From: Nemertoderma westbladi
Lineage: Eukaryota; Animalia; Xenacoelomorpha
Length of the DNA: 64,000 nt
NCBI GenBank assembly: GCA_032718475.1
Contig: JAUCBJ010001154.1
Location: 66,857-130,856, forward strand
Reading direction: 5' to 3'
Within the stretch, counting starts at the first letter, position 1; the number at the start of each line of letters is the position of its first letter. Under the pieces are notes generated by a model that made no database searches, had not been told where the DNA came from, and was given only the letters and a program-made list of their open reading frames with translations. This document shows, one piece after another, positions 1 to 64,000 of this stretch. Both the position numbers and the translations under genes were made by a program.

Positions 1-490
1 CAATCACAAGTACCCAACAGTTAATGACATAATCTACACACCCAGCAGTTAGTGACACAATTACACGTACCCAACAGTTAGTGACACAATCACACGTACC
101 CAGCAGTTAGTGACACAATTACACGTACCCAATAGTTAGTGACACAATCACAAGTACCAACAGTTAGTGACACAATCACACGTACCCAATAGTTAGTGAC
201 ACAATTACACGTACCCAATAGTTAATGACACAATCTACACACCCATCAGTTAGTGACATAATCACAAGTACCAACAGTTAGTGACACAATCACAAGTACC
301 CAGCAGTTAGTGGCACAATTACACGTACCCAATAGTTAGTGACACAATCACAAGTACCAACAGTTAGTGACACAATCTACACACCCAGCAGTTAATGACA
401 CAATCTACACACCCATCAGTTAGTGACATAATCACAAGTACCCAGCAGTTAGTGACAAAATCACAAGTATCGAGCACTTAGTAACACAAT
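1..490. repeat. Degenerate ~30-bp tandem array (CAGTTAGTGACACAATCACAAGTACCCA-like), probably intronic
   Basis: Unit recurs about 16 times with variants; truncated by the window start. Confidence 0.9.
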
Positions 491-558
491 ATTCCGTATC
501 AACCACCCTGACCAGAATCAGAATTTTGTTGCGAAACTTTATCTAATCTATCTTCCAG

Positions 559-881
559 ATCGGAGTCCTATAGAACTGTTTTCCCGCCGTTACGATGTTC
601 CCACCCAACGCAACTCGTCTACGCTCCCTCAGTCCCAGAGTTGTCTACTCCCCAGCACGTCTAACAACAACCCCATAGTGTTCGTCGGCGACAATCGATT
701 CCGCTCGCTCTCCCCACCGATACAATCCGTGCGACACGGCGACCCCAACCGAACTCGGAAGTTGGTACAGTATAGGAATCAGCAGTCGGCGAGTCCGTTA
801 ACTTACTACCAGGGACTGCTGACGACTCCCGCTGCAGTCGCTGCTCCTAGGAGCAGTAGGGAAAATGATTCCACCGTGTGA
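559..881 (+). CDS. Putative terminal coding exon of a gene starting upstream of the window; ends in class I PDZ-binding-like motif (-DSTV*)
   Basis: Acceptor ctaatctatcttccAG at 558. Open frame RSPIELFSRRYDVP...RENDSTV* is continuous with ORF 678-881. GC-richer than flanks. Confidence 0.55.
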
Positions 882-1078
882 TATTATCATTCAGTTCCCA
901 TATGTGGTGCTTTTACTCCAAGAGTTACTCCAAGACTGTGGTTGGAGTGCCATTAATTTCCTGGCGTTCTTGAAGACAACATAAGATGCCGCCCTGTCTA
1001 TCATTAATTTTGCGGCAATTAATGTATTGCTGTGCCCTAATGATTAACGGTAAATAGATACCGGAGTACATTCAATAA

Positions 1079-1464
1079 TAAGGCAACGATTTTGAATATT
1101 TCGTCGGCGAAATTTGCGAACTTCCCTTGTATGTGGCTGCCATTTTTGTACTAGAGTAGCTTGTTTTACAGTAAATATGAGTTTCGTGTTCACCTTACCC
1201 AATCTCCTTACCTTACCTTACCTAACCTTAATTCACCTTACCAAGTCTCGATTTTCGCGAACGTTTTTGTGGTTATATATCCTAAATTAATACAAGGCGT
1301 TGTAGTTATAGAACGCATTGATGCAATATACATTTTTGTTCGCAAAACTAAAAACTTTTTTTAATTCAAAATAGTTAACACAATCTAGAACATCTAAAAA
1401 ATATTTTTCAATCATTATCTGATATCGCGAATTTCGTCGAAGAAATTTCAAAATGGTTGCCTTA
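1079..1464. mobile_element. MITE with ~40-bp imperfect terminal inverted repeats
   Basis: TAAGGCAACGATTTTGAATATTTCGTCGGCGAAAT at left; ATTTCGTCGAAGAAATTTCAAAATGGTTGCCTTA at right; no coding capacity. Confidence 0.65.
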
Positions 1465-1914
1465 CTCTAGAAGTACTGTAGTAGTGTACCGTAGTAGCAA
1501 TACCGGGATAAAGATTAGTGGTTGGCACTTTCTACCACTAAAAACTAAAATATTCCCTATCCCAAAGTGATAAAACCCGTGAACGGCTGAAGTCATAGTG
1601 AACTGATTTTGTGGAAACTGGATTGTTATTTATTGTTGTTATTAATTATTATTATTTACAAATTATTTGTTGTTCTAGAATATGTGGCGTTCAATATATC
1701 AAACTTTCTTAATGTTTTTATCATAATATAATGTATACAGTATAATTTATCATTTATACGCTGATGACACTCGGATATATATATAATTTTCAAAAGTAAC
1801 GAAATATCAAATGAGGTGGAAAGTGTCTCGCTGATATCCGCATCTGGGTGACTGTATACTTTCTGAAAGGAAATAACGACAAGACTTATATCCTACTGCT
1901 CAAAATCGGGTCAA

Positions 1915-3835
1915 TGTGAAATCAACCCAGATCGGCAACGACAATATTGCATGTAGTTTCTCTGTGAAATCAACCCAGATCGGCAACGACAATATTGCAT
2001 GTAGTTTCTCTGTGAAATCAACCCAGATCGGCAACGACAATATTGCATGTAGTTTCTCTGTGAAATCAACCCCGATCGGCAACGACAATATTGCATGTAG
2101 TTTCTCTGTGAAATCAACCCAGATCGGCAACGACAATATTGCATGTAGTTTCTCTGTGAAATCAACCCCGATCGGCAACGACAATATTGCATGTAGTTTC
2201 TCTGTGAACTCAACCCAGATCGGCAACGACAATATTGCATGTAGTTTCTCTGTGAAATCAACCCCGATCGGCAACGACAATATTGCATGTAGTTTCTCTG
2301 TGAAATCAACCCAGATCGGCAACGACAATATTGCATGTAGTTTCTCTGTGAAATCAACCCCGATCGGCAACGACAATATTGCATGTAGTTTCTCTGTGAA
2401 ATCAACCCAGATCGGCAACGACAATATTGCATGTAGTTTCTCTGTGAAATCAACCCAGATCGGCAACGACAATATTGCATGTAGTTTCTCTGTGAAATCA
2501 ACCCAGATCGGCAACGACAATATTGCATGTAGTTTCTCTGTGAAATCAACCCAGATCGGCAACGACAATATTGCATGTAGTTTCTCTGTGAAATCAACCC
2601 CGATCGGCAACGACAATATTGCATGTAGTTTCTCTGTGAAATCAACCCAGATCGGCAACGACAATATTGCATGTAGTTTCTCTGTGAAATCAACCCAGAT
2701 CGGCAACGACAATATTGCATGTAGTTTCTCTGTGAAATCAACCCAGATCGGCAACGACAATATTGCATGTAGTTTCTCTGTGAAATCAACCCAGATCGGC
2801 AACGACAATATTGCATGTAGTTTCTCTGTGAAATCAACCCAGATCGGCAACGACAATATTGCATGTAGTTTCTCTGTGAAATCAACCCAGATCGGCAACG
2901 ACAATATTGCATGTAGTTTCTCTGTGAAATCAACCCAGATCGGCAACGACAATATTGCATGTAGTTTCTCTGTGAACTCAACCCAGATCGGCAACGACAA
3001 TATTGCATGTAGTTTCTCTGTGAAATCAACCCAGATCGGCAACGACAATATTGCATGTAGTTTCTCTGTGAAATCAACCCAGATCGGCAACGACAATATT
3101 GCATGTAGTTTCTCTGTGAACTCAACCCAGATCGGCAACGACAATATTGCATGTGTTTCTCTGTGAAATCAACCCCGATCGGCAACGACAATATTGCATG
3201 TAGTTTCTCTGTGAACTCAACCCAGATCGGCAACGACAATATTGCATGTAGTTTCTCTGTGAAATCAACCCCGATCGGCAACGACAATATTGCATGTAGT
3301 TTCTCTGTGAAATCAACCCCGATCGGCAACGACAATATTGCATGTAGTTTCTCTGTGAAATCAACCCAGATCGGCAACGACAATATTGCATGTAGTTTCT
3401 CTGTGAAATCAACCCCGATCGGCAACGACAATATTGCATGTAGTTTCTCTGTGAAATCAACCCAGATCGGCAACGACAATATTGCATGTAGTTTCTCTGT
3501 GAAATCAACCCCGATCGGCAACGACAATATTGCATGTAGTTTCTCTGTGAACTCAACCCAGATCGGCAACGACAATATTGCATGTAGTTTCTCTGTGAAA
3601 TCAACCCCGATCGGCAACGACAATATTGCATGTAGTTTCTCTGTGAACTCAACCCAGATCGGCAACGACAATATTGCATGTAGTTTCTCTGTGAAATCAA
3701 CCCCGATCGGCAACGACAATATTGCATGTAGTTTCTCTGTGAACTCAACCCAGATCGGCAACGACAATATTGCATGTAGTTTCTCTGTGAAATCAACCCC
3801 GATCGGCAACGACAATATTGCATGTAGTTTCTCTG
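1915..3835. repeat. 48-bp minisatellite, ~40 near-identical copies
   Basis: Unit TGTGAAATCAACCCAGATCGGCAACGACAATATTGCATGTAGTTTCTC. Only two A/C variant sites and one 1-bp deletion near 3154. Confidence 0.97.
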
Positions 3836-4439
3836 CAAAGAATATCCGATTAATTATGTATGGATTCTTGAAAATCTTAAAAAACTGTTTGGTTGTTAGA
3901 GAATCTTTCTTCGAAGCACTTATAAAACGTTACCTAAGCAAAGATTCACTTCAGATATTAATACATTGCTTTATTATAAACAATCTAGATATGACAAGAA
4001 ATGAGCCTAGCGGCCCGTCAAAGAACCGCCTGATCAAACAAGATCAACTAAAATACAGTTAGTTATCGGTTTAGGTTATTTTATTTGCATTCTAGAACCA
4101 CAGGCCAAAATAAAACTAGCTAGACTAGCCCCACCTACCTTTATTAAAAATTATTACAAATTGTTATGAATATTTGGCGGTCTTTTTACAGCCCTCGCTA
4201 TGTTTTAGTACTCATTAAACAGAAAATGATCAAAGCCTATGGCGCAATTGGAGCCCTAAAACATTTCCACTTGCTTTCAGTCTAAACCGGTTTAAATATA
4301 TTTAAAATTCAAATAGCTCCATAATTAATTACTCACATACTACCTGTAATTGGCCTTTTCCTAAGTTAAAAGAAATTGACAAAGTAAAATCTATATTTAT
4401 TAAACGCATGCTGGGTTATAGATAGGCTACTTCATCCAC

Positions 4440-4850
4440 CGCACTACTAGGATCGGCATGCTGCATTTTTAAGAATGCTGTGCCGGCTTGTCGACAAAAT
4501 TGCGCCGCCACAACTCCCTATCACCCATGACATTTGATAGATCATCCGCATCTTCAAGGCCAGTGTTCTTTAAGATGCGTCTCAAGAAAGTCATGGGTTG
4601 TCCACCATGCTTATTCACTCCATGAGGCTGCCAAAGTACAAGATTATGCACTGGCTGGTCCTCACGGCGAAAGCAATGTCCTGCAAAGCGGAGGCGACTT
4701 TGTTCTAGTGTCAAGCTTGCGGGAACCAATGAGACACCTCCAATGTTATATAGTGTCTGGTTGGAGATATGTGCATTGAACTTGACACAATGAACCCGGC
4801 GTAGCATTCTTGTGAATGTGCCATCCAAAGATTTGGTGTCCTCAGCAGTT
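4440..4850 (-). mobile_element. 5'-truncated RTE-type non-LTR retrotransposon 3' end
   Basis: DGTFTRMLRR...RLRFAGHCFRR...LVLWQP...MGDRELWR is a typical RTE-like ORF2 C-terminus. Near-identical copies at ~19900 and ~58320. Confidence 0.8.
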
Positions 4851-5270
4851 AGTTAGTTAGTTATTGAATTTAATTGAATTGGGATTGAATTGTCATACGG
4901 TATATTTCACTGTATTGTTTGTTTAGATTTTGAGTGATCCACATATTTTTGTTTTTTTAAGTATATTTTTTTTATGAATTCCTCGTTATGTTGTTCTATC
5001 ATTGCAATGAAAGATGTTAAAACAATGCGGGCTAATATAACAACTAAGTTATTAAATTTCTGAATTATCACTGCGGAAATTCGTTCTCCATTTAATCTGA
5101 GAACCCATTGAATAACGATGTCATGACGCAAGTTGGTGTTTTCTGGCTACCAAATCTTAATTGTAAAACTTCTTAATAGTCTCTCCTGTACACACGCTAG
5201 AATGACAAACCATCCACCATCTGACAAGCCACCCTAGTCGAGCGTGGCGTTGCGTGGTGGGGGTGGGGGA

Positions 5271-6797
5271 CTACGTTTCAACTAAGTTCCATTGCATAAG
5301 CACTGCATCAGGGCCGCCTACGGTAATGAGCTTGGAACCCCGAAGGAAACGAACATTAGTAACGTTCCCGCTGGTGAGTTTAGTTTCGAAGAACTGAGCG
5401 CGCCGACTGGCGCACGGGTAGCGGTAGATCCGTAGGTATCCCTGCGTGTCCCCAACCGTTAGCACGTCCCGCTGCGGCTCGGCCCTATCGCAGCAGTTCA
5501 CGTCGACGCCCAGCTGCAGTCCGGGCCATATCCCCGCGACGTGGTAGCCCAGTATGCAGGTGTGCGAGGCCCAATCAACGTCACGTGACTCTACCCCCCT
5601 CGCGATCTGTCGCAACTGCGCGGCGTCCCAGTAGTAAATCCTGTAGTCCCCGGTCACAGTCTGCATGTAGGAGTTGTTACCAGACCAGTCGATGTGCGTT
5701 ACAAACGTGCTATGTCCGGTCAGCTGTCCGCTTTTACGGTACGACGACCCGGCATCCTGCACCTCGAACAAATAAACATTGCAGTCGTGGCTGCTCGCAG
5801 CTAAAGCTCGCCCATCAGGACGGAAGGAAAGGCAGTCCAGTTGCTCTATTCCGATCTGGTAGCTTGCCATGTGGATGCCAGAGACGGCGTTGAGAACGAT
5901 AATTCGTCCCACGGTCGTTCCCAAAGCAATGCTTTTACCTTGTGGATGAAATGACGCTGTTAGACACGGCTTCTCCACCATTGCTTTCCAGATAGGTTTG
6001 CGTGAGTCGAAATCCCACAAGATAGCCTGCAGATCATACCCGGCCGTCATAAACTTGGCCTCTGTGGGATGCACGCACAAAGCCCACACATCCTGCGTGT
6101 GTCCTTGCACCGTGTATCGAAACTTTGTTTGCATAGATCCCTCTAGAATGGCGTTATGAGTCGTCCCGATGTATATTGAACCATCGAGACCGCCGTCTCG
6201 ACCCGCCACGATCGTTCGAATCCCTCCGGCGGTCTCCGGCAATGTCCGACCCGACATGGCGCTGGTGAAACCACCCGTGGAGTCCCACGCTATAATCCGC
6301 CTGTCGTAACCGCCCCCCGATAGCAGGGTGCCGTCGTCCAACACACATAGAGAGTATAGAGCCTGCTCGTGAGCGTGTTGGATGCGGTGTTTAACTCGGT
6401 AGGCGTTGATGTTATCGCAGGACCACACTGTAATAGATCCTGACGAGTCCCCCGTTATTAAACTCTCGTCTGCGGTGAACGCTATGCTCGTTATGTAATC
6501 GGGAACATCTGTCCCGAATATGCCGCTCTTTTTATCTCGTAAAAGTTTGCCATCGAGGAGTTTCCAGAAGTATAAATGTTGTTTCCCTGCAGTAATTATT
6601 GTTCTCTCGTCGTACGGCTGGAAAGCCCCAAGAACCACCGTCTCTGGGTGAGTTTTCGACCGCGCTAACAATCGTTCTTCGTCCCAACTCCATAGTAACA
6701 ATGAGTGGTCGCCCTCCCCATCAATAGCTAGTAGCCAATCACCGCGGTTGGATTGTTTCGAGAACATTGCTACTGCGACATCTCCTGTAAACATGTC
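5271..6797 (-). CDS. DCX-EMAP/EML-like gene, coding exon 3 (WD40 beta-propellers of the TAPE domain, stop codon)
   Basis: EML-type WD40 motifs (GHTQDVWAL, GHSTFVTHIDWS, VNCCDR, LRIYRYPC, LITVGG). Acceptor ttttatccgcAG at 6798; phase 0 matches exon 2. Confidence 0.92.
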   Translation of the reverse strand, partial: DMFTGDVAVAMFSKQSNRGDWLLAIDGEGDHSLLLWSWDEERLLARSKTHPETVVLGAFQPYDERTIITAGKQHLYFWKLLDGKLLRDKKSGIFGTDVPDYITSIAFTADESLITGDSSGSITVWSCDNINAYRVKHRIQHAHEQALYSLCVLDDGTLLSGGGYDRRIIAWDSTGGFTSAMSGRTLPETAGGIRTIVAGRDGGLDGSIYIGTTHNAILEGSMQTKFRYTVQGHTQDVWALCVHPTEAKFMTAGYDLQAILWDFDSRKPIWKAMVEKPCLTASFHPQGKSIALGTTVGRIIVLNAVSGIHMASYQIGIEQLDCLSFRPDGRALAASSHDCNVYLFEVQDAGSSYRKSGQLTGHSTFVTHIDWSGNNSYMQTVTGDYRIYYWDAAQLRQIARGVESRDVDWASHTCILGYHVAGIWPGLQLGVDVNCCDRAEPQRDVLTVGDTQGYLRIYRYPCASRRAQFFETKLTSGNVTNVRFLRGSKLITVGGPDAVLMQWNLVET

Positions 6798-7014
6798 CTG
6801 CGGATAAAAGAACAATTATTTTAAACAATTAAACTACCATTTTAATATACCCACCCACCTTTACACTGTATTGTATTTCAATTTCTTGTCTTCTTTCCGA
6901 TTGATCTTTTGCATATTTTTTTAATTAGTCAAATTTCAATATTATTCTTATCTATTGTATAATATAATTGTATAATAAGTTGTATCCACACTTATTTCAT
7001 TTAGGCCATAAAAT

Positions 7015-7119
7015 AGTTGTGGGGCGAGCCACGAAGTTGGCGGAGCCTTAGCGAATTGACACTGTTAGAGGGTGGGTCAATTTATGCAAATAGTTGTCGT
7101 CGTCGTCGTCGTCGTCGTT

Positions 7120-7158
<39 letters not shown>

Positions 7159-8035
7159 GTCGTCGTTACGATTTTGACATGCTAATAACTTTGTCGGATT
7201 TAAAGCTGCCAAGTTGAAAATTTGTAGGTATCAATATGAGCAAAAGTTGAGATTTTTGAGAGACTTTCAGACACCATCAGTGCAATGGTCTCCCGCTAGA
7301 GGGCCACATGTCTAAACATTAAATGCCCTCCCATTTCTTTGCTTTTAATCCGTTTAAGCTGAAACTTGGCAGATATGTATTAGACCATTAGCTGTGACTT
7401 TCAAAGGAGGCGAATCCATCTGCAGTTCTCCAGTCTGCCGCTAGAGGGCCAAATGTCTGAAAGTGAAATCGTTGTCGTCGTTATGATATTGACATGCTTA
7501 TAACTTTGTCGAATTTAAAGCTGCCAAGTTGAAAATTTGTTTTGTTGAAAATCAGTTCAACAGTCACCCGCTATAGGACTACTTTATGCCTGAAAGTGAA
7601 TAGATTCTCCCGTCTCATTGATTTTAATCAGTTTAAGCTGAATCTTGCCATATATTCTGGACCACATGCTGCGTCTTTGTGGGGGGGGGGGGGGGGGGGG
7701 GGGAGAGATTTAATCGGTCTGCCGCTATACGACGAAATTTCTGAAAGTGAGATCCGTCTCTCATTTCGTTATCCGTTATTCAAGATGAAACTTGGCCGAT
7801 GTACGTATGTACTATTCATCCATAGGCTGTGTCTTTGTGGGGCTGGAGACCCTAATCCATCTTCAGTTCTCACTATACCGCTAGAGTCAGAAATGTCTGA
7901 ATAGAAATGAAAGAGGTAAAAAGTGATTAGGCGAAATCTGCTTAAAATTTGCTAATACAGTAATACTTTCGAATTAGTACTTAAATTAAATTTAAGTCAC
8001 GTGCTGCGCGAAGGCCCCACTTCGTGTAACTTATA
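7015..8035. mobile_element. Non-autonomous interspersed repeat with (CGT)n tract and internal CCGCTAGAGGGC subrepeats (Helentron/DINE-like, unassigned)
   Basis: Starts TGTGGGGCGAGCCACGAAG and ends GTGCTGCGCGAAGGCCCCAC. Related sequence at 15410-15905, 48910-49258 and ~52485. Microsatellite at 7094-7166. Confidence 0.55.
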
Positions 8036-8943
8036 CAGGTAAATCAAATCTTTCAGTTTGCCTCTACCAACCATACATCATTCATTACTTTACCGGGACT
8101 TTTCTATTGTTAATGTTATCTTATTTTTAATAAGATTATTAGTTATTAAAAGAATTACACGCACAAATGTAACAAACTTTATTGCTCGCGAACTCTGTCA
8201 TCTATATTACCGGTAATTCAAATTTGAAAGAGATTTTCACTAAATTAATGTCAAAATTACTAAAAATAATCACTCACACTAAATAATTTATTAATCATTA
8301 AAAAACATTGTAAATCCACTAAAATTAATGATTTATCACTAAAGACAATCATTTATTCACTAAATATAATCATTATTATTTATTAAATAAAATATTTACA
8401 ATCACTACATCATCACACCAAATACCATCATATTGTTAGGCCCGCTACTTGAATTGTCTTGGTTGTTTCATTGTGTCACGATAAGTTCCTTGGGGTAGTA
8501 CGACCTGCCGCTCAGGTTCCACCGCGATATGTCACCAGGGGCGAAAGGTTCCTGCTGAAGTATTAGATTCCTTAGAAGAAAGGATCACGTTTGTAGAGGA
8601 GCAGGATACAGAGGCAGCGATAGGGGAACCAAACCAATAAACGAAAGTTAACGTGCAGGTTAGTAAAGAGTTACAATTAGGAAAAGATTTAACTAGGTTT
8701 AAAAAGGTTAAAAAAAAAAGGTTTAACTTTAAAGGGTAGAAATTACGTCCGTTAGGTTCTGCAGCGTTAGTTCCTTCGATTTTCAGGGAAAGGAACAGAT
8801 TACAGTGACATGTTATTCTAACAAAACAATAAATGAAAGTCATTAAATCGTTTTCTAGAATTCAGTTGTAAATCAGTTGTAAATAAAAATACAACATGCT
8901 ACAAAATATTTATAATACAAATACACGCAGGACCTAATGGGAG

Positions 8944-9542
8944 CAGAGATGGGGGCCGGTTTTTCACGACCCGGGCCCGTGCCCGTTAATTTTAATTTTC
9001 TAAAAATTACAGCATAAAATAAAATTTTAACTTTTATGATCAATTTGTATACACTGATTCAAATTACAATATCACTTTGTCATCGTGAGCCACTGATCTG
9101 GTAGTTTGTGGATTAGACGATACACACGTTGTGTAGGTCTGCCATGTTTACATTTACTGTATGTTTGTTGTTTAAAATGAAATAATGTGCGTGCCTCATC
9201 GTTTTAGTTTCGATTACTAACTACTATCAGTCTGTGTCAGACAGTATCTCAATTTCGATTCAATTGTTTATTTATAACAAAATTAAACAAAAACGCAACA
9301 AAAATAAAACAGTAACAAAGTTAAACAAAGACAAAAATAAATGATAAAACAACCCTAGTTATAATAAAATAAAATATACATGATAAAAAAATACATCATT
9401 TTGTGATAAAAAAAAGTGTAACAAAAATTTTCATATTTTTGTGTTTTGTTAACTGGATAATATAATTATTCAACAATAGCGGGCTTTCCAATAATTAGAA
9501 TGTGGCCCAAACCCGGCCTGGCCCGGCCCGTGTCCATCTCTG
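8944..9542. mobile_element. hAT-like MITE in EML intron 2
   Basis: TIR CAGAGATGG...CCATCTCTG, GGCCCG subterminal repeats, 8-bp TSD AATGGGAG/AATGGGAA. Confidence 0.7.
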
Positions 9543-10031
9543 AATGGGAATGACCAAAGGACCCAATGACGTGACCATTTAAAGCTGCAGTGGGACCTAA
9601 TGCGAAATGGAAGGTGATTATTTTTAGAGAAAAATGATTAAAATTTGTGGAATGTGAATAAATTTAGTGGAAAGTAATTAACTTTTAAATTAATTTAAGT
9701 GCAATATCATTATATTTAGTGGATAAATAATTAATATTGGAGCAATCTGGTCTCAGGGAGATGATAATGTTACAGTAACACGCTATTCTAACCAAAACAA
9801 TAAAATAAATTCAATAGCACAGGTTATAGTATATTTTTAAATCAGTAGTAATTTGTAATCAGCTGTTATTTGCGTCGATATTCCCCTGTAGAGGGATGAA
9901 ATTTGAATGTATCAGGTGCGCCCCTTAGCGGCCCCCTACAGTAGTTGATGTACACACAACGGGGTATTGCTCGCTACAATTTCAGCCCTGTTGGATATTA
10001 TTTCAATAATTAATTAATTAATTATATTTAC

Positions 10032-10479
10032 CATTCCCAATATTACGAGTGTCGATAGAGTAGCACTGCTCCATATGCGTATCGGCGCCACGTTGGGATT
10101 CCCCGATAGACTCGCTTGTTGCCCAGTAACCACAGTCTCCTGGTCTGGATGGACGTCTAGACAGGAAATATCCTCTGTGTGGCCGAAGTAGTGTCTCTGT
10201 TTGTCCAGATCCTGGTTGTATATCACGGCTACGGTACCCACGTGGTACACAATCTCAGAGGAACCCAAAGTGTGTAAGTTATTCCGGGTATCGTAACCAC
10301 GGTAACCGTATACCCAATCGAGAACCGGCTTGCGATCGGGCGGGAGGCCTTTCTCTTCCCATTGGGAAAGTTTGTCAGTTGAGGGAACGTAGAAGGACCT
10401 CTCCATCCCGTGAATGTTCACTGTTATCGTTTCTTCTAGATCATCAGCTGTGTCATCTCTATCAACCATTGCGTCGTAA
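10032..10479 (-). CDS. DCX-EMAP/EML-like gene, coding exon 2 (HELP motif + first WD40)
   Basis: PDRKPVLDWVYGYRGYDTRNNL is the HELP motif; QRHYFGHTEDISCLDVHP. AG at 10480-10481, GT at 10031; phases fit both neighbours. Confidence 0.92.
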
Positions 10480-10932
10480 CTATTATTGCGAAAACAAGAA
10501 ATTTAGTAAATTTAGGAACTTTATTATTTTAGACAATAAATATTTAAGTTTATTTTGTGGTAATTCGTAGGATCGTACAATACTGTATATTCCACATTCG
10601 ATAATAAAACGTAACGGAAAACACTCTTTTCCACTCATTTTCTTTAGCGAAATTCACAGATATTCCGCCCTAGTGTATTGAGTTTTTGTTGAGTTTGGTA
10701 TTCTAGTAAACTCCTGTAAAACTCAAGCGCTCGAACAGAATAGTTGAATTTGGCTAATCTGAAAATGAGTGAAAAAATCGGTGTACTCCGCTTACTTTTT
10801 ATAAGTTTAGTCCATTCCGTTCCGATGGCCTTAATCTTTCTCTCCAATGGTCCACATATATTTTACTCATATATATCTGCACTCAGTTTACCAATTCGGT
10901 TGTTGAACTGATATATCACTAACTGCACTCAC

Positions 10933-12818
10933 CTTACTAACGCATCCTGCGATATTGTACTCATCTCCCTTGAAGAGGATCCAAACAACTTCTGCCTTTC
11001 CGTGGCCCCGTCCGTGGTGGAAGCTTGGTACCCCGCTCCTCCGGTGTCTGTCTGCACTGTATCCGGTTTCCGGGACAACGAGTAGCTACCGCCGTATCCG
11101 TTGCGATGCTGGTCTTTATTTCGAGCGCTCCGCCCTTGATAATAATTAGACACTGGTTTGTCCACAGGGATCTCGTTTTGTATATGTGTTACATCTCGCA
11201 GCGCTTCGTGGCCACAACAAATGAATTTATCATTTTTCGCGCTGTCGCTTAGTAGTTGAGAGACGCTGGTGATCCTCCCGCCCGTCTGCATCGAGTACAG
11301 CCTACGAATCGGGGGGCTAGCCATGTGAATTGTAGAGCCCATCGAGTTTAGTATTTGTTCAAAAGTTTGTTTAGTTTTCGGGTGTATTAACACTCTGCCT
11401 TGACTTTGTCTGTGGGTGTTACTTACGACATTTATATACCGCGGCTTTGAAGTGTGAAACACAGGTTTCGGTGATCCATTGCCATCTTGCGACGATGATA
11501 ATGAATTAGAATGATCGCTTATCTCACGTCCTTTGTAAAGTAACGTGTCCGTCTGTCGTCTGCCCCCTCCCGGCTGGAGATTGACCCAATGATTCTCTTT
11601 GGAATCTCCATAGCGACAACCAATCACAAAGCTCCCGCTCGCACAAACGTATGATTTCTCGTGTTGTAGTTCTATGACCTCGTTCACTGGCTCTCCGTTC
11701 ATTTTGTATAGGTACCTCACCCCGCAAGGCAAAGATATCTTTTCACTTAGATAAACTAAAAGTGTCTCTAGAATTGGGAATTTTTTAAGGGAAATCGCCG
11801 TGGAGTAGCCGCGGAACTGAGAGTCCCCGTTGCGATAGAAATGGCACATATTGGCGCGATGGTGCACTATAAGTGGTAGACGCCTTTGTCTTACCTCGAA
11901 ATTCCTCGGTAGAGGAATTTCGACGTCCAAATCTCCGCTGTTTGGGCTTTCCAGCTCAACATCCTGTCGATTCAAATGTTTTTTCGTGTTCCTGTTTTCG
12001 CCTCTTTGAAGCCTGGGGATTTGGCTCCGAGAACGATCTCTTTGTGAGCGATTTGTTTGGTCAATAATGCTCCTCTTATTATCAAGTTCACCGTCGTAAA
12101 CAATAACTGGTATATTGTTTGCATCATTCATTGCTGTCCTCGACACATTGCGATTATGTGCGGGTTTCCTTGGTGATAGAACTTTCGCAGGGCTCCTGCG
12201 TATCGCGTAACTATCCCCCGCGATATCATCGGGTATTTCCTTGCGACCGAGTAGCGCCTGCGCGCGATACACTGCCGATTGTCGGGCCGGCAGATCCTCG
12301 ATATTTAGGTTGGTTCCCGACTTGGGCCGATCGCTTCGCAGCCCCGAACGCTCGCTGACGGCAGACCCGTACCGCGAACGCGGCCGGTCCCCTTGCGAGC
12401 CGATCACGTGGAGCGTCGAGGGATTTTGATCCCTGGGGACGGTGACCGAGATGGGGATCCTCACATCTTCGTTGTCGTCGACACCACGCGAACCATCGAC
12501 GAAATCCCACAGAGCTTCAACGTTAATATCAACGTCCTTTTGAGTGATGTCCTCTACAACGTTGATAACGTCATGTTTATTGGTCCTCGCTTCCAACAGC
12601 TGTCTGCCCTCAATATTGTAGTAATCGTTACCGATATTAATAGTTATTGTTTTCAAACCGCTGGTCCGTTCCTCTTGTAACGAATGTATCATGTATCCAG
12701 GAAGGCTAATATGGACAGGAATTGTTGTTGCATGGTTATCGGTGATCACTCTACTATCTTTATCTTGAGAGAACCGCTGATCACCCACATATACATCAAC
12801 ATTGTCTGTCTGACTCAT
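10933..12818 (-). CDS. DCX-EMAP/EML-like gene, coding exon 1 (low-complexity N-terminus + two doublecortin domains); joined CDS 3861 nt, 1286 aa
   Basis: DCX1: FYRNGDSQFRG...LPCGVRYLYKMNG...YVCAS. DCX2: KPRYINVV...TFEQIL...IRRLYSMQTG...FICCGHE. Donor GTGAGT at 10932; phase 2 fits exon 2. Confidence 0.87.
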
Positions 12819-13099
12819 CTTAACATTAACTAGAATACTTCACTGTATTAATATTATTATACTACTACTGTTTTTAAATGAATAGTTAGAGGAAAAGTGA
12901 GAATGGAAACGACTACAGTAATTTTATAAAGTGCTTTACTCCACTAATAATCGAAACCTCAGTGCAAGATATAATAGCACTAAACTAATAAAACTTAAAA
13001 ACGTTTTGATATTTACTTTATATCATCTTATATCGAAACGGTAGGATATGACATTTTGAATTGGTTATGTTATTGCCGTTGTGATATAATTTGTTCTGA

Positions 13100-14940
13100 A
13101 GTTTCGATTCCCAACTGGAACAACAACAACAGCAAGTTCAGTAATAGTGTTGAGGCTGCAAAAAAATATATTTCTCACATGATTAAATCAGGTAGAAGAA
13201 CAATGTACTTTGAGGAAGCTTCAGATCGTACGAAACGCAGACGAGTAGAGGAAATAACATCGGAATTTAAAACTCCTGCTCTTGTCGTAGGAACTACAGC
13301 TTCCTTGAAACCTGAAGGTAGAAAACGTACATCTGAAATCATCAAGCATGTTTCTACCGAGCCCGAATCATCTTCAATGTATATATTATGATGATGAAGC
13401 TCTTTGCACTAATGTTTGACGGAAAATTAAATAAATCTGTGTACCAGATAATCAGAAATAAAGCATGTTCTAAGGGTGTCAACATCTACCCAGCATACAA
13501 TCATGTCCGGGAAGCCAAGAATAGGTGTTACCCATTAGGAATAAATCCCCAGGGTTATCAGGCATCTGTCCCATTGCAAAACCTGCTTGACCAAACCCAC
13601 ACACGTATTTGTGACACTACAGTAGTAGTGAAGTAATTCACCCAATCATCACAAATATGAACGATATTTGCCGAATGGTTTTGCGAAGCAAGGTGGGTTT
13701 TGATGGGAGTAATGGACAGTCCTCCTCATACAAACAGCTTCCAAGTTCTGGATCTAACTTTGCTTTGCTGAGGACTCATCCATATTCATTACATGCTTGG
13801 TTCCACTGTTGTATGTCGAAACCACAATCCGTCATCTACCTTATACTGTAGAACAATTAGCTTTCCGCGAATCACCGATGAGCAAGAGAGACTATTTAAA
13901 GAGATAGCTGATGTAAAATCAAGCTGTCTGTAGTAATATCATCCCAGGTGATACCTACCTCTCTATCTAAGCTCGCGGTAATGCACATAATTGATGTAAT
14001 AATGGTTTATGGCAAGGTACACACCGCACTGTATGATAGGACTTTCAGCAGCCAAAGTTGTTCTTTGTGTGGTGCCACAATTTCACAGATGAATCATACT
14101 GCATTGACCACCCGTCGAAGAGAAAAGTCACAGAAAAGAACTCCATGTATCACCATGGTCTCTTCTGGAATGCTTGCTGCATATACTGTAGCCTACATAA
14201 GAACACGTAAAGTGTGGTCTGTTAGGGGTAAAACAGCAAAGCAGATTATGAAAACGGAGAAGGCACTGAACCAAAACCAATTTCATACTGAACTTGGGTT
14301 GTCATCATAGATCAACCTAAATCTTGTGGCTCTGGTACGTCCGTACGTCCAATGATAGAAATACGGCAAGAAGGGTATTCCAAAATGCTGAGGTCTCTCC
14401 AGAATACTTGGCATTGATAAACCATTCCTAGATTGACTGCACAACATCCTAATTGCCCTTTGTTGTGGCTTCGATGTTGATACCGACAAATTTCAAGAAT
14501 GAGAAACAGCTAGACGTTATGTAACCCTTTTTCCATAGTACTACATTCCACAAGCAATGCATAAGGTTCTAATCCATTGGTTTTTGGCTTCCAGCATTAG
14601 GTCTAAAACAAAAGTCAATGGCACATTTAGTATGCCACTTGGCATATGGGATCAAATAAGACTTAAACTTTCTGGTTTTCGGCTTCCAGCATTAGGTCTA
14701 ACAAAAAGTCAAACTCTGTCTCCCTACAATACGTTGACGTCGTGGCAAAGCTTAAATGCCGAAATCTGCGCCATTCTGTCTGTGTTAATTGTGTTTGCCA
14801 AATATGCAAATTTTGGCACGTACCAGAAATGGCTCAAAGGCACCCATTGAGAATTTGAGACCATCTCAGAAGATTCGCTGCTATCGAAAACTTCGAAATA
14901 ATGAATTTTGATTGCAAAACAGGGTTGCTGGGCCACTGTG
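13100..14940 (+). pseudogene. Decayed Transib (RAG1-core-related) DDE transposase with right terminus
   Basis: Collinear motifs across frameshifted ORFs: FEEASDRTKRRR, YQIIR...IYPAYNHVREAKNRCYP, KVGFDGSNGQ..YKQ, GKV...CSLCGAT...MN, ECLLHI, YYIPQAMHKVLIH. CACTGTG (reverse complement of CACAGTG) at 14934-14940. Confidence 0.88.
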
Positions 14941-15917
14941 GTGTGGCGGGAAATTTAAAGATTCAACCAGATTTAATGTCTGCAGTCTGCCTGTTGCACC
15001 GGCCATGCATGCATCGTAAGATGTACCTCTCTGGTATCTGGCACCGTGCTCTCACTTTTCTTAACGGTAATGATGGTGTGTATCAGCGTATGTGTTTACC
15101 GTATCATGTGTCAGGGGGGTGTACATTAATAATAATTAACATACCGGCAGACCGGTATCCCTATCACTATTGTAACGCGCGTATGCCTTACTGAACAGAA
15201 CACTGCCGCCTCTATATAGAGGCACTATACTGTATCGTCTGTATGTGATCTGATATGGAGGATTGGATTAGGCTAAAAGATAGAGCTTGTAACAACGAAG
15301 GGAAGGTAAGGAAGGTGGTCAGATTAAGTACCGGTGATGTGGTTTAGAGTGTATTACGAAATTAATAATTAATATTATGTTAATCTTAATCTAGGCAGAA
15401 GCATTTTGTTGAACCGTGAGATTTATGGCTATCCCTCCCTATCTGTAGACATTAATAATTGAGCTGAGGTTTTTGTCAGACTTTCAGTGAGACCACAAAC
15501 ATAGACTTCCGCTAGAGGGCCAAATCTCTATAAACATTAAATCAATTTCGAAATTGAAATAATTTCTTTGTTTTTATTCCGTTCAAGCTGAAACCCTCGG
15601 CAGATAGGTTAGACAACTGGCTGCATCTTTTTGGGGACGGTTATCCATCTGCCTGCAGTTCTCTAGTCTGCTGCCAAACGGTTAAATGTCTGATAATCGT
15701 TCTCCTATTTATTTATTTATATTCCGTTTATATTAATATTTATTTATTAACAATTCACTTCATAGGTAAATAATAAGTTAATATCAAGGGCTGGGTCGGT
15801 CTGTCGCTTGAGGGCACCTTCGGCCAGGGGAAATGTTTGCATATTTTATTTATAATTTTGTGTTGAAACTTAATGTTAATTTATACTTGCTGAGCGAAGG
15901 CCCCAGTGCCACCACGC

Positions 15918-16307
15918 TACGCTACTACTACTACTACTCTACTAGGTCGAGCGAACTCGGACAGTGGAAATGAGATCCTTCCAGGCTTCCCGATTCTCCA
16001 TAAGTTGTCGCAATTTCGTTTTTCCCAAGTTCAGTATCCCTTTCAAGTTGATCTATATATGTTATGGCCGGTCGTCCACGACTACGCTTTCCATGAGTTG
16101 GTTGCCAGAAAAGTAGATCTGGTATGACCTCGTCTTTACTTCGCCAGCAGTGCCCACTGAATCTTAATCTGCGTTCACGGAGGGTGGTTGATACAGGTGG
16201 TATTGTACCATAAAGCGCGGCGTTTGTGGGGCGAGACACGTAGTCGGCGAGCCTTTGCATACGGTTCATATAGGGCAAATGGGGCATGTCCGTCTGTCTG
16301 TCCGTCT

Positions 16308-16340
<33 letters not shown>

Positions 16341-17115
16341 GTAAATGTTTGAACGCGAATTTCTCGGCATCGCTCGTTCGGAATTGAACCAAACTTAGTA
16401 GGTAAGTAGTAGAGAGAAAGTTTAGAAATTTTGTAAAGTTTGGTGAAAAATCATGCAGTCTGACGTCAGCTACGACAGATTATGTGGTTTTTAGAAAATG
16501 TTAAATTTCTCGGGAAGGCCTCATTTTCCTGAGCTGAAATTTTGATGGCCTGTAGAGAATCATGAAGTCTATCTTTTACGAAATTGAAAAGTTAAGACAT
16601 TTAATTGGGGATCCGCTAGAGACTCAGAAGTAATGACATAGGCCTACCGGTACGGTACTGCTGTACAGTGGTGCACTGGTAAGTACGAAATTGCAGAATA
16701 ACAATTTGACACCACCTAGCGGATTAACATATGATTGTATATCGAATGAATACATTTATAGCATGGGATATGGGGTCCAAACTAGACATGCCCCATTTGC
16801 TCTATATGAACCGTATGCCAAGGCTTGCCGACTACGTGCTGCGCGAAGTCCCCACGAACGTGTCATGTGTTGTCTCCAGCTGATATTTAGGGCTGCCCTT
16901 AGTAGTCTTGTGTAGTCCATCTATTCGTTGTTCAAGTGATTTAGTCAGTGTCCAGGTATAAGAATACAAAGAACTTAGTCTTCAGGTACCTGCAGAGATC
17001 TGATTTCCAGATGGTATCCATTTTTGATAGAGCTACCCAAGCCTTTGCTTTCCTAACTTCTATGTCCTTTTTGCTACTCTCTATCCATGATCCTAGGTAC
17101 TGGAAGTCGGTAGTA
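15918..17115 (-). mobile_element. RTE-type LINE 3' fragment (second family) interrupted by a ~640-bp insertion
   Basis: DFQYLGSWI...KAWVAL..M..IWKS and YTRLLRAALNISW (16860-17115) continue as LYGTIPPVS...RRLRFSGHCWR...GRP (15934-16215). (TAG)n tail near 15920-15942. Confidence 0.8.
16222..16860. mobile_element. Non-autonomous element with long subterminal inverted repeats and GTCY microsatellite (DINE-1/Helentron-like)
   Basis: CACGTAGTCGGCGAGCCTTTGCATACGGTTCATATAGGGCAAATGGGGCATGTC (~16237-16290) is inverted at ~16784-16838. It splits the RTE ORF. Confidence 0.65.
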
Positions 17116-17253
17116 GTCGGTAGGCAGTTATGTTAATATTATCGATACAGTGTACTAAACGTAAATGATATATGTTTTGTACTGCCGGCTAAGTATTTAC
17201 CGTTGAAGGTAAATTTACTACCAGTTTATTATTATAATTATTATTACTGTGGA

Positions 17254-17917
17254 TCTCAAATTCTCAATGGGTGCCTTTGAGCCATTTCTGGTACGTGCCA
17301 AAATTTGCATATTTGGCAAACATAATAAACACAGACAGAATGGCGCAGATTTCGGTTCCACGAGGTATAGCAGGGTGCTGTGCCGAAGCGTTAACAAATG
17401 GTTTCAAATTCTCTAGCAGCACAGAATTGCCACTTTTTAGCATGTGGACATGGCACTTTTGTTTGGCCTGGCACAAAATATCAAAATCGCTAAAGCTTCA
17501 TTGAAATGTGGCATTTTCGGCATTTACAGGTTTTCAAAGCTATTTGATGCGATTATCTCTGATATGTTCCATAAGTGGCACAATTTCCTGTAACCTTAGT
17601 AAACTGAAGTAAGTTTTAAGCATTTAAGCTTTGCCACGACGTCAACGTATTGTAGGGAGACAGAGTTTGACTTTTTGTTAGACCTAACGCTGGAAGCCGA
17701 AAACCAGAAAGTTTAAGTCTATTTGATCCCATATGCCAAGTGGCATACTAAATGTGCGATTGACTTTTGTTTTAGACCTAATGCTGGAAGCCAAAAACCA
17801 ATGGATTAGAACCTTATGCATTGCTTGTGGAATGTAGTAGAGTAGTACTATGGAAAAGGGGTTACATAACGTCTAGCTGTTTCTCATTCTTGAAATTTGT
17901 CGGCATCAACATCGAAG
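17254..17917 (-). mobile_element. Inverted partial copy of the Transib 3' region
   Basis: Reverse complement of 14469-14860, nearly identical, with ~265 bp extra at ~17356-17620. Confidence 0.85.
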
Positions 17918-19593
17918 ATCTTATAAAATGTTATTGTTATTATTACTTTTATACAGTACATCAATAATAATTGTCTCCTAGCTTCCCAATATTGGTTTCC
18001 AGTGTTCACTGTTCAGCCCTTCGGTGGTTACTGGTTAGACCTCCCGAAGTTGAATGAAACCATTTACTTCCGGCAGACACCCGCAGACTTCCCGATATTG
18101 TCTCAACGTCAATAATACAAGTGAGTTATTTTATAAGTCTACTGTATACAATATTTACTAAATTGAGTTTCTTGTATTTGTTTTATTCTGATGTAATACT
18201 GAGTTATAAATTATCTCAAATACAATTTTAATACAGTAATAGTACCAGTAGGCCTACAATAAAAAATATGGTAAAATTATATTTTGAGAATTTATTGTCA
18301 TTTTTTAAATTAAAATGTGTTATTTTAAAATGGCCATGGAAAATCTCTAAAAGTTTTAAATTAATAAATTAAAAAAATATTTTTGAAACAAAAAAATATA
18401 CGAAAACAGAGAAAATTATGATTTTTTAAATTTTCGAGACACTTTGAGGAGAAATTGTTCTATGTAGCCTTTATATTAAAATCTCCACATTATCTTTTGT
18501 TGGATATTAACCTCCGTCCCAACCATAGTATACTGCAATTATACAACTTTAAGGTCGTCTTATGTAGTTTGCCACTATAACTTAATGGCAATCTCAGTTA
18601 AACACTAACTAAGCCGACCGGTTTGGTACTAATGGGTGTAGGTAGATAAACAAATAGGATCGAGGCATTTAGTTACGTGTACAGCTATCGATTTAGATTC
18701 TTAGTTAATATAAATATTACAAAATAGTAAAACAGCCACTAAATAGTAATATAAACACAGTTTGTGTATTCTAACACGATACTTTATAGCACTTGAGCAA
18801 TTAATAGACTTTCATTATCATTTTATAGCCCACACCCATAACTATAATGGTATCTAAGCAACGAAGCCAAATACGCGATTGGCCTTTTAAGTATGATGGA
18901 TATTTGGCACTTACTACACGGAACTGTTAGTAATACCTCGCCTCCTCCCATTACAGTATCATATTGTACCCTAAGTGGGTGGTGAGGAGGAGGAGGGGGG
19001 GGGGGGGGGATTTATAAAAGGAAAACAGTCGATGCCCATGACGAATATTGACGCGTGGTTGATAACTGAAGTTTTTAATTGTGTCGACAAAGTCGACGTG
19101 TAGTGCAGTGGTGAATAGGTCTGTAATAGTGAGCGGGTTTGTTGGAGATATTGCTTTTGTAGGTTTACTTTTAATGCATTGCTCTGTGAGGGAACCTGAA
19201 TTTTGAACCTGAAATCCTCCTCTTACGTTATTTATATGGACATACAAAATGCTTTTGATACTGTTAACCACGTTTAATAATATTTCGTCCATTGTAATCT
19301 CCGCAGCCCATTAAAAATTACGAATAAAAGTTAAAGATTACGAATCGGTAACAATTTACATCATTCATAATTCAATGCGGGATTACCCAGGGATACTAAA
19401 CCTAAACATAGGTCTAGGTCTAATCATTTTATTATTATTTGTGATTATTTTAATAAGGGTTATTTGAGGTGGTCGTTTATTACAGAGAAGCGAGTAACTT
19501 ATGCGAGTAAATAGTGTCATCAAATCATTGATAAGCTCATTTATTGGAGTTGCGAATAATGTCCGCTTGGTGGCGTTTATTACTCAAGTTTCC

Positions 19594-19842
19594 AGATAGG
19601 GGGGTGGGGGACTGGACGCAATTAAAATTAATCCCTCTCCAGGGCCAGGGGAAATTGGACGCAAATAACAGCTGATTACTCTCAAAAATAAAACTGTAAC
19701 CTGTTATATTGTGTTTTGTTTATTGTTTTGGTTAAAATAACGTGGCACTGTAACCTGCTCCTTTCCCTAAATTGAGAATTGAACATTGAGGCAGGATATT
19801 CATTCGCCAAGATGGGATTTGCGTCCAGTCTCCCCCTATCTC
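19594..19842. mobile_element. ~240-bp MITE family (TIR GGGG-ACTGGACGCAA)
   Basis: GACTGGACGCAA...TTGCGTCCAGTC. Second copy at 22576-22815; fragments at 9750-9880, 38850-39160 and elsewhere. Confidence 0.75.
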
Positions 19843-19879
19843 AAATGTTGTTTGGAAGTCACATAGAATTCATCGGAAT

Positions 19880-20395
19880 CTTAGGTCCGATTATTTAGAG
19901 CAGCAGTAGTTCCCGTACTCCTCTATGGGAGTCCATTCTGGGCTCTAACTGCTGAGGACACAAAATCTCTGGATGGCACATTCACAAGAATGCTACGCCG
20001 GGTTCATTGTGTCAAGTACAATGCACACATCTCCAACCAGACACTATATAACATTGGAGGTGTCTCATTGGTTCCCCCAAGCTCGACACTAGAACAAAGC
20101 CGCCTCCGCTTTGCAGGACATTGCTTTCGCCGTGAGGACCAGCCAGTGCATAATTTTGTGCTTTGGTGGCCTCATGGAGTGAATAAGCATGGTGGACAGC
20201 ATATGACTTTCTTGAGACGCATCTTAAAGGACACTGGCCTTGAAGATGCGAATGATCTAGCAAATGTCATTGGTGATAGGGAGTTGTGGCGGCGCAATTT
20301 ATTCGACAAGCCGGCACAGTATTATTAATATATATGTAATGTATATATATAATGGAGCTGCAATGCAGCATGCCGATCCTAGTAGTAGTAGTAGA
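19880..20395 (+). mobile_element. RTE-type LINE 3' end with (TAG)n tail
   Basis: RLFRAAVVPVLLYGS..WAL...DGTFTRMLRR...RLRFAGHC; same family as 4440-4850. Confidence 0.8.
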
Positions 20396-20798
20396 GTAAA
20401 TGTTTCGTACCTGTCACCATACCCGAACTGGTGCACTGCACATGTACCTTTATCAAAAGCGATAATAGCTAATCCAAGTGTCTAAATAAACTCATCCAAG
20501 GTGAATTCAGGAGGTTAAACAGTACTACATTATATCTCTCTCAATGATTTTAATTATTGATAGTAACAATGTGTTGGCAAGCTGTATTTTTCGAGGTGTT
20601 TGTTATTATACATTTATTATAGGAAGGGATCTAGGGGTCTTTACCTCGAATGATAAGTTTATTTTACCGAAAATAACTTATCTTTTATTGGCGCAATTGT
20701 AGGACTAATCCCATCACATGCGTACTTTTTAACCGGGTAGTGTACAAATTTAAGAATCGCGTAATTTTTCTTGAAATTAATATCTCATATCTCTCCAA

Positions 20799-20841
20799 AC
20801 CACGTACGCGTTTCGACCTTACTGGGTCTCATCAGCGTGGT
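20799..20841 (-). ncRNA. Minimal type I hammerhead ribozyme
   Basis: Minus strand ACCACG-CUGAUGA-GACC-CAGUAA-GGUC-GAAA-CGCG-UA-CGUGGU: intact core, stems I and II, palindromic stem III. Confidence 0.9.
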
Positions 20842-21211
20842 GTCGGATTCGAACCTGGGACCTCGAGGTGGAAGCCGAGACTACAACCACTAGGCCACAG
20901 GTTCTTGAGATATGGAGTATTAATTTCAAAGCCAGCTGCCATTTTATTAGCCCCTGAGTTTTTTGATTATTGATAGTAACAATGTGTTGGCAAGCTGTAT
21001 TTTTCGAGGTGTTTGTTATTATACATTTATTATAGGAAGGGATCTAGGGGTCTTTACCTCGAATGATAAGTTTATTTTACCGAAAATAACTTATCTTTTA
21101 TTGGCGCAATTGTAGGACTAATCCCATCACATGCGTACTTTTTAACCGGGTAGTGTACAAATTTAAGAATCGCGTAATTTTTCTTGAAATTAATATATCA
21201 TATCTCTCCAA

Positions 21212-21254
21212 ACCATGTACGCGTTTCGACCTTACTGGGTCTCATCAGCGTGGT
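21212..21254 (-). ncRNA. Minimal type I hammerhead ribozyme (one stem I mismatch)
   Basis: Same motif 413 bp away; the 3' arm of stem I reads CAUGGU instead of CGUGGU. Confidence 0.82.
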
Positions 21255-21321
21255 GTCGGATTCGAACTCTCGAATATCTCTCTCAATGATTTTAATACGA
21301 TGTTAAGATTTGATGATAAAT

Positions 21322-21652
21322 TGGGGAGGTGGGAGAGGAAGGGGCATGTGTGACAAGGAATAAAGACGGGGGAGGTGGGAGAGGAAGGGGCGTGTGTGAC
21401 AAGGAATAAAGACGGGGGAGGTGGGAGAGGAAGGGGCGTGTGTGACAAGGAATAAAGACGGGGGAGGTGGGAGAGGAAGGGGCGTGTTTGACAAGAAATA
21501 AAGACGGGGGGGGGGGGGGGGGGGTGGGAGAGGAAGGGGCGTGTGTGACAAGGAATAAAGACGGGGGGTGGGAGAGGAAGGGGCGTGTGTGACAAGGAAT
21601 AAAGACAGGGGAGGTGGGAGTGGAAGGGGTGTGTGTGACAAGGAATAAAGAC
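21322..21652. repeat. G-rich 46-bp minisatellite, ~7 copies
   Basis: Unit GGGGAGGTGGGAGAGGAAGGGGCGTGTGTGACAAGGAATAAAGACG. Confidence 0.92.
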
Positions 21653-22575
21653 GCGATATTCTAGGATGCATTACGATGATGCTGATATGTAGAAGTATTT
21701 GATTTGATTTTTAGCAATAATTGGTACTTTTTTATTATGATTTTGCGATTAAAACAATGTTTTTTTTGGTGTAGTCATGGTAACTACTGTAGTTGTTAAC
21801 TAACTAGTTATCTATTTATTTATTTTATGTACGTTTTTGAGACTCTCTTAATTAAATAAAAGGAATTTAGTATCTTAAATTCAATAATGGTGGTTATGAT
21901 TTTCATGATGTGTCGTTTTGTTTCGCGATTTTATCTATTGTAAGCGTTTCCTTCCTGATATGTTCTACCGATATTTGAAACTTGAATTGTGTTGAGATTT
22001 CATTTCAATAAAAACGAAAACCAAAGATATCGGAATCAATATGCGTCGACGGCTATCCAATACTTTGAGCTAGAACCTTAGCGTCTCAGTATAAATGTTG
22101 TACATTCCATATTTTTAGTCTGCAATGTTTATATTCACTATTCATACTCAGCTATGATTTATTTTATTTACTCGGAGGATAAAAAGAATCTCGGGTCGCA
22201 ACATACAATCCCGCCTTTATTTAAAAATAACCACAGAGGAATACATTATCTTAGTATTATTATATGGATGTTATGTTATATTATTAATATCTGGAAGTTT
22301 GGAGTGGAGATTGTACTCTGACACGCTACTAGTTCGACATCTCGACACCCCTGACCAAATTGTTTACTACATTTTTTTTATTTGAAGTGGAAATACTAGC
22401 CAGTATTGATGTCAGTTCAATCTCAGTAATTTCAGGTAGCTGGTGTTTTTCCTAGCTAGAAAATATATAATTGTGTAGTAAAAAATTTTATTAAAATTTA
22501 ATATAAGAACAACATGATATAACCTACATCCTTGTAATTTTAATTGGTTTACACACTTTAGTGATTATGTATTGT

Positions 22576-22815
22576 GGGGGAAACTGGACGCAATAAAAAT
22601 TCATCCCTCTCCATGGGAAATTCGACGGAAATAACGGATGATTACTCTCAAAAATAAAACTGTAACTTGTTCTAATGTGTTTAGTTTATTGTTTTGGTTA
22701 AAATAACGTGCCACTGTAACCTGCTCCTTTCCCTAAATTGAGAATTTAACATTCAGGCGGGATATTAATTCGCCAAGGCGGGTTTTGCGTCCAGTTCCCC
22801 CCCCCCCCCCCCCCC
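22576..22815. mobile_element. MITE, same family as 19594-19842
   Basis: Same TIRs and internal sequence. Confidence 0.72.
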
Positions 22816-24066
22816 TGTCTCACGTAGCTAGTGTTTTTTTTATGACAGATAATAATCAGTAATATTTCATAAAACCAAAATAACTATTTACATCATTGTG
22901 TACAAAGTAGCACTTTGCAGCGTATGATCCGAGTTTATTTATGTACCGAGCGAGCGCAGCTAGGGAGGTTTACATAAATAAACAAGGGTCTTTAACGTTG
23001 AAAAGTGACCTTTGCACACAATGATGTATGTAATTTTGTTACATTATGTCAACTTATGGGATGCTCAATTAAACATTTTAATCATGTACTTATTTGGAAT
23101 ATAAGTGAAATTTATTTACATTTATATCTAATTAAAGTTTATTGTTGTTATCTCCTGTATGGATGTGATAAATCATTAATCCATCTTGAATATAGTCGAC
23201 TGAAGCAAACTTAGTCACCGTTTGTGTCCGTTCAGTTTTACTGAACACTGTCGCCATTTTCTTTACTCATTTTCTCTAAAGTGTCTTCTATTGGACGTTT
23301 GCCATAATGGATTACACTACATGTTAAACAATTATTTACATACAGTAGCTAGTCCCGTCACTACATACTGGATAGGACAATAAAGCAGCACGCATTAATA
23401 TAAATGGAAATAATACATTCTGGAATACGGTAATATGAAGTTGTTTCCAGGTCATTGATTACTTTGCAGCGTTCCGTCCTATACGCCGCAACGCTGCAAA
23501 GTGGTACCTTGCAGCGTTACGAGTAATTCATCAGAACGCTGATAAGTTGATAATGTAACAAAATATTATTTTATGACGAACAGTAGCTTCTTTTATATGG
23601 TACCGCACATTTCTAATGTTTTTTTATTGTTGTTAGCTTTTTTGGTTGTGTTGAAAATGAATTTAGCTAAATTGAAATGGAAAAAAATAGTTTAGAATAA
23701 GCAGAAAATGAAAATAAAATAAAAAAAATATTTTTTAATAATATTTTCTAAATAACTAGTCTTTTAAAAAATAGTACCTAGCTTGGACAATAGTATGTTG
23801 ATGGATTGTAGACCATATGTTCGAGAACATAAAATATATAAAAATCATGGAAACTTTAGTTAGTGGAAAACAATTTGATGGAGGTGTGTCTACATGACGA
23901 AGTAGTACCCATTGACACACACATATCAGGGGGTGTCTACATGACGAAGTAGTACCATTGGCACACACATATGAATGGGGCGGAGTGTTTTAGTAATTTA
24001 CATCATTAAAATTAAAATTAAAAACACATCATTATATTTTACTACTCTGTGTTTATTGTCCTAATA

Positions 24067-24372
24067 ATGGGGAACTGCTTGGGTGGAGAAGGGCAGTTTG
24101 TAGTCAATGATGATGGCAGTGTTTCGAAGCGAAAGGGACTTTGTTGCAGCTGGAAGAGAACATTGAAATACGAAAATTACGATGGAGATATGGATGGTGG
24201 AGTTGGGCCCTACTCCCTGTATCCCAACAATAAAGCATCGGATTTCTGTCGCTGTCCGTACAAGGTTCCAATAAAGAGATGTACCTGCATCCCTCATGGC
24301 TATCACCAAGGAATAGCGGGTCATTACAATTACCCAACCCCGCAGTATTATCCTATGCATTACAGTAATTAA
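24067..24372 (+). CDS. Small intronless orphan protein (101 aa), Cys/Tyr/Gly/Pro-rich, possible N-myristoylation/palmitoylation
   Basis: ATG in context ATAATGG; MGNCLGG start; ORF coincides with a GC-richer island in very AT-rich flanks. Confidence 0.55.
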   Translation: MGNCLGGEGQFVVNDDGSVSKRKGLCCSWKRTLKYENYDGDMDGGVGPYSLYPNNKASDFCRCPYKVPIKRCTCIPHGYHQGIAGHYNYPTPQYYPMHYSN

Positions 24373-26569
24373 TCTTATGATCACGATAAAACTATTTAAA
24401 TTTACATTCAAAAAATCATTACGCTGAAGCTTATTTATAGGCTATATATTTTTTACTAATACGTCATATACGACATGACCCACTCCAGGTCATGACCAAT
24501 TGTTATTGAAGTCCGACAAGCACTTTCTCTGGATTTAGGTCCAGTTCTGGTATAAACACTAATATCTGGAATCTAAGAGCTCTCTAATTTCAGACAGTTT
24601 TCATTCTAGGCACATGGATTTTCATAAAATATAAGTTTGGGAAATTCTACTTTTTATTTTTAAACTGCTGAACAGAATAAAAATAGTGGTTTAGATTTCA
24701 TAAGCAATAATTTTTCAAATTTTGATTTTCGTCATACTCATAACCATGGCAACGGGATTGTAAACAAATTCAAATAATATTTTGATAGACTTTTATATGG
24801 GCTGTCCTTTACTCACCTGCTGTACTTATTAAGATAAGAATAGAACTTACGTAGTCTTCAATAGGCGCGTAAATCCTGAACTTTGCACCTGGGTTACCTT
24901 TGCAGCAACAATCTAAAAATTCTAGAAACACATTTAAATATATTTCTACTGAACCTTAGCTTTTATATCCAACTCACAAATTTGTATCCCCGAAGTGACG
25001 AATACAATTTTATTAAAATAGTGTCGAAAATACTGAATAACCACCCTTCCCTAGGCCAGAGATATTTTATTACATCTCGGCATAATTTCTTGTTTCGACC
25101 CTATCGTAAAGTCCAATTCAACGTGGGAATGTTGCAATACCGACTCGTTTTTAATCAAGCCTGACTCCAGAGCGCACGGAAAACGGAACGGCTAGGTGTT
25201 TAATCAGAACCGAATCTTTAATTAAGGGTATGAATGCCCTTTCTGTTTGTTGTTACGTGTGATTAGTTGTGCAGTAGAGCATAATATTTCCTTATGTATG
25301 TTACCGGTTACCGCAGTAATCAGCAATTTTAATCTCCGACGGCTGATCAGTTCCGTGGCAGGAAATGACAAAAACCTTGCGATTCGTAAAATAGAAAGTT
25401 AGTTTATATGTTATAGGTAAGGACAACACTTTACTGTAGTAATAGAGTTGTTCTTGGTAATAACAGAAATATATTACAGCAATATTATTTGTTATTTAAA
25501 TTTAAAGCACTTTAAGTATCATTCTTAAGAATCTGTGTCAGATATAAAACTTCGTAGACCTTTGATGATAAGTTTGTAATACTTTGTATGTCCCAGATTA
25601 GTCTTTGTCTCTCAGAAAAGGTTGATATGAGATATGATTCTCGGAAAAATTCCACTCACCTGATATTTAATGCCATTACAGTATTATATACTTGAGTTGC
25701 AAGCTATTAGGATATAGGACATGTGATTACTTCAGGGCCACCTATCGATATTTCATGTAATCCATGGGACTTCATAGTATTACTGTACTTGATATTTTCT
25801 ATTTTACTTGAGAATTAATGTTTCTGTATTTCTATTTTTTACTATAGTATTATTTGGTATTTTCAGTTTTTACATTCAGGTTTCGAGTTCGTGCTATTAC
25901 TTTCAGATCTCATGCGTTTACTATGTACTATTGTTATAGTTTCTGTACTAGTACTAGTACTAGTATTATGCAGCTAAGTTGCTGTTGTTGGTATTATGCT
26001 GCACATGGTTCTTTCCATTTTGGTCTTCACCATTATTTCATATTTAAGAAATGCACTGAGGTATCCCGAATGGGTAGCACATGCTGTATGGCTGTCAGCT
26101 CCGGTCAGGATTCTGCTGTAAGAGCCATCTGCGATCTGAGATTTTTGCTAATTAAACTGGGACCTGGCAGTATTGTACTGTACCAGGTTATCCGCGCTGT
26201 ACTGTATATTGGCAGTATATCTGATACATTAGCGCGACCCGTTTAAGCACTCTGACTGCATATAAGCTTTGGTGATGGGGGAATGAAAGAGCCGCTACCT
26301 CTCCACTTACATTAACTCAGTTTCTCCACTTAACAGTCACCGTGATATCATAACGGCTTGAAATGTATATAACCTTCCCTTTTTTGATAAAGTTTTATTC
26401 CAAATATTCCACCTCTCATTCAGCATCGATAATTTTAGTCATTTATGTCTTAATATACCAAATATAAGTAAATAATAATAACAACTATTTTTTTAGAACA
26501 TCATCAATATCCGCGCATTATATGAAAGAATACATTTTTGTATGAATTTTTAATAGAAAACACTTTAAA

Positions 26570-26705
26570 AATGGTCTAAGATAGGGAGGGGTGCACCGGA
26601 AATGGTCTAAGATAGGGGTGCACCGGAAATGGTCTAAGATAGGGGTGCACCGAAAATGGTCTAAGATAGGGGTGCACCGGAAATGGTCTAAGATAGGGGT
26701 GCACA
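26570..26705. repeat. 27-bp tandem array made of flank + TSD + hAT left TIR
   Basis: AAATGGTCTAAGATAGGGGTGCACCGG x ~5. Confidence 0.85.
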
Positions 26706-27435
26706 GGATATCCCGCGGATTTTGGGCAAAATCTTCTATCCGGTAATCCGGCCCGATAAATGCGGAATCTGCCGTATAATTTGTATAGTCAATTATTTGT
26801 ATAACTTTTATTATTAATACTCACGCTTTCTTTTAAGTAATTTTAATTTAATACTCAGCTGACAAAAATATGTTCATGACAAGTTTACTGCATGTTCTAA
26901 AATAAATATATTCTTTAAATATTATAATATTATCAAGATCAACTCAATCAACCAATATATAATATATGAAATCAACTCAAATCAACATATCATATCAAAT
27001 CAACTCAAACTCATATCAATTGAAATTAATTTCAAACTTTATCAAGTTATGGTAAATAAAGACGAGCTCTTCACCCCCTCTTGGGAAGAAGACGACTCCT
27101 CTTCTCATCTAGAATGTCTCCATATACTCGGAGAGCATTGCCTCCGAGAAGATACGTGATCCTGAAGTTAGGTGGCGCCAATCCCAATGTACCGATACTT
27201 TATACAAATATTTGAGAAGCAAAGCTTCGATTTATCTTCCATTGGCAATGATTAAGCCTACAGAATTAGGGCACAAACAGCTATCGCAATGCAGCTTAGT
27301 CACTTAAGCTCTGGTGACAAGGCAATAAAGGCTCTATAAATAAGTCAATGAGTAGAACCTGGACTATCCGGCCGGATATCCTCAACTCATAATTCTACCG
27401 GATATCCATCCGAAGTGCTATCCGGTGCTCCCCTA
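26694..27435 (-). mobile_element. Internally deleted hAT transposon with remnant of the C-terminal dimerization domain
   Basis: TIR TAGGGGTGCAC..GGATA / TATCCGGTGCTCCCCTA; 8-bp TSD GTCTAAGA. Minus strand YGDILDEKRSRLLPKR/EELVFIYHNL at ~27040-27125 (frameshifted). Confidence 0.8.
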
Positions 27436-28444
27436 GTCTAAGACATGTTCTTTGCTTAATGCGCTATTAATTGAAATCTACTCAACCCCCTGTGGTATTG
27501 AAATAGTTTTGTATGCGACTTAATGTGATTAATGTGATTATTAAGGTGTCCTTACGAGATACCTCCACCTCCTAGTCTTATGGTGTAATTAAATATCGTA
27601 ATTGTGATAATATTATTTCAAACAAGTTGTACCTTTTTAATTGAGTGATAATATTACCCTATTTTCTCCTGCGAGATGTACACCCAGAGATACGAATGTG
27701 GGCCTGTCATAATCTATTGGCGGATGGCGACTTACCATAACACAGCGCTCCTACCTACAAACGCTATCCCATGGGTGCACTTGGAACGACCGAGAGATTT
27801 CCCTGAGGACTTCTGTATACTCAGTGTGGCTAAAGGTGGAAGGCCTCACGTACAACGCAAGGACGTTCTAGGGCATCTATTAGCGAGCAATGACAATAGA
27901 ACAATAGCAAACTGAAACATCGAACTTCACCTTGGCTTTAATAATTGATTAAGTAACTCCAAAATTTACGTTCTTGTTTGAAATGGATGCCGGGATGAAA
28001 AGGACAGAACCCAACGATATGTGGGATTTACTAAATTAATATTTCCATCGCGTGGTTGTTTTAATTCGCAAGGTTTGCAAAGCGGTTTTATATTTCAATC
28101 CACCTATATTTTTAGGTGGAGTGTACATCTGAATCTCAAAAATATCATATACCACAATACCAGACCCAATAAAAATCCTTCTAACCATATTTCACTAAAT
28201 CGTGAGGCTTGTAATGGCAGGAGCTGCAGGGGCATCGTAGGAACGAGGTGGTGCCATACAGTGGATGGTGCCATACAGAGTGGATGGTGCCATACAGTGG
28301 ATGGTGCCATACAGTGGATGGTGCCTTACAGTGGATGGTGCCATACAGCATACATAATCTTGCGTCTCGTCTGAGAGTAAATATGATTGTAAACTAGATC
28401 GGCGTAGGGACGACCAGGTTGATAAGGTTCATTAGTTGGCTGGA

Positions 28445-29300
28445 ATCCATGCGGAACTCATACTAAGAGATCCATGTGGAACTCATACTAAGGGATCCAT
28501 GTGGAACTCATATTAAGAGATCCATGTGGAACTCATACTAAGAGATCCATGTGGAACTCATACTAAGGGATCCATGTAGGACTCATTCTAAGAGATCCAT
28601 GTGGAACTCATACTAAGGGATCCATGTTGAACTCATACTAAGGGATCCATGTGGAACTCATACTAAGGGATCCATGTGGAACTCATACTAAGGGATCCAT
28701 GTGGAACTCATACAAAGGGATCCTTATGGAACTCATACTAAGGGATCCATGTTGAACTCATACTAAGGGATCCATGTGGAACTCATACTAAGGGATCCAT
28801 GTGGAACTCATACTAAGGGATCCATGTGGAACTCATACTAAGGGATCCTTATGGAACTCATACTAAGGGATCCATGTGGAACTCATACTAAGGGATCCAT
28901 GTTGAACTCATACTAAGGGATCCATGTGGAAGTCATACTAAGGGATCCGTGTGGAACTCATACTAAGGGATCCATGTTGAACTCATACTAAGGATCCATG
29001 TGGAACTCATACTAAGGGATCCTTATGGAACTCATACTAAGGGATCCATGTGGAACTCATACTAAGGGATCCATGTTGAACTCATACTAAGGGATCCATG
29101 TGGAACTCATACTAAGGGATCCTTATGGAACTCATACTAAGGGATCCATGTGGAACTCATACTAAGGGATCCATGTTGAACTCATAATAAGGGATCCATG
29201 TGGAAGTCATACTAAGGGATCCATGTGGAACTCATACTAAGGGATCCATGTGGGACTCATACTAAGGGATCCTTATGCAACTCATACTAAGGGATCCATG
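28445..29300. repeat. 25-bp minisatellite, ~34 copies
   Basis: Unit TCCATGTGGAACTCATACTAAGGGA. Confidence 0.95.
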
Positions 29301-29554
29301 TCATTACGGGTGTCACTACGGGCACCACTACGGGTGTCACTACGGCTACCTACTACGGGTACCGATTTCAGACTTTTGACAGACTACATGTGTACCATGA
29401 TTATTGATAGTAACAATGTGTTGGCAAGCTGTATTTTTCGAGGTGTTTGTTATTATACATTTATTATAAGAAGGGATCTAGACTATCAATAATCAAAAAT
29501 CAGGGGCTAATAAAATGGCAGCTGTCTTTGAAATTAATACTCCATATCTCAAGA

Positions 29555-29619
29555 ACCTGTGGCCTAGTGGTTGTAGTCTCGGCTTCCGCCTCGAGGTCCC
29601 AGGTTCGAATCCGACACCA
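29555..29619 (+). promoter_or_regulatory. tRNA(Gly-TCC)-like Pol III internal promoter (A and B boxes); not a functional tRNA
   Basis: A box TGGCCTAGTGG (29560-29570), anticodon-like loop CTTCCGC, B box GGTTCGAATCC (29602-29612). No acceptor stem pairing. Confidence 0.75.
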
Positions 29620-29658
29620 CGCTGATGAGACCCAGTAAGGTCGAAACGCGTACGTGGT
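29616..29658 (+). ncRNA. Minimal type I hammerhead ribozyme; predicted cleavage after GUA (A29652)
   Basis: ACCACG CTGATGA GACC CAGTAA GGTC GAAA CGCG TA CGTGGT. Confidence 0.9.
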
Positions 29659-31447
29659 TTGGAGAGATATGAGATATTAATTTCAAGAAAAAATTACGCG
29701 ATTCCTAAATTTGTACACTACCCGGTTAAAAAGTACGCATGTGATGGGATTAGTCCTACAATTGCGCACAAAAGATAAGTTATTTTCGGTAAACTAAACT
29801 TATCATTCGAGGTTAAGACCCCTAGATCCCTTCTTATAATAACATGTGTACCAAGTTCGGTTTATTTACGTGGACGGACTGACGGACAGACAGACTGATA
29901 GACCGCTCGACGAACAATGTTAGAAACATCGGACCCCGCATTCATAGATTACCACGGTATATAAGTCTTGGATGTGTCTATGATTGGCCCCTATAGGGAT
30001 CCATAAATGTTTTTTCTTTATGAAATAATGAAACTTTTTCCGAAATGTAAAAAAGTTACCTTTTTTTAATAATATGTACTAATAAATAACTTTGTATAAC
30101 TAACACACATTGGTATATTATAAATTATTTAAATATATTATACAACACAGTTGCTCTTAGTCATAAATACTGCAGCAAAATGATTATCATCTTATTATTA
30201 CTATGGTAACTATACTCTGAGCCAAAAGTAAACGTACTACTTATTAGCTCTGTTGATTAATTAAAGGAAAGGACCAGGTTACAGCGGCACGTTATTTTAA
30301 CCAAAACAATAATGGACGTGATACTACGTAAACTTTTGGCTCATAATAATATTGAATATAATATATACTGTAGTGTTAATTTAATATATTATGCACTAAT
30401 ATGCTTCGAGAATATAGTTTTACATTGTACAGTAGTTGTGTAACTTCGAAACAATTAGACAAAGCAATTAGTTGTTTTTGAACAATCTGCTAGCAGCAAC
30501 GTTTTTTTATAAATATCACTATACACATTTTAATAGCTGACATTATAATATTATATATGGGAAAAAACACTAAATTCAGATAGACAACCGCTTAGCTCGA
30601 CATTAAATAATAAATTGCACATACTATATCATACCAAGCTACTCTACAGAGATTGTCGAAGCCAACTTCATAAGAAAACAAATACGTAAACATTCATTAC
30701 CATTTAGTTTATCTGTCGTTTGTTTTTGATGGATGAAACACAAAATATGAAAAAATAACTATGTTTTTAGACCACTTTTATTAAAACTACCAACAACTGC
30801 ACCTACATCGCGACGACGACGATATGGTTGGTTTTATTAACAATCTTGTAACAATATGCAAATAGCATTTTACTGGGGGGTCGGGTAGCGCCCCCAAATA
30901 CAACTTTTCATTGTGACGTTTCCGCAGCCTAAAATTGAGTGAAAATTGAAGTTAGTGCTACCAAATATCGTCTGGGGAGTTTAGGAATGGCCAAACCAAT
31001 TTTTGTTGGGAGCCTTTTTGCTGGGCCTTATTCAAATGAAAATATCGTGCTGCTCGAAGGCTTGTCAAAAAACAGAATAGCTTTTACGTTTTAACCAATA
31101 ACTCTATAGTTTCAGAAATAGATATAGATAATAGATATGAGAAATATGCTTGCAGATTTGAAATCGGCATTACATTCGGCACAGGATAGGATCATATTCA
31201 AAAATACGGGGTCGCTACCCCCCCCCCCCCCCCCCCCCTTAATTAAAGATTTTTCACTTTACAAATAGAGTCATCACATCAACTTCTAATTTTGTATTGC
31301 GCAACTTGTTTACTTACCGTAAAATAAAATAATATTCGTATAATAACTGAACTACTGCACCTATTACATTACTTACACGTTGTAAGTAACAATCACTACT
31401 GCTTGTAATGTTGTTACTGTAGACTTACTGTATGAGTATACGTAGTA

Positions 31448-31911
31448 TCAATAGGCACAGGGTGTGTTGTGTTCCAGTTCGCCAGTCATCCAACCCAATT
31501 CTCCGTAAGTGTAACCGTGGTCTGGTCTCATTCCCGGCGCATTCATTCCCCCAGGGGGCCCCAGTCGAGGGCCTTCCCCTATGCTGATGGGCCCACCCGG
31601 TAGACACGGCACTGTTGAGAGGTTCGGGTGAAGGTAGGGGGGCGCGTTCTGATTGGCTAATAGTTGTGGAGGAAGTACAGGGGAAAATCCCAAGGGGAAA
31701 CAATTGGAGGGGGCGCTAGCCATTCGGTTGCAGAAGTACTGATCGGGGGAGGGGAATATTGCGTCCACTGGGACGGCGTTAGTGGTGGAAGGCGACACAT
31801 TGTGATGGCCAATAGTTGATACCGATAAGTCGGCGCTAGGAGGCGTACTACATTCGGATGGCGACATATTGTGTTGTAACTTGTTGCCATTATTGTTGTT
31901 TTCCATTGAAG
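31448..31911 (-). CDS. LHX3: LIM homeobox Lhx3/4, last exon (Pro-rich C-terminus)
   Basis: Acceptor tattttcAG at 31912; phase 1 fits the previous exon; open to the stop at 31448. Confidence 0.8.
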
Positions 31912-31975
31912 CTGAAAATAAAAAGAAAAAAAATGAATCATTCGTGGTACAAACCAGAATTATATTTTACAAGAG

Positions 31976-32110
31976 TAATGGTAAACTGTAATGGTAATGG
32001 TAAACTGTAATGGTAATGGTTAACTGTAATGCCGTAATGGTAATGGTAAACTGTAATGGTAATGGTAAACTATAATGGTAATGGTAAGCTGTAATGGTAA
32101 TGGTAAACTG
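31976..32110. repeat. 19-bp GGTAAT-rich intronic tandem repeat
   Basis: GGTAAACTGTAATGGTAAT x ~7. Confidence 0.85.
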
Positions 32111-32160
32111 TCTGCTTTCAATTTATACATTCAATGAGTTTATTTATATGATTTACTTAC

Positions 32161-32295
32161 AGTCAAACTCTCCGGAGAAACAACTCAACGGAGATGATGG
32201 CGGCGAATCCATATTGTCGAGAATATCGCTTCGGTTCATTATTCTAGAACGCTTAGATGGGCGGGAAATACCGTGGTGCGTAAATGAATTAGCGC
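32161..32295 (-). CDS. LHX3: Lhx3/4 internal exon after the homeodomain
   Basis: AG at 32296-32297, GTAAGT at 32160; 135 nt open frame ANSFTHHGISRP...GEFD; phase 1/1. Confidence 0.78.
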
Positions 32296-32412
32296 CTTAA
32301 ATAAATATTAATGTTTTGGTTGTATTTGTAGATATAGATGATATACGTAATATAATGAAAATAAAAAAACAATTACTTATTGATGGATTAAATGTAAATT
32401 GTAATTAATTTA

Positions 32413-32754
<342 letters not shown>

Positions 32755-32840
32755 TTAGTAAACTTATTGTTGCAAAGCATGGATTTATAATTCTAATAAA
32801 TCAATGATCCGTATGTATATGTAAGCAGCTGGTTTATTAC

Positions 32841-33043
32841 CTCTTTGCCTCGCCAATTCGTAGTCAGCTTTGCACATTAGTTTATTATCCTCCATTAGGT
32901 AGAACTCGTCCCCAGTTGCCAACTCGCGTCGACACAGCACGCACACGAAACAGTCGAGATGGTAGGTCTTATCCTGAGCCCGTCGGACTATCTCCGTAGA
33001 TGGGATCCCTTTATCGCAACCGGCGCAACGCGTACCAAACCGA
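32841..33043 (-). CDS. LHX3: Lhx3/4 LIM2 exon
   Basis: RFGTRCAGCDKGIPSTEIVRRAQDKTYHLDCFVCVLCRRELATGDEFYLMEDNKLMCKADYE; canonical AG/GT; absent from the ORF track. Confidence 0.95.
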
Positions 33044-35429
33044 CTAAATAAATTAACGATTTATAATGTTTAACGTTTGTTTGCACACCATCCACTCAAA
33101 AAGCGACAGATTTAACAAACAGTAATATATTTATTTCAAATTTACTTTAATCGTTATTCCAGTATTTCAGGAATAACTATTTGAATATTCCTACGAATAA
33201 ATTTATGGAAATGAAACCGAGGGATCTTATTTTCTTTAAAATGGCGATTTTCACCTTCAAATTTGTCTTAAACAAAAACAATAAAATAACGGATGTTCTA
33301 GTACCGCGATATAACATTGCTGTAACATCTGCTATCTGTATCATCAGTAACCGTTATTTATTTTCATTTATAGTATTTAGGGGGTCTGGTATTGTCAGAC
33401 ACACCACATATCCATCGTCTACAGGTACTACATGGGAGCCAAGTGTGAATGAATCCGGGATGCTTTACAAGTACTACGTTGCGGAGCGTTGGTCCACTGT
33501 GGGCGAGGGAAGGTGAAACAGTAATATTGTCTATTGTGGAATTTATAATAACGTTTTACATGAAAATTAAATAGCTTTATTTCCCGCATCATCCATTGAT
33601 ATATAATTATCCGGTTGACCGATATCGCTCGGCAAATTATAAATCTCGGGGATTTCGGGAAAAAATAATCATAATAATAGTGATTTCCATCTCATCATAA
33701 TTTAAATTGGAATTTAATTTATTTTTAAAGTTAGCAATCGTCGGGCAAAAATTAGGCAAATTGTCCTTGTGCATATCAGTTACCACGGGTTTCGTTATAG
33801 TTAAGTTGACCTTGTTCACTGCTCGACGAGGCGGGTTTGTCCTTGTGGAGGCGGCGTTCGATTAGGAGCGGTTACTATCGGAGTTATTGCTCCATTTGTC
33901 ATCTTTTAGTTGATTCGGACCAACACCTACTGCCCGAAACCCATTAACAGATTGTGCTACAAACCTGACCCACGCTCCGCGCTCTCGCGGCCTTTAATCA
34001 TGGCCAAGCGCATTTGTATATCGCGAGTCGGTCAATGATTGTATGGCGCTGGGCCAAGCGGATCAAGCGGGCCTTTAACATGGGGGCTATGTGTCGCGTG
34101 GCGAGGTTTACCTGAGAGAAAGTTGGCCTAATCCGTCGCGTGCGGTTTCACGGCCAAGCCATAATCAATCCCCACTGATGCCGGAATATTCTCAGGGTGA
34201 ATGGGGCGGGATCGCGCGCGAATCTAGGCGTTATGTTTTCATTGTGTATAATCATACAGAGGCCATAGTGCGTTAGCGGCATCTCTATCTCTACCCACCC
34301 GGCACAACTTAATGAGCTTTGGGAACCCAGCCTACACATTATACATCGAGTTAAGTTCGTAAAACTTTTCTAAACTTAATCTCTACAAGGACAAAAGACG
34401 GAGATTTACTCTAAGCTCTTTCCAGAATTTTCTTAATTCCCGAAGCATTGGTTATATAGGAACTGCGTTCGGCTTTATTTATTGTACGACCGGTTGTATT
34501 GCTTCACTCTCAAGACAGATTTGTGAGTTGGCTTTCAGGCAGGCTCAAAGTTTATTTCGATGCGTAGGTTTAAAGGCATCAATGGGAGGTTGAGTTTAGG
34601 CAAGCCAAGGTTGCCCTTGTCAGGATGTCACTGTGAGTAAATTGATTAGTTCGGTACCTTCGGAAGGTAATCCCTAAGCATAATTCGTGGTGGAGTTACT
34701 GGAGTTGGAGAGATTTATAGGAGACAAGGTTGGCATAATACTAACTCGACGCGTCCAGCTTTCCCTTAGGAATAAAAATGCTAAAGAAAATAAACACACC
34801 ACAAAGGCCAATTTTTGCCGAGTCAAGAGAAGAGACTACATCACATAGAGTCTTCCGTACTCTTCTCCACAATAAAAAAAAGTTAATAAAATCAATGTGA
34901 TCCACTAAACGCGAACTACATAATTACGATCTCCGCGATATCGTTTATTTATTGATGCTGTTTTGTTTACTTCAAATAAGTCATTTCATTGTAGGTCAAG
35001 TAACATGGTTTCAACAATGGTTTATTGAAATTAGTGTCTTTTGACTTACGGGTTTTTACTATTTGCAGAAAAGGCGCGAAATTTTCAAATTGAAATTTCA
35101 CCAAGTGACTTGCGGCTTTTGTCATCATATGGCTGTATCCTACGGAATTAAAGCAGAATTTAATGAGGATTTCAAATCTGAACATGACTTGGCGAGATCT
35201 GTTTCTATGCATTTTCATTAATCACCTGAAGAAGCCCTCCTGATGGGAGAAATCTAGTAATCTAACTGTTGTTACTAATTCCATTAGTCATCTGAGGTCA
35301 ACCCGCCCTACCTTAACTGTTTAGTATAATTCCTTCTTAAGTGCTTTAAGCGAAACGAGATCGCTTTTAGATTTCGAGTTATCACTGTTTCTCCATGTCC
35401 GCCGGTCTGACCGTCAACATGTAAGTTTA

Positions 35430-35752
35430 GACAGACAGCCAGAGCCAGACCAATAGTCAGACAGATTGTACCAGAGCCAGACAAATAGTCAGACAGACAG
35501 CCAGAGCCAGACCAATAGTCTGGCAGATTGTACCAGAGCCAGACAAATAGTCAGACAGACAGCCAGAGCCAGACCAATAGTCAGACAGATTGTACCAGAG
35601 CCAGACAAATAGTCAGACAGACAGCCAGAGCCAGACCAATAGTCTGACAGATTGTACCAGAGCCAGACCAATAGTCAGACAGATTGTACCAGAGCCAGAC
35701 CAATAGTCAGACAGATTGTACCAGAGCCAAACCAATAGTCAGACAGATTGTA
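35430..35752. repeat. Composite ~30-34-bp tandem array in Lhx3 intron
   Basis: CCAGAGCCAGACCAATAGTCAGACAGATTGTA variants. Confidence 0.88.
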
Positions 35753-38120
35753 CAGAACATAAAAATTGTCATTGGAAATTAAATCGCGGACTTCGAAAAC
35801 CACCGTAATGAAAATTATAGCTCTGTGGTGTGTTTCCTTCATGCCAGACATTATTAACCAACCAGAATCCAGACAGACAGTTTTGAGCGGGAAGATTTAA
35901 ACTTTGAAGACAATTTTCTCAGAAAGAGATTTTTCCCCGCAAACAAACACTCCTCTGCCAATTCTTAACCCGTTTTATTGTAATTTTCGCTCCATATGAT
36001 AGGTAATTTCATAAGTTTCGATAACTTTCATGCAGTTTTTTTCTACTTCATAATATTTCCCCGTTCCCACCAAAGCTTTTTGTTTATGCAACCTCTTTCG
36101 AGTTATTTACAAATTAAGGGGGGGGGGGGTTGCCCCCCCCCCCCCTTAATGAGTGCATTAAATAGTATACAAAGCAAAAACACCGCAACTGACAGACTTG
36201 CGGTGTTTTGTCATTGCGACATTTGTTTTTGCATTGCATCGAATGTATTTGCATGCAGGTTGTACAATTCAAAAACACCGTAAATACAAAAAAATTCCTG
36301 AAGTCGAAATATTAATGGAAAGTGAAAAATAATTACGTAGAAAAATTTCCCACCCCAAATTGCGAAGGGTTATAAAAAATTAGTAATTTACGGACATTTT
36401 AAACCATCAATCTGAAGGAAAACAGGAACTTGCGAATTTTTTTACTGGAAATGACTTTTGTGACCTGCGGTCTTTTCACATTGCGCGGCAGTATTAGCTG
36501 TCTCCAAATCACTGAAGGTTGTCCAGAATTAGAATTCAGAGAGCTGATCTATCAGATACTATGCTTTATCTTGGAATAATACGTGAATGATACTTTGTGG
36601 GTCTGCCTTTTACATTTTGATGGTTTACCCTACAATGATGAACAAAATATTATTTATGCCAAACCGAATTCTTTCGTATTTTAATATGCACCTGTAATTA
36701 AAAAAAATATCGAATAATTTGCAGGCCACCTCTTTTGCCGCAGTTGGCTATCGGGATGAATGGCTAGATCGACGGAGTTCCCATGATGGGTCACTACATA
36801 CTTGTTCCATTCTTGTATCAACATATTTGCACTCAACGGCTACATACATATCCATTCACAGTACAAGGATGTAATTTAAGGCCGGTCCCACAACGTAACA
36901 TCTCCACAGTTCGCGATCAGCGTAAATCCCGAATTCATCTACATTACCAAGACCTGTCAATGGCTGACCAGACCACCAGGAATGTCAATGGCTGACCAGA
37001 CCACCATCTCCAGCCAGCTGCCCTGAACACGGTCGCGTAGGGCTGCTCAGTTCTACAAGGGCAGCCTCTGGCAAATTTCATTCATTGTGTCTATCTGTAG
37101 GGTGGTGCTGTGTTTTGGCCATTCTTTTTTACCATCTAGATTCTACAATGCCTCATTTGTTAACTAAGTCTTGTATTTTATGTTATGATCAAACCATCAA
37201 GTATCCTGGTGTACGGATGTGCTACCTTCGAGCGTATTAGATGATTTACTAGTTTGATCTGATCCTGACTAGGTTAAAGGTATTGAGCTCAGCAAAATAA
37301 AATGGTAAATATTCCCTCTTATTACCTACATTACTGCTCGTCGACCAGAGATGTAGCTCACTAGCAGACTGGTGATATAATATGCCGTAGATCAAAGAAG
37401 AAATGGGGCCGAGGGAGGGCCCCTTTGCATGACACTAATTAGGTTTTGCGCTTTACATGTTACATAGGCGGCCTAGTGATGTAAACGACAAGGTAGCCGT
37501 TGTCTAATTAGGGTATCCCGCTGTAATCGACATGTAACCAGCTTCTACTTGTATCGTGGGAGGTTGCCAGTCGTTCAGTATTGGAGGCTAATCCTTTAAC
37601 ATGGCCATATTTTCGGACTCACGCTCGCCAGACTTAAACGGATGGATGGGTGCATTAAAGGACACGCGTTCATCGTAAGAAATAATCTCGGTTCTGTCAT
37701 TAACATATACAATATACCTATTACGCGAAATTGCGAACAATCCTAATCCTGCTGCATTTAAACGATAAACATACTGACCTGGATAAGGCACACGATATGT
37801 TTTATTGCATTGTAAGTGGATAGATATCGCACCCGCGCCAACCCCGAGATTCCCAAGATATTTTATTCAAATTAATTGAAATATTGAAATAATTAATTGA
37901 AATATTTAATTCCTCCGCATGTTTCAAAATCGGGAAGTTATCTTATACTTTTTATCACGCTCTCACAATGTCCGAAGAGCTTGGGGGTGAGGCTGGACGG
38001 CTGGACGCCATATTGTATTCATTGTATATTAAACGCAATTATTACCAACGAATCCGAAACGTATTATTATTTTTATTATTTTTAAATGTTATTTTATTAT
38101 ATATAGTATTATTTTTATTC

Positions 38121-38378
38121 AGCGCAGCTTGGTCTAGTGGTGACATTCCTGGGCTTCCAATTAGGGAGCCCTGGTTCGATCCCTAGATGGGGCAGCACTA
38201 TTTGGGCACAGTGCTTTAAATGCTGCAGCCTAGCCCAACCCCGGCTTTCATCCTTCAGTGGTCGATAAATGGGAACCAAGGCAACTTGGGAAACAGAGTG
38301 GAGGGGTTTACTGTGGAAGATCACCCATGGTGGTGAAGAGGCATTCCTTGGCTTAACGAGCCTAAAATATTCTCCCAA
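38121..38378 (+). mobile_element. tRNA-derived SINE with Nin/Deu-like central domain
   Basis: A box TGGTCTAGTGG, B box GGTTCGATCCC, then GCTTTCATCCTTCAGTGGTCGATAAATGGGAACC. Headless copy at 40713-40930. Confidence 0.75.
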
Positions 38379-39339
38379 TATTATTTTTGAAATTTAATAG
38401 ATATTATATTCTTGATTACTCCAAACTTTACTGTAGAAGGTCCAACGCAATATCTGTCTGACTAATATTATAGTGCATAAATATTTGAGAGTCATCAACA
38501 CTTATAAATTGTATTTTTCGTTCAAACTATATTGTAACACTTTACACGCAATTGCTACAACGGCGTTCAAACTATTTACAATGGCATGGCGCATCCGCCC
38601 AGCTATAATGTTTATGAAATAGTAAAGTTTAACTTTAAAGACGACTTTATTTAATATAACATTTACAGAAAATGTGACAAATACAACCTAATAAATTAAA
38701 AAAATTTATCTGATAAATAACATGATGTTTTCGGTTTAAATTATAAAAAAAAATTTAAATGAATAATTATCCCATCTCTGCGAATTAATATCTCGTCTGG
38801 GCGAGATCGTCTTTGTAAAATATCAATCAAGGGGAAGGATCATGTTATAGGGGCACGTTATTCTAACCAAAACAATAAACTAAAGTCAATAGTACGGATT
38901 ACAGTTTTATTTTTAACAGAAAGATTTTTGACAGAAGAATTATTCCCTCCCCAGGGGAAAATAGACGCAAATAACAGCTGATTACTCCTAAAAAATAAGG
39001 CTGTGAGCTGGTCTATAGACTTTCGTTTATTGTTTTGGTTAAAATAACGTGCCGCTGTAACCTGCTCTTTTCCCTAAATTAGTAATTTAACATTGGGACG
39101 AAATATTATTACGCTGAGATGGGATTTGCGTCAAGCCCCCCCCCCCCCCCCCCCGTCTCGAATAAAGACTGCGATGTAACCAATGCAATAGCAATGGAGA
39201 TATTTTTTCAAATACTTGTGGAACATTTTTTTGAAAGCAAAAATGACATCCACTTAGGTCAAACTATCTCTAAAGTAAATCTTTCAATAAGAGTTTTAGC
39301 TTTTTTGCCCTGCCACTCTGAAATATTCCTAGACAAGGT

Positions 39340-39808
39340 GTACTGCATTGCATACAGCACTTCTCATACATGGCGAACCTCCCGAAGGAACTTACCCAAA
39401 AAAGTCGTCTCTACAGAACAGCTTCCCGCTTCGTACAAAGCATTTATCGTTTAGTACTGCATTGCATACAGCACTTCTCATACATGGAGAACCTCCCGAA
39501 GGAACTTACCCAAAAAAGTCGTCTCTACAGAACAGCTTCCCGCTTCGTACAAAGCATTTATCGTTTAGTACTGCATTGCATACAGCACTTCTCATACATG
39601 GAGAACCTCCCGAAGGAACTTACCCAAAAAAGTCGTCTCTACAGAACAGCTTCCCGCTTCGTACAAAGCATTTATCGTTTAGTACTGCATTGCATACAGC
39701 ACTTCTCATACATGGAGAACCTCCCGAAGGAACTTACCCAAAAAAGTCGTCTCTACAGAACAGCTTCCCGCTTCGTACAAAACATTTATCGTTTAGTAGT
39801 GCATTGCA
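39340..39808. repeat. 114-bp tandem repeat x4 spanning the Lhx3 LIM1 exon 3' end and its splice donor
   Basis: Unit = 61 nt exon-derived + 53 nt intron. Donor GTAAG at 39737, 39623, 39509 and 39395 (- strand). Confidence 0.93.
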
Positions 39809-39915
39809 GTCGCAGCAGCGCAGACATTCGCTGTGCCAACATTTATCTAACACTTTGAGAATAAATCTATCCGCAATGGGCTGTACGCAACTGCAGCAGT
39901 TGGGTAGCTGACCTC
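39738..39915 (-). CDS. LHX3: Lhx3/4 LIM1 exon
   Basis: GQLPNCCSCVQPIADRFILKVLDKCWHSECLRCCDCNALLNDKCFVRSGKLFCRDDFF; acceptor ttattcacAG; phase 2 donor fits the LIM2 exon. Confidence 0.95.
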
Positions 39916-40294
39916 CTGTGAATAAAATTAATATTATTAATTAATATCGGCTATATTGTTCGTATCGCTTTAATTAAAAATTAGCGATAATACGCAAGGC
40001 AAAGTCCAGCTATTCATTTATTTTATTTATTAATTTATTTTATTTGGTTTGAATAAGGCCTGTGGCCGAAATATAACCTTACACCACATTTTTTACGTCA
40101 CTGCACCTCTGCACGGGCAGATCCACCCTTTGTATTACAATGCTTGCAACAGTGACAGGGGCACACACATACTTAGTTATATTATATTATTTTTTATTTT
40201 CAAGTTGACGTCAAACATTCCGTGAAAATTAAATGGGATTTAGTTATATTCAGTGACGGATGTAGAGCGAAGCGAGTGGAAATTATAGATTAGA

Positions 40295-40685
40295 GGTTAT
40301 TATATTAGCTATAGTTATTATATTAGCTATAGTTATTATATTAGCTATAGTTATTATATTAGCTATAGTTATTATATTAGCTATAGTTATTATATTAGCT
40401 ATAGTTATTATATTAGCTATAGTTATTATATTAGCTATAGTTATTATATTAGCTATAGTTATTATATTAGCTATAGTTATTATATTAGCTATAGTTATTA
40501 TATTAGCTATAGTTATCATATTAGCTATAGTTATTATATTAGCTATAGTTATTATATTAGCTATAGTTATTATATTAGCTATAGTTATTATATTAGCTAT
40601 AGTTATTATATTAGCTATAGTTATTATATTAGCTATAGTTATTATATTAGCTATAGTTATTATATTAGCTATAGTTATTATATTA
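40295..40685. repeat. 18-bp AT-rich minisatellite, ~21 copies
   Basis: GTTATTATATTAGCTATA. Confidence 0.95.
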
Positions 40686-40712
40686 TAATTTTTTATATTA
40701 TAATTTTTTTTT

Positions 40713-40930
40713 GCAGCCTAGCCCAACCCCGGCTTTCATCCTTCAGTGGTCGATAAATGGGAACCAAGGCAACTTGGGAAACAGAGTGGAAGGGTTTACT
40801 GTGGAAGATCACCCATGGTGGTGAACAGGCATTCCTTTAGGAAACAGAGTGGAATGGTTTACTGTGGTAGATCACCCATGGTGGTGAACAGGCATTCCTT
40901 GGTTTAACGAGCCTAAAAGATTCTCCCATT
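40713..40930 (+). mobile_element. 5'-truncated copy of the Nin/Deu-like SINE with internal duplication
   Basis: Matches 38224-38378; GGAAACAGAGTGGA...GGCATTCCTT is duplicated. Confidence 0.75.
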
Positions 40931-43900
40931 CATTATAATTTTTTCGGTTGTGTTTTAAGCTTGATTTCTTATTAAATTTATCTGTCCAACTCCACCGAGC
41001 ATGAAATACAATGCAATTTTTTTTTCGTTCAAACACCACCACTGCAACCTGCCCTTTTCCCTTAACTTTTAAATTACACTGAACACACGATCCTGGTATT
41101 TGTGACAATTTTGCACAGATATCTCCGTTACACAGATCGTGAAGAACATTTAGGCTCCCATGTGACTAAATACCAGGTTTTCAGTATGAATAATTTATAT
41201 TTAAAATTTCACCTTAGCGCTTATTTCTATCTTATAACTTTTACAGATACTTATTCGTTTATTGTTTTGGTTCGATCCAGCCCTTCTGTAACTTGTGTTT
41301 ATAGTGAAAAACTGGTATTCTTCAAATGGGGGTAAACTGCAAAGTGAAATGTAACAGCAGAAAGTTTGGTATACCTCAAATTAGGTTGCATGATGACAGG
41401 CATAACGGCAATAAAATGTTCAAGTTAAGTTATCGGTGAACGTGAAACAACTTCACCCCGCACCCACCACCCAATCACAAGCCTGGTTTCCATATCACGG
41501 GGCACTGGGCAGCTGGCGAGCGAACCCCAGTTTCGAAATTTCATCAGGTTCTTACTGGTACCTGGTACCTCCCAGCTATCGCAATTATGCTTCGTATCCT
41601 TTACAGTATATTGAACTTCAAATTATAATCGCAATATTTTGGCACCGGGACCAGCATCAGTTGGGGTATTACAGTATATTAAATTGTCCTAATCTTTGCT
41701 AATGATATTCTTACTATTCAGTTAGGCGTAGGTCCGACTGAAGTGACCAAATCAATCATTATAGGTATTTAGTATCAGTTTGGTGTACCGGTAGAGGACT
41801 TAACCAGAATTCAGTATAGGTAGGTACTTTTTGACGTACTACTTAAAATTAGGTGTGCACCAAATAACGGTTTAGTATCGGTATTATGAACTTACCCAAA
41901 TCATTAGGCAGGTACTTAGTATCTGTTTGTCCTATGTGGTTGTTTAATGCCCCCTCTCGTATCGGCATCATACCGACTTCCAGGCAGTGATGCATAAGCT
42001 TATTATTTATAAATTAAAGATTGGTTTGAGAATGATTAATAAATCCAATACTTTTCACCAACATAAATAAGGCTGTTAGGAATACGAATTCTTCGCGATC
42101 CGTATATTACACGTTGCTGATTCCAGTTAATTTGATATAGTGTGATAATTGATAATAATTTAGGAAATTAATTTTTTAACAATAACTGAATTATTTTGAG
42201 TGGTTGGTATTACAGTAACGACTACTACGGAAATTATTTATTATCACTATAAGATAAAATGTTGTATCAAGGACTTTTTTTTATGTTTACTATATGAAGT
42301 TGTGCGTAATAAGAGTGAGTGTGGACTCTCTGCCTAAGCTCCACCTTTATATTCTCTCTCACGAAACCTTTGAAAGTATCCTCATACTTTCCACCAACTA
42401 CAGCCTGCTATTGGCTGAGTGCGGGCCCTTTACCGTATAAGTGCCAATGAGAATGCATGCCATTTGCCTAGCTTGCTGTAGCACAGGTAAAACCGGTATG
42501 CTTCGGGGAAGCTTATAGAATCTCGTTCACAGCCGCAGCCCAACTAACAATGTGCGTGCGACTGTATGGTACTAAACTCTACTGTGCAATATTACTGTAG
42601 ATAAGGTAAATACAGTAGGTATATCGCTTTATGGATATGCGTCCGTTGGCTGGTCTTTGTTTTTTCCTCTGAGTTCAACCCACTTCTTGTATGATGTAGG
42701 TTTTCTTTGCTGGCGGCCGCGCCACCCAACCCCATCCGATTGCCTTTGGCAAGCTCTTCTATGGGATCCTCACTGCAGCAGTTCTAAGACTTCCCAATAT
42801 CTACCAACTTCCTATACCATAAGTAAGAGAGGAGAAGTCAGCCCAACAACATACTTAGCGGCCATCAATTATTGCCGTTGCTATAAATAAACCTTATTTA
42901 GCCAAAATTACCTACACAATGGGGTACATTTGCTTTCCTAATCTCATAAACAATTAAGTGTTTAAAGATGGAACGTCATTGACTATAATGACTTTGAAAT
43001 ATGAAAAAATATATTTTCACCCCATAAAAGGGAAAAGCTCGAAAATCACCATGGTAAACACAATACATTATTTTTCATTGTTCTTCCTAAACAATTTATT
43101 CTTTAATGGAACGTTTTTTTATCCGCGGATCCCAAATTGCTTTGTTAATTAATTATTAATTATTAATCATTGGAAAAATTTTGATGTCGATCGTTATATC
43201 GGTCTGTGGTGAAGAGATCCTCATGCAGTTCCTCGGACACGGTCACCGTCCATGGTTCCGAAGGTGAAGACTTTGAAAAAAAAACATTTTTAATGAATAC
43301 CTGTTTTTGATGAAAACTTTTAATTGAAAAACGAAATAGAAATGAGAAGGCCCATCCACTAGGTAGTTGGGAATCAAAACTTCCCCTTATAAATTATAAT
43401 AAGCGTAAATAATAAATTGGGCTATCGCGCTATTTATTGCAAGAATAATATTGCAAGAGAAGCTAGCAGTAGTGTGTTATCTTGCGGCTTTTCTTAAAAC
43501 AATAAATTAATCACATGAGATACCATAACCCTACATACAGCACAATTAATTAGCACCGGTATAACCGTCACCGTTCTTTGGACTAACAACTTAACACAAT
43601 CAAAATACAACCTTCTACGGAGAAAAATCAACGCAAATAACAGTTGATTGCGAGCAAAATTTAAACTGTATGTATGCTATTAACTTAGTTAATTGGTTTG
43701 GTTAGAGTAACATGTTATTGTAATATATCATTTCCATGACAGTAATTAATTTATTATTGAAATTTTTAATTCATCTGGACAAATATTAATTTACAAAGAT
43801 GGAAAAAGAAAGTCATCAAAGATTGAAGTATTGTTTATCCCTGTCCATTGCCTAGCAATACGTGTATCTTAATTATCTAATTAATCTTCTTTGTGCTAGA

Positions 43901-45672
43901 GTGTCTGTAGTTAGGTCTGTACTGTGCAATAATTGTAAGGTTATTGTTTCATGTACGATAATAATAATAATAATAATTATTATTATTATTATGGTAAATA
44001 TTTCCGTTTGCGAGTTCGAACCAAATGGTATGTAGTCCCCCCCCCCCCCCCCTCCCCTGCAACAGTATTCATTGATTATGAATCGCAAAATATGAAACTC
44101 AAGTAAGCGCTAAGTTCTTGAATTTTCTATTTCTTTTTGTTTTTTGTTATGAACGTAATACATTAGGCTGACGACACGTTTTGTTTTTATTTTAGCAAAA
44201 GAAGAGCGAGACTACGACGGCAAATAAACTGTGGGAATCCATGACCTGGGGCGCTCTCTCGGCCGATCCTTAATGTGTTTTCTTTGATTTAATATCGTTC
44301 CACAAATCGGCAAGAGGTGCATTACTAAAGTGAGAACTTTTCCACATTCAAAGCAATTATTTTCTTTGGGGGCCTCTCAAGGAGGGGCACATGTACCGCT
44401 CCAATGAACAGCTAATGGACATCCTGATCAGCTTGTAAACACGGCCAGTCGCGTCTCTGATGTTTCAATAACAAGGTGGGTTCACCCAACACCACAGTCA
44501 GTCAGTATCTACCGTAAATGTCGCTTTCTATGTGGGGCGTTACCGATTAGCATTTGGCACTGCAGCTTAATTTTTGTCTGGATCGGTAACTAAATGTCTA
44601 ATTGAATTGAAGAGCAAAACTTTCAAATCACAAAATTTTCCAATATGAATGAATAGAATAGAATGTATCGAAAGAATCTTCTACCTACATCTGTTGCACT
44701 TCGTACCTACCAAACTGAAAGCTTCGAACGTGTCATGTGCGATTTGTATTTTGAATATCAGCGCTAGACCTGACGTATTTCACTCCTTGAAGCTCATCAT
44801 AAGTTTATGATATTTATTAAATATATTTAATATTTATTTAATATTATCTTCTCAACTAATCATTGCTGTGTGTTAGGGTGTTGTTACTGCGGTTTGGACT
44901 TTGCTTCTAATATCTGTCATATCGTATTATATTTGTTCATTATGATTTAGGATTATGTTTGCTTTTTATGTTTTTAATTCCATTTAATTTCATTGGGTTG
45001 ATGATGTCACCAGTTTCTCCTTAGATGATACGTTTATAGTAATAGTTGCCAACCATATATCTGCTTGGTGATTTCTTTATTGGAAATTTTTGTTAAAGTC
45101 TGGAAGATAATTTATATATATCGGTGCAATTAATGATGAATATAATTTGGTTCGTCGGTCGTAGAATCTTTTAGATTTCAATTACATGCATAGCAACTAG
45201 ACAGAGTTCATCTAATAATGTATATGTGCTGAAATCTACTACAGTACAGTAATATTATAGTGTTCGTAAACGTAAGTTTAGCAAATTGTAAATCGCATCC
45301 AATATGTATCTAATATATAGAATGAAAGATCGTTTCATTTGGAGAGCGCATAGAAAGCTGGAGGTTGTGCATCAGAGCATGTGAGTTCTTCATGTAGCCT
45401 CGTGTGGGAAGTAGTTTTATTATTTGAAACTGTGATTAGTTGAGTTTTCGTTTGACACTGGCCAAGTAGCTATGGAGAGCTTAACATTATTCTTCAGATG
45501 GACGAGTGTATATAAGGGAACAGGGCGTTGGATTGACTTTCCGCTTTGAGTACCCCTAGCTTGCCAGGGATTATAGCGCAGCAAGAAGTCCTCATCCTGG
45601 CCTCCAGCCATTCCATTAATTAATTGGGGGTCAATTCACATTGAGTTGTGGTAAAGCTCCAGGCCCATTTAC

Positions 45673-45727
45673 CTCCAGCGTGCAATGCCCACTTGTACTT
45701 TAAGGGCAGGGAGGCGCATCCATCCAT
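45673..45727 (-). CDS. LHX3: Candidate first coding exon of Lhx3/4 (MDGCASLPLKYKWALHAG); joined CDS would be 433 aa
   Basis: ATG at 45727, donor G|GTAAAT in phase 1 matches the LIM1 exon, GC-richer upstream region. No homology support. Confidence 0.45.
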
Positions 45728-46328
45728 CCTCGCAGAGAAGTAATTAACGAAACTTTGTCACTAGTAGAACTCGCCACAACTCACACGCGACTCACTGGTA
45801 TATCCCACGCGGTCCCTACCAGTAGTCCTGGCCTCAGGATCTCTGAATCGACCCCATGTTGCGATAAATCGTCTTTCTCAATCGCTTTGTGTTTGTTTGT
45901 CGGTTGGTCGTCTTCAGTCCCGGTATATAATATGTTTACGGACCACTTATCTTACACTCGCCGGACTGATAGAGGCGCCCCTCTCAAGAAACATTATTAA
46001 TGATATTTTGTAGCGTTCATCCTGTGAAGTTAATTAAATGCGATTTTGAAGGCGGTTAAGCTACAGGTATTAATCTTCATTTGAAAAGACTTGAAAAGAC
46101 ACTTTTTTATAGTCATGTGTCATTGCTTCATGCTTAGTCCAATGCATCATGTTATCAATAAATCAACCCCAATCCATTATCAGTCACCCCACCCCATTTT
46201 CATTGTATTGACTAGACTAGAGTGACCTGTTTCCTATATTCGGTAGCTGTTTTTAGCAGAATTACAATTTCCCAGCTAGCTGCTGGAGTGGTCTACCTTT
46301 ACTTATAGCTCGGTGGTCCCGGTTTCGA

Positions 46329-48100
46329 TATATGGGTCAATGCCAACCATATTGACCAATGTCCCGTACGTGATTTTTGAAAGCATTTGTCATAGTGATG
46401 GTTAGAAAGAGCGATAATTTCTGCATATGAAACCAGAAAGTGCCCCAAAAATTTCTTGGCCGTTATTGAGAGAAACGTTCCGGAATGCAAAAATTGAGAA
46501 AAACTTTTTGTCACATATGGGAGATTTATAAATATTTTTTTCGTACTTTATGTCCATATTCTTGAAAATTTTAAGTAACAGTCGTTTAATGGTGGTATTG
46601 AGGTGTCCGGCAAGAGATATCAGATCGAAGTGGAAAGTTTCCTGGTGAGAAAAAATTTAAAAATTCTGTCGCTAAAAATAATTTTTTTATAGAATGACAA
46701 CACAAAGTTTCACTTTCTGGGAAACTCTGCCGTGAAAAGTGGAACTAATTGTTTTTTTCCTGTTAATAACAATGTGATACACAAAACTGTTGCATATGGT
46801 CAACTGAAAACCGTTATTTTATATCAAAAAATTAATTTGAAAATGTAAATAGACAGTTTTTTTGATGTCATGTATGGAACATATTGATATGGTATAGGAA
46901 GGAATTTACATGGAAACGATTATTATAAATTTTGAATCCAGTTTATGGTCCTTCCCACTGCCAACTCCTGTTCCATTCCCAATTTCCACCCCACTCTCAA
47001 CTACTGTCCCAATCTCAAAACCCTTTCCACAAACAGTTAATTTGGTAATAAATTAATTTGGTCTGTTGTCAATTAGGGGGAAGGAGTAGGTTTACAGTTT
47101 ATCTGTGACTGGTAAGCCCCCAGCCATTAATTAAATGTAAGTAATTAGTTGTTTAGACCATGATTAACTTTTCCCCCAACACAATGTCAAGTATGGGACA
47201 TCCTGTCACGTTATGGGACATGGTAGTTTTTTCAACCTGGCCAAATAAATGTTTACGTAGTGTCTTTCTGATACAACCCATACATGGAAAAACTATCTGA
47301 GAAATGATGTGAAGTGATGATCTAAATCTTGTGTTCTTGTGTCGTGGTCGTGTGTTCTAAATCTTGTGTTGAGTTCTCGTTTTCTGATAAAAAATCTCCG
47401 TTAAGTATGGGACACTTTTTTGGACCATTTTGGAGATGCTCACGGAAGATATTCATATAAACTGCTAAGTCACCAAAAATTGCCAATCTAACTGATTCAA
47501 ATGGAAGAATATGAGTGGAAGTGTTAACACATCGGGTTATTGGCTCACATTTGACAATTTATATGCCATTGAATTAATAATTACCGAGTGCCACATTTGT
47601 GACAACGTGTGTCGTATTTCCCGTATGTCACGTACGGACCAAGTGAATGTTTTTGTATTTCTGATATCTCAAATTCACTTCGAAGATAAGATACGTTTAT
47701 TTGTTCACAGGAATTATACTCAGCAGGGATATTAATCGTTTGGCACCCGAATTGTAATATTAATGGCCAAAATGAGCCCATCATAAAATTTGAAAAATGT
47801 CCCGTACGTGACGATTTTTTTTAAATTCGTTGTAGCCCTTTCTATAACAAACTGTGGTTGGAGTGTATCACAGCAGGAGGTGACCGATTATTGTGTATTC
47901 GTTGGAGTGAATCACAACAGGAGGGGACCGATTATTGTGTATTCGTTGGAGTGTATCACAGCAGGAGGTGACCGATTATAGTGTATTCGGCAATCAAATT
48001 ATCAAAGCCACCCGACCATTCATTCTCAAATGATTTACATTTTTGTATATTTTTTGTCCCGTACGTGACTTGGTCAATATGGTTGGCATTGACCCATATA
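46329..48100. mobile_element. ~1.77-kb non-autonomous DNA transposon with perfect 31-bp terminal inverted repeats
   Basis: TATATGGGTCAATGCCAACCATATTGACCAA (46329-46359) is exactly inverted at 48070-48100. Internal TGTCCCGTACGTGA motifs. Confidence 0.85.
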
Positions 48101-48240
48101 AAGTGTTCACTGTTCAACTTTGCGAGTTAGTTTGACGCTCCTCTCTCTACCTTACAGGAAACAGCCAAGAGAGAGGAGCCAACGGATTGCCACCGATGTT
48201 GATGATGATGTTGATGTATAAAACAGAGATCGGAATTAAA

Positions 48241-48850
48241 TAAAAAAGTAAACTTATAATTCAGATACTGTTACATAGTATTAAGTAAAAAAAGTAAACT
48301 TATAATTCAGATACTGTTACATAGTCTTAAGTAAAAAAAGTAAACTTATAATTCAGATACTGTTACATAGTATTAAGTAAAAAAAGTAAACTTATAATTC
48401 AGATACTGTTACATAGTCTTAAGTAAAAAAAGTAAACTTGTAATTCAGATACTGTTACATAGTCTTAAGTAAAAAAAGTAAACTTATAATTCAGATACTG
48501 TTACATAGTCTTAAGTAAAAAAAGTAAACTTATAATTCAGATACTGTTACATAGTATTAAGTAAAAAAAGTAAACTTATAATTCAGATACTGTTACATAG
48601 TCTTAAGTAAAAAAAGTAAACTTGTAATTCAGATACTGTTACATAGTCTTAAGTAAAAAAAGTAAACTTATAATTCAGATACTGTTACATAGTATTAAGT
48701 AAAAAAAGTAAACTTATAATTCAGATACTGTTACATAGTATTAAGTAAAACAAGTAAACTTATAATTCAGATACTGTTACATAGTCTTAAGTAAAAAAAG
48801 TAAACTTATAATTCAGATACTGTTACATAGTATTAATTAAAAAAAAGTAA
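48241..48850. repeat. 46-bp AT-rich minisatellite, ~13 copies
   Basis: AACTTATAATTCAGATACTGTTACATAGTMTTAAGTAAAAAAAGTA. Confidence 0.95.
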
Positions 48851-51800
48851 CAATATTCATTCTATAGAACTGTGGGCTACCTGACTAAACATTAAATATC
48901 CTATCATTATTTACTTGCCTTTAATCCGTTCAAGCTGAAACTGGGCAGATATGTAATAGTAGACCATCAATGGTGTCTATCAATGGGTGCTAAGCCGCCT
49001 GCAGTTCTCCAGTCTGCCGCTACAGGGCGAAATGCTGATAGTGAAATCGTTCTCTCATTTCTTGATTTATGATCCGTTCAAGCTCAAACTTGTGGGATGT
49101 GTTCTAGAACTCAGTTTGCGTCTTTGTGGGGACGGTAATTGGTCTTCAATTTCTCCAGTCTGCCGCTAGTGGGCGAAATGTCTGAAGGTTTTCGTATATC
49201 TAAGTGAGATTAGTACCATTTCTTATAATGGCTCTCGTGCTGTGCGAAGGCCCCACGTACAACGTGTATATTAATACAAAAGGCTATTATTATCTGTTCA
49301 AATCCATTGAGATAGGTTTGGGTCTAACGAATGAAGAGCAACATTGTACCGCTCATAATTGAATTAAGCAGAGTTGCAGATTATCTTGCATTGTGTTTGT
49401 TTTTCACATTTTCTTTGTTGGTGTCTCTGTTGTCGGAGATGGATCTGAGTAAATGTCGCCATATGTTGTCGGAATTCGCCATCCAGTTTACTGTAACATT
49501 CTCTGTATGATGAGCCGCATTCTTTGTACATGTAGAGCGGGATCGAGGTTGTTTACAGCTGTCGGATGATAGCCAAACTGAATTTATTGATGACTACCAT
49601 CAGTTTCGTGAGATAAGTTTTTGTGTATCTAATGTAAAAGCGACATGCCGAGCAAAAGGGTGATACCTGTAAAAGAGCGTCTCGCTTTAAAATGTTGTAC
49701 ATTTATATTAGTTATGTAATTTGGATTAATTTGGTTCTATTGTCTTAAGTTTTCACCACCAATTAACATGTACAATATAATAGCTATAATATAGACTATA
49801 CGGAGTCCCTATGATGTATTTTGTATAACAAATGATGTTAGTGCGAGAAGTGAAAATGGACAGTATAGTTATTAACGCGTCATTTGCGACTTGTTATTGA
49901 GTTAGGGACGTTTTTGATAAGTCGTTTGGGTTCATTCAATGTATAGGCTAGTGTATTTATGATAAATAATTAATTGAGCGTACTAATTACTTCATAAATG
50001 ATATCCATCTAGTTTTATTATTCATTTGCACATTTTTGGCGTCGAATTGTCGTGAAATTTATTACTTTCAATGAGATACGCCAATGCCAACATGTATCCC
50101 TGAGTGCACGTATATAAAGTAACGATATTCGGTTGATTTACTAAACTATGTTAAAAATCTTCTAAATTATTTAAAATCATGTCCGTTAGAGTATGTGTTT
50201 GTGTACGAGTATCCGTTAGAGGCTCAAGTATTCATAATTTACTCGAGGATATTCTTTGTGTATCAGGTGGAAACCATGACAACCCGAATGTACTGAAACT
50301 AACTCATCTTGAAGCTGCGTTCGAGGGAGTTTTCGGTTCATGATAGTGGATTGTGCCGGATAAAATGTATCTATTGGATTATTATTGTTAGTATATTTTA
50401 GAGTTATTTTCAGTATTTTGTAGATTATTGTGCGATGTTACAAGTATAATAGCTTCTCGAGTTTTTCTTGAACATTTCCTCAAAGAATTATGAATTGTAA
50501 AATGTTTTAAATTTAAAAACAATTCAAATTCTTTCCTAATATTTTTTACACTGTTGTGATTATATTTTGTGCCCCACAATGTGGTGTTTATGTGTTCGAA
50601 TGTTACCTAGTAACATAAACGACGACCATCAGACGGGTGGAATCAAAACCTTAAATAAATAAAATAATAATAATTACATAATTACATAACTACACAATAA
50701 ATTATTTACTACCTAATAACTTTCAGAAGTTCACCTCTACTTATGTTTACAATCCATACGCTAGTGAGATTAATTTCTGACTTAAAGGAATGTTGATGAT
50801 TGTCTTTTTTATTTCATACACAAGCAGGAAGTATCTTAAGGAACACTTACACTCTCAAATCTCAACACCCTTGCGAATAGAATCTAAATCTCACTTCCGC
50901 ATCCACCGGGTACTCCATCACTCCCCATCACCAAACTACCCAGATTCACTCTAATATCTTGCCAGAAGCTTCTCTTTGGGTAGTGGTACATCTTGAAACT
51001 GGAAATCAACATCTTATCTATAATTTGATCTGGTGATGACTCTGTGTGCGATCAACTTGGCAACATCTGCAACTTTATGATGGTGACAATAAATGTAATC
51101 CAGTTGAATTAATACACTATGCATCGCATCAATGGCAAGGTCACCTAATGTTTGGGGATTTCGAGAAAAATAACAATTATTTATTGAACTGGAATGGAAT
51201 TAACACCCCCAATATACCCTGTTTGACATCCAAGATTGCGCAACTGGTCAAGCGTGCCATGTTTATGTATATGGATCAGTGAGTAGGGTACAGTATACAC
51301 ACACTTCACCTGAAGAAAACCTGGCCCATAAAATATACCTAGAAGGCCCCGAAGGCTAACAGATTGCCTCTACGGGAAGCTATGAAGGTAGATCTACCTG
51401 CATTAAAAGGACTGACAGTTTGTAGTCAGGAATGGAATGAGCCCTGCATTGCACTCAATGTAGCTTATACAACTGCCATTGTAAAAAATCGACAGTGCCC
51501 TTACCAATCTGCCACTCTGATCCTCTGTTATGCTTGCATTTCTTGCACCAGAAGGCAGATATGACGGCTACGCCACACAGCAAACTTTCATTAATTAATC
51601 ATAATGACGACAATAGAGTGTGCAGAGCATAGTATGAGTTAGAAAGCCAAACTAATTTTCATGCCAGGAAAAATGAAATAGCTCCCCAGTGATGTCTCTA
51701 GCATATTGGACATATTTTATGAAATCCCCAATGTGTTGTGTCCAATAGGTTTACTATGGTTAGTTCAGTGCTCTGTTGCTGACCTCAATAATTTCGAAAT

Positions 51801-53236
51801 TTTACAACCAGTTCGTACGAAAGTTCTAATGAGTCATGGATCTGAAACGGAATTGAATCATCTCTATTTGAGATATTTTTATGTTTCTGTATAAACAATT
51901 GGCTCTATACCGCCACCCGATTTATGTGTACTCTTAGGGTTGCTTGTATATCTGTCGCAGATCTACATTACATACAGTGGCCTACTGCCACTCTTAGCTG
52001 TATCCAGCAGGGCCATGTCGGGTGCAATTGATGATCTGGAGGCGGCCAGAATAACAGGAGTGCTGCGGTAAAAAATAACAAGTAGGTTATTATCGCAGAA
52101 TTTATGATGGAATCCATGGCATGTACCGCATTTAGTGGTGATTCCTCTATGATGCTGCAGACCTTCTGAACCGGTCGTTTTATCGTAAAGATGCAACGTT
52201 CGCATTTCGTTTACCAAGATATTCCCTGTATTTGTCTAAATAGTTTTAATACCAAATCGAGACGGGTGGAGGATGACTAAATATCTCAACTTTCGAACAA
52301 AGTGATCAAAATTTCACAAAACGTAGTAAGATTATTCACATACGTTCTAAATAAATTTGCATCCAAATGACAATTTCCGCTGATAGTTAGTCAAAATTAT
52401 TGTCAAATATAAGAAAAGCACCCAAAAAAGTGTAGAATTCAAATTTATTATAAAACGACAAACAGTAAAGTTTTGATGAGATTTTGGGGCGAGCCACGAA
52501 GGTATGTATGCTGTGGTATGCTAATGGTGAAGTCGATATGGACAAATCGTTTATAAAATTAGACGTAATAGTTGCAAAGAAATTAATTTACTTTATTTCC
52601 TGTCACTTCTTTATTTCTCGGGATTTGAATTAGCATCGTACTGCATGACAGGAAGATAGGGAACTGCATGACAACTACATGTAGGGTCGTTCACAGTCAG
52701 CGGTGTATCGCTGGCCCAGCGGTACACCGCGGGGTGTAGCGTTCCGTTGGATGTGAACGGGCCTTAACGCACATCCCGGTTCTGGATTAATTGTATTTTG
52801 ATATTTACAGTGATTGAAAGTAGCCAAAACGATTCACTACTTTCTAATTTTGTTTTTATTTTTCTAAAAAATTTTTTCTTGAATTTCAACCTTGGTTGGT
52901 ATTCATGAAACATTGGTAACATTGACTACAAGTAGGCCCCCTATAGGTATGCAGGTACTTTTTAACTTAAATTTTCACTTTTTAAATTCCTTCCCCTCCA
53001 TCCTCGTATCCTCTGAAAGTCAGCTGTTTCCAACCACCTGTGGTTTATATAAATTTCATCCCCGTATGATATGCGAAAATGAATGGTACAACCTCCTGCT
53101 GGCTCAATAAGTAGAGGGAATCCAGTACCTTATTAATCTAGAACTTTAGTAGTACTGAAGAATCACTAGAGGGAGCCCAAAGGCGCTTCGGCTCATTGGA
53201 GCAGGTTGCTTCTAGTGTTAGTCTTTCTGTAATGAC

Positions 53237-53575
53237 TTGTGCTACTTTGGATCATGGATCCGGAAGTCAAGTTATGGCCTTCCTATACGTATGGGAAAAG
53301 CATGGGCAGCATTGAATAGTCTGAATGTCAAGGTTCGATTATTTAGGGTTGCAGTAGAACGAGTACTGAAATATGGGAGTCCATGTTGGTCTCTAACTGC
53401 TGAGTACACCAAATCTCTGGATGGCACTTATGGAAGAATGCTACGCCTGGTTCATTGTGCCGAGTACAATGAACACATCTACATTTCTAATCAGAACTAT
53501 ACAACATTGGATTTGTCTCATCAGTCCCCCCAAGCTTGACACTTGGACGGTGCCGCCTCCGCTTTGTTGGACATA
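53237..53575 (+). mobile_element. Degenerate RTE-type LINE fragment
   Basis: YFGSWI...KAWAALNSL...KVRLFR...YGS.CWSLT...LDGTYGRMLR. Confidence 0.72.
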
Positions 53576-54285
53576 GTACAACAACATATTTAAGTGGTGT
53601 GCTATAGTACGAAGTAGTAATTACAGTAATGGTTGCTTAATAGATACGGTAAGTAAGGTACGGTACGGTTCGAATTCTGATTCGGTTGGACTCAACGAAC
53701 ATTTATTAAAGCAAGTATAATAGATGCTACATGAGCCAGACTCTTCAGGTAACCATAGCGGATAGGATTGCTAGCAATGGATATGGATAAGGCGAGGAAT
53801 CGGTTTAGTACTGTCACATGCCTCGCAAGTGCAATATAGACAGGTTTAATTAATGTAGGTTGGGTGAAGCTGGGGTGTCACTAAGACTCTCTGATAAATA
53901 TCCGGATAAAAGTCGCTTACAAACACCAAAATATATAATTAATGTCGCAAGAAAAATTTGGATAAAAAAGTCTCGCCCAAAACAATTTTCCAGCTAAAAC
54001 CAATTTTCCAGACAAAAATAAATATTAATTACCGCAGAATAACTACATAATTTCCTCCGATATTTGGTCATGGCCGGCCGCCAAGCAATAATTTTGGAAA
54101 ACGTTTTATATTTACCAACTAAGGAAAAGGAGCAGGATGCAGAGACAGTATTTTCTAACCAAAACAATAAACGATATCATTAGAAATTAATATAAAAGAG
54201 CAGGTTACAGTACCTTGATTGATACTACATTACATTTCAGTTATACATATTTATGTAATAATAAATAATGAATAAACATTTAAAG

Positions 54286-54425
<140 letters not shown>

Positions 54426-56452
54426 ATTTCGTTGAATTTCATTCATTTTTGACAAAGTTATTATTGAACAAAGATAAATGGTATTATCTAAAATATCGGG
54501 AAGGTTTGAATTGTTACTTAAACTTTATATACCTATATCTTACCTTTCTTCATGAGAAAGGACTATTTCTCCCCCCATTTTTTACTGAAATTTGGTACAA
54601 TACCATTGTCAATACATTTTTTGCTAAAAATGCCCTCGGGGACTTTTTGAAACAAAATGGCCACAAAAAGGCCGTTTTGTGGCGTATTAGTTGAAAATTG
54701 ACTCCAAGTCTATTTTTAGTTAAAAGAGTTCAGAATAATTGAATGCTGGGGCCTGCTGAATCATTATTCCAAATTTCGACCTATTTTTTTTTAAAACAAG
54801 GTACAAAAGCTTTTATTTCTTTTAAATTGTTAAAATTTAGTTAATATAAATATACTGGCTGAACTATAAATTAAAATTACTAAATAAAATTATTGCGATA
54901 TATAAACAGTTAGTGGTTTTTTGTTGGTTAGCAAGGCCTGCTATGGAGGGACATAAAGCGCAGTTGAGATCGTTGATTTCGACTTATTCGAACCGATATT
55001 GGTGGAGCAATAGCCTTTTATGCAAAATGCACGGTTTGTGCCATTTTAGAGACAATTTATATAATATTTTGTTTCACCATTTTCTTTAGCACAAAAAATA
55101 ACAATTTTTACCTTGTTGAAAATAAATTCCTGGTATATATATAATTATTTTTGTAGTGAAAAATATTTAAATTGGGGGATATAAATTTGATGCCACCGAA
55201 AACTATATTTAGTGCTAAATAATTTAATTTGTGTTAAATTATCTAATTTGGTGTGGCATTCCATTAGTGACGATATAATTAATCTATGTTTTAATCCACA
55301 TTTCTGCTTGGCAGCAAAGGGGTGTGCGAATTAGCCACCCTTGGCTAAGATCTAAGTGACAGAATAAGCTGTATGATACAATGTTAAGTACAATATTATA
55401 ATATATTAATTTCTATATTTATATGCCAACAATAATTAATATCATATTGATAATAACATACTCTTTACATTGCTCGCCGTTGTTATTGCAATCAATTTGT
55501 CTATGCAGTAATATTATTTTGACTATGCATAGATTTAATAAATGAAAAAATATAAAACTTACATTTTATTTTAAATGTTAAAAATTTTAAGTATTTAAAG
55601 ATTATGAAGCGTTATTTATAGCTGATTATATAATATTATAGTGTCATTCCGTATATATTTGTATTAATAAAGTTATTTATGGATCCACAAACACGTATTG
55701 TCTAGTAAACATTTCAACGAACCAAGGCGTTCTAGAACGCCTTGCAATGAACAAATCAACTTTTGTATTTGATTAGTGAAGCACGCATTCCTTCATTTCT
55801 TACAATAACGTTTTATAAACCTCAGTTACTATGGAGTTGTCAAATGATAAGCAGAAGGAGAAAGACCAATCGCTAAAAAAGTAAGATACATCTTGAAAGG
55901 TCTAATATTATGTAGTAATAATAATGTGTACAGTATTACTTATGTGTGGTTTGTTACATCAATGAACTTATTGAGTGACAGTGCAAATAGTGACAAGGAT
56001 CAGACAAGTATGCCAATGTATAATGTTGTTGGGTTATCGTAATGTAACATTCGTTTCGGTGGCATTTCTCAAATTTAATAATAATTGATCGCGATATTGA
56101 AGTATGAAATGTTTGCAGTTTATTTTAAATATTTCACCAACATTATTATTCCAAAGTTATTGTACTTGTACTTGTAGTTATTTGGTCCAGGTATTAAACC
56201 TAAGAATATGGTTATTTAATATTGTTATTTAATATTTAGATTTTTTAAAATTGAACAAAGAATAATAATATATGTCATTTTAATTGTTAAGAGTTCGCAC
56301 AAGCAAGCTTAACAAACAATTCAAATTAATTTTTAAATTATTTACAGTTACAGCCGGTTTTTTTAAATTACATATTTAAACAATGTCCTTCACCAAATTA
56401 TAAGCTCAATTAATTTGGCAAACCTTCATAGATAAAGCTCACCATCATTATC

Positions 56453-57736
56453 TTACTCACCAACACGGCCACAAGCGCAAAGGGCCATTAAAGCAAACAA
56501 AAAAGGCAGAATGGTCAAACTAAGCAATGAAGCTGCCATTTGGAATCCGCAATCATCAATTAGAATCCCACCAAATAGCGCACCTAGTAAAAAACCAACA
56601 GAATATGAGATTCTAAGAGCTTGTTGAAGAACAGCCCTGGTATCAATGTTGTCGGGGTGACCGCATACTCTAACAGCCAGACGAGTTTGTGTTTCAAATG
56701 CAGGAATCGACATTAACCCGGCTCCCAATCCATATATAGCCAAGGAGCTTAAAGATATGTTTAAGGAGTAAGGTATTCCCAATATCTCAGTTGGCCCTAC
56801 GAGTTGCATTGTGCCAAACATTATTGTTCCACCAATAAAAGTTGGGTATATTGTATTGAAATTGAACTTCTTAATCAAAACCGTTATTATGAGAGCGATA
56901 CAAGTCTCGCTCACTGGTTGAATCGTATATGCTAAACCAATATTATATTGGTTAACATAATAGTAGCTGTGAATATAAGAAGCATAATAAGCCACTGTGA
57001 AATATAACATCATTGTATTGTAGAAGTGGAATATATAGATTATTGTGATTGCTGGGTTCTTCAGCAATCCGAGATATGTTGGTCGTCCCTCATTAGATTC
57101 ATCTCTATCGTAAAGGTAAGGAGGAGCCTCGAGCCAGCAGTAAAGAACACCAATGAGAAACATCAAACTCGATATGATAAATGGATATTCAAAACCCATT
57201 GAAGCAAAAACGGCTGATCCGAAAACTGGAGCGATAGCATAGCTGACCGCGGAAAGAACAATTGATATACCAGCTAAGAAACTTCTGTGGTTTGGCATCA
57301 ATTCCATTAATAAATTGTAGGAGTAAATGTAACTGATGTTGAGACCTATTCCTTGTATCAGGCGCAGCAAAAAGCATGTGAATATGTGTCCTCCGTTGTT
57401 AGGAATGTATTCTACAAATCCAAAGAGTAACTGGCCGATCGTTCCAATCACACCGGATATTCCTAAGGAACTTCGCGTTCCCCAGTTGGTGATGGAATGC
57501 GGGAAACCAATGTAAATAATGATCTGTACGAGGGGATAGATAGCAAACAGGGAACCAATGAGGGTCTTAGACCAACCACGCTTTTCCACAACGATAGGGA
57601 AAAATGTTTCTAGCAGAGTCATGGCCCATCCGGGTATTAACTGGAATACCATCAGTAAAGAAACCAACACAGTAAGTCTCCATCCATGAGGTTTATTTGT
57701 TGGAGTTTGGTTAAGAGAAAGTGTTTCATCCAACAT
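56453..57736 (-). CDS. Intronless MFS transporter, SLC18B1/vesicular amine transporter-like (427 aa)
   Basis: About 12 hydrophobic segments; TFFP...G.SKTLIG.LFAIYPL, LLRLIQGIG, IAPVFGS..F...GF..PF, G.LLGALFGG.L.D..GF. First ATG at 57736. Confidence 0.85.
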   Translation of the reverse strand: MLDETLSLNQTPTNKPHGWRLTVLVSLLMVFQLIPGWAMTLLETFFPIVVEKRGWSKTLIGSLFAIYPLVQIIIYIGFPHSITNWGTRSSLGISGVIGTIGQLLFGFVEYIPNNGGHIFTCFLLRLIQGIGLNISYIYSYNLLMELMPNHRSFLAGISIVLSAVSYAIAPVFGSAVFASMGFEYPFIISSLMFLIGVLYCWLEAPPYLYDRDESNEGRPTYLGLLKNPAITIIYIFHFYNTMMLYFTVAYYASYIHSYYYVNQYNIGLAYTIQPVSETCIALIITVLIKKFNFNTIYPTFIGGTIMFGTMQLVGPTEILGIPYSLNISLSSLAIYGLGAGLMSIPAFETQTRLAVRVCGHPDNIDTRAVLQQALRISYSVGFLLGALFGGILIDDCGFQMAASLLSLTILPFLFALMALCACGRVGE

Positions 57737-58317
57737 TATGAATATCAAATAATTTTAATTTTGATTTGAATACAAAACTGTTCTAATGTTTATTGTGTTT
57801 ATTTGTTTTATCTCACAAGGCTTATTATAAGCGGTATAATTCCTAGAAGGTTATTGCTGATTCTCCACTTGTCTCTTAAACTAAACATTTATTATAAAAG
57901 GTCATAAAAATAATTTCATCAGCTGCTGAAAAATTGGTTGGTGGATTAGGTACAATGAGTGGGTGGTGCCGTAGGGTTGCAACAGTTGTTAGTTGATAGA
58001 GGCATATAACGAACAATACCAACAATTATTGGGAAATAATCCCTCTGTTTTACTTGTATTGTTTTTATTGGTTACAACAGCCGGTCTGATATTGGTTTTA
58101 TTGAAATTGGAAATTACTACTTTAGGTTGAGCCACATCAGATCTCTTATGTGTAGGTTGGAAGAAAAGGTTGGAGACGTTAGGCATCGTGACGTTTTCGG
58201 TTTGTCATGGTATGCCACAGTCGTAGACATGTACTGTACACCGATCACACATTCGTTGGGCCGTCGCGTACTACTCACCTACTAAAGTTTGATTTAATTC
58301 CGAACCAGCGATGCTGA

Positions 58318-58785
58318 GTATGGGAGTCCATGCTGGGCTCTAACTGCAGGGGATACCAAATCTCTGGATGGCACTGTCACAAGAATGCGGCGCCGGGTTC
58401 ATTGTGTTAAATACAATGAACACATCTCAAATTAGAGTCTATACAACATTAGAGGTGTTCCATTAATCTCCCCTTGCTTGACACTTGAACACCGCCTCCG
58501 CTTTGCAGGACATTGCATTCGCCGTGAGGACCAGCCAGTGCATGATCTTGTGCTTTGGCGCCCTCATGGAGCGAATAAGCATAGTGGACAGCCCATGACT
58601 TTCTTGAGACGCATCTTAAACGACACTGGCCTTGAGAATGCGGATGATCTAGCAAATGTCATGGGTGATAGGGAGTTGTGGCGGTGCAATTTAGCCGACA
58701 AGCCGCCGCAGCATTCTTAATATATATGTAATATATATATATAATGAGGCTGCAATGCAGGATGCCGATTGTAGTAGTAGTAGCG
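58318..58785 (+). mobile_element. RTE-type LINE 3' end with (TAG)n tail
   Basis: RLRFAGHCIRREDQPVHDLVLW...MGDRELWR; same family as 4440 and 19880. Confidence 0.8.
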
Positions 58786-61554
58786 ATGCCGAGAAATTAG
58801 CGTTCAAACATTTACCAGACAGACAGGCAGGCAGACAGAGAGACAGACAAAGGCTCGCCGACTACGTGGCTCGCCCCACCCACGCACATTACGGAATCTA
58901 ATGGAAGGTAAGAATGAAGCTGATGAGGTGATCTCATCATCGTGTTTACAGGTTCACCAGGATTCATTGTATATGAAACCCTCTGCAGTATCGGCAATGA
59001 TAAAGCTAAACTATCTGCGCCTTTATTTTCAATATCAATATATTACATTATTGCATTCTAGCGATAATAAACAACCAGATAATGCCAGGGAAATTAATTA
59101 ATTACGCCTGTATTCGGTCTAAGTTATTAACCCCTATTGTTTCTTTAGTTTGAATGGCATTCGATTATAGCGTTCGACCAATTGTAACGCCACTCCTCAT
59201 CTATAATTAATTGCCTTAGATAAAGGTTGCATTAATTTTTTGTTCGGTATTTAATAGGGGTGGAGTTGGGTGGAACTTCACTTATAATTTATCAATACTA
59301 TCGTATTTAGTTAGTGTAGGGTATCAGGGATCCCGGCCGGGACCCTACCACCGTGGGGATTACAACTTAAAAATCAATAATTATTAAGAAATGTTAACAA
59401 AACTTTTACTTTGAATGAACAATTTTAATAATTAATAATTATTTAAGATTTAAATGCAATATAAATTGTATAAATCTAAAAATAATTCAATGCTAAAATT
59501 ACATTACCAGCCGGACTACGAAAGGTTGACTTAATGAATTAAATTCATTGATTTATTTATAGAACTTTTTTTTAATTTGTTTTTAACCTGATCCGAACTA
59601 CATAAGAAGTAAGCGGATTTATAGCTTTATTTGGTTTATTGGTCTGTCTATTAGTCAGTTATCAGTCGTGTCCCTTTCTGTTGCGTTGCTTGGATCCGCT
59701 TTACTCTACTGCTTGGGCTAAAACATCATAAGTCATAAAGTATAGTAACTTACCTAAAAATTTGAGAAAAGTTGACGGACTTAAAAAGTTACTGACTAAA
59801 CTAAAAGGCTCCCTCTGCTAGAACTGTTAAACTAACGATTCGATTATTTTAATATTTCCCATTCGTTTGGCATTGGTATTTATTTCTGTAATGCAATGAT
59901 ATTTCAAAGTTATTTTTCTATTACAGGGTTCAACTGTGTGTAGTCCTACGAACTTGTTAAACTACTCGTTTTCGAAATGATTAATTTATTAATATATTTA
60001 TATTTAATTTAAAGTATTCTATTATGGTAGCATTTAATAATAAATATAAATTTTTATAATAATGTAATAACGTTGTCCATATTGGTTGTCTAGGGAACGT
60101 ATATCTGATTTTACATCGGAGGCGGCTTTCATGATGAACTTTCGTAATCGTTTCTTTGAACGACTCCTCGATAACGAGAAAGTTCAACTTCAGAAGCAAA
60201 GAGAGTTCGTGTTAACGAACTGCGAGAGAGAAGGAGAAGTATGTATCCATTGGTAGTAAACTTTATCTAAATAATTATCTAAAATAATGTAAATATTGTA
60301 TAAAATATTAATCCTATTCAAATATAATAGTAGTAGGTACTATTAAATATCTAAAGCTTCCGGTACATATGCATATCTCAATATTTGCAGAAATTGCGTT
60401 TGGAAATTCTTAAAGCGGAAACTCAATTTGTAAGTCCGAGTTTAAAGAGGGATGAGTCTGATACGAATGATGTCCCCAAGGGCCTTAAGGTGACTGTTCA
60501 ACCTAAAGATCGGGTCTCTACTTGGCTGGATGGAAATACGAAATCGAAGGTTAGTCTAGTTACCACTTAGGGAACCAAATAGGGACCTTTTGTTGGTTTA
60601 GTTACCAATAGGGAACCAAGTAGGGACCTTTTGTTGGTCTAGTTACCATATAGGGAACCAAATAGGCACCTTTACAGATGGCAATTTTTACTTTAAGTGA
60701 ATCTTAAAATAATTAATATGTCACTGATGTGTTGGAACTTAGTGACTTTGAATATTTGAATTCACGGCGAAGTATTGAAACGTGTTTGGGTGTTTGGGGA
60801 AAGTGTTTGCAGTCCTAACATCATTTTCTTATTAAATCCAACATTAATGAGACCAACATTAATAAATGACGCCACTAACTGCTACATAGGACGTGCTGTA
60901 CAGTTAGAATGCGTTCGGTTTAATTTATACAATTAGTACAGAATGGCTGTGATACCAGGTCTCATTGATTTACGTTATTTGGTAGATAGGTGTTATGGTG
61001 GGAAGTTGAGCAGTCGTGGGCAAGTACGTAGGAATTCCTATTAAAGTGAAGTAAAGTAATGTTATCGGTAAACATAAAGCACAAAACACCGGAGGCGACC
61101 CAAAGGATTCTCTCTCTTGGCAGTTACCTGTAAGGTGGGGAAAACTACGCACTAACGCACATGAGCGAACTCTCCATAACTATCTAACAATTTCTTTACT
61201 CTCCCATCAGAAACCAGATTCCCATTGTACTGGGATTGTGTATAAGCAAGCACTCACGACTAAAGTATCTTGCCTAGGGACACAACATAGTACAAAATAT
61301 ATTTACTCTTTCATTGGTTTTACTCGGATTTGAAGCTAGGCCACCAATGCCAAATAAACACTAATTTATTGTATATTAGTTAAATGGTACATAAAAGTTG
61401 GTTTTCTCGCTTAAAAAAGATGATGTGAAAATACCATTATGTAAGCAGGCTCACGCAAACAGTCAGCCGAAGACCTTCCGGAGACCCGAAGTCTCCTCTT
61501 TCGATAGCTGCTACCCGAGGGTAGGGGTGGGCGCTACTCCCATCCCAAGATTTG

Positions 61555-61620
61555 CTCCCAGTAATTTAACTGGTACTCATTTTATCGACCCCAGTCGATG
61601 AAATGCTGACTAGACCCATG
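61555..61620 (-). mobile_element. Nin/Deu-domain SINE fragment
   Basis: Minus strand TCAGCATTTCATCGACTGGGGTCGATAAAATGAGTACCAG. Confidence 0.55.
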
Positions 61621-62064
61621 TGGGGCTGAATCTACTATGAGCTGCTACTATTCCTACTACTATTTCGTGGAAAAGCCGCCGGCCTCCGTGGCCGTTCCCC
61701 ACATTCGCCGCGTTGAAAATTCAACGATTTTCAAATCTTATTGTTAGTACAGTATTTGTATGTTGCAGTATGATTATTTCGATTAAATTTAGGTTAATTA
61801 TTTAGCTTCTGGAGTGACCGAAACGCCGTTCGTGCAAACTGTAACAAACTCAAAGACAATAAAACATACAAGAGGTAGGTGTTAAAGCTGACCGTTCTCC
61901 GGCCGAGCAGAAAGAGTTTACACGTCTCTATGAAAAGCGAGATAACCTTATAAAGGAAAGCAAAACAGCTGAAACAGCGAAACCGTGAAATATGACAAAT
62001 TATACGTGGGAGATGAAGTTGTCCATCGTGTTAAGACGGACTCACAGATTTTATAGATTAGGGG

Positions 62065-63320
62065 TTGGCCAACAAACTAGAAAACTTGAATATGAAAATT
62101 CTATCCTGGAATATAAATGGCATCAATATTTTCAGAAATACGGACGTTCAAACCTTCATCAATTCAAATTTTGATTTAATTTCCTTATGTGAAACTCACA
62201 CAATTATTGCGCAATCCACTATAAGCTTGCCGAACTACGTTACATCGAAATTTCCCGATACAAAATGCAATGCGGACTTCCCGCGAGGTGGGTGCTTTCT
62301 AGCTATTCGAAACTCGATGAGGGATATTATAATCTCAGTTTCACAATTTCATACCGACTGCATTGAAGTACGATTGATTAATGGTTTTTGTCTAGTTTTT
62401 GCTTAATGTTTTTGCAACACATCGCCGTATTTTAATGAGCATTACTTTTCTTCATTAGATGCCCTGATTACTGAAACTGATAATCACAGAAAACCGACTA
62501 TAATTGTTGGTGATTTTAACTCTAGGATTGGGGAACTGGGTCGCTACGATGTTTCTGGAAAGAAAATTTGCTCAAAGAATCCTGATGCTTCAGTAAACCA
62601 AAATGACAAGGACTTAAAAAAACCTAATCTCCAGCTGTCAACTAACTTCTGTAAACCACTTAAATAAAAACCATGGCGGGTTTACTTTAGGTAGGTATAT
62701 GTATATACGTGTATATACGTATGAAATTGGTCTCCTCTCAAATTGATAATGATAAAATGGCTGTTATACTCAAGGAGAACTTACCCGACCTAATAGCCGT
62801 CCCTCTATTGGACAACTCTATCACAACCACATCGAAAACAATAATGTTCCAGAACATGTTTCTTCAAGCTGCTAAAAACTCATTTCACAAAATAAAGCGT
62901 AACACTGTTAACTTTGAAAGTCATCTAAACGCAGAATCACTCCTGGTAGACTTTGATCCAGAACAACTGTCTTATCCACCGATTCGACTTGAAGTACACC
63001 AGAAGGACTACATAATATCCGTTACGCGCAACGAGTTCAACAATTGGGTTGATTGTTTAAAGTCAGCTGATTCCCGCTAATTATGGAACGCTATTGACTT
63101 CAAAGGAAGATACGTTCAAAGTAGCCAATCTCAAGTGGGAAACGATGTCTCATTTGAAAGCCTGGCTAAACATCTTAAAACTCTGGGAAGCATTGATGAT
63201 GCAGAATATATCCTCGCTAATATTGAAGGGACAAGCAACCAATCTATGGTGTAATCAAATGTATGCTGACTACAGGACTAGACTGGGACATCCAGACGTA
63301 TATTACTCATCTCAGACTTA
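62065..63320 (+). pseudogene. Decayed non-LTR retrotransposon ORF2, apurinic endonuclease region
   Basis: MKILSWNINGI, DLISLCETH, RGGC..AIR and IIVGDFNSRIG (~62500-62530), with stops and frameshifts. Confidence 0.8.
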
Positions 63321-63655
63321 GAGTGACATAGTATATTGTGTACCGGTAGCAGCACTATACTTAATAATATATAATATATAGGCATGGCCTGTTATGTATA
63401 CCCGTCACCGCACAGTATAGTTATATCTATTACATCATGTTCTTTTCTTTTCTTTTCCTTTTTTTTTTTTTTTTTTTTGATACATACTTACATATATATA
63501 TATAATACAGATAAATTGAACCCAATATATATATATATATGTCGATTGTTACAAACATAGTTAAGTTATCTATGCTATATATAAAAATCGTACTTTTCAA
63601 AAAATAATAACATAATATCCAAACTTTGCACTTGAAATGTTATATTCTATATATA

Positions 63656-64000
63656 TTACGTAGGTAAATCAAATGATACGGTTTTCTTTCCCAGAAGGCG
63701 TTGGCTTTTCCTGTTTAGTGTTTTGGGTGGATGTTCTCCCTCTTCCTCTTTCAGGTTTGGTTTGGAAAGAGGGTTTACGATTTTGGGCCGTAGGAATCGA
63801 CGATTACGCCACAGGACCCGACCTGAGGGTTGTTTAACGCGATAATCTCTAGATAGTCCGGTATGAATTATCGTGCCCGTGTTATCCCAACGTTTGGAAT
63901 GGGGGTTCTGTATAAGAACCTCACTTCCTGTCTCTAATGGTTTTAAAGGGCTCGCGGTTTTATCATAGTCTGTTTTACTTCTCAGAGCTTCCCTGACAGC
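63656..64000 (-). mobile_element. Ty3/Gypsy-like pol/integrase C-terminal tail (ORF enters from the window end)
   Basis: Open frame ...YDKTASPLKPLETGSEVLIQNPHSKRWDNTGTII...RDYRVKQPSGRVLWRNRRFLRP...*, typical of the Gypsy integrase C-terminus. Confidence 0.7.

Follow-up and report, generated by a model that had tools for sequence, protein, structure and literature searches.

A young animal mobile repeat that joins putative tRNA-type promoter boxes to a type I hammerhead ribozyme, and the footprints of its insertion

The 64-kb window (the whole stretch of DNA analysed here) contains two insertions of a real, young, many-copy, non-coding mobile repeat of an invertebrate animal, whose unit places tRNA-type A and B boxes immediately ahead of a type I hammerhead ribozyme (Table 1). 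The element extends a class known from Schistosoma rather than founding one, and its insertion footprints are unusually clear. The first-pass annotation of this DNA had described a 413-bp unit inserted as a tandem 1.7-mer between 23-bp target-site duplications, and these basic claims were confirmed. At insertion 1, 300 nt recur at 99% identity with a spacing of 413, the 719-nt insert amounts to 1.74 units in head-to-tail copies, and the two flanking 23-nt sequences are 100% identical. The two copies differ at 2 of 300 aligned positions, apart from 4 mismatches in the 6 junction bases at the 5' truncation, and all features of the element lie on the minus strand. The unit has a GC content of 39% and no coding capacity (3–11 stops in each of the six frames, longest ATG frame 36 codons). 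Neither insertion has an A-tail or a simple-repeat tail, and the layout does not show an LTR-internal arrangement.

Table 1. Positions of the element, its parts and its neighbours in the window (unit positions are numbered from the hammerhead cut site).
Feature	Position	Strand	Remarks
Insertion 1	20555..21273	-	1.74 copies of the 413-bp unit; 5'-truncated within first B box
Target-site duplication, insertion 1 3' end	20532..20554	.	23 bp, AT-rich, exact repeat
Target-site duplication, insertion 1 5' end	21274..21296	.	exact repeat
Junction bases at 5' truncation	21268..21273	-	6 bases, 4 mismatches to unit
Truncated B box of upstream copy	21258..21267	-	no A box upstream
Upstream type I hammerhead	21212..21254	-	G>A at 21216, in a CpG context; cut predicted after 21218
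Long-range stem, 5' arm	20907..20929	-	23-nt stem; upstream of presumed Pol III start
tRNA-like head	20845..20904	-	presumed start 20904, A box 20897-20887, B box 20855-20845
Downstream type I hammerhead	20799..20841	-	intact; predicted cut between 20805 and 20804
Long-range stem, 3' arm	20771..20793	-	would close head-plus-hammerhead domain
Hairpin with four-T run	20652..20682	-	T run 20673-20670, sole one of the unit's sense strand; possible leaky Pol III stop
A/C-rich zone	20551..20614	-	67% A+C; between main 3' end (~20553, position 252) and possible second start (20614-20608)
Target-site duplication, insertion 2 left	29386..29397	.	12 bp
Insertion 2, inverted piece	29398..29481	-	84 nt, unit positions 171-254; ends at the family's main 3' end
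Insertion 2, direct piece	29482..29841	+	unit position 241 via head and hammerhead to 190/191
Insertion 2, boxes and intact hammerhead	A box 29560-29570, B box 29602-29612, hammerhead 29616-29658	+	from pattern search
Target-site duplication, insertion 2 right	29842..29853	.	12 bp
EML gene	5271-12839	-	doublecortin domain, few long exons; best matches 46-48%, amphioxus and sea cucumber (among 6 proteins returned)
LIM-homeobox gene	31448-39940	-	two LIM exons, homeodomain
MFS transporter gene	56453-57754	-	single exon
Second tRNA-SINE family	38121-38380; 40712-40930	+	A/B boxes; ordinary-looking
APE-type LINE 3' stubs	4469-4852 (-), 15934-16479 (-), 19885-20395 (+), 53331-53574, 58319-58783 (+)
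MITE-like dispersed family	19585-19850, 22574-22821, 38820-39160		inverted ends; also shorter pieces

A third copy of the unit, absent from the first-pass annotation, was found at 29398–29841 (insertion 2). It consists of an inverted 84-nt piece placed head-to-head with a direct piece, a layout seen in one of the two insertions in the window. A single private variant recurs in the 21 nt that the two pieces have in common, which means that one template lies behind both of them. The two ends of this insertion are offset from each other by 57–63 nt.

The public contigs extended these observations from two loci to a large family. Contigs matching 20380–20967 numbered 3871, 1525, 1 and 88 in runs X1, X2, X4 and X5, respectively; X1, which reaches into the unique flank as well, may derive from the same sample as the window, and X2 and X5 come from other studies. 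The summed depth in X1 was 5–8 × 10^5 on the unit versus 36.9 on the flank, which speaks for very many copies and is not to be read as a copy number. The usual unit length in these contigs is apparently 411, compared with 413 at insertion 1. At least 55 contigs (20 from X1, 33 from X2 and 2 from X5, counted from 6 of the 18 groups of loose ends listed) join mixed flanks at 20552–20554, where flank agreement is 0.41–0.67, and insertions 1 and 2 have their main 3' end at unit position 252–254. A possible second start is indicated, among the groups listed, by a single group of 7 X2 contigs at 20608 (position 197), 6–7 nt from the second end of insertion 2. Summed contig depth, a coarse measure, is high upstream of the head (20900–20939); copies therefore do not generally begin at the presumed Pol III start. 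Both in the window and in X1 and X2 contigs (wrap joints and loose ends at 20962–20963) the unit passes directly into another copy of itself, and no ORF separates the two. The two tandem copies of insertion 1 share two minority alleles (20642/21055 and 20753/21166), at sites where the majority alleles hold 83–89% and 94–96% of the summed depth in X1 and X2. The anatomy, the two target-site duplications, the many flanks and the lack of a coding frame together agree with what had been proposed at first pass, a retrozyme-like and Sm-alpha-like element mobilised in trans.

Several contigs departed from the standard unit. Joints in X1 and X2 revealed internally deleted variants that skip 52–175 nt (e.g., from 20611 to 20696/20697), among which a deletion of 84–85 nt starting at 20611, beside the possible second start, had the greatest depth. 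One X5 contig on 20562–20686 (contig 19) has 8 of its 11 differences as A>G (plus strand) within 20605–20655 and a ninth A>G at 20642, relative to the majority allele. If X5 is RNA, the pattern resembles A-to-I hyper-editing of the antisense strand, and otherwise an odd old copy; X5 is guessed to be DNA, and its long contigs have very uneven depth. Another X5 contig on 20772–20880 (contig 23; 1831 nt, depth 401) ends in a decayed hammerhead copy with core changes, and the 1.7 kb beyond its hammerhead could be another repeat hosting the copy.

The hammerhead's stem I is 6 bp long and its stem II 4 bp, with a loop of 6 nt; the motif further has the conserved core, GAAA, a palindromic helix III region of 6 nt and a GUA site. 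Its reported presence in every copy was upheld for all three unit copies in the window, one of them with a stem I mismatch: the change at 21216 in the upstream copy disrupts stem I pair 2, adjacent to the cut site. A full descriptor, which required 5 or more pairs in the 6-bp stem I, the core, a stem II of 4 bp, GAAA and UH, matched three times in the window, always in this element, and never in 300 of 300 random replicas. The loose core pattern by itself was not significant, with 8 matches in the window versus 3.23 expected. Comparison with Rfam, suggested at first pass, gave HH9 as the best match (26.6 and 24.2 bits, E 3.5e-4 and 2.1e-3), under the gathering score of 52; no Rfam family passed its own gathering score anywhere in the 64-kb window. 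The earlier label of a minimal hammerhead had to be dropped. A helix I of 6 bp, a helix II of 4 bp and a palindromic helix III of 1–2 bp make a canonical type I motif by the definitions given in the available text of PMC4209133, where the min-HHRs of Penelope pLTRs are described as having a helix II of 7–8 bp, a short helix I and an extra base before stem II. Here helix II has 4 bp, helix I has 6 bp and the extra base is absent. Exact and near-exact hammerhead patterns gave no match in viral contigs and none in prokaryote genomes, collections that are poor in animal DNA.

Folding predictions bear on how such a motif would cut. The energy of the isolated hammerhead is ordinary (z -0.58), and closing helix III within one motif is predicted to cost ~5 kcal/mol (-6.7 vs -11.9). 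A double hammerhead formed by two motifs is predicted at -42.7, compared with -34.4 for a pair of monomers, and the dimer of the 21216 variant with an intact copy is predicted to be weaker (-37.1). Cutting is thus predicted for the dimer. An axolotl motif of the same shape is described in the part of PMC7229834 available as 6% cut alone and efficient as a dimer. By analogy with published systems, we consider cutting in vivo quite likely.

The tRNA-like head lies directly 5' of the downstream hammerhead; its A and B boxes are 31 nt apart and its B box ends 3 nt before stem I. With a consensus that we took to represent the two boxes, A+B box pairs were found three times in the window (two in this element, one in an unrelated SINE) versus 0.033 per replica, only 10 of 300 replicas having any. 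The start of Pol III transcription is presumed from tRNA numbering. Neither ARAGORN nor Rfam (at E ≤ 10) recognised the head as a tRNA, and its predicted fold is a rod rather than a cloverleaf. Its spacer showed a weak likeness to 133 mostly prokaryotic and phage tRNAs (score reached by 5 of 200 shuffles) and a resemblance to the spacer of the tRNA-SINE at 38121–38380 (score reached by 19 of 2000 shuffles). The unit's four-T run lies 132 nt past the cut and could halt Pol III before the second hammerhead. The idea that the sense strand is short of Pol III terminators was considered and discarded (one four-T run vs 1.40 expected, P = 0.57). By analogy with other box-bearing elements, Pol III transcription of the element is on balance probable.

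The promoter that had been claimed for the unit stands for the downstream copy; the upstream copy begins inside its B box and has no A box. This matters for the 413-nt monomer that had been expected to carry its own boxes. The predicted cut sites are indeed 413 nt apart and the boxes fall at the monomer's 3' end. The release of such a monomer from 20555–21273 fared less well, since the promoter there covers one hammerhead only; release would require outside read-through together with cutting by the damaged ribozyme. Because the promoter before the first hammerhead ends 50 nt short of the presumed start, insertion 1 cannot yield the monomer from its own promoter. Read-through could cover insertion 1 because it is located between the LIM-homeobox and EML genes, in their orientation. 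Neither insertion has an intact promoter ahead of two hammerheads: both are products, not sources.

A circle of the unit is predicted to fold to -101.8 kcal/mol, compared with -79.8 ± 5.3 kcal/mol for shuffled sequences (0 of 100 as low). The predicted stability comes largely from a 23-nt long-range stem, which scored 14 where 60 shuffles gave at most 11 (0 of 60 reached it). The antisense circle folds equally well (-106.3). When the upstream arm was included, the first pair of stem I had P ≥ 0.93 in all nine constructs and in the circle; when it was omitted, pairing was weakened in five of the nine, to P of 0.2–0.3 in two and 0.7–0.8 in three. The stem is thus predicted to exist only if the RNA includes sequence upstream of the Pol III start. 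It might, however, be no more than the relic of an inverted repeat.

Neither insert fits within one unit (713 and 427 templated nt, insertion 2 running from position 241 round to 254), and both cross the cut site and the presumed Pol III start. Since a cut linear monomer would give only 252 nt and a plain SINE transcript ~350, the template was a circle or an uncut multimer. The shared minority alleles are what either a single molecule copied twice round or a source array of homogeneous units would give. By analogy with retrozymes, we give a circular template about equal weight for and against. Similarly balanced is the proposal that the element spreads as an Sm-alpha-type retrozyme. In this scheme longer tandem loci would be transcribed by Pol III, a pair of hammerheads would release a monomer, and a host ligase would join its ends; a borrowed reverse transcriptase, probably of Penelope type, would then begin at one fixed internal site and travel round the circular template. 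We regard as doubtful, and put forward tentatively, the fullest version of this proposal, that the 411–413 nt circle is a self-expressing retroposon with its own Pol III promoter, a hammerhead that cuts only in pairs and is locked by a stem available to the circle or multimer alone, a docking site for a Penelope-type reverse transcriptase and rolling-circle copying. If true, this would amount to a selfish RNA of viroid size whose genomic life cycle is complete, and the Sm-alpha design would be a recurrent class across animal phyla, driven by Penelope enzymes.

An uncut linear multimer could also have served as the template, transcribed from tandem loci by Pol III read-through or by host Pol II and likely copied by a Penelope-type partner; the hammerhead would then be only a passenger or an RNA trimmer, and no circle would be needed. 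Such an RNA accounts equally for every DNA feature, including the more-than-unit inserts, the shared minority alleles and the long-range stem. Moreover, in the accessible parts of PMC11167929, unprocessed RNA serves as the main substrate for Penelope insertion in vitro and hammerhead mutants insert normally, and in those of bioRxiv 10.64898/2026.07.22.740005 eight of nine Xenopus retrozyme dimers were uncut and one was cut. Against these results, circles were seen for every retrozyme examined on Northern blots from coral, mussel and axolotl, according to the available sections of PMC7229834. The hammerhead core in X1 and X2 is also free of high-share variants, although the family is too young to reveal selection in this way. 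We judge the linear multimer rather unlikely. Returning to the circle, a cyclic 441-nt contig in X4 (411 plus a 30-nt overlap, depth 13.8) was rejected as evidence for it, the same wrap joint being found in X1 and X2; X4 carries another organism label, is only guessed to be RNA, and has two sister runs in its study with next to none of the unit's words.

The form of the inserts points to the enzyme that made them. As far as PMC3846280 and PMC8557442 could be consulted, the Penelope signature combines partial tandems and unequal 3' ends with a truncated copy inverted head-to-head, and the accessible text of PMC11167929 reports that the purified protein cuts AT-rich DNA, extends both DNA strands, and starts reverse transcription internally in an A/C-rich stem-loop, at two sites. 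The element has a fixed internal 3' end with no tail repeat and an inverted truncated copy. Two measures differ: the offset of 57–63 nt exceeds the Penelope tail of 30–40 nt, and the Penelope duplications of 8–10 bp given in the available text of PMC3846280 are shorter than the 23 bp at insertion 1. No remnant of a Penelope reverse transcriptase or GIY-YIG domain was present in 150 of the 156 open frames of at least 62 aa in the window (five at 62407–64000 left out). By analogy with the described Penelope footprint, a Penelope-type partner is likely.

Two other origins compete with a Penelope-type partner acting in trans. In one of them the element would be a tRNA-derived SINE bearing a hammerhead and moved by an APE-type LINE, with insertion 2 formed by twin priming, a LINE mechanism able to yield inverted inserts of this kind. 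The means are at hand: the window contains five LINE 3' stubs, which we take to be RTE-like and whose relatives have reverse transcriptase and AP-endonuclease (31 relatives with RT domains or fragments), as well as an ordinary tRNA-SINE. Duplications of 12–23 bp and 6 junction bases are ordinary LINE marks, and primer pairing of 6 of 7 bases was found at insertion 1 and possibly of 5 of 7 at the second end of insertion 2. However, primer pairing is absent from the main junction of that insertion, the inserts begin internally and extend into sequence upstream of the Pol III start, and the element lacks the (TAG)n tail of the window's LINEs, its 3' sequence showing no convincing likeness to theirs (12, 158, 12 and 71 of 300 shuffles reached the scores). 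Nor does it run from tRNA head to LINE-type tail as a LINE-mobilised tRNA SINE does. A search for a 3' tail shared with the window's second SINE also gave nothing convincing. We hold this origin to be quite unlikely, and consider it very unlikely that an autonomous Penelope-like element supplies the unit as its pLTR plus tail, here in truncated, partial tandems, the alternative that the first-pass annotation had itself raised. The usual end of a Penelope element, in the literature parts available, combines partial tandems with an inverted 5'-truncated copy and a type I hammerhead, and Xenopus retrozymes are related to pLTRs according to the portion of bioRxiv 10.64898/2026.07.22.740005 accessible. 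Yet no ORF with reverse transcriptase and GIY-YIG lies between the repeats in the window; the unit adjoins the next directly, with stops in all frames, whereas pLTRs include the ORF start as described in the available text of PMC11167929 and PMC3846280, and A/B boxes are not among the pLTR features that the accessible descriptions mention.

Schistosoma provides the nearest known design. The consulted part of PMC6765202 describes tandem units in which a hammerhead comes after a Pol III promoter, so that cutting leaves this promoter at the monomer's 3' end. Sm-alpha and Sj-alpha (PMC6765202, PMC2770079 and PMC8490949, each seen in part) have, like the element, tandem units with a tRNA-related promoter then a type I hammerhead, a very high copy number, and a promoter position such that only tandems propagate. 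The likeness is by description, with no sequence alignment behind it, and the two differ in unit length (335 bp in Sm-alpha vs 411–413 bp here) and in animal lineage. The Sm-alpha head is tRNA-Gln-like and still detected by tRNA scans, unlike the head of the element, and the available descriptions of Sm-alpha and Sj-alpha make no mention of a fixed internal start, inverted inserts or a long-range closing stem.

Animal non-LTR retrozymes, as described in the accessible text of PMC7229834, bioRxiv 10.64898/2026.07.22.740005 and PMC7761336, share with the element a non-coding tandem unit (150–450 bp, GC below 50%), a canonical type I hammerhead with a weak palindromic helix III, a stable predicted circle in which the ribozyme is free to fold, and duplications above 4 bp (23 and 12 bp here). 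Their circles have been demonstrated in coral, mussel and axolotl, whereas that of the element is putative; in this window it forms dispersed short inserts rather than the long arrays of retrozymes. The endonuclease-positive Penelope-like elements of PMC11167929, PMC3846280, PMC8557442 and PMC4209133, again as far as these were available, resemble it in their partial tandems, unequal 3' ends, head-to-head inverted 5'-truncated piece, A/C-rich internal start and AT-rich target. The element differs from them in having no ORF, a canonical hammerhead instead of a min-HHR, and Pol III-type boxes.

Ordinary tRNA-derived SINEs have A and B boxes, as in the copy at 38121–38380, and their boxes are 31 nt apart as in the element. 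The element is set apart from them by a head internal to the insert, the lack of a LINE-type tail and a hammerhead fused at the B box.

The suggestion of a possibly new family therefore has to be divided: the family appears undescribed in the literature searched, whereas its design is already known from the accessible account of Schistosoma (PMC6765202). No tRNA-promoter hammerhead element outside Schistosoma was found in that mostly open-access literature, and the supplements of PMC7229834 and the bioRxiv preprint may list the family. A pattern of B box plus hammerhead core occurred in at least 119 metagenome stretches and in 20 viral ones; among the 139 pattern-matching loci listed, none resembles the unit (blastn E ≤ 0.01). 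Four of these 139 have both stems and are like prokaryotic tRNA ends followed by long-helix-III hammerheads. The phage and metagenome loci L133, L085, L103 and L121, in which a tRNA-like 3' end is separated by at most 16 nt from a hammerhead-like core with a paired stem II, are unrelated to the element.

For animal retrozymes the questions are which polymerase transcribes them, which enzyme mobilises them and whether the circle is the template. In the parts available, PMC7761336 describes them as seemingly without promoters, in contrast to the A/B boxes of the element, and PMC7229834 and bioRxiv 10.64898/2026.07.22.740005 propose, and do not show, Penelope as their mobiliser. With this family, whose many copies are young and nearly identical and which has the promoter boxes, an intact hammerhead and a fixed start, each of these questions becomes testable from one genome assembly and one RNA sample.

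The neighbourhood of both insertions is rich in other repeats. At least four of the LINE stubs have (TAG)n tails, and one stub ends ~140 bp from insertion 1. A G-rich 46-bp minisatellite (21323–21653) starts 27 bp beyond the same insertion. The SINE copy at 40712–40930 is 5'-truncated and has an internal 63-nt duplication. Insertion 2 lies ~1.6 kb beyond the stop of the LIM-homeobox gene, and a 25-bp minisatellite array (28445–29301) ends ~85 bp before it.

Follow-up and report, generated by a model that had tools for sequence, protein, structure and literature searches.

Metazoan non-LTR retrozymes are characterised, in passages of PMC7229834, as non-coding units of 150-450 bp that each carry one type I hammerhead, occur in tandem, have a GC content below 50% and are flanked by TSDs of more than 4 bp. 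A circular template and mobilisation by Penelope-like elements (PLEs) have been proposed for them (parts of PMC7229834 and bioRxiv 10.64898/2026.07.22.740005), animal retrozymes have been argued to derive from PLEs (part of bioRxiv 10.64898/2026.07.22.740005), and non-LTR retrozyme repeats carry no motif pointing to a mobiliser (PMC7761336). In the portions of these sources that bear on the question, support so far for PLE mobilisation of animal retrozymes consists of co-occurrence, a common ribozyme type and pLTR homology in frogs (PMC7229834, PMC7761336, bioRxiv 10.64898/2026.07.22.740005). In the Schistosoma families Sm-alpha and Sj-alpha, a tRNA-derived polymerase III promoter lies directly before the hammerhead, often in tandem, and in the Sm-alpha model the cleaved RNA is reverse-transcribed as a monomer (passages of PMC6765202 and PMC2770079).

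A PLE protein studied in vitro cuts and extends both target strands, both from the same two adjacent internal start sites and without target homology; the interval between these sites forms the genomic tail, and its main substrate is uncut RNA (PMC11167929). Among genomic PLE copies, partial tandems occur, an arm can be inverted and 5'-truncated, and a tail of 30-40 bp may be present at one of the two ends; rotifer examples have TSDs of 8-10 bp (parts of PMC8557442 and PMC3846280). Inverted PLE junctions carry a palindrome (part of PMC3846280), and PLE hammerheads are of minimal form (part of PMC4209133). An inverted conformation is also named for twin-primed L1 copies, which can show duplications at the inversion point (part of PMC12350158). 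The retrozyme class, the Sm-alpha layout and the PLE insertion anatomy are each already known; in the open-access literature searched, we found no retrozyme described as having either fixed internal start sites or double-primed inversions. Here we describe two insertions of one repeat in a stretch of 64,000 nucleotides of Nemertoderma westbladi DNA, referred to as the window.

Anatomy of the two insertions

Insertion 2 (29386-29853 with its TSDs) holds a partly inverted copy, 444 bases long, of an abundant repeat in which a tRNA-like segment occurs alongside an RNA motif predicted to cut itself. Positions in the repeat unit (U) are defined from insertion 1, where the period is 413 nt: U equals 20966 minus the window position, so that U1-413 is counted downwards from 20965 and U413 is the 3' end of insertion 1. 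The left TSD of insertion 2 (29386-29397, plus strand) is an exact 12-bp repeat of the right TSD (29842-29853, plus strand), with a chance probability of ~3e-5 allowing ±10 nt at both ends. Between them, alignment places a short arm of 84 nt on the minus strand (29398-29481, U332-415) and a long arm of 360 nt on the plus strand (29482-29841, U402-413 followed by U1-351). The outer end of the short arm (29398) lies 2 nt beyond the major end site of the repeat, which appears as end piles at 29400/29401 and 20966/20967, and the long arm ends in a minor end cluster at U351-362, with piles at 21017-21021 on insertion 1 coordinates. Read in the short-arm sense, a TSD is followed by the long arm in inverted orientation, then by the 3' arm in direct orientation and the second TSD, as priming from both target strands would give; for L1, the twin-priming mechanism was reportedly set out by Ostertag and Kazazian in 2001.

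Together, the two arms span the whole 413-nt unit plus two overlaps. Where the long arm runs past the start of the short arm, a 14-nt overlap (29482-29495, plus strand) is an exact inverted repeat of 29398-29411, and where the short arm runs past the start of the long arm, a 20/21-nt overlap (29461-29481, minus strand) is an exact inverted repeat of 29822-29842, with its last base common to the TSD. An uncommon allele at U344 is present in both copies of the 21-nt overlap (29469 and 29834) and accounts for ~3% of summed contig depth, which is not copy number, in two of the sequencing runs considered below (X1 and X3). At the inner junction (29481|29482), U332 of the short arm abuts U402 of the long arm; the arms have no point of the unit in common there, and neither microhomology nor any added base is present. 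The long arm spans the unit junction, continues over the tRNA-like head and passes the predicted cut site. The short arm has neither target homology (alignment score 0) nor poly(A). The L1 target consensus, TT/AAAA, is absent at this insertion. The start of the right TSD imperfectly resembles the unit just beyond the long-arm end, with 7 of 413 circle positions matching as well by alignment score and 62 of 413 by duplex energy, and the empty target site has no other occurrence within the window. Since the long arm is flush with the TSD, the copy appears to have formed during integration, and the anatomy supports double priming on a template that exceeded a single linear monomer. The preliminary description of a full, partly inverted unit between 12-bp TSDs with overlapping junctions is borne out by the exact TSDs and exact inverted-repeat overlaps, as is its statement that the ends lie away from the tRNA head (U66-132) and the hammerhead cut (after U161), the ends being U415 and U351; its two-arm layout also holds, and its arm lengths of 85 and 359 are each off by one. 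Insertion 2 sits between a 25-bp array (34 copies), a 12/24-bp array and a GACG/GACA microsatellite (28445-29385, 29854-29915), and these arrays may be an older repeat element.

A blastn search of the window with insertion 2 returned one further insertion of the same repeat, at 20553-21273 on the minus strand. Insertion 1 (20532-21296) holds 1.73 units with the 413-nt period between 23-bp TSDs on the minus strand, one at 20532-20554, which has 2 nt in common with the unit end, and the other on the 5' side at 21274-21296. The full unit (20553-20965, minus strand, U1-413) ends at the major end site and has its hammerhead at 20799-20841. The 5'-truncated upstream unit (20966-21273, minus strand), with its hammerhead at 21212-21254, comprises U112-413 and six non-contiguous bases (21268-21273). 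Its truncated and full units show 2 differences in 302 nt. Insertion 1 passes two intact predicted cut sites within one cDNA, and its 3' end lies within 2 nt of that of insertion 2 (U413 and U415). When its target is compared with the template at the 3' end, 8 of 413 positions are as good by alignment score, and the duplex-energy ranks of the target-template matches are unremarkable (62 and 114 of 413). The six bases at the 5' junction resemble a unit stretch ~10 nt upstream and may reflect a template slip.

The repeat unit and its relatives

The unit has a GC content of 39%, gives no Pfam match in any of its frames, and is continued across the unit junction in contigs, many of which show it joined end to start with a length of 411-413 nt. 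A degenerate tRNA-like segment (29557-29623, plus strand, U66-132) was returned by ARAGORN at a relaxed 80% threshold only, the default threshold giving no tRNA in the window. Its A box (29560-29570, plus strand, U69-79) and B box (29602-29612, plus strand, U111-121), spaced 42 nt, were assigned by consensus and are taken by us to be a putative RNA polymerase III internal promoter. The sole T4 run of the sense unit (29783-29786, plus strand, U293-296) may be a weak polymerase III stop. The candidate type I hammerhead (29616-29658, plus strand) matches Rfam HH9 with 26.6 bits and an E-value of 2e-4, below the gathering score of 52, at which Rfam gave no matches over the window. It has a helix I of 6 bp, a helix II of 4 bp and a short palindromic helix III, with the cut predicted after 29652 (U161), and its core motif and folds are present in all three unit copies. 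Cofolding of a dimer through a common helix III gives -31.7 kcal/mol versus 2 × -11.7 for the monomers, and the modelled hammerhead matches the dimer-dependent motifs described in part of PMC4209133.

A long rod (29528-29686, plus strand), formed by an inverted repeat with arms at 29528-29550 and 29664-29686, encloses the tRNA-like segment and the hammerhead. Computed on the insertion 1 copy, the rod fold has a z of -5.7, with 0 of 200 shuffles as stable; the circular unit fold has a z of -3.7 (60 shuffles). In the circular fold, a stem-loop spans the unit junction and places the major site in an A/C-rich loop, and 8 of its 9 pairs have probabilities of 0.9-1.0, but this feature is not relied on because shuffled sequences of the region fold just as well (z -0.44). 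An A6-7 tract directly follows the major end site U413. Three ATAAT motifs (unit positions 350, 361 and 413 in 20553-20965, minus strand) each end at or beside a recurrent 3' end.

By all the features testable here (predicted hammerhead, tandem unit size, GC content, lack of coding and TSD), the repeat is, on its sequence, a non-LTR retrozyme; a member of this class would also be expected to cleave itself and to accumulate as circular RNA. Like described members of that class, it is non-coding, 413 nt long, tandem and 39% GC, with TSDs of 12 and 23 bp and no LTR; it differs from them in its tRNA-like A/B-box segment, its defined internal 3' end sites and its inverted arms. The words "inverted" and "SINE" are absent from the main text of PMC7229834. 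The likeness to Sm-alpha is one of layout, with tRNA-like A/B boxes followed by a hammerhead in the same order. Set against the Sm-alpha model in the passages cited above, the genomic ends of the repeat lie 190-250 nt past the cut and its copies read through the cut. Classical tRNA-derived SINEs, which begin at the tRNA head, differ as well, in that both window copies include sequence upstream of the tRNA-like head. As for the poly(A), simple-repeat or LINE-derived tail of such SINEs, neither copy has a tail, and a comparison with the local RT-like fragments gave no match. Twin-primed L1 inversions, as depicted in part of PMC12350158, are alike in having one TSD pair, a direct 3' arm, an inverted 5' arm and a small duplication at the second priming point. 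The repeat differs from them in its lack of poly(A), its recurrent second site, and its second overlap at the far end, which is impossible from a single linear monomer.

In insertion anatomy, the repeat is like endonuclease-bearing PLEs (Poseidon PAc, PMC11167929; Adineta Pen2a, PMC3846280; scheme in PMC8557442), which share the partial tandem, the inverted 5'-truncated arm, a variable TSD and a hammerhead away from the insertion end, and whose two internal starts, with an optional tail at one end, may correspond to the two end sites seen here. In these terms, insertion 1 is a PLE-type partial tandem and insertion 2 has one end with a tail and one without. Unlike PLEs, the repeat has no ORF, its two sites are 51-62 nt apart in place of a 30-40-nt tail, there is no palindrome at the inverted junction, the hammerhead helices are canonical and not minimal, and the long arm of insertion 2 wraps past the start of the other arm. 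Pfam gave no RT or GIY-YIG match in the 118 frames of 72 or more aa in the window. A search of viral contigs for the pattern of a B box with a hammerhead core behind it gave no match, and blastn against phages gave none; a single B box and hammerhead core match in metagenome contigs is GC-rich and cannot form the helices, and was taken as chance.

Ends and inversion joints across the family

Family-wide ends were read from Logan contigs of sequencing runs. Of the eight runs listed, none of them recorded as RNA, X1-X4 were aligned to insertion 2, and X1 and X3 were aligned also to insertion 1, whose stretch used for alignment is continuous across the unit junction. X1 and X3 belong to different studies, X1 and X2 come from one sample, and the window itself may derive from one of the runs. 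On insertion 1, 23 + 7 of 327 partly aligned contigs leave the repeat at U413/U412 in X1, and 22 + 10 of 320 do so in X3, with the loose ends running into unrelated flanks (agreement 0.40-0.47). A uniform spread, as a crude null, would give ~0.36 contigs per place and side, against which the pile at U412-413 has a Poisson p of ~1e-32. On insertion 2, 25, 29 and 24 + 11 contigs, out of 364, 366 and 329, leave at this major site. A second cluster lies 51-62 nt upstream, where the insertion 1 alignment has 4 contigs at U360 (X1), 6 at U362 (X3) and 7 at U358 (X3). On the insertion 2 alignment, 6 X1 contigs leave at U351 (29841), the exact end of the long arm, and a short way past U352 a further 17 contigs leave in X1 and 23 in X3. 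The other end of insertion 2 falls in this cluster, and both of its outer ends are thus at recurrent end sites of the family. The piling of 3' ends at U412-413 and U351-362 indicates that priming is site-specific and internal.

The 5' side is different in character, with at most 2 contigs in any row among the 12 of 403 loose-end rows listed for insertion 1, and with 5' ends and inversion points dispersed among the rows listed. No pile at the tRNA head or the cut site is present among the rows listed (18 of 616 on insertion 2 and 12 of 403 on insertion 1), and ~90% of the partly aligned contigs on insertion 1 end away from the major site. Permuted endpoints, which had been expected beforehand from a circular or multimeric template, are contradicted for the 3' ends by the pile at U412-413 and the second cluster at U351-362. 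From the opposite pattern, in which all copies share fixed linear ends, a common 3' end is found, and a common 5' end at the tRNA head is not seen among the rows listed. Copies that read through the cleavage site, also anticipated, are present in the long arm of insertion 2 and in insertion 1.

Joints within contigs point to further inversions. On the insertion 2 alignment, 7 of the 15 joints listed (95 in all) have a sense arm following an antisense 3' arm, and 6 of these 7 occur in both studies, and five further antisense-to-sense joints are among the 12 of 58 rows listed; on insertion 1, 3 of the 15 joints listed (36 in all) are opposite-strand. The sides of the seven inversion-type joints are only 20-30 nt long, and none recurs among the 15 of 36 joints listed on insertion 1. 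Other inverted copies of the repeat are likely to exist, although not firmly so. In X4, which carries a different organism label and is RNA by guess only, the unit forms one unbranched 441-nt contig with a 411-nt period and a 30-nt terminal overlap, a closed cycle aligned over 29412-29842. This cyclic contig is no evidence for a circle, because a low-depth tandem array would look alike.

Insertion mechanism, alternatives and surroundings

We consider it probable, with considerable room for doubt, that the repeat is an Sm-alpha-like non-LTR retrozyme inserted by a PLE enzyme that primes both target strands on read-through RNA. The Penelope-type insertion suggested in the preliminary description gains support on new grounds, namely two recurrent internal end sites, the partial tandem and the inverted arms. 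In this mechanism, tandem copies would be transcribed, possibly by polymerase III from the A/B boxes. A hammerhead with a short palindromic helix III would cut efficiently only as a dimer, so that multimers would be cut to monomers and circularised, and a monomeric circle would be stable. The PLE reverse transcriptase-endonuclease would nick both target strands 12 bp apart, and both nicks would be primed at the two preferred internal start sites of the repeat on read-through RNA. One cDNA would start at U415 and extend for 84 nt. The other, begun at U351, would reach a length of 360 nt by copying back past the cut site, then the head and finally the unit junction. If both were made on a single circle, each enzyme would meet the start of the other and stop after displacing 14 and 21 nt, so that the arms would sum to one unit plus two small overlaps, and the two cDNA 3' ends would be joined without microhomology.

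As the cut site, the head and the junction all lie within the long arm, a linear monomer released by the hammerhead could not have been its template without jumps, and nor could a transcript that began at the head. The earlier proposal of inverted reverse transcription on a circular or multimeric template accordingly stands as far as double priming and a template of more than one linear monomer are concerned, on the evidence of the flush TSD, the read-through and the common U344 allele. As to its form, given the PLE mechanism, we put a circle slightly above an even chance and an uncut multimer slightly below one. A circle would account for both overlaps at once and for the passage of insertion 1 through two uncut dimer-type sites; an uncut multimer also works. 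The short overlap partly follows from the fixed second site, which leaves one coincidence, estimated at ~1 in 20. When 12 inversion joints were mapped on the unit, one long arm extended to U18 and one to at least U403, and since the other 10 stop far short of the full unit, the fit to one circle is a single case. It is therefore only tentatively, and with the balance leaning against it, that insertion 2 may be read as the footprint of two PLE reverse transcriptases on one 413-nt circular RNA, with two fixed starts and stalling 14 or 21 nt after the start of the other, and the family as a polymerase III-driven, circle-templated PLE parasite. Fold-back self-priming was rejected, as the sequence beyond the 14-nt repeat is that of the following unit and not the TSD.

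Among other explanations, a LINE enzyme (L1/Tx1 or RTE type) could prime internally, in the A-rich tract that follows U413, on RNA in multimeric or circular form, with twin priming by chance microhomology giving the inverted arm. This origin we regard as unlikely but deserving serious weight, since the A6-7 tract right after the major site keeps LINE-type internal priming alive, and the AT-rich flanks in the loose ends, the imperfect target-template matches at the insertion 1 3' end (8 of 413) and the insertion 2 long-arm end (7 of 413), the RT-like fragments with (TAG)n tails in the window and the duplications known at inversion points of twin-primed L1 (part of PMC12350158) all agree with it. 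However, the short arm of insertion 2 lacks target homology and an A tail, the long-arm end falls in a recurrent cluster that would not be expected from chance microhomology, and the duplex-energy ranks (62 and 114 of 413) do not stand out. Moreover, the unit does not resemble the (TAG)n-tailed fragments of the window, partial tandems of the insertion 1 kind are characteristic of PLEs, and the RTE target signature described in part of PMC6007223 has no clear fit to either insertion site (n=2).

Much less probable is that the inversion arose by later DNA rearrangement of an ordinary copy or by an assembly error between repeat copies. No independent contigs cover 29481|29482 or the unique flanks in the four runs aligned, an absence of cover that proves nothing but leaves room for such an error in an abundant family, and the allele common to both arms also fits a DNA-level duplication; against this stand the outer breakpoint of the inverted arm flush with an intact TSD, the position of both outer ends at recurrent family end sites, and the antisense-to-sense joints in other contigs. 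A PLE-like insertion layout, together with the relation of Xenopus retrozymes to pLTRs (part of bioRxiv 10.64898/2026.07.22.740005), would also be expected if the unit were a collapsed autonomous PLE, with its end repeats kept and its coding middle lost, and the insertions were ordinary PLE stubs. We hold this to be very improbable, given that the frame starting in the hammerhead core stops after 15 codons, that no unit frame has a Pfam match, and that the unit has a tRNA-like segment and is self-closing at 411-413 nt in many contigs. Priming of circular RNA at random positions, giving permuted ends, would suit the dispersed 5' ends and inversion points among the rows listed and the copies that read through the cut site, but it is hardly credible with 3' ends piled at U412-413 in two studies and both window copies ending there.

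If PLE double priming is correct, fixed internal starts combined with double-primed inversions would provide junction-level evidence of the mobiliser. The template could be tested in the same way, as a monomeric circle, unlike multimers, should make each arm of a double-primed copy stop close to where the other began. The family is abundant and diverges by a few percent, so a single assembly would suffice for counting its junctions, and the in vitro assay published for PLEs could take the 413-nt RNA as its substrate. Should the circle footprint be true, the junctions would be a direct record of the mobiliser as well as of the circular template, both of which have been proposed for animal retrozymes.

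The surrounding frames have Pfam matches to EML/doublecortin, LIM-homeobox and MFS proteins and mark the window as animal DNA. LIM and homeodomain frames of a LIM-homeobox gene lie at 31451-33060 (minus strand), with insertion 2 ~1.6 kb beyond the likely last exon, and doublecortin, HELP and EML beta-propeller frames at 5274-12839 (minus strand) apparently form one gene with few large exons. RT-like C-terminal fragments followed by (TAG)n tails, which we presume to be RTE, are present at 4472-4852 (minus strand), 15937-16479 (minus strand), 19885-20400 (plus strand) and 58722-58783 (plus strand), with no Pfam match, and insertion 1 lies ~140 bp after one of them. A weak endonuclease/exonuclease/phosphatase match at 62407-62664 (plus strand) may be a LINE fragment, and a single-frame MFS transporter of 433 aa is encoded at 56456-57754 (minus strand).

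What the first reader, a model, noticed from the sequence alone, without database searches (positions are those of the whole stretch)
39340..39915. Lhx3 LIM1 exon end and splice donor tandemly quadruplicated
Seen: the last ~61 nt of the LIM1 exon plus 53 nt of intron are repeated 4 times via TGCAATGCA microhomology, giving four identical GG|GTAAGT donors. Each 53-nt spacer also ends in CAG, mimicking a mini-intron. Using any downstream donor reads TTT GGG TAA (stop), and including a 61-nt pseudo-exon frameshifts to a stop. Inference: decoy donors in a key developmental transcription factor could yield truncated or NMD isoforms, or represent exon duplication in progress.
Basis: partly seen in the sequence, partly recalled or inferred. 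Interest (0 to 1): 0.7.

Follow-up and report, generated by a model that had tools for sequence, protein, structure and literature searches.

The report
Repeated splice donor in Lhx3 intron
The end of one exon of an animal Lhx3/4 gene and its splice signal sit four times in a row, but the one spliced transcript seen uses the first, genuine signal, so this is likely a harmless repeat of a kind already described in amphioxus and human genes.

Summary
The repeat is real. A 114-nt unit (61 nt of LIM1 exon end plus 53 nt of intron) stands 4.1 times at 39340-39808 and gives four identical donors. Two DNA runs of one sample hold the unit as a closed loop at 3.0-3.8 times local depth; four donors predict 3.3. 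A second sample shows much higher depth and a unit with one extra base, a hint of length variation. One run filed as 'DNA?' proved to hold spliced transcript. Its contig joins 39738 to 33043, carries the copy-1 base, and keeps the frame through LIM2 and the homeodomain. Downstream donors or the 61-nt pseudo-exon would give stops, but none was seen. Contigs drop rare forms, and it is unknown whether that animal carries the array. This is an exon/intron-boundary minisatellite like the amphioxus 'mirages' and the human F7 intron 7 repeat. About 11% of the window is tandem repeat. The scan noted this layout before in other genomes. Verdict: ordinary, low interest.

The parts
41896..41995 (-). Predicted first coding exon (ATG to a phase-1 donor, 33 codons + 1 base); not verified
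   Evidence: one of 3 G|GTRAG sites in 39950-56400, one of 2 with an in-frame ATG, and the nearer. The transcript contig runs 358 nt on beyond the LIM1 exon, but those letters were not shown.
39738..39915 (-). LIM1 exon of Lhx3/4 (178 nt), acceptor CAG at 39918-39916
   Evidence: Pfam LIM; X4 contig matches 39738-39916 with 0 other letters
39340..39808 (-). Tandem array, 114-nt unit x 4.1, spanning the exon/intron boundary
   Evidence: closed 144-nt contig in runs X1 and X2
39796..39808 (-). Exon-side copy of the 13-nt microhomology (12 of 13 match)
39340..39352 (-). Intron-side copy of the microhomology; end of the array
39732..39737 (-). Authentic donor GTAAGT (used)
   Evidence: Joint 33043-39738, GT..AG, depth 26.6, 35 letters on the short side
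39685..39737 (-). First 53-nt intron spacer ending in CAG (copies at 39571-39623, 39457-39509, 39343-39395)
   Evidence: weak acceptor context
39624..39684 (-). Exon-end copy 2 (61 nt) followed by pseudo-donor at 39623
39510..39570 (-). Exon-end copy 3 followed by pseudo-donor at 39509
   Evidence: a one-base insertion behind 39511 in one X3 contig
39396..39456 (-). Exon-end copy 4 followed by pseudo-donor at 39395
32841..33043 (-). LIM2 exon
   Evidence: Pfam LIM E 1.2e-19; joints at both ends
32423..32666 (-). Homeodomain exon
   Evidence: Pfam Homeodomain E 1.2e-22; joints
32161..32294 (-). Fifth exon
   Evidence: Joints (boundary may shift by 1-2)
31448..31911 (-). Last coding exon to the stop codon
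   Evidence: Joint 31911-32161; stop starts at 31450

Best explanation
This is a minisatellite that repeats an exon/intron boundary: a 114-nt piece holding the end of the Lhx3/4 LIM1 exon and its donor stands four times, the one spliced transcript seen uses the first donor, and the extra copies are likely spliced out as neutral intron. Shown: anatomy, presence in read-derived DNA contigs, first-donor splicing in one transcript run, intact frame. Inferred: birth by slippage or unequal exchange at a 12-of-13-nt microhomology, then expansion of the junction unit. Also inferred: first-donor choice by position, because the sites are identical. The first gives a 178-nt exon behind an AT-rich acceptor and is transcribed first; the others would define exons of 292, 406 and 520 nt. 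Any leak to later donors would give a premature stop, probably removed by NMD (recalled rule).
For:: run X4 shows 4 GT-AG joints of this gene, one of them 33043-39738 across the whole array (depth 26.6, 35 letters on the short side); the same contig matches 39738-39916 once, with 0 other letters, so it bears the T at 39782 that only copy 1 has in the window; the five joined exons give a 406-codon open frame, and the LIM1-LIM2 linker is 6 residues as in 43 of 44 fetched homologues. X1 and X2 each hold a 144-nt contig with 0 differences whose first and last 30 letters coincide, a closed 114-step loop; depth ratios are 3.5-3.8 (X1) and 3.0-3.7 (X2) against 3.34 predicted for four donors; the spacer CAG has 50% pyrimidine, 33% T and 51% A+T upstream, against 58-92%, 50-83% and 67-82% for the 5 acceptors used by the contigs; 29 merged arrays cover 11% of the window, and random placement would put about 0.1-0.2 arrays on a donor per window. 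Precedent: F7, LMNB2, PDGF (PMC1557585); amphioxus mirages (PMC3087553; PMC3902484).
Against: X4 is a third sample (S3) and it is not known whether that animal carries the array. It is one run of one study, filed as 'DNA?'; that it is RNA is my inference from its joints. Contigs drop rare forms, and NMD would deplete exactly the isoforms in question. In 2 of the 5 human cases listed in PMC1557585 (6-16 and CBS) two pseudo-sites are also used. The donor here is a strong GTAAGT, and that paper found competition only for perfect-consensus sites. Contig depth is a rough guide to copy number (tool warning). Sample S1 may be the source of the window. The loop contig has only 27 exon-specific letters past the microhomology, under the tool's 31-letter bar for bridging.
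Confidence: 0.85

Rival explanations
1. Leaky decoy donors: part of the pre-mRNA uses donors 2-4, giving a stop right after LIM1 and either NMD or a LIM1-only peptide, so array length would tune Lhx3 dose.
For: The four donors are identical and equally accessible in a folding model. Any use gives a stop. Human 6-16 and CBS use two pseudo-sites besides the true one (PMC1557585 introduction). X3 depth hints at a longer array in another animal.
Against: The transcript contig passes through the exon end once without a break and joins at 39738. F7, LMNB2, PDGF and the amphioxus Adh3, TnC and globin cases use the true donor. No sign of selection on the array: an X3 contig shows a one-base insertion in a unit.
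Confidence: 0.1
2. Exon duplication or intron gain in progress: the spacer acts as a mini-intron and the exon-end copies become new small exons.
For: Each spacer ends in CAG and each copy ends in a donor. Four other AGs in the unit would give in-frame inserts of 27, 26, 11 or 5 residues. The mirage paper proposes such repeats as a hypothetical route to new introns (PMC3087553).
Against: The CAG route shifts the frame to a stop, even for three copies. The CAG lacks a T-rich tract and lies in a predicted stem (whole-sequence fold not significant, z -0.73). The shortest intron seen in this gene is 128 nt. The linker is fixed at 6 residues in 43 of 44 homologues, so inserts would likely harm.
Confidence: 0.03
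3. Assembly artefact: the genome has one copy and the window repeats it by error.
For: The three junction units are identical. S1 may be the assembly's own sample. No listed contig spans the whole array.
Against: Contigs built from reads hold the intron-to-exon junction as a closed loop at about 3-4 times local depth in X1 and X2; X3, another sample and study, shows 211-456 depth on parts of the unit against 20 beside it. First and last copies differ from the middle ones at two sites.
Confidence: 0.02

Closest known systems
Amphioxus 'mirage' minisatellites (Adh3, troponin C, globins BflGb6/BflGb9, PGBD5); PMC3087553 (passages of abstract, section 16 and supplement legends read), PMC3902484 (one passage read)
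   Same: Tandem copies spanning an exon/intron boundary in an invertebrate gene; unit of similar size (157 bp at the exon 3' end in BflGb9; 60 and 108 bp in PGBD5); edge units differ from inner units; normal splicing is kept; copy number differs between haplotypes.
   Different: Here the gene is a LIM-homeobox factor and the copies are 99% alike. Length instability is only hinted by contig depth, not typed.
Human F7 intron 7 37-bp VNTR, with LMNB2 (100-bp unit) and PDGF intron 4 (81-bp unit) as cited there; PMC1557585 (abstract, passages, Discussion read)
   Same: The first unit spans the exon/intron junction; identical 5' pseudo-sites follow; only the most upstream is used.
   Different: F7 repeats 4 exon bases, this unit 61. 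F7 pseudo-sites were shown to be usable by mutation; that was not tested here. The host is not a mammal.
Human 6-16 (IFI6) and CBS intron 13 VNTRs (seen only as described in PMC1557585; CBS also in passages of PMC2630376)
   Same: Same layout of reiterated donors.
   Different: There two pseudo-sites are used besides the true one; here no second donor was seen, within the limits of contigs.

Membership tests
Exon/intron-boundary minisatellite (mirage / F7-type) | Head-to-tail units whose first copy spans a true exon/intron junction | tested here: met
Exon/intron-boundary minisatellite (mirage / F7-type) | Splice signal reiterated in the intron as identical pseudo-sites | tested here: met
   Four identical donors
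Exon/intron-boundary minisatellite (mirage / F7-type) | Normal mRNA made from the authentic (most upstream) site | tested here: met
   Joint 33043-39738 in X4; one run, array genotype of that animal unknown
Exon/intron-boundary minisatellite (mirage / F7-type) | Copy number varies between alleles or individuals | tested here: inconclusive
   S1 depth fits about 4 donors; S2 depth is about ten times its flank and has a variant unit, but depth is uneven in that run (long contigs 4-29)
Exon/intron-boundary minisatellite (mirage / F7-type) | Pseudo-sites work if the first is mutated | not testable with these tools
   Needs a minigene
6-16/CBS-type (pseudo-donors partly used) | Transcripts from the second or third donor | tested here: inconclusive
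   None in X4 contigs, but contigs show presence, not absence
Tandem exon duplication | Whole exon with its own acceptor and donor copied, in frame | tested here: not met
   Only 61 of 178 exon bases are copied, the true acceptor is not, and inclusion shifts the frame
Lhx3/4 LIM-homeobox gene | Two LIM domains, then a homeodomain, with best hits to Lhx3/Lhx4 | tested here: met
   no family tree was built

The most novel reading that the evidence does not exclude
The array is a length-variable set of decoy donors: longer alleles divert more Lhx3 pre-mRNA to a stop right after LIM1, so repeat number acts as a heritable dial on the dose of a developmental transcription factor, hidden in ordinary RNA data by NMD. 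The copies may also trade bases with the coding exon end.
Probability: 0.05. Interest if true: 0.55.

Novelty: new member of a known kind. Interest (0 to 1): 0.12.

Why it matters
Little as it stands. It adds one more case, in a developmental regulator of an invertebrate-like animal, of a described layout in which the most upstream of several identical donors is used. Because every wrong choice would cut the protein after LIM1 and the array may vary in length, it would be a clean natural reporter for positional 5' splice-site choice outside mammals. It would matter only if array length were shown to change Lhx3 output.

Tried and rejected
No whole genome is held, so no genome-wide count of such arrays and no check for a second Lhx3 copy. 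No RNA holder listed; that blank is no evidence, and X4 proved to hold spliced contigs only when laid. X4 has no cover on 39400-39699 and no joint to donors 2-4; the depth in bin 39700-39999 (15.9) is fully explained by the exon contig (15.87). I count this as not seen, not as absent. X1-X3 have no cover on 39176-39395, so the array's exit was not seen; this may be graph trimming near the C-run and the repeat at 39137 and below, or the tool's filter, and proves nothing. RNA structure does not tell the donors apart: unpaired probability is 0.001-0.003 for all four, and the unit folds no better than shuffles (z -0.73). The plus-strand open frames across the array (178 and 192 aa) give only Pfam hits below the curated cut-off except one 19-residue hit inflated by repetition; rejected as chance. 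Rfam: 0 matches in the window. Paper searches listed no report of this layout in an Lhx3 gene; the library lacks most subscription journals. The dog LHX3 intron 5 repeat (PMC3223203, listing and abstract start only) is a different thing, a contracted 7-bp repeat. The original 6-16 paper is not held; the LMNB2, PDGF and Adh3 papers were not read. Supplements were not read; the mirage alignments there could refine the comparison. A look-up of earlier findings by sequence gave only an unrelated chance hit.

Full report
Observation. The window holds a 114-nt unit 4.1 times at 39340-39808 with 99% matches. On the minus strand each unit is the last 61 nt of a LIM exon plus 53 nt of intron, giving identical donors GG|GTAAGT behind 39738, 39624, 39510 and 39396. 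The array ends are a 12-of-13-nt microhomology, TGCAATGCA[C/G]TAC, once in the exon and once 114 nt on in the intron. Two sites mark the edge copies: T at 39782 in the real exon against C in copies 2-4 (silent), and G at 39374 in the last intron copy against T in the others. The three junction units are identical.

The gene. The exon is a LIM domain, followed by a second LIM exon and a homeodomain exon. The best solved matches of LIM1 are Lhx4 and Lhx3. The LIM2 exon found 44 proteins among 52 candidates, headed by 'Lhx3-like' entries of scorpion, amphioxus and centipede at 73% identity, none near-identical. It is an Lhx3/4 gene of an unnamed animal; no tree was built and no genome is held. 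A first coding exon at 41995-41896 is predicted from frame and donor alone.

Is the repeat in the DNA? Four of the 6 listed runs were laid. X1 and X2 (one sample) each give a 144-nt contig with 0 differences. Its first and last 30 letters coincide, which is what a closed loop of 114 words of 31 letters looks like, and it reads from intron back into exon. Its depth is 334.6 against 87 or 96.5 nearby in X1, and 75.3 against 20.3 or 25.3 in X2: ratios 3.8, 3.5, 3.7 and 3.0, against 3.34 predicted for four donors, 2.34 for three and 4.34 for five. X3, another sample and study, has depth 211-456 on parts of the unit against 20 on the flanking contig, and one contig with an extra base in the T-run of a unit (depth 27 of 217). 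That hints at a longer, more varied array. Limits: the tool warns that depth is no copy number; long contigs in X3 range from 4 to 29; S1 may be the window's own source; no listed piece spans the array; the loop has 27 exon-specific letters past the microhomology, under the tool's bar of 31. The X1 flank contig ends at 39769 with one unlisted difference, which would fit C at 39782 in that animal; this is inferred from the contig end.

Which donor is used? X4 was filed as 'DNA?', but its contigs skip four introns of this gene at GT-AG ends: 33043-39738, 32666-32841, 32294-32423 and 31911-32161 (a fifth joint, 36117-36297, has other ends and lies in an intronic repeat). I take it as transcript. 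The 572-nt contig covers 39738-39916 once with 0 other letters and goes on 35 letters into the LIM2 exon at depth 26.6. It therefore has one exon end, with the copy-1 base, joined from the first donor. The five exons joined at these places give 406 open codons, and the LIM1-LIM2 linker has 6 residues as in 43 of 44 fetched homologues. Against over-reading: this is one run of a third sample whose array genotype is unknown, contigs drop rare forms, and NMD would thin out the forms in question.

What the other choices would give. Any later donor keeps the first spacer and stops one codon after the exon. One or three 61-nt pseudo-exons stop after 3 more codons. The spacer's CAG is a poor acceptor: 50% pyrimidine, 33% T, 51% A+T upstream and no match to my branch-point pattern (recalled), against 58-92%, 50-83% and 67-82% for the five acceptors used. 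It lies in a predicted stem, and the shortest intron seen in the gene is 128 nt. The CAG is simply the intron's side of the microhomology and stands behind the last copy as well.

Mechanism. Shown: anatomy, presence in read-derived contigs, first-donor splicing in one run. Inferred: slippage or unequal exchange at the microhomology made two copies, and the junction unit then expanded; the two edge sites fit this, or an exchange between two alleles. Duplicating across a donor leaves the 5'-most exon whole and only lengthens a 6.7-kb intron, so it costs nothing if the first donor wins. The donors are equal in sequence and in modelled accessibility, so the choice must rest on position: first transcribed, and nearest to the upstream acceptor (178 nt against 292, 406, 520). 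The background explains why it happened here: 29 merged tandem arrays cover 11% of the window, and random placement of the 14 larger ones would hit a donor 0.1-0.2 times per window, for an assumed 8-15 donors. A dispersed repeat at 40715-40910 has a 63-nt internal doubling that its sister at 38225-38365 lacks, so such doublings are indiscriminate here.

What is known. PMC1557585 (abstract, passages and Discussion read) describes the human F7 intron 7 VNTR, whose first unit spans the exon/intron border and whose identical pseudo-sites stay silent unless the first is mutated. It lists LMNB2 (100-bp unit) and PDGF (81-bp unit), where only the true donor is used, and 6-16 and CBS, where two more are used. 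PMC3087553 (passages) and PMC3902484 (one passage) describe amphioxus 'mirages' in Adh3, troponin C, globins and PGBD5: same layout, unstable length, normal splicing, and a hypothetical route to intron gain. My seven paper searches listed no such array in an Lhx3 gene.

Verdict. Observation confirmed; the decoy or exon-birth reading is unsupported by the one transcript available, though not excluded at low level. New member of a known kind. Interest 0.12. The boldest reading left, a copy-number dial on Lhx3 dose through hidden NMD isoforms, gets probability 0.05.

Noticed in passing
window 41896-41995 (-): Likely first coding exon of Lhx3/4. Its donor shares 13 nt (TTTGGGTAAGTTC) with the LIM1 donor; 5 matches in the window, 0.01 expected, but the pattern was picked after the fact and is half consensus.
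   Followed up: partly
window 32666-32690 (-): The homeodomain exon uses the acceptor at 32666, inside a CAGCAGCAG run, while a better-looking in-frame CAG lies 24 nt upstream at 32690; possible alternative acceptors.
   Followed up: partly
window 38769-39125: Nested inverted repeats (99-nt and 29-nt arms) with very high depth in all four runs: MITE-like element in the Lhx3 intron next to the array.
   Followed up: no
window 38225-38365 and 40715-40910 (-): Two copies of a dispersed repeat, very abundant in the transcript run (depth 13102); the second has an internal 63-nt tandem doubling. SINE-like by recall only; no Rfam match.
   Followed up: partly
window 5271-12839 (-): EMAP-like gene with a doublecortin domain, HELP motif and two EML propellers, in long exons (ORFs of 636, 162 and 514 aa).
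   Followed up: no
window 56453-57754 (-): MFS transporter in one open frame of 433 aa, apparently without introns.
   Followed up: no
window 1915-3835: 48-nt x 40 minisatellite, 97% matches, with open frames on both strands up to 672 aa; probably a by-product of a stop-free unit.
   Followed up: no
window 33009-33038 (-): The two Lhx3 transcript contigs of X4 break 5 nt inside the LIM2 exon with a 30-nt overlap, which implies a branch in the read graph that was not shown; cause unknown.
   Followed up: no
window 40122-40251: Sample S1 shows two haplotypes here (6 substitutions, 7 gap letters), so the intron upstream of the LIM1 exon is strongly heterozygous.
   Followed up: no
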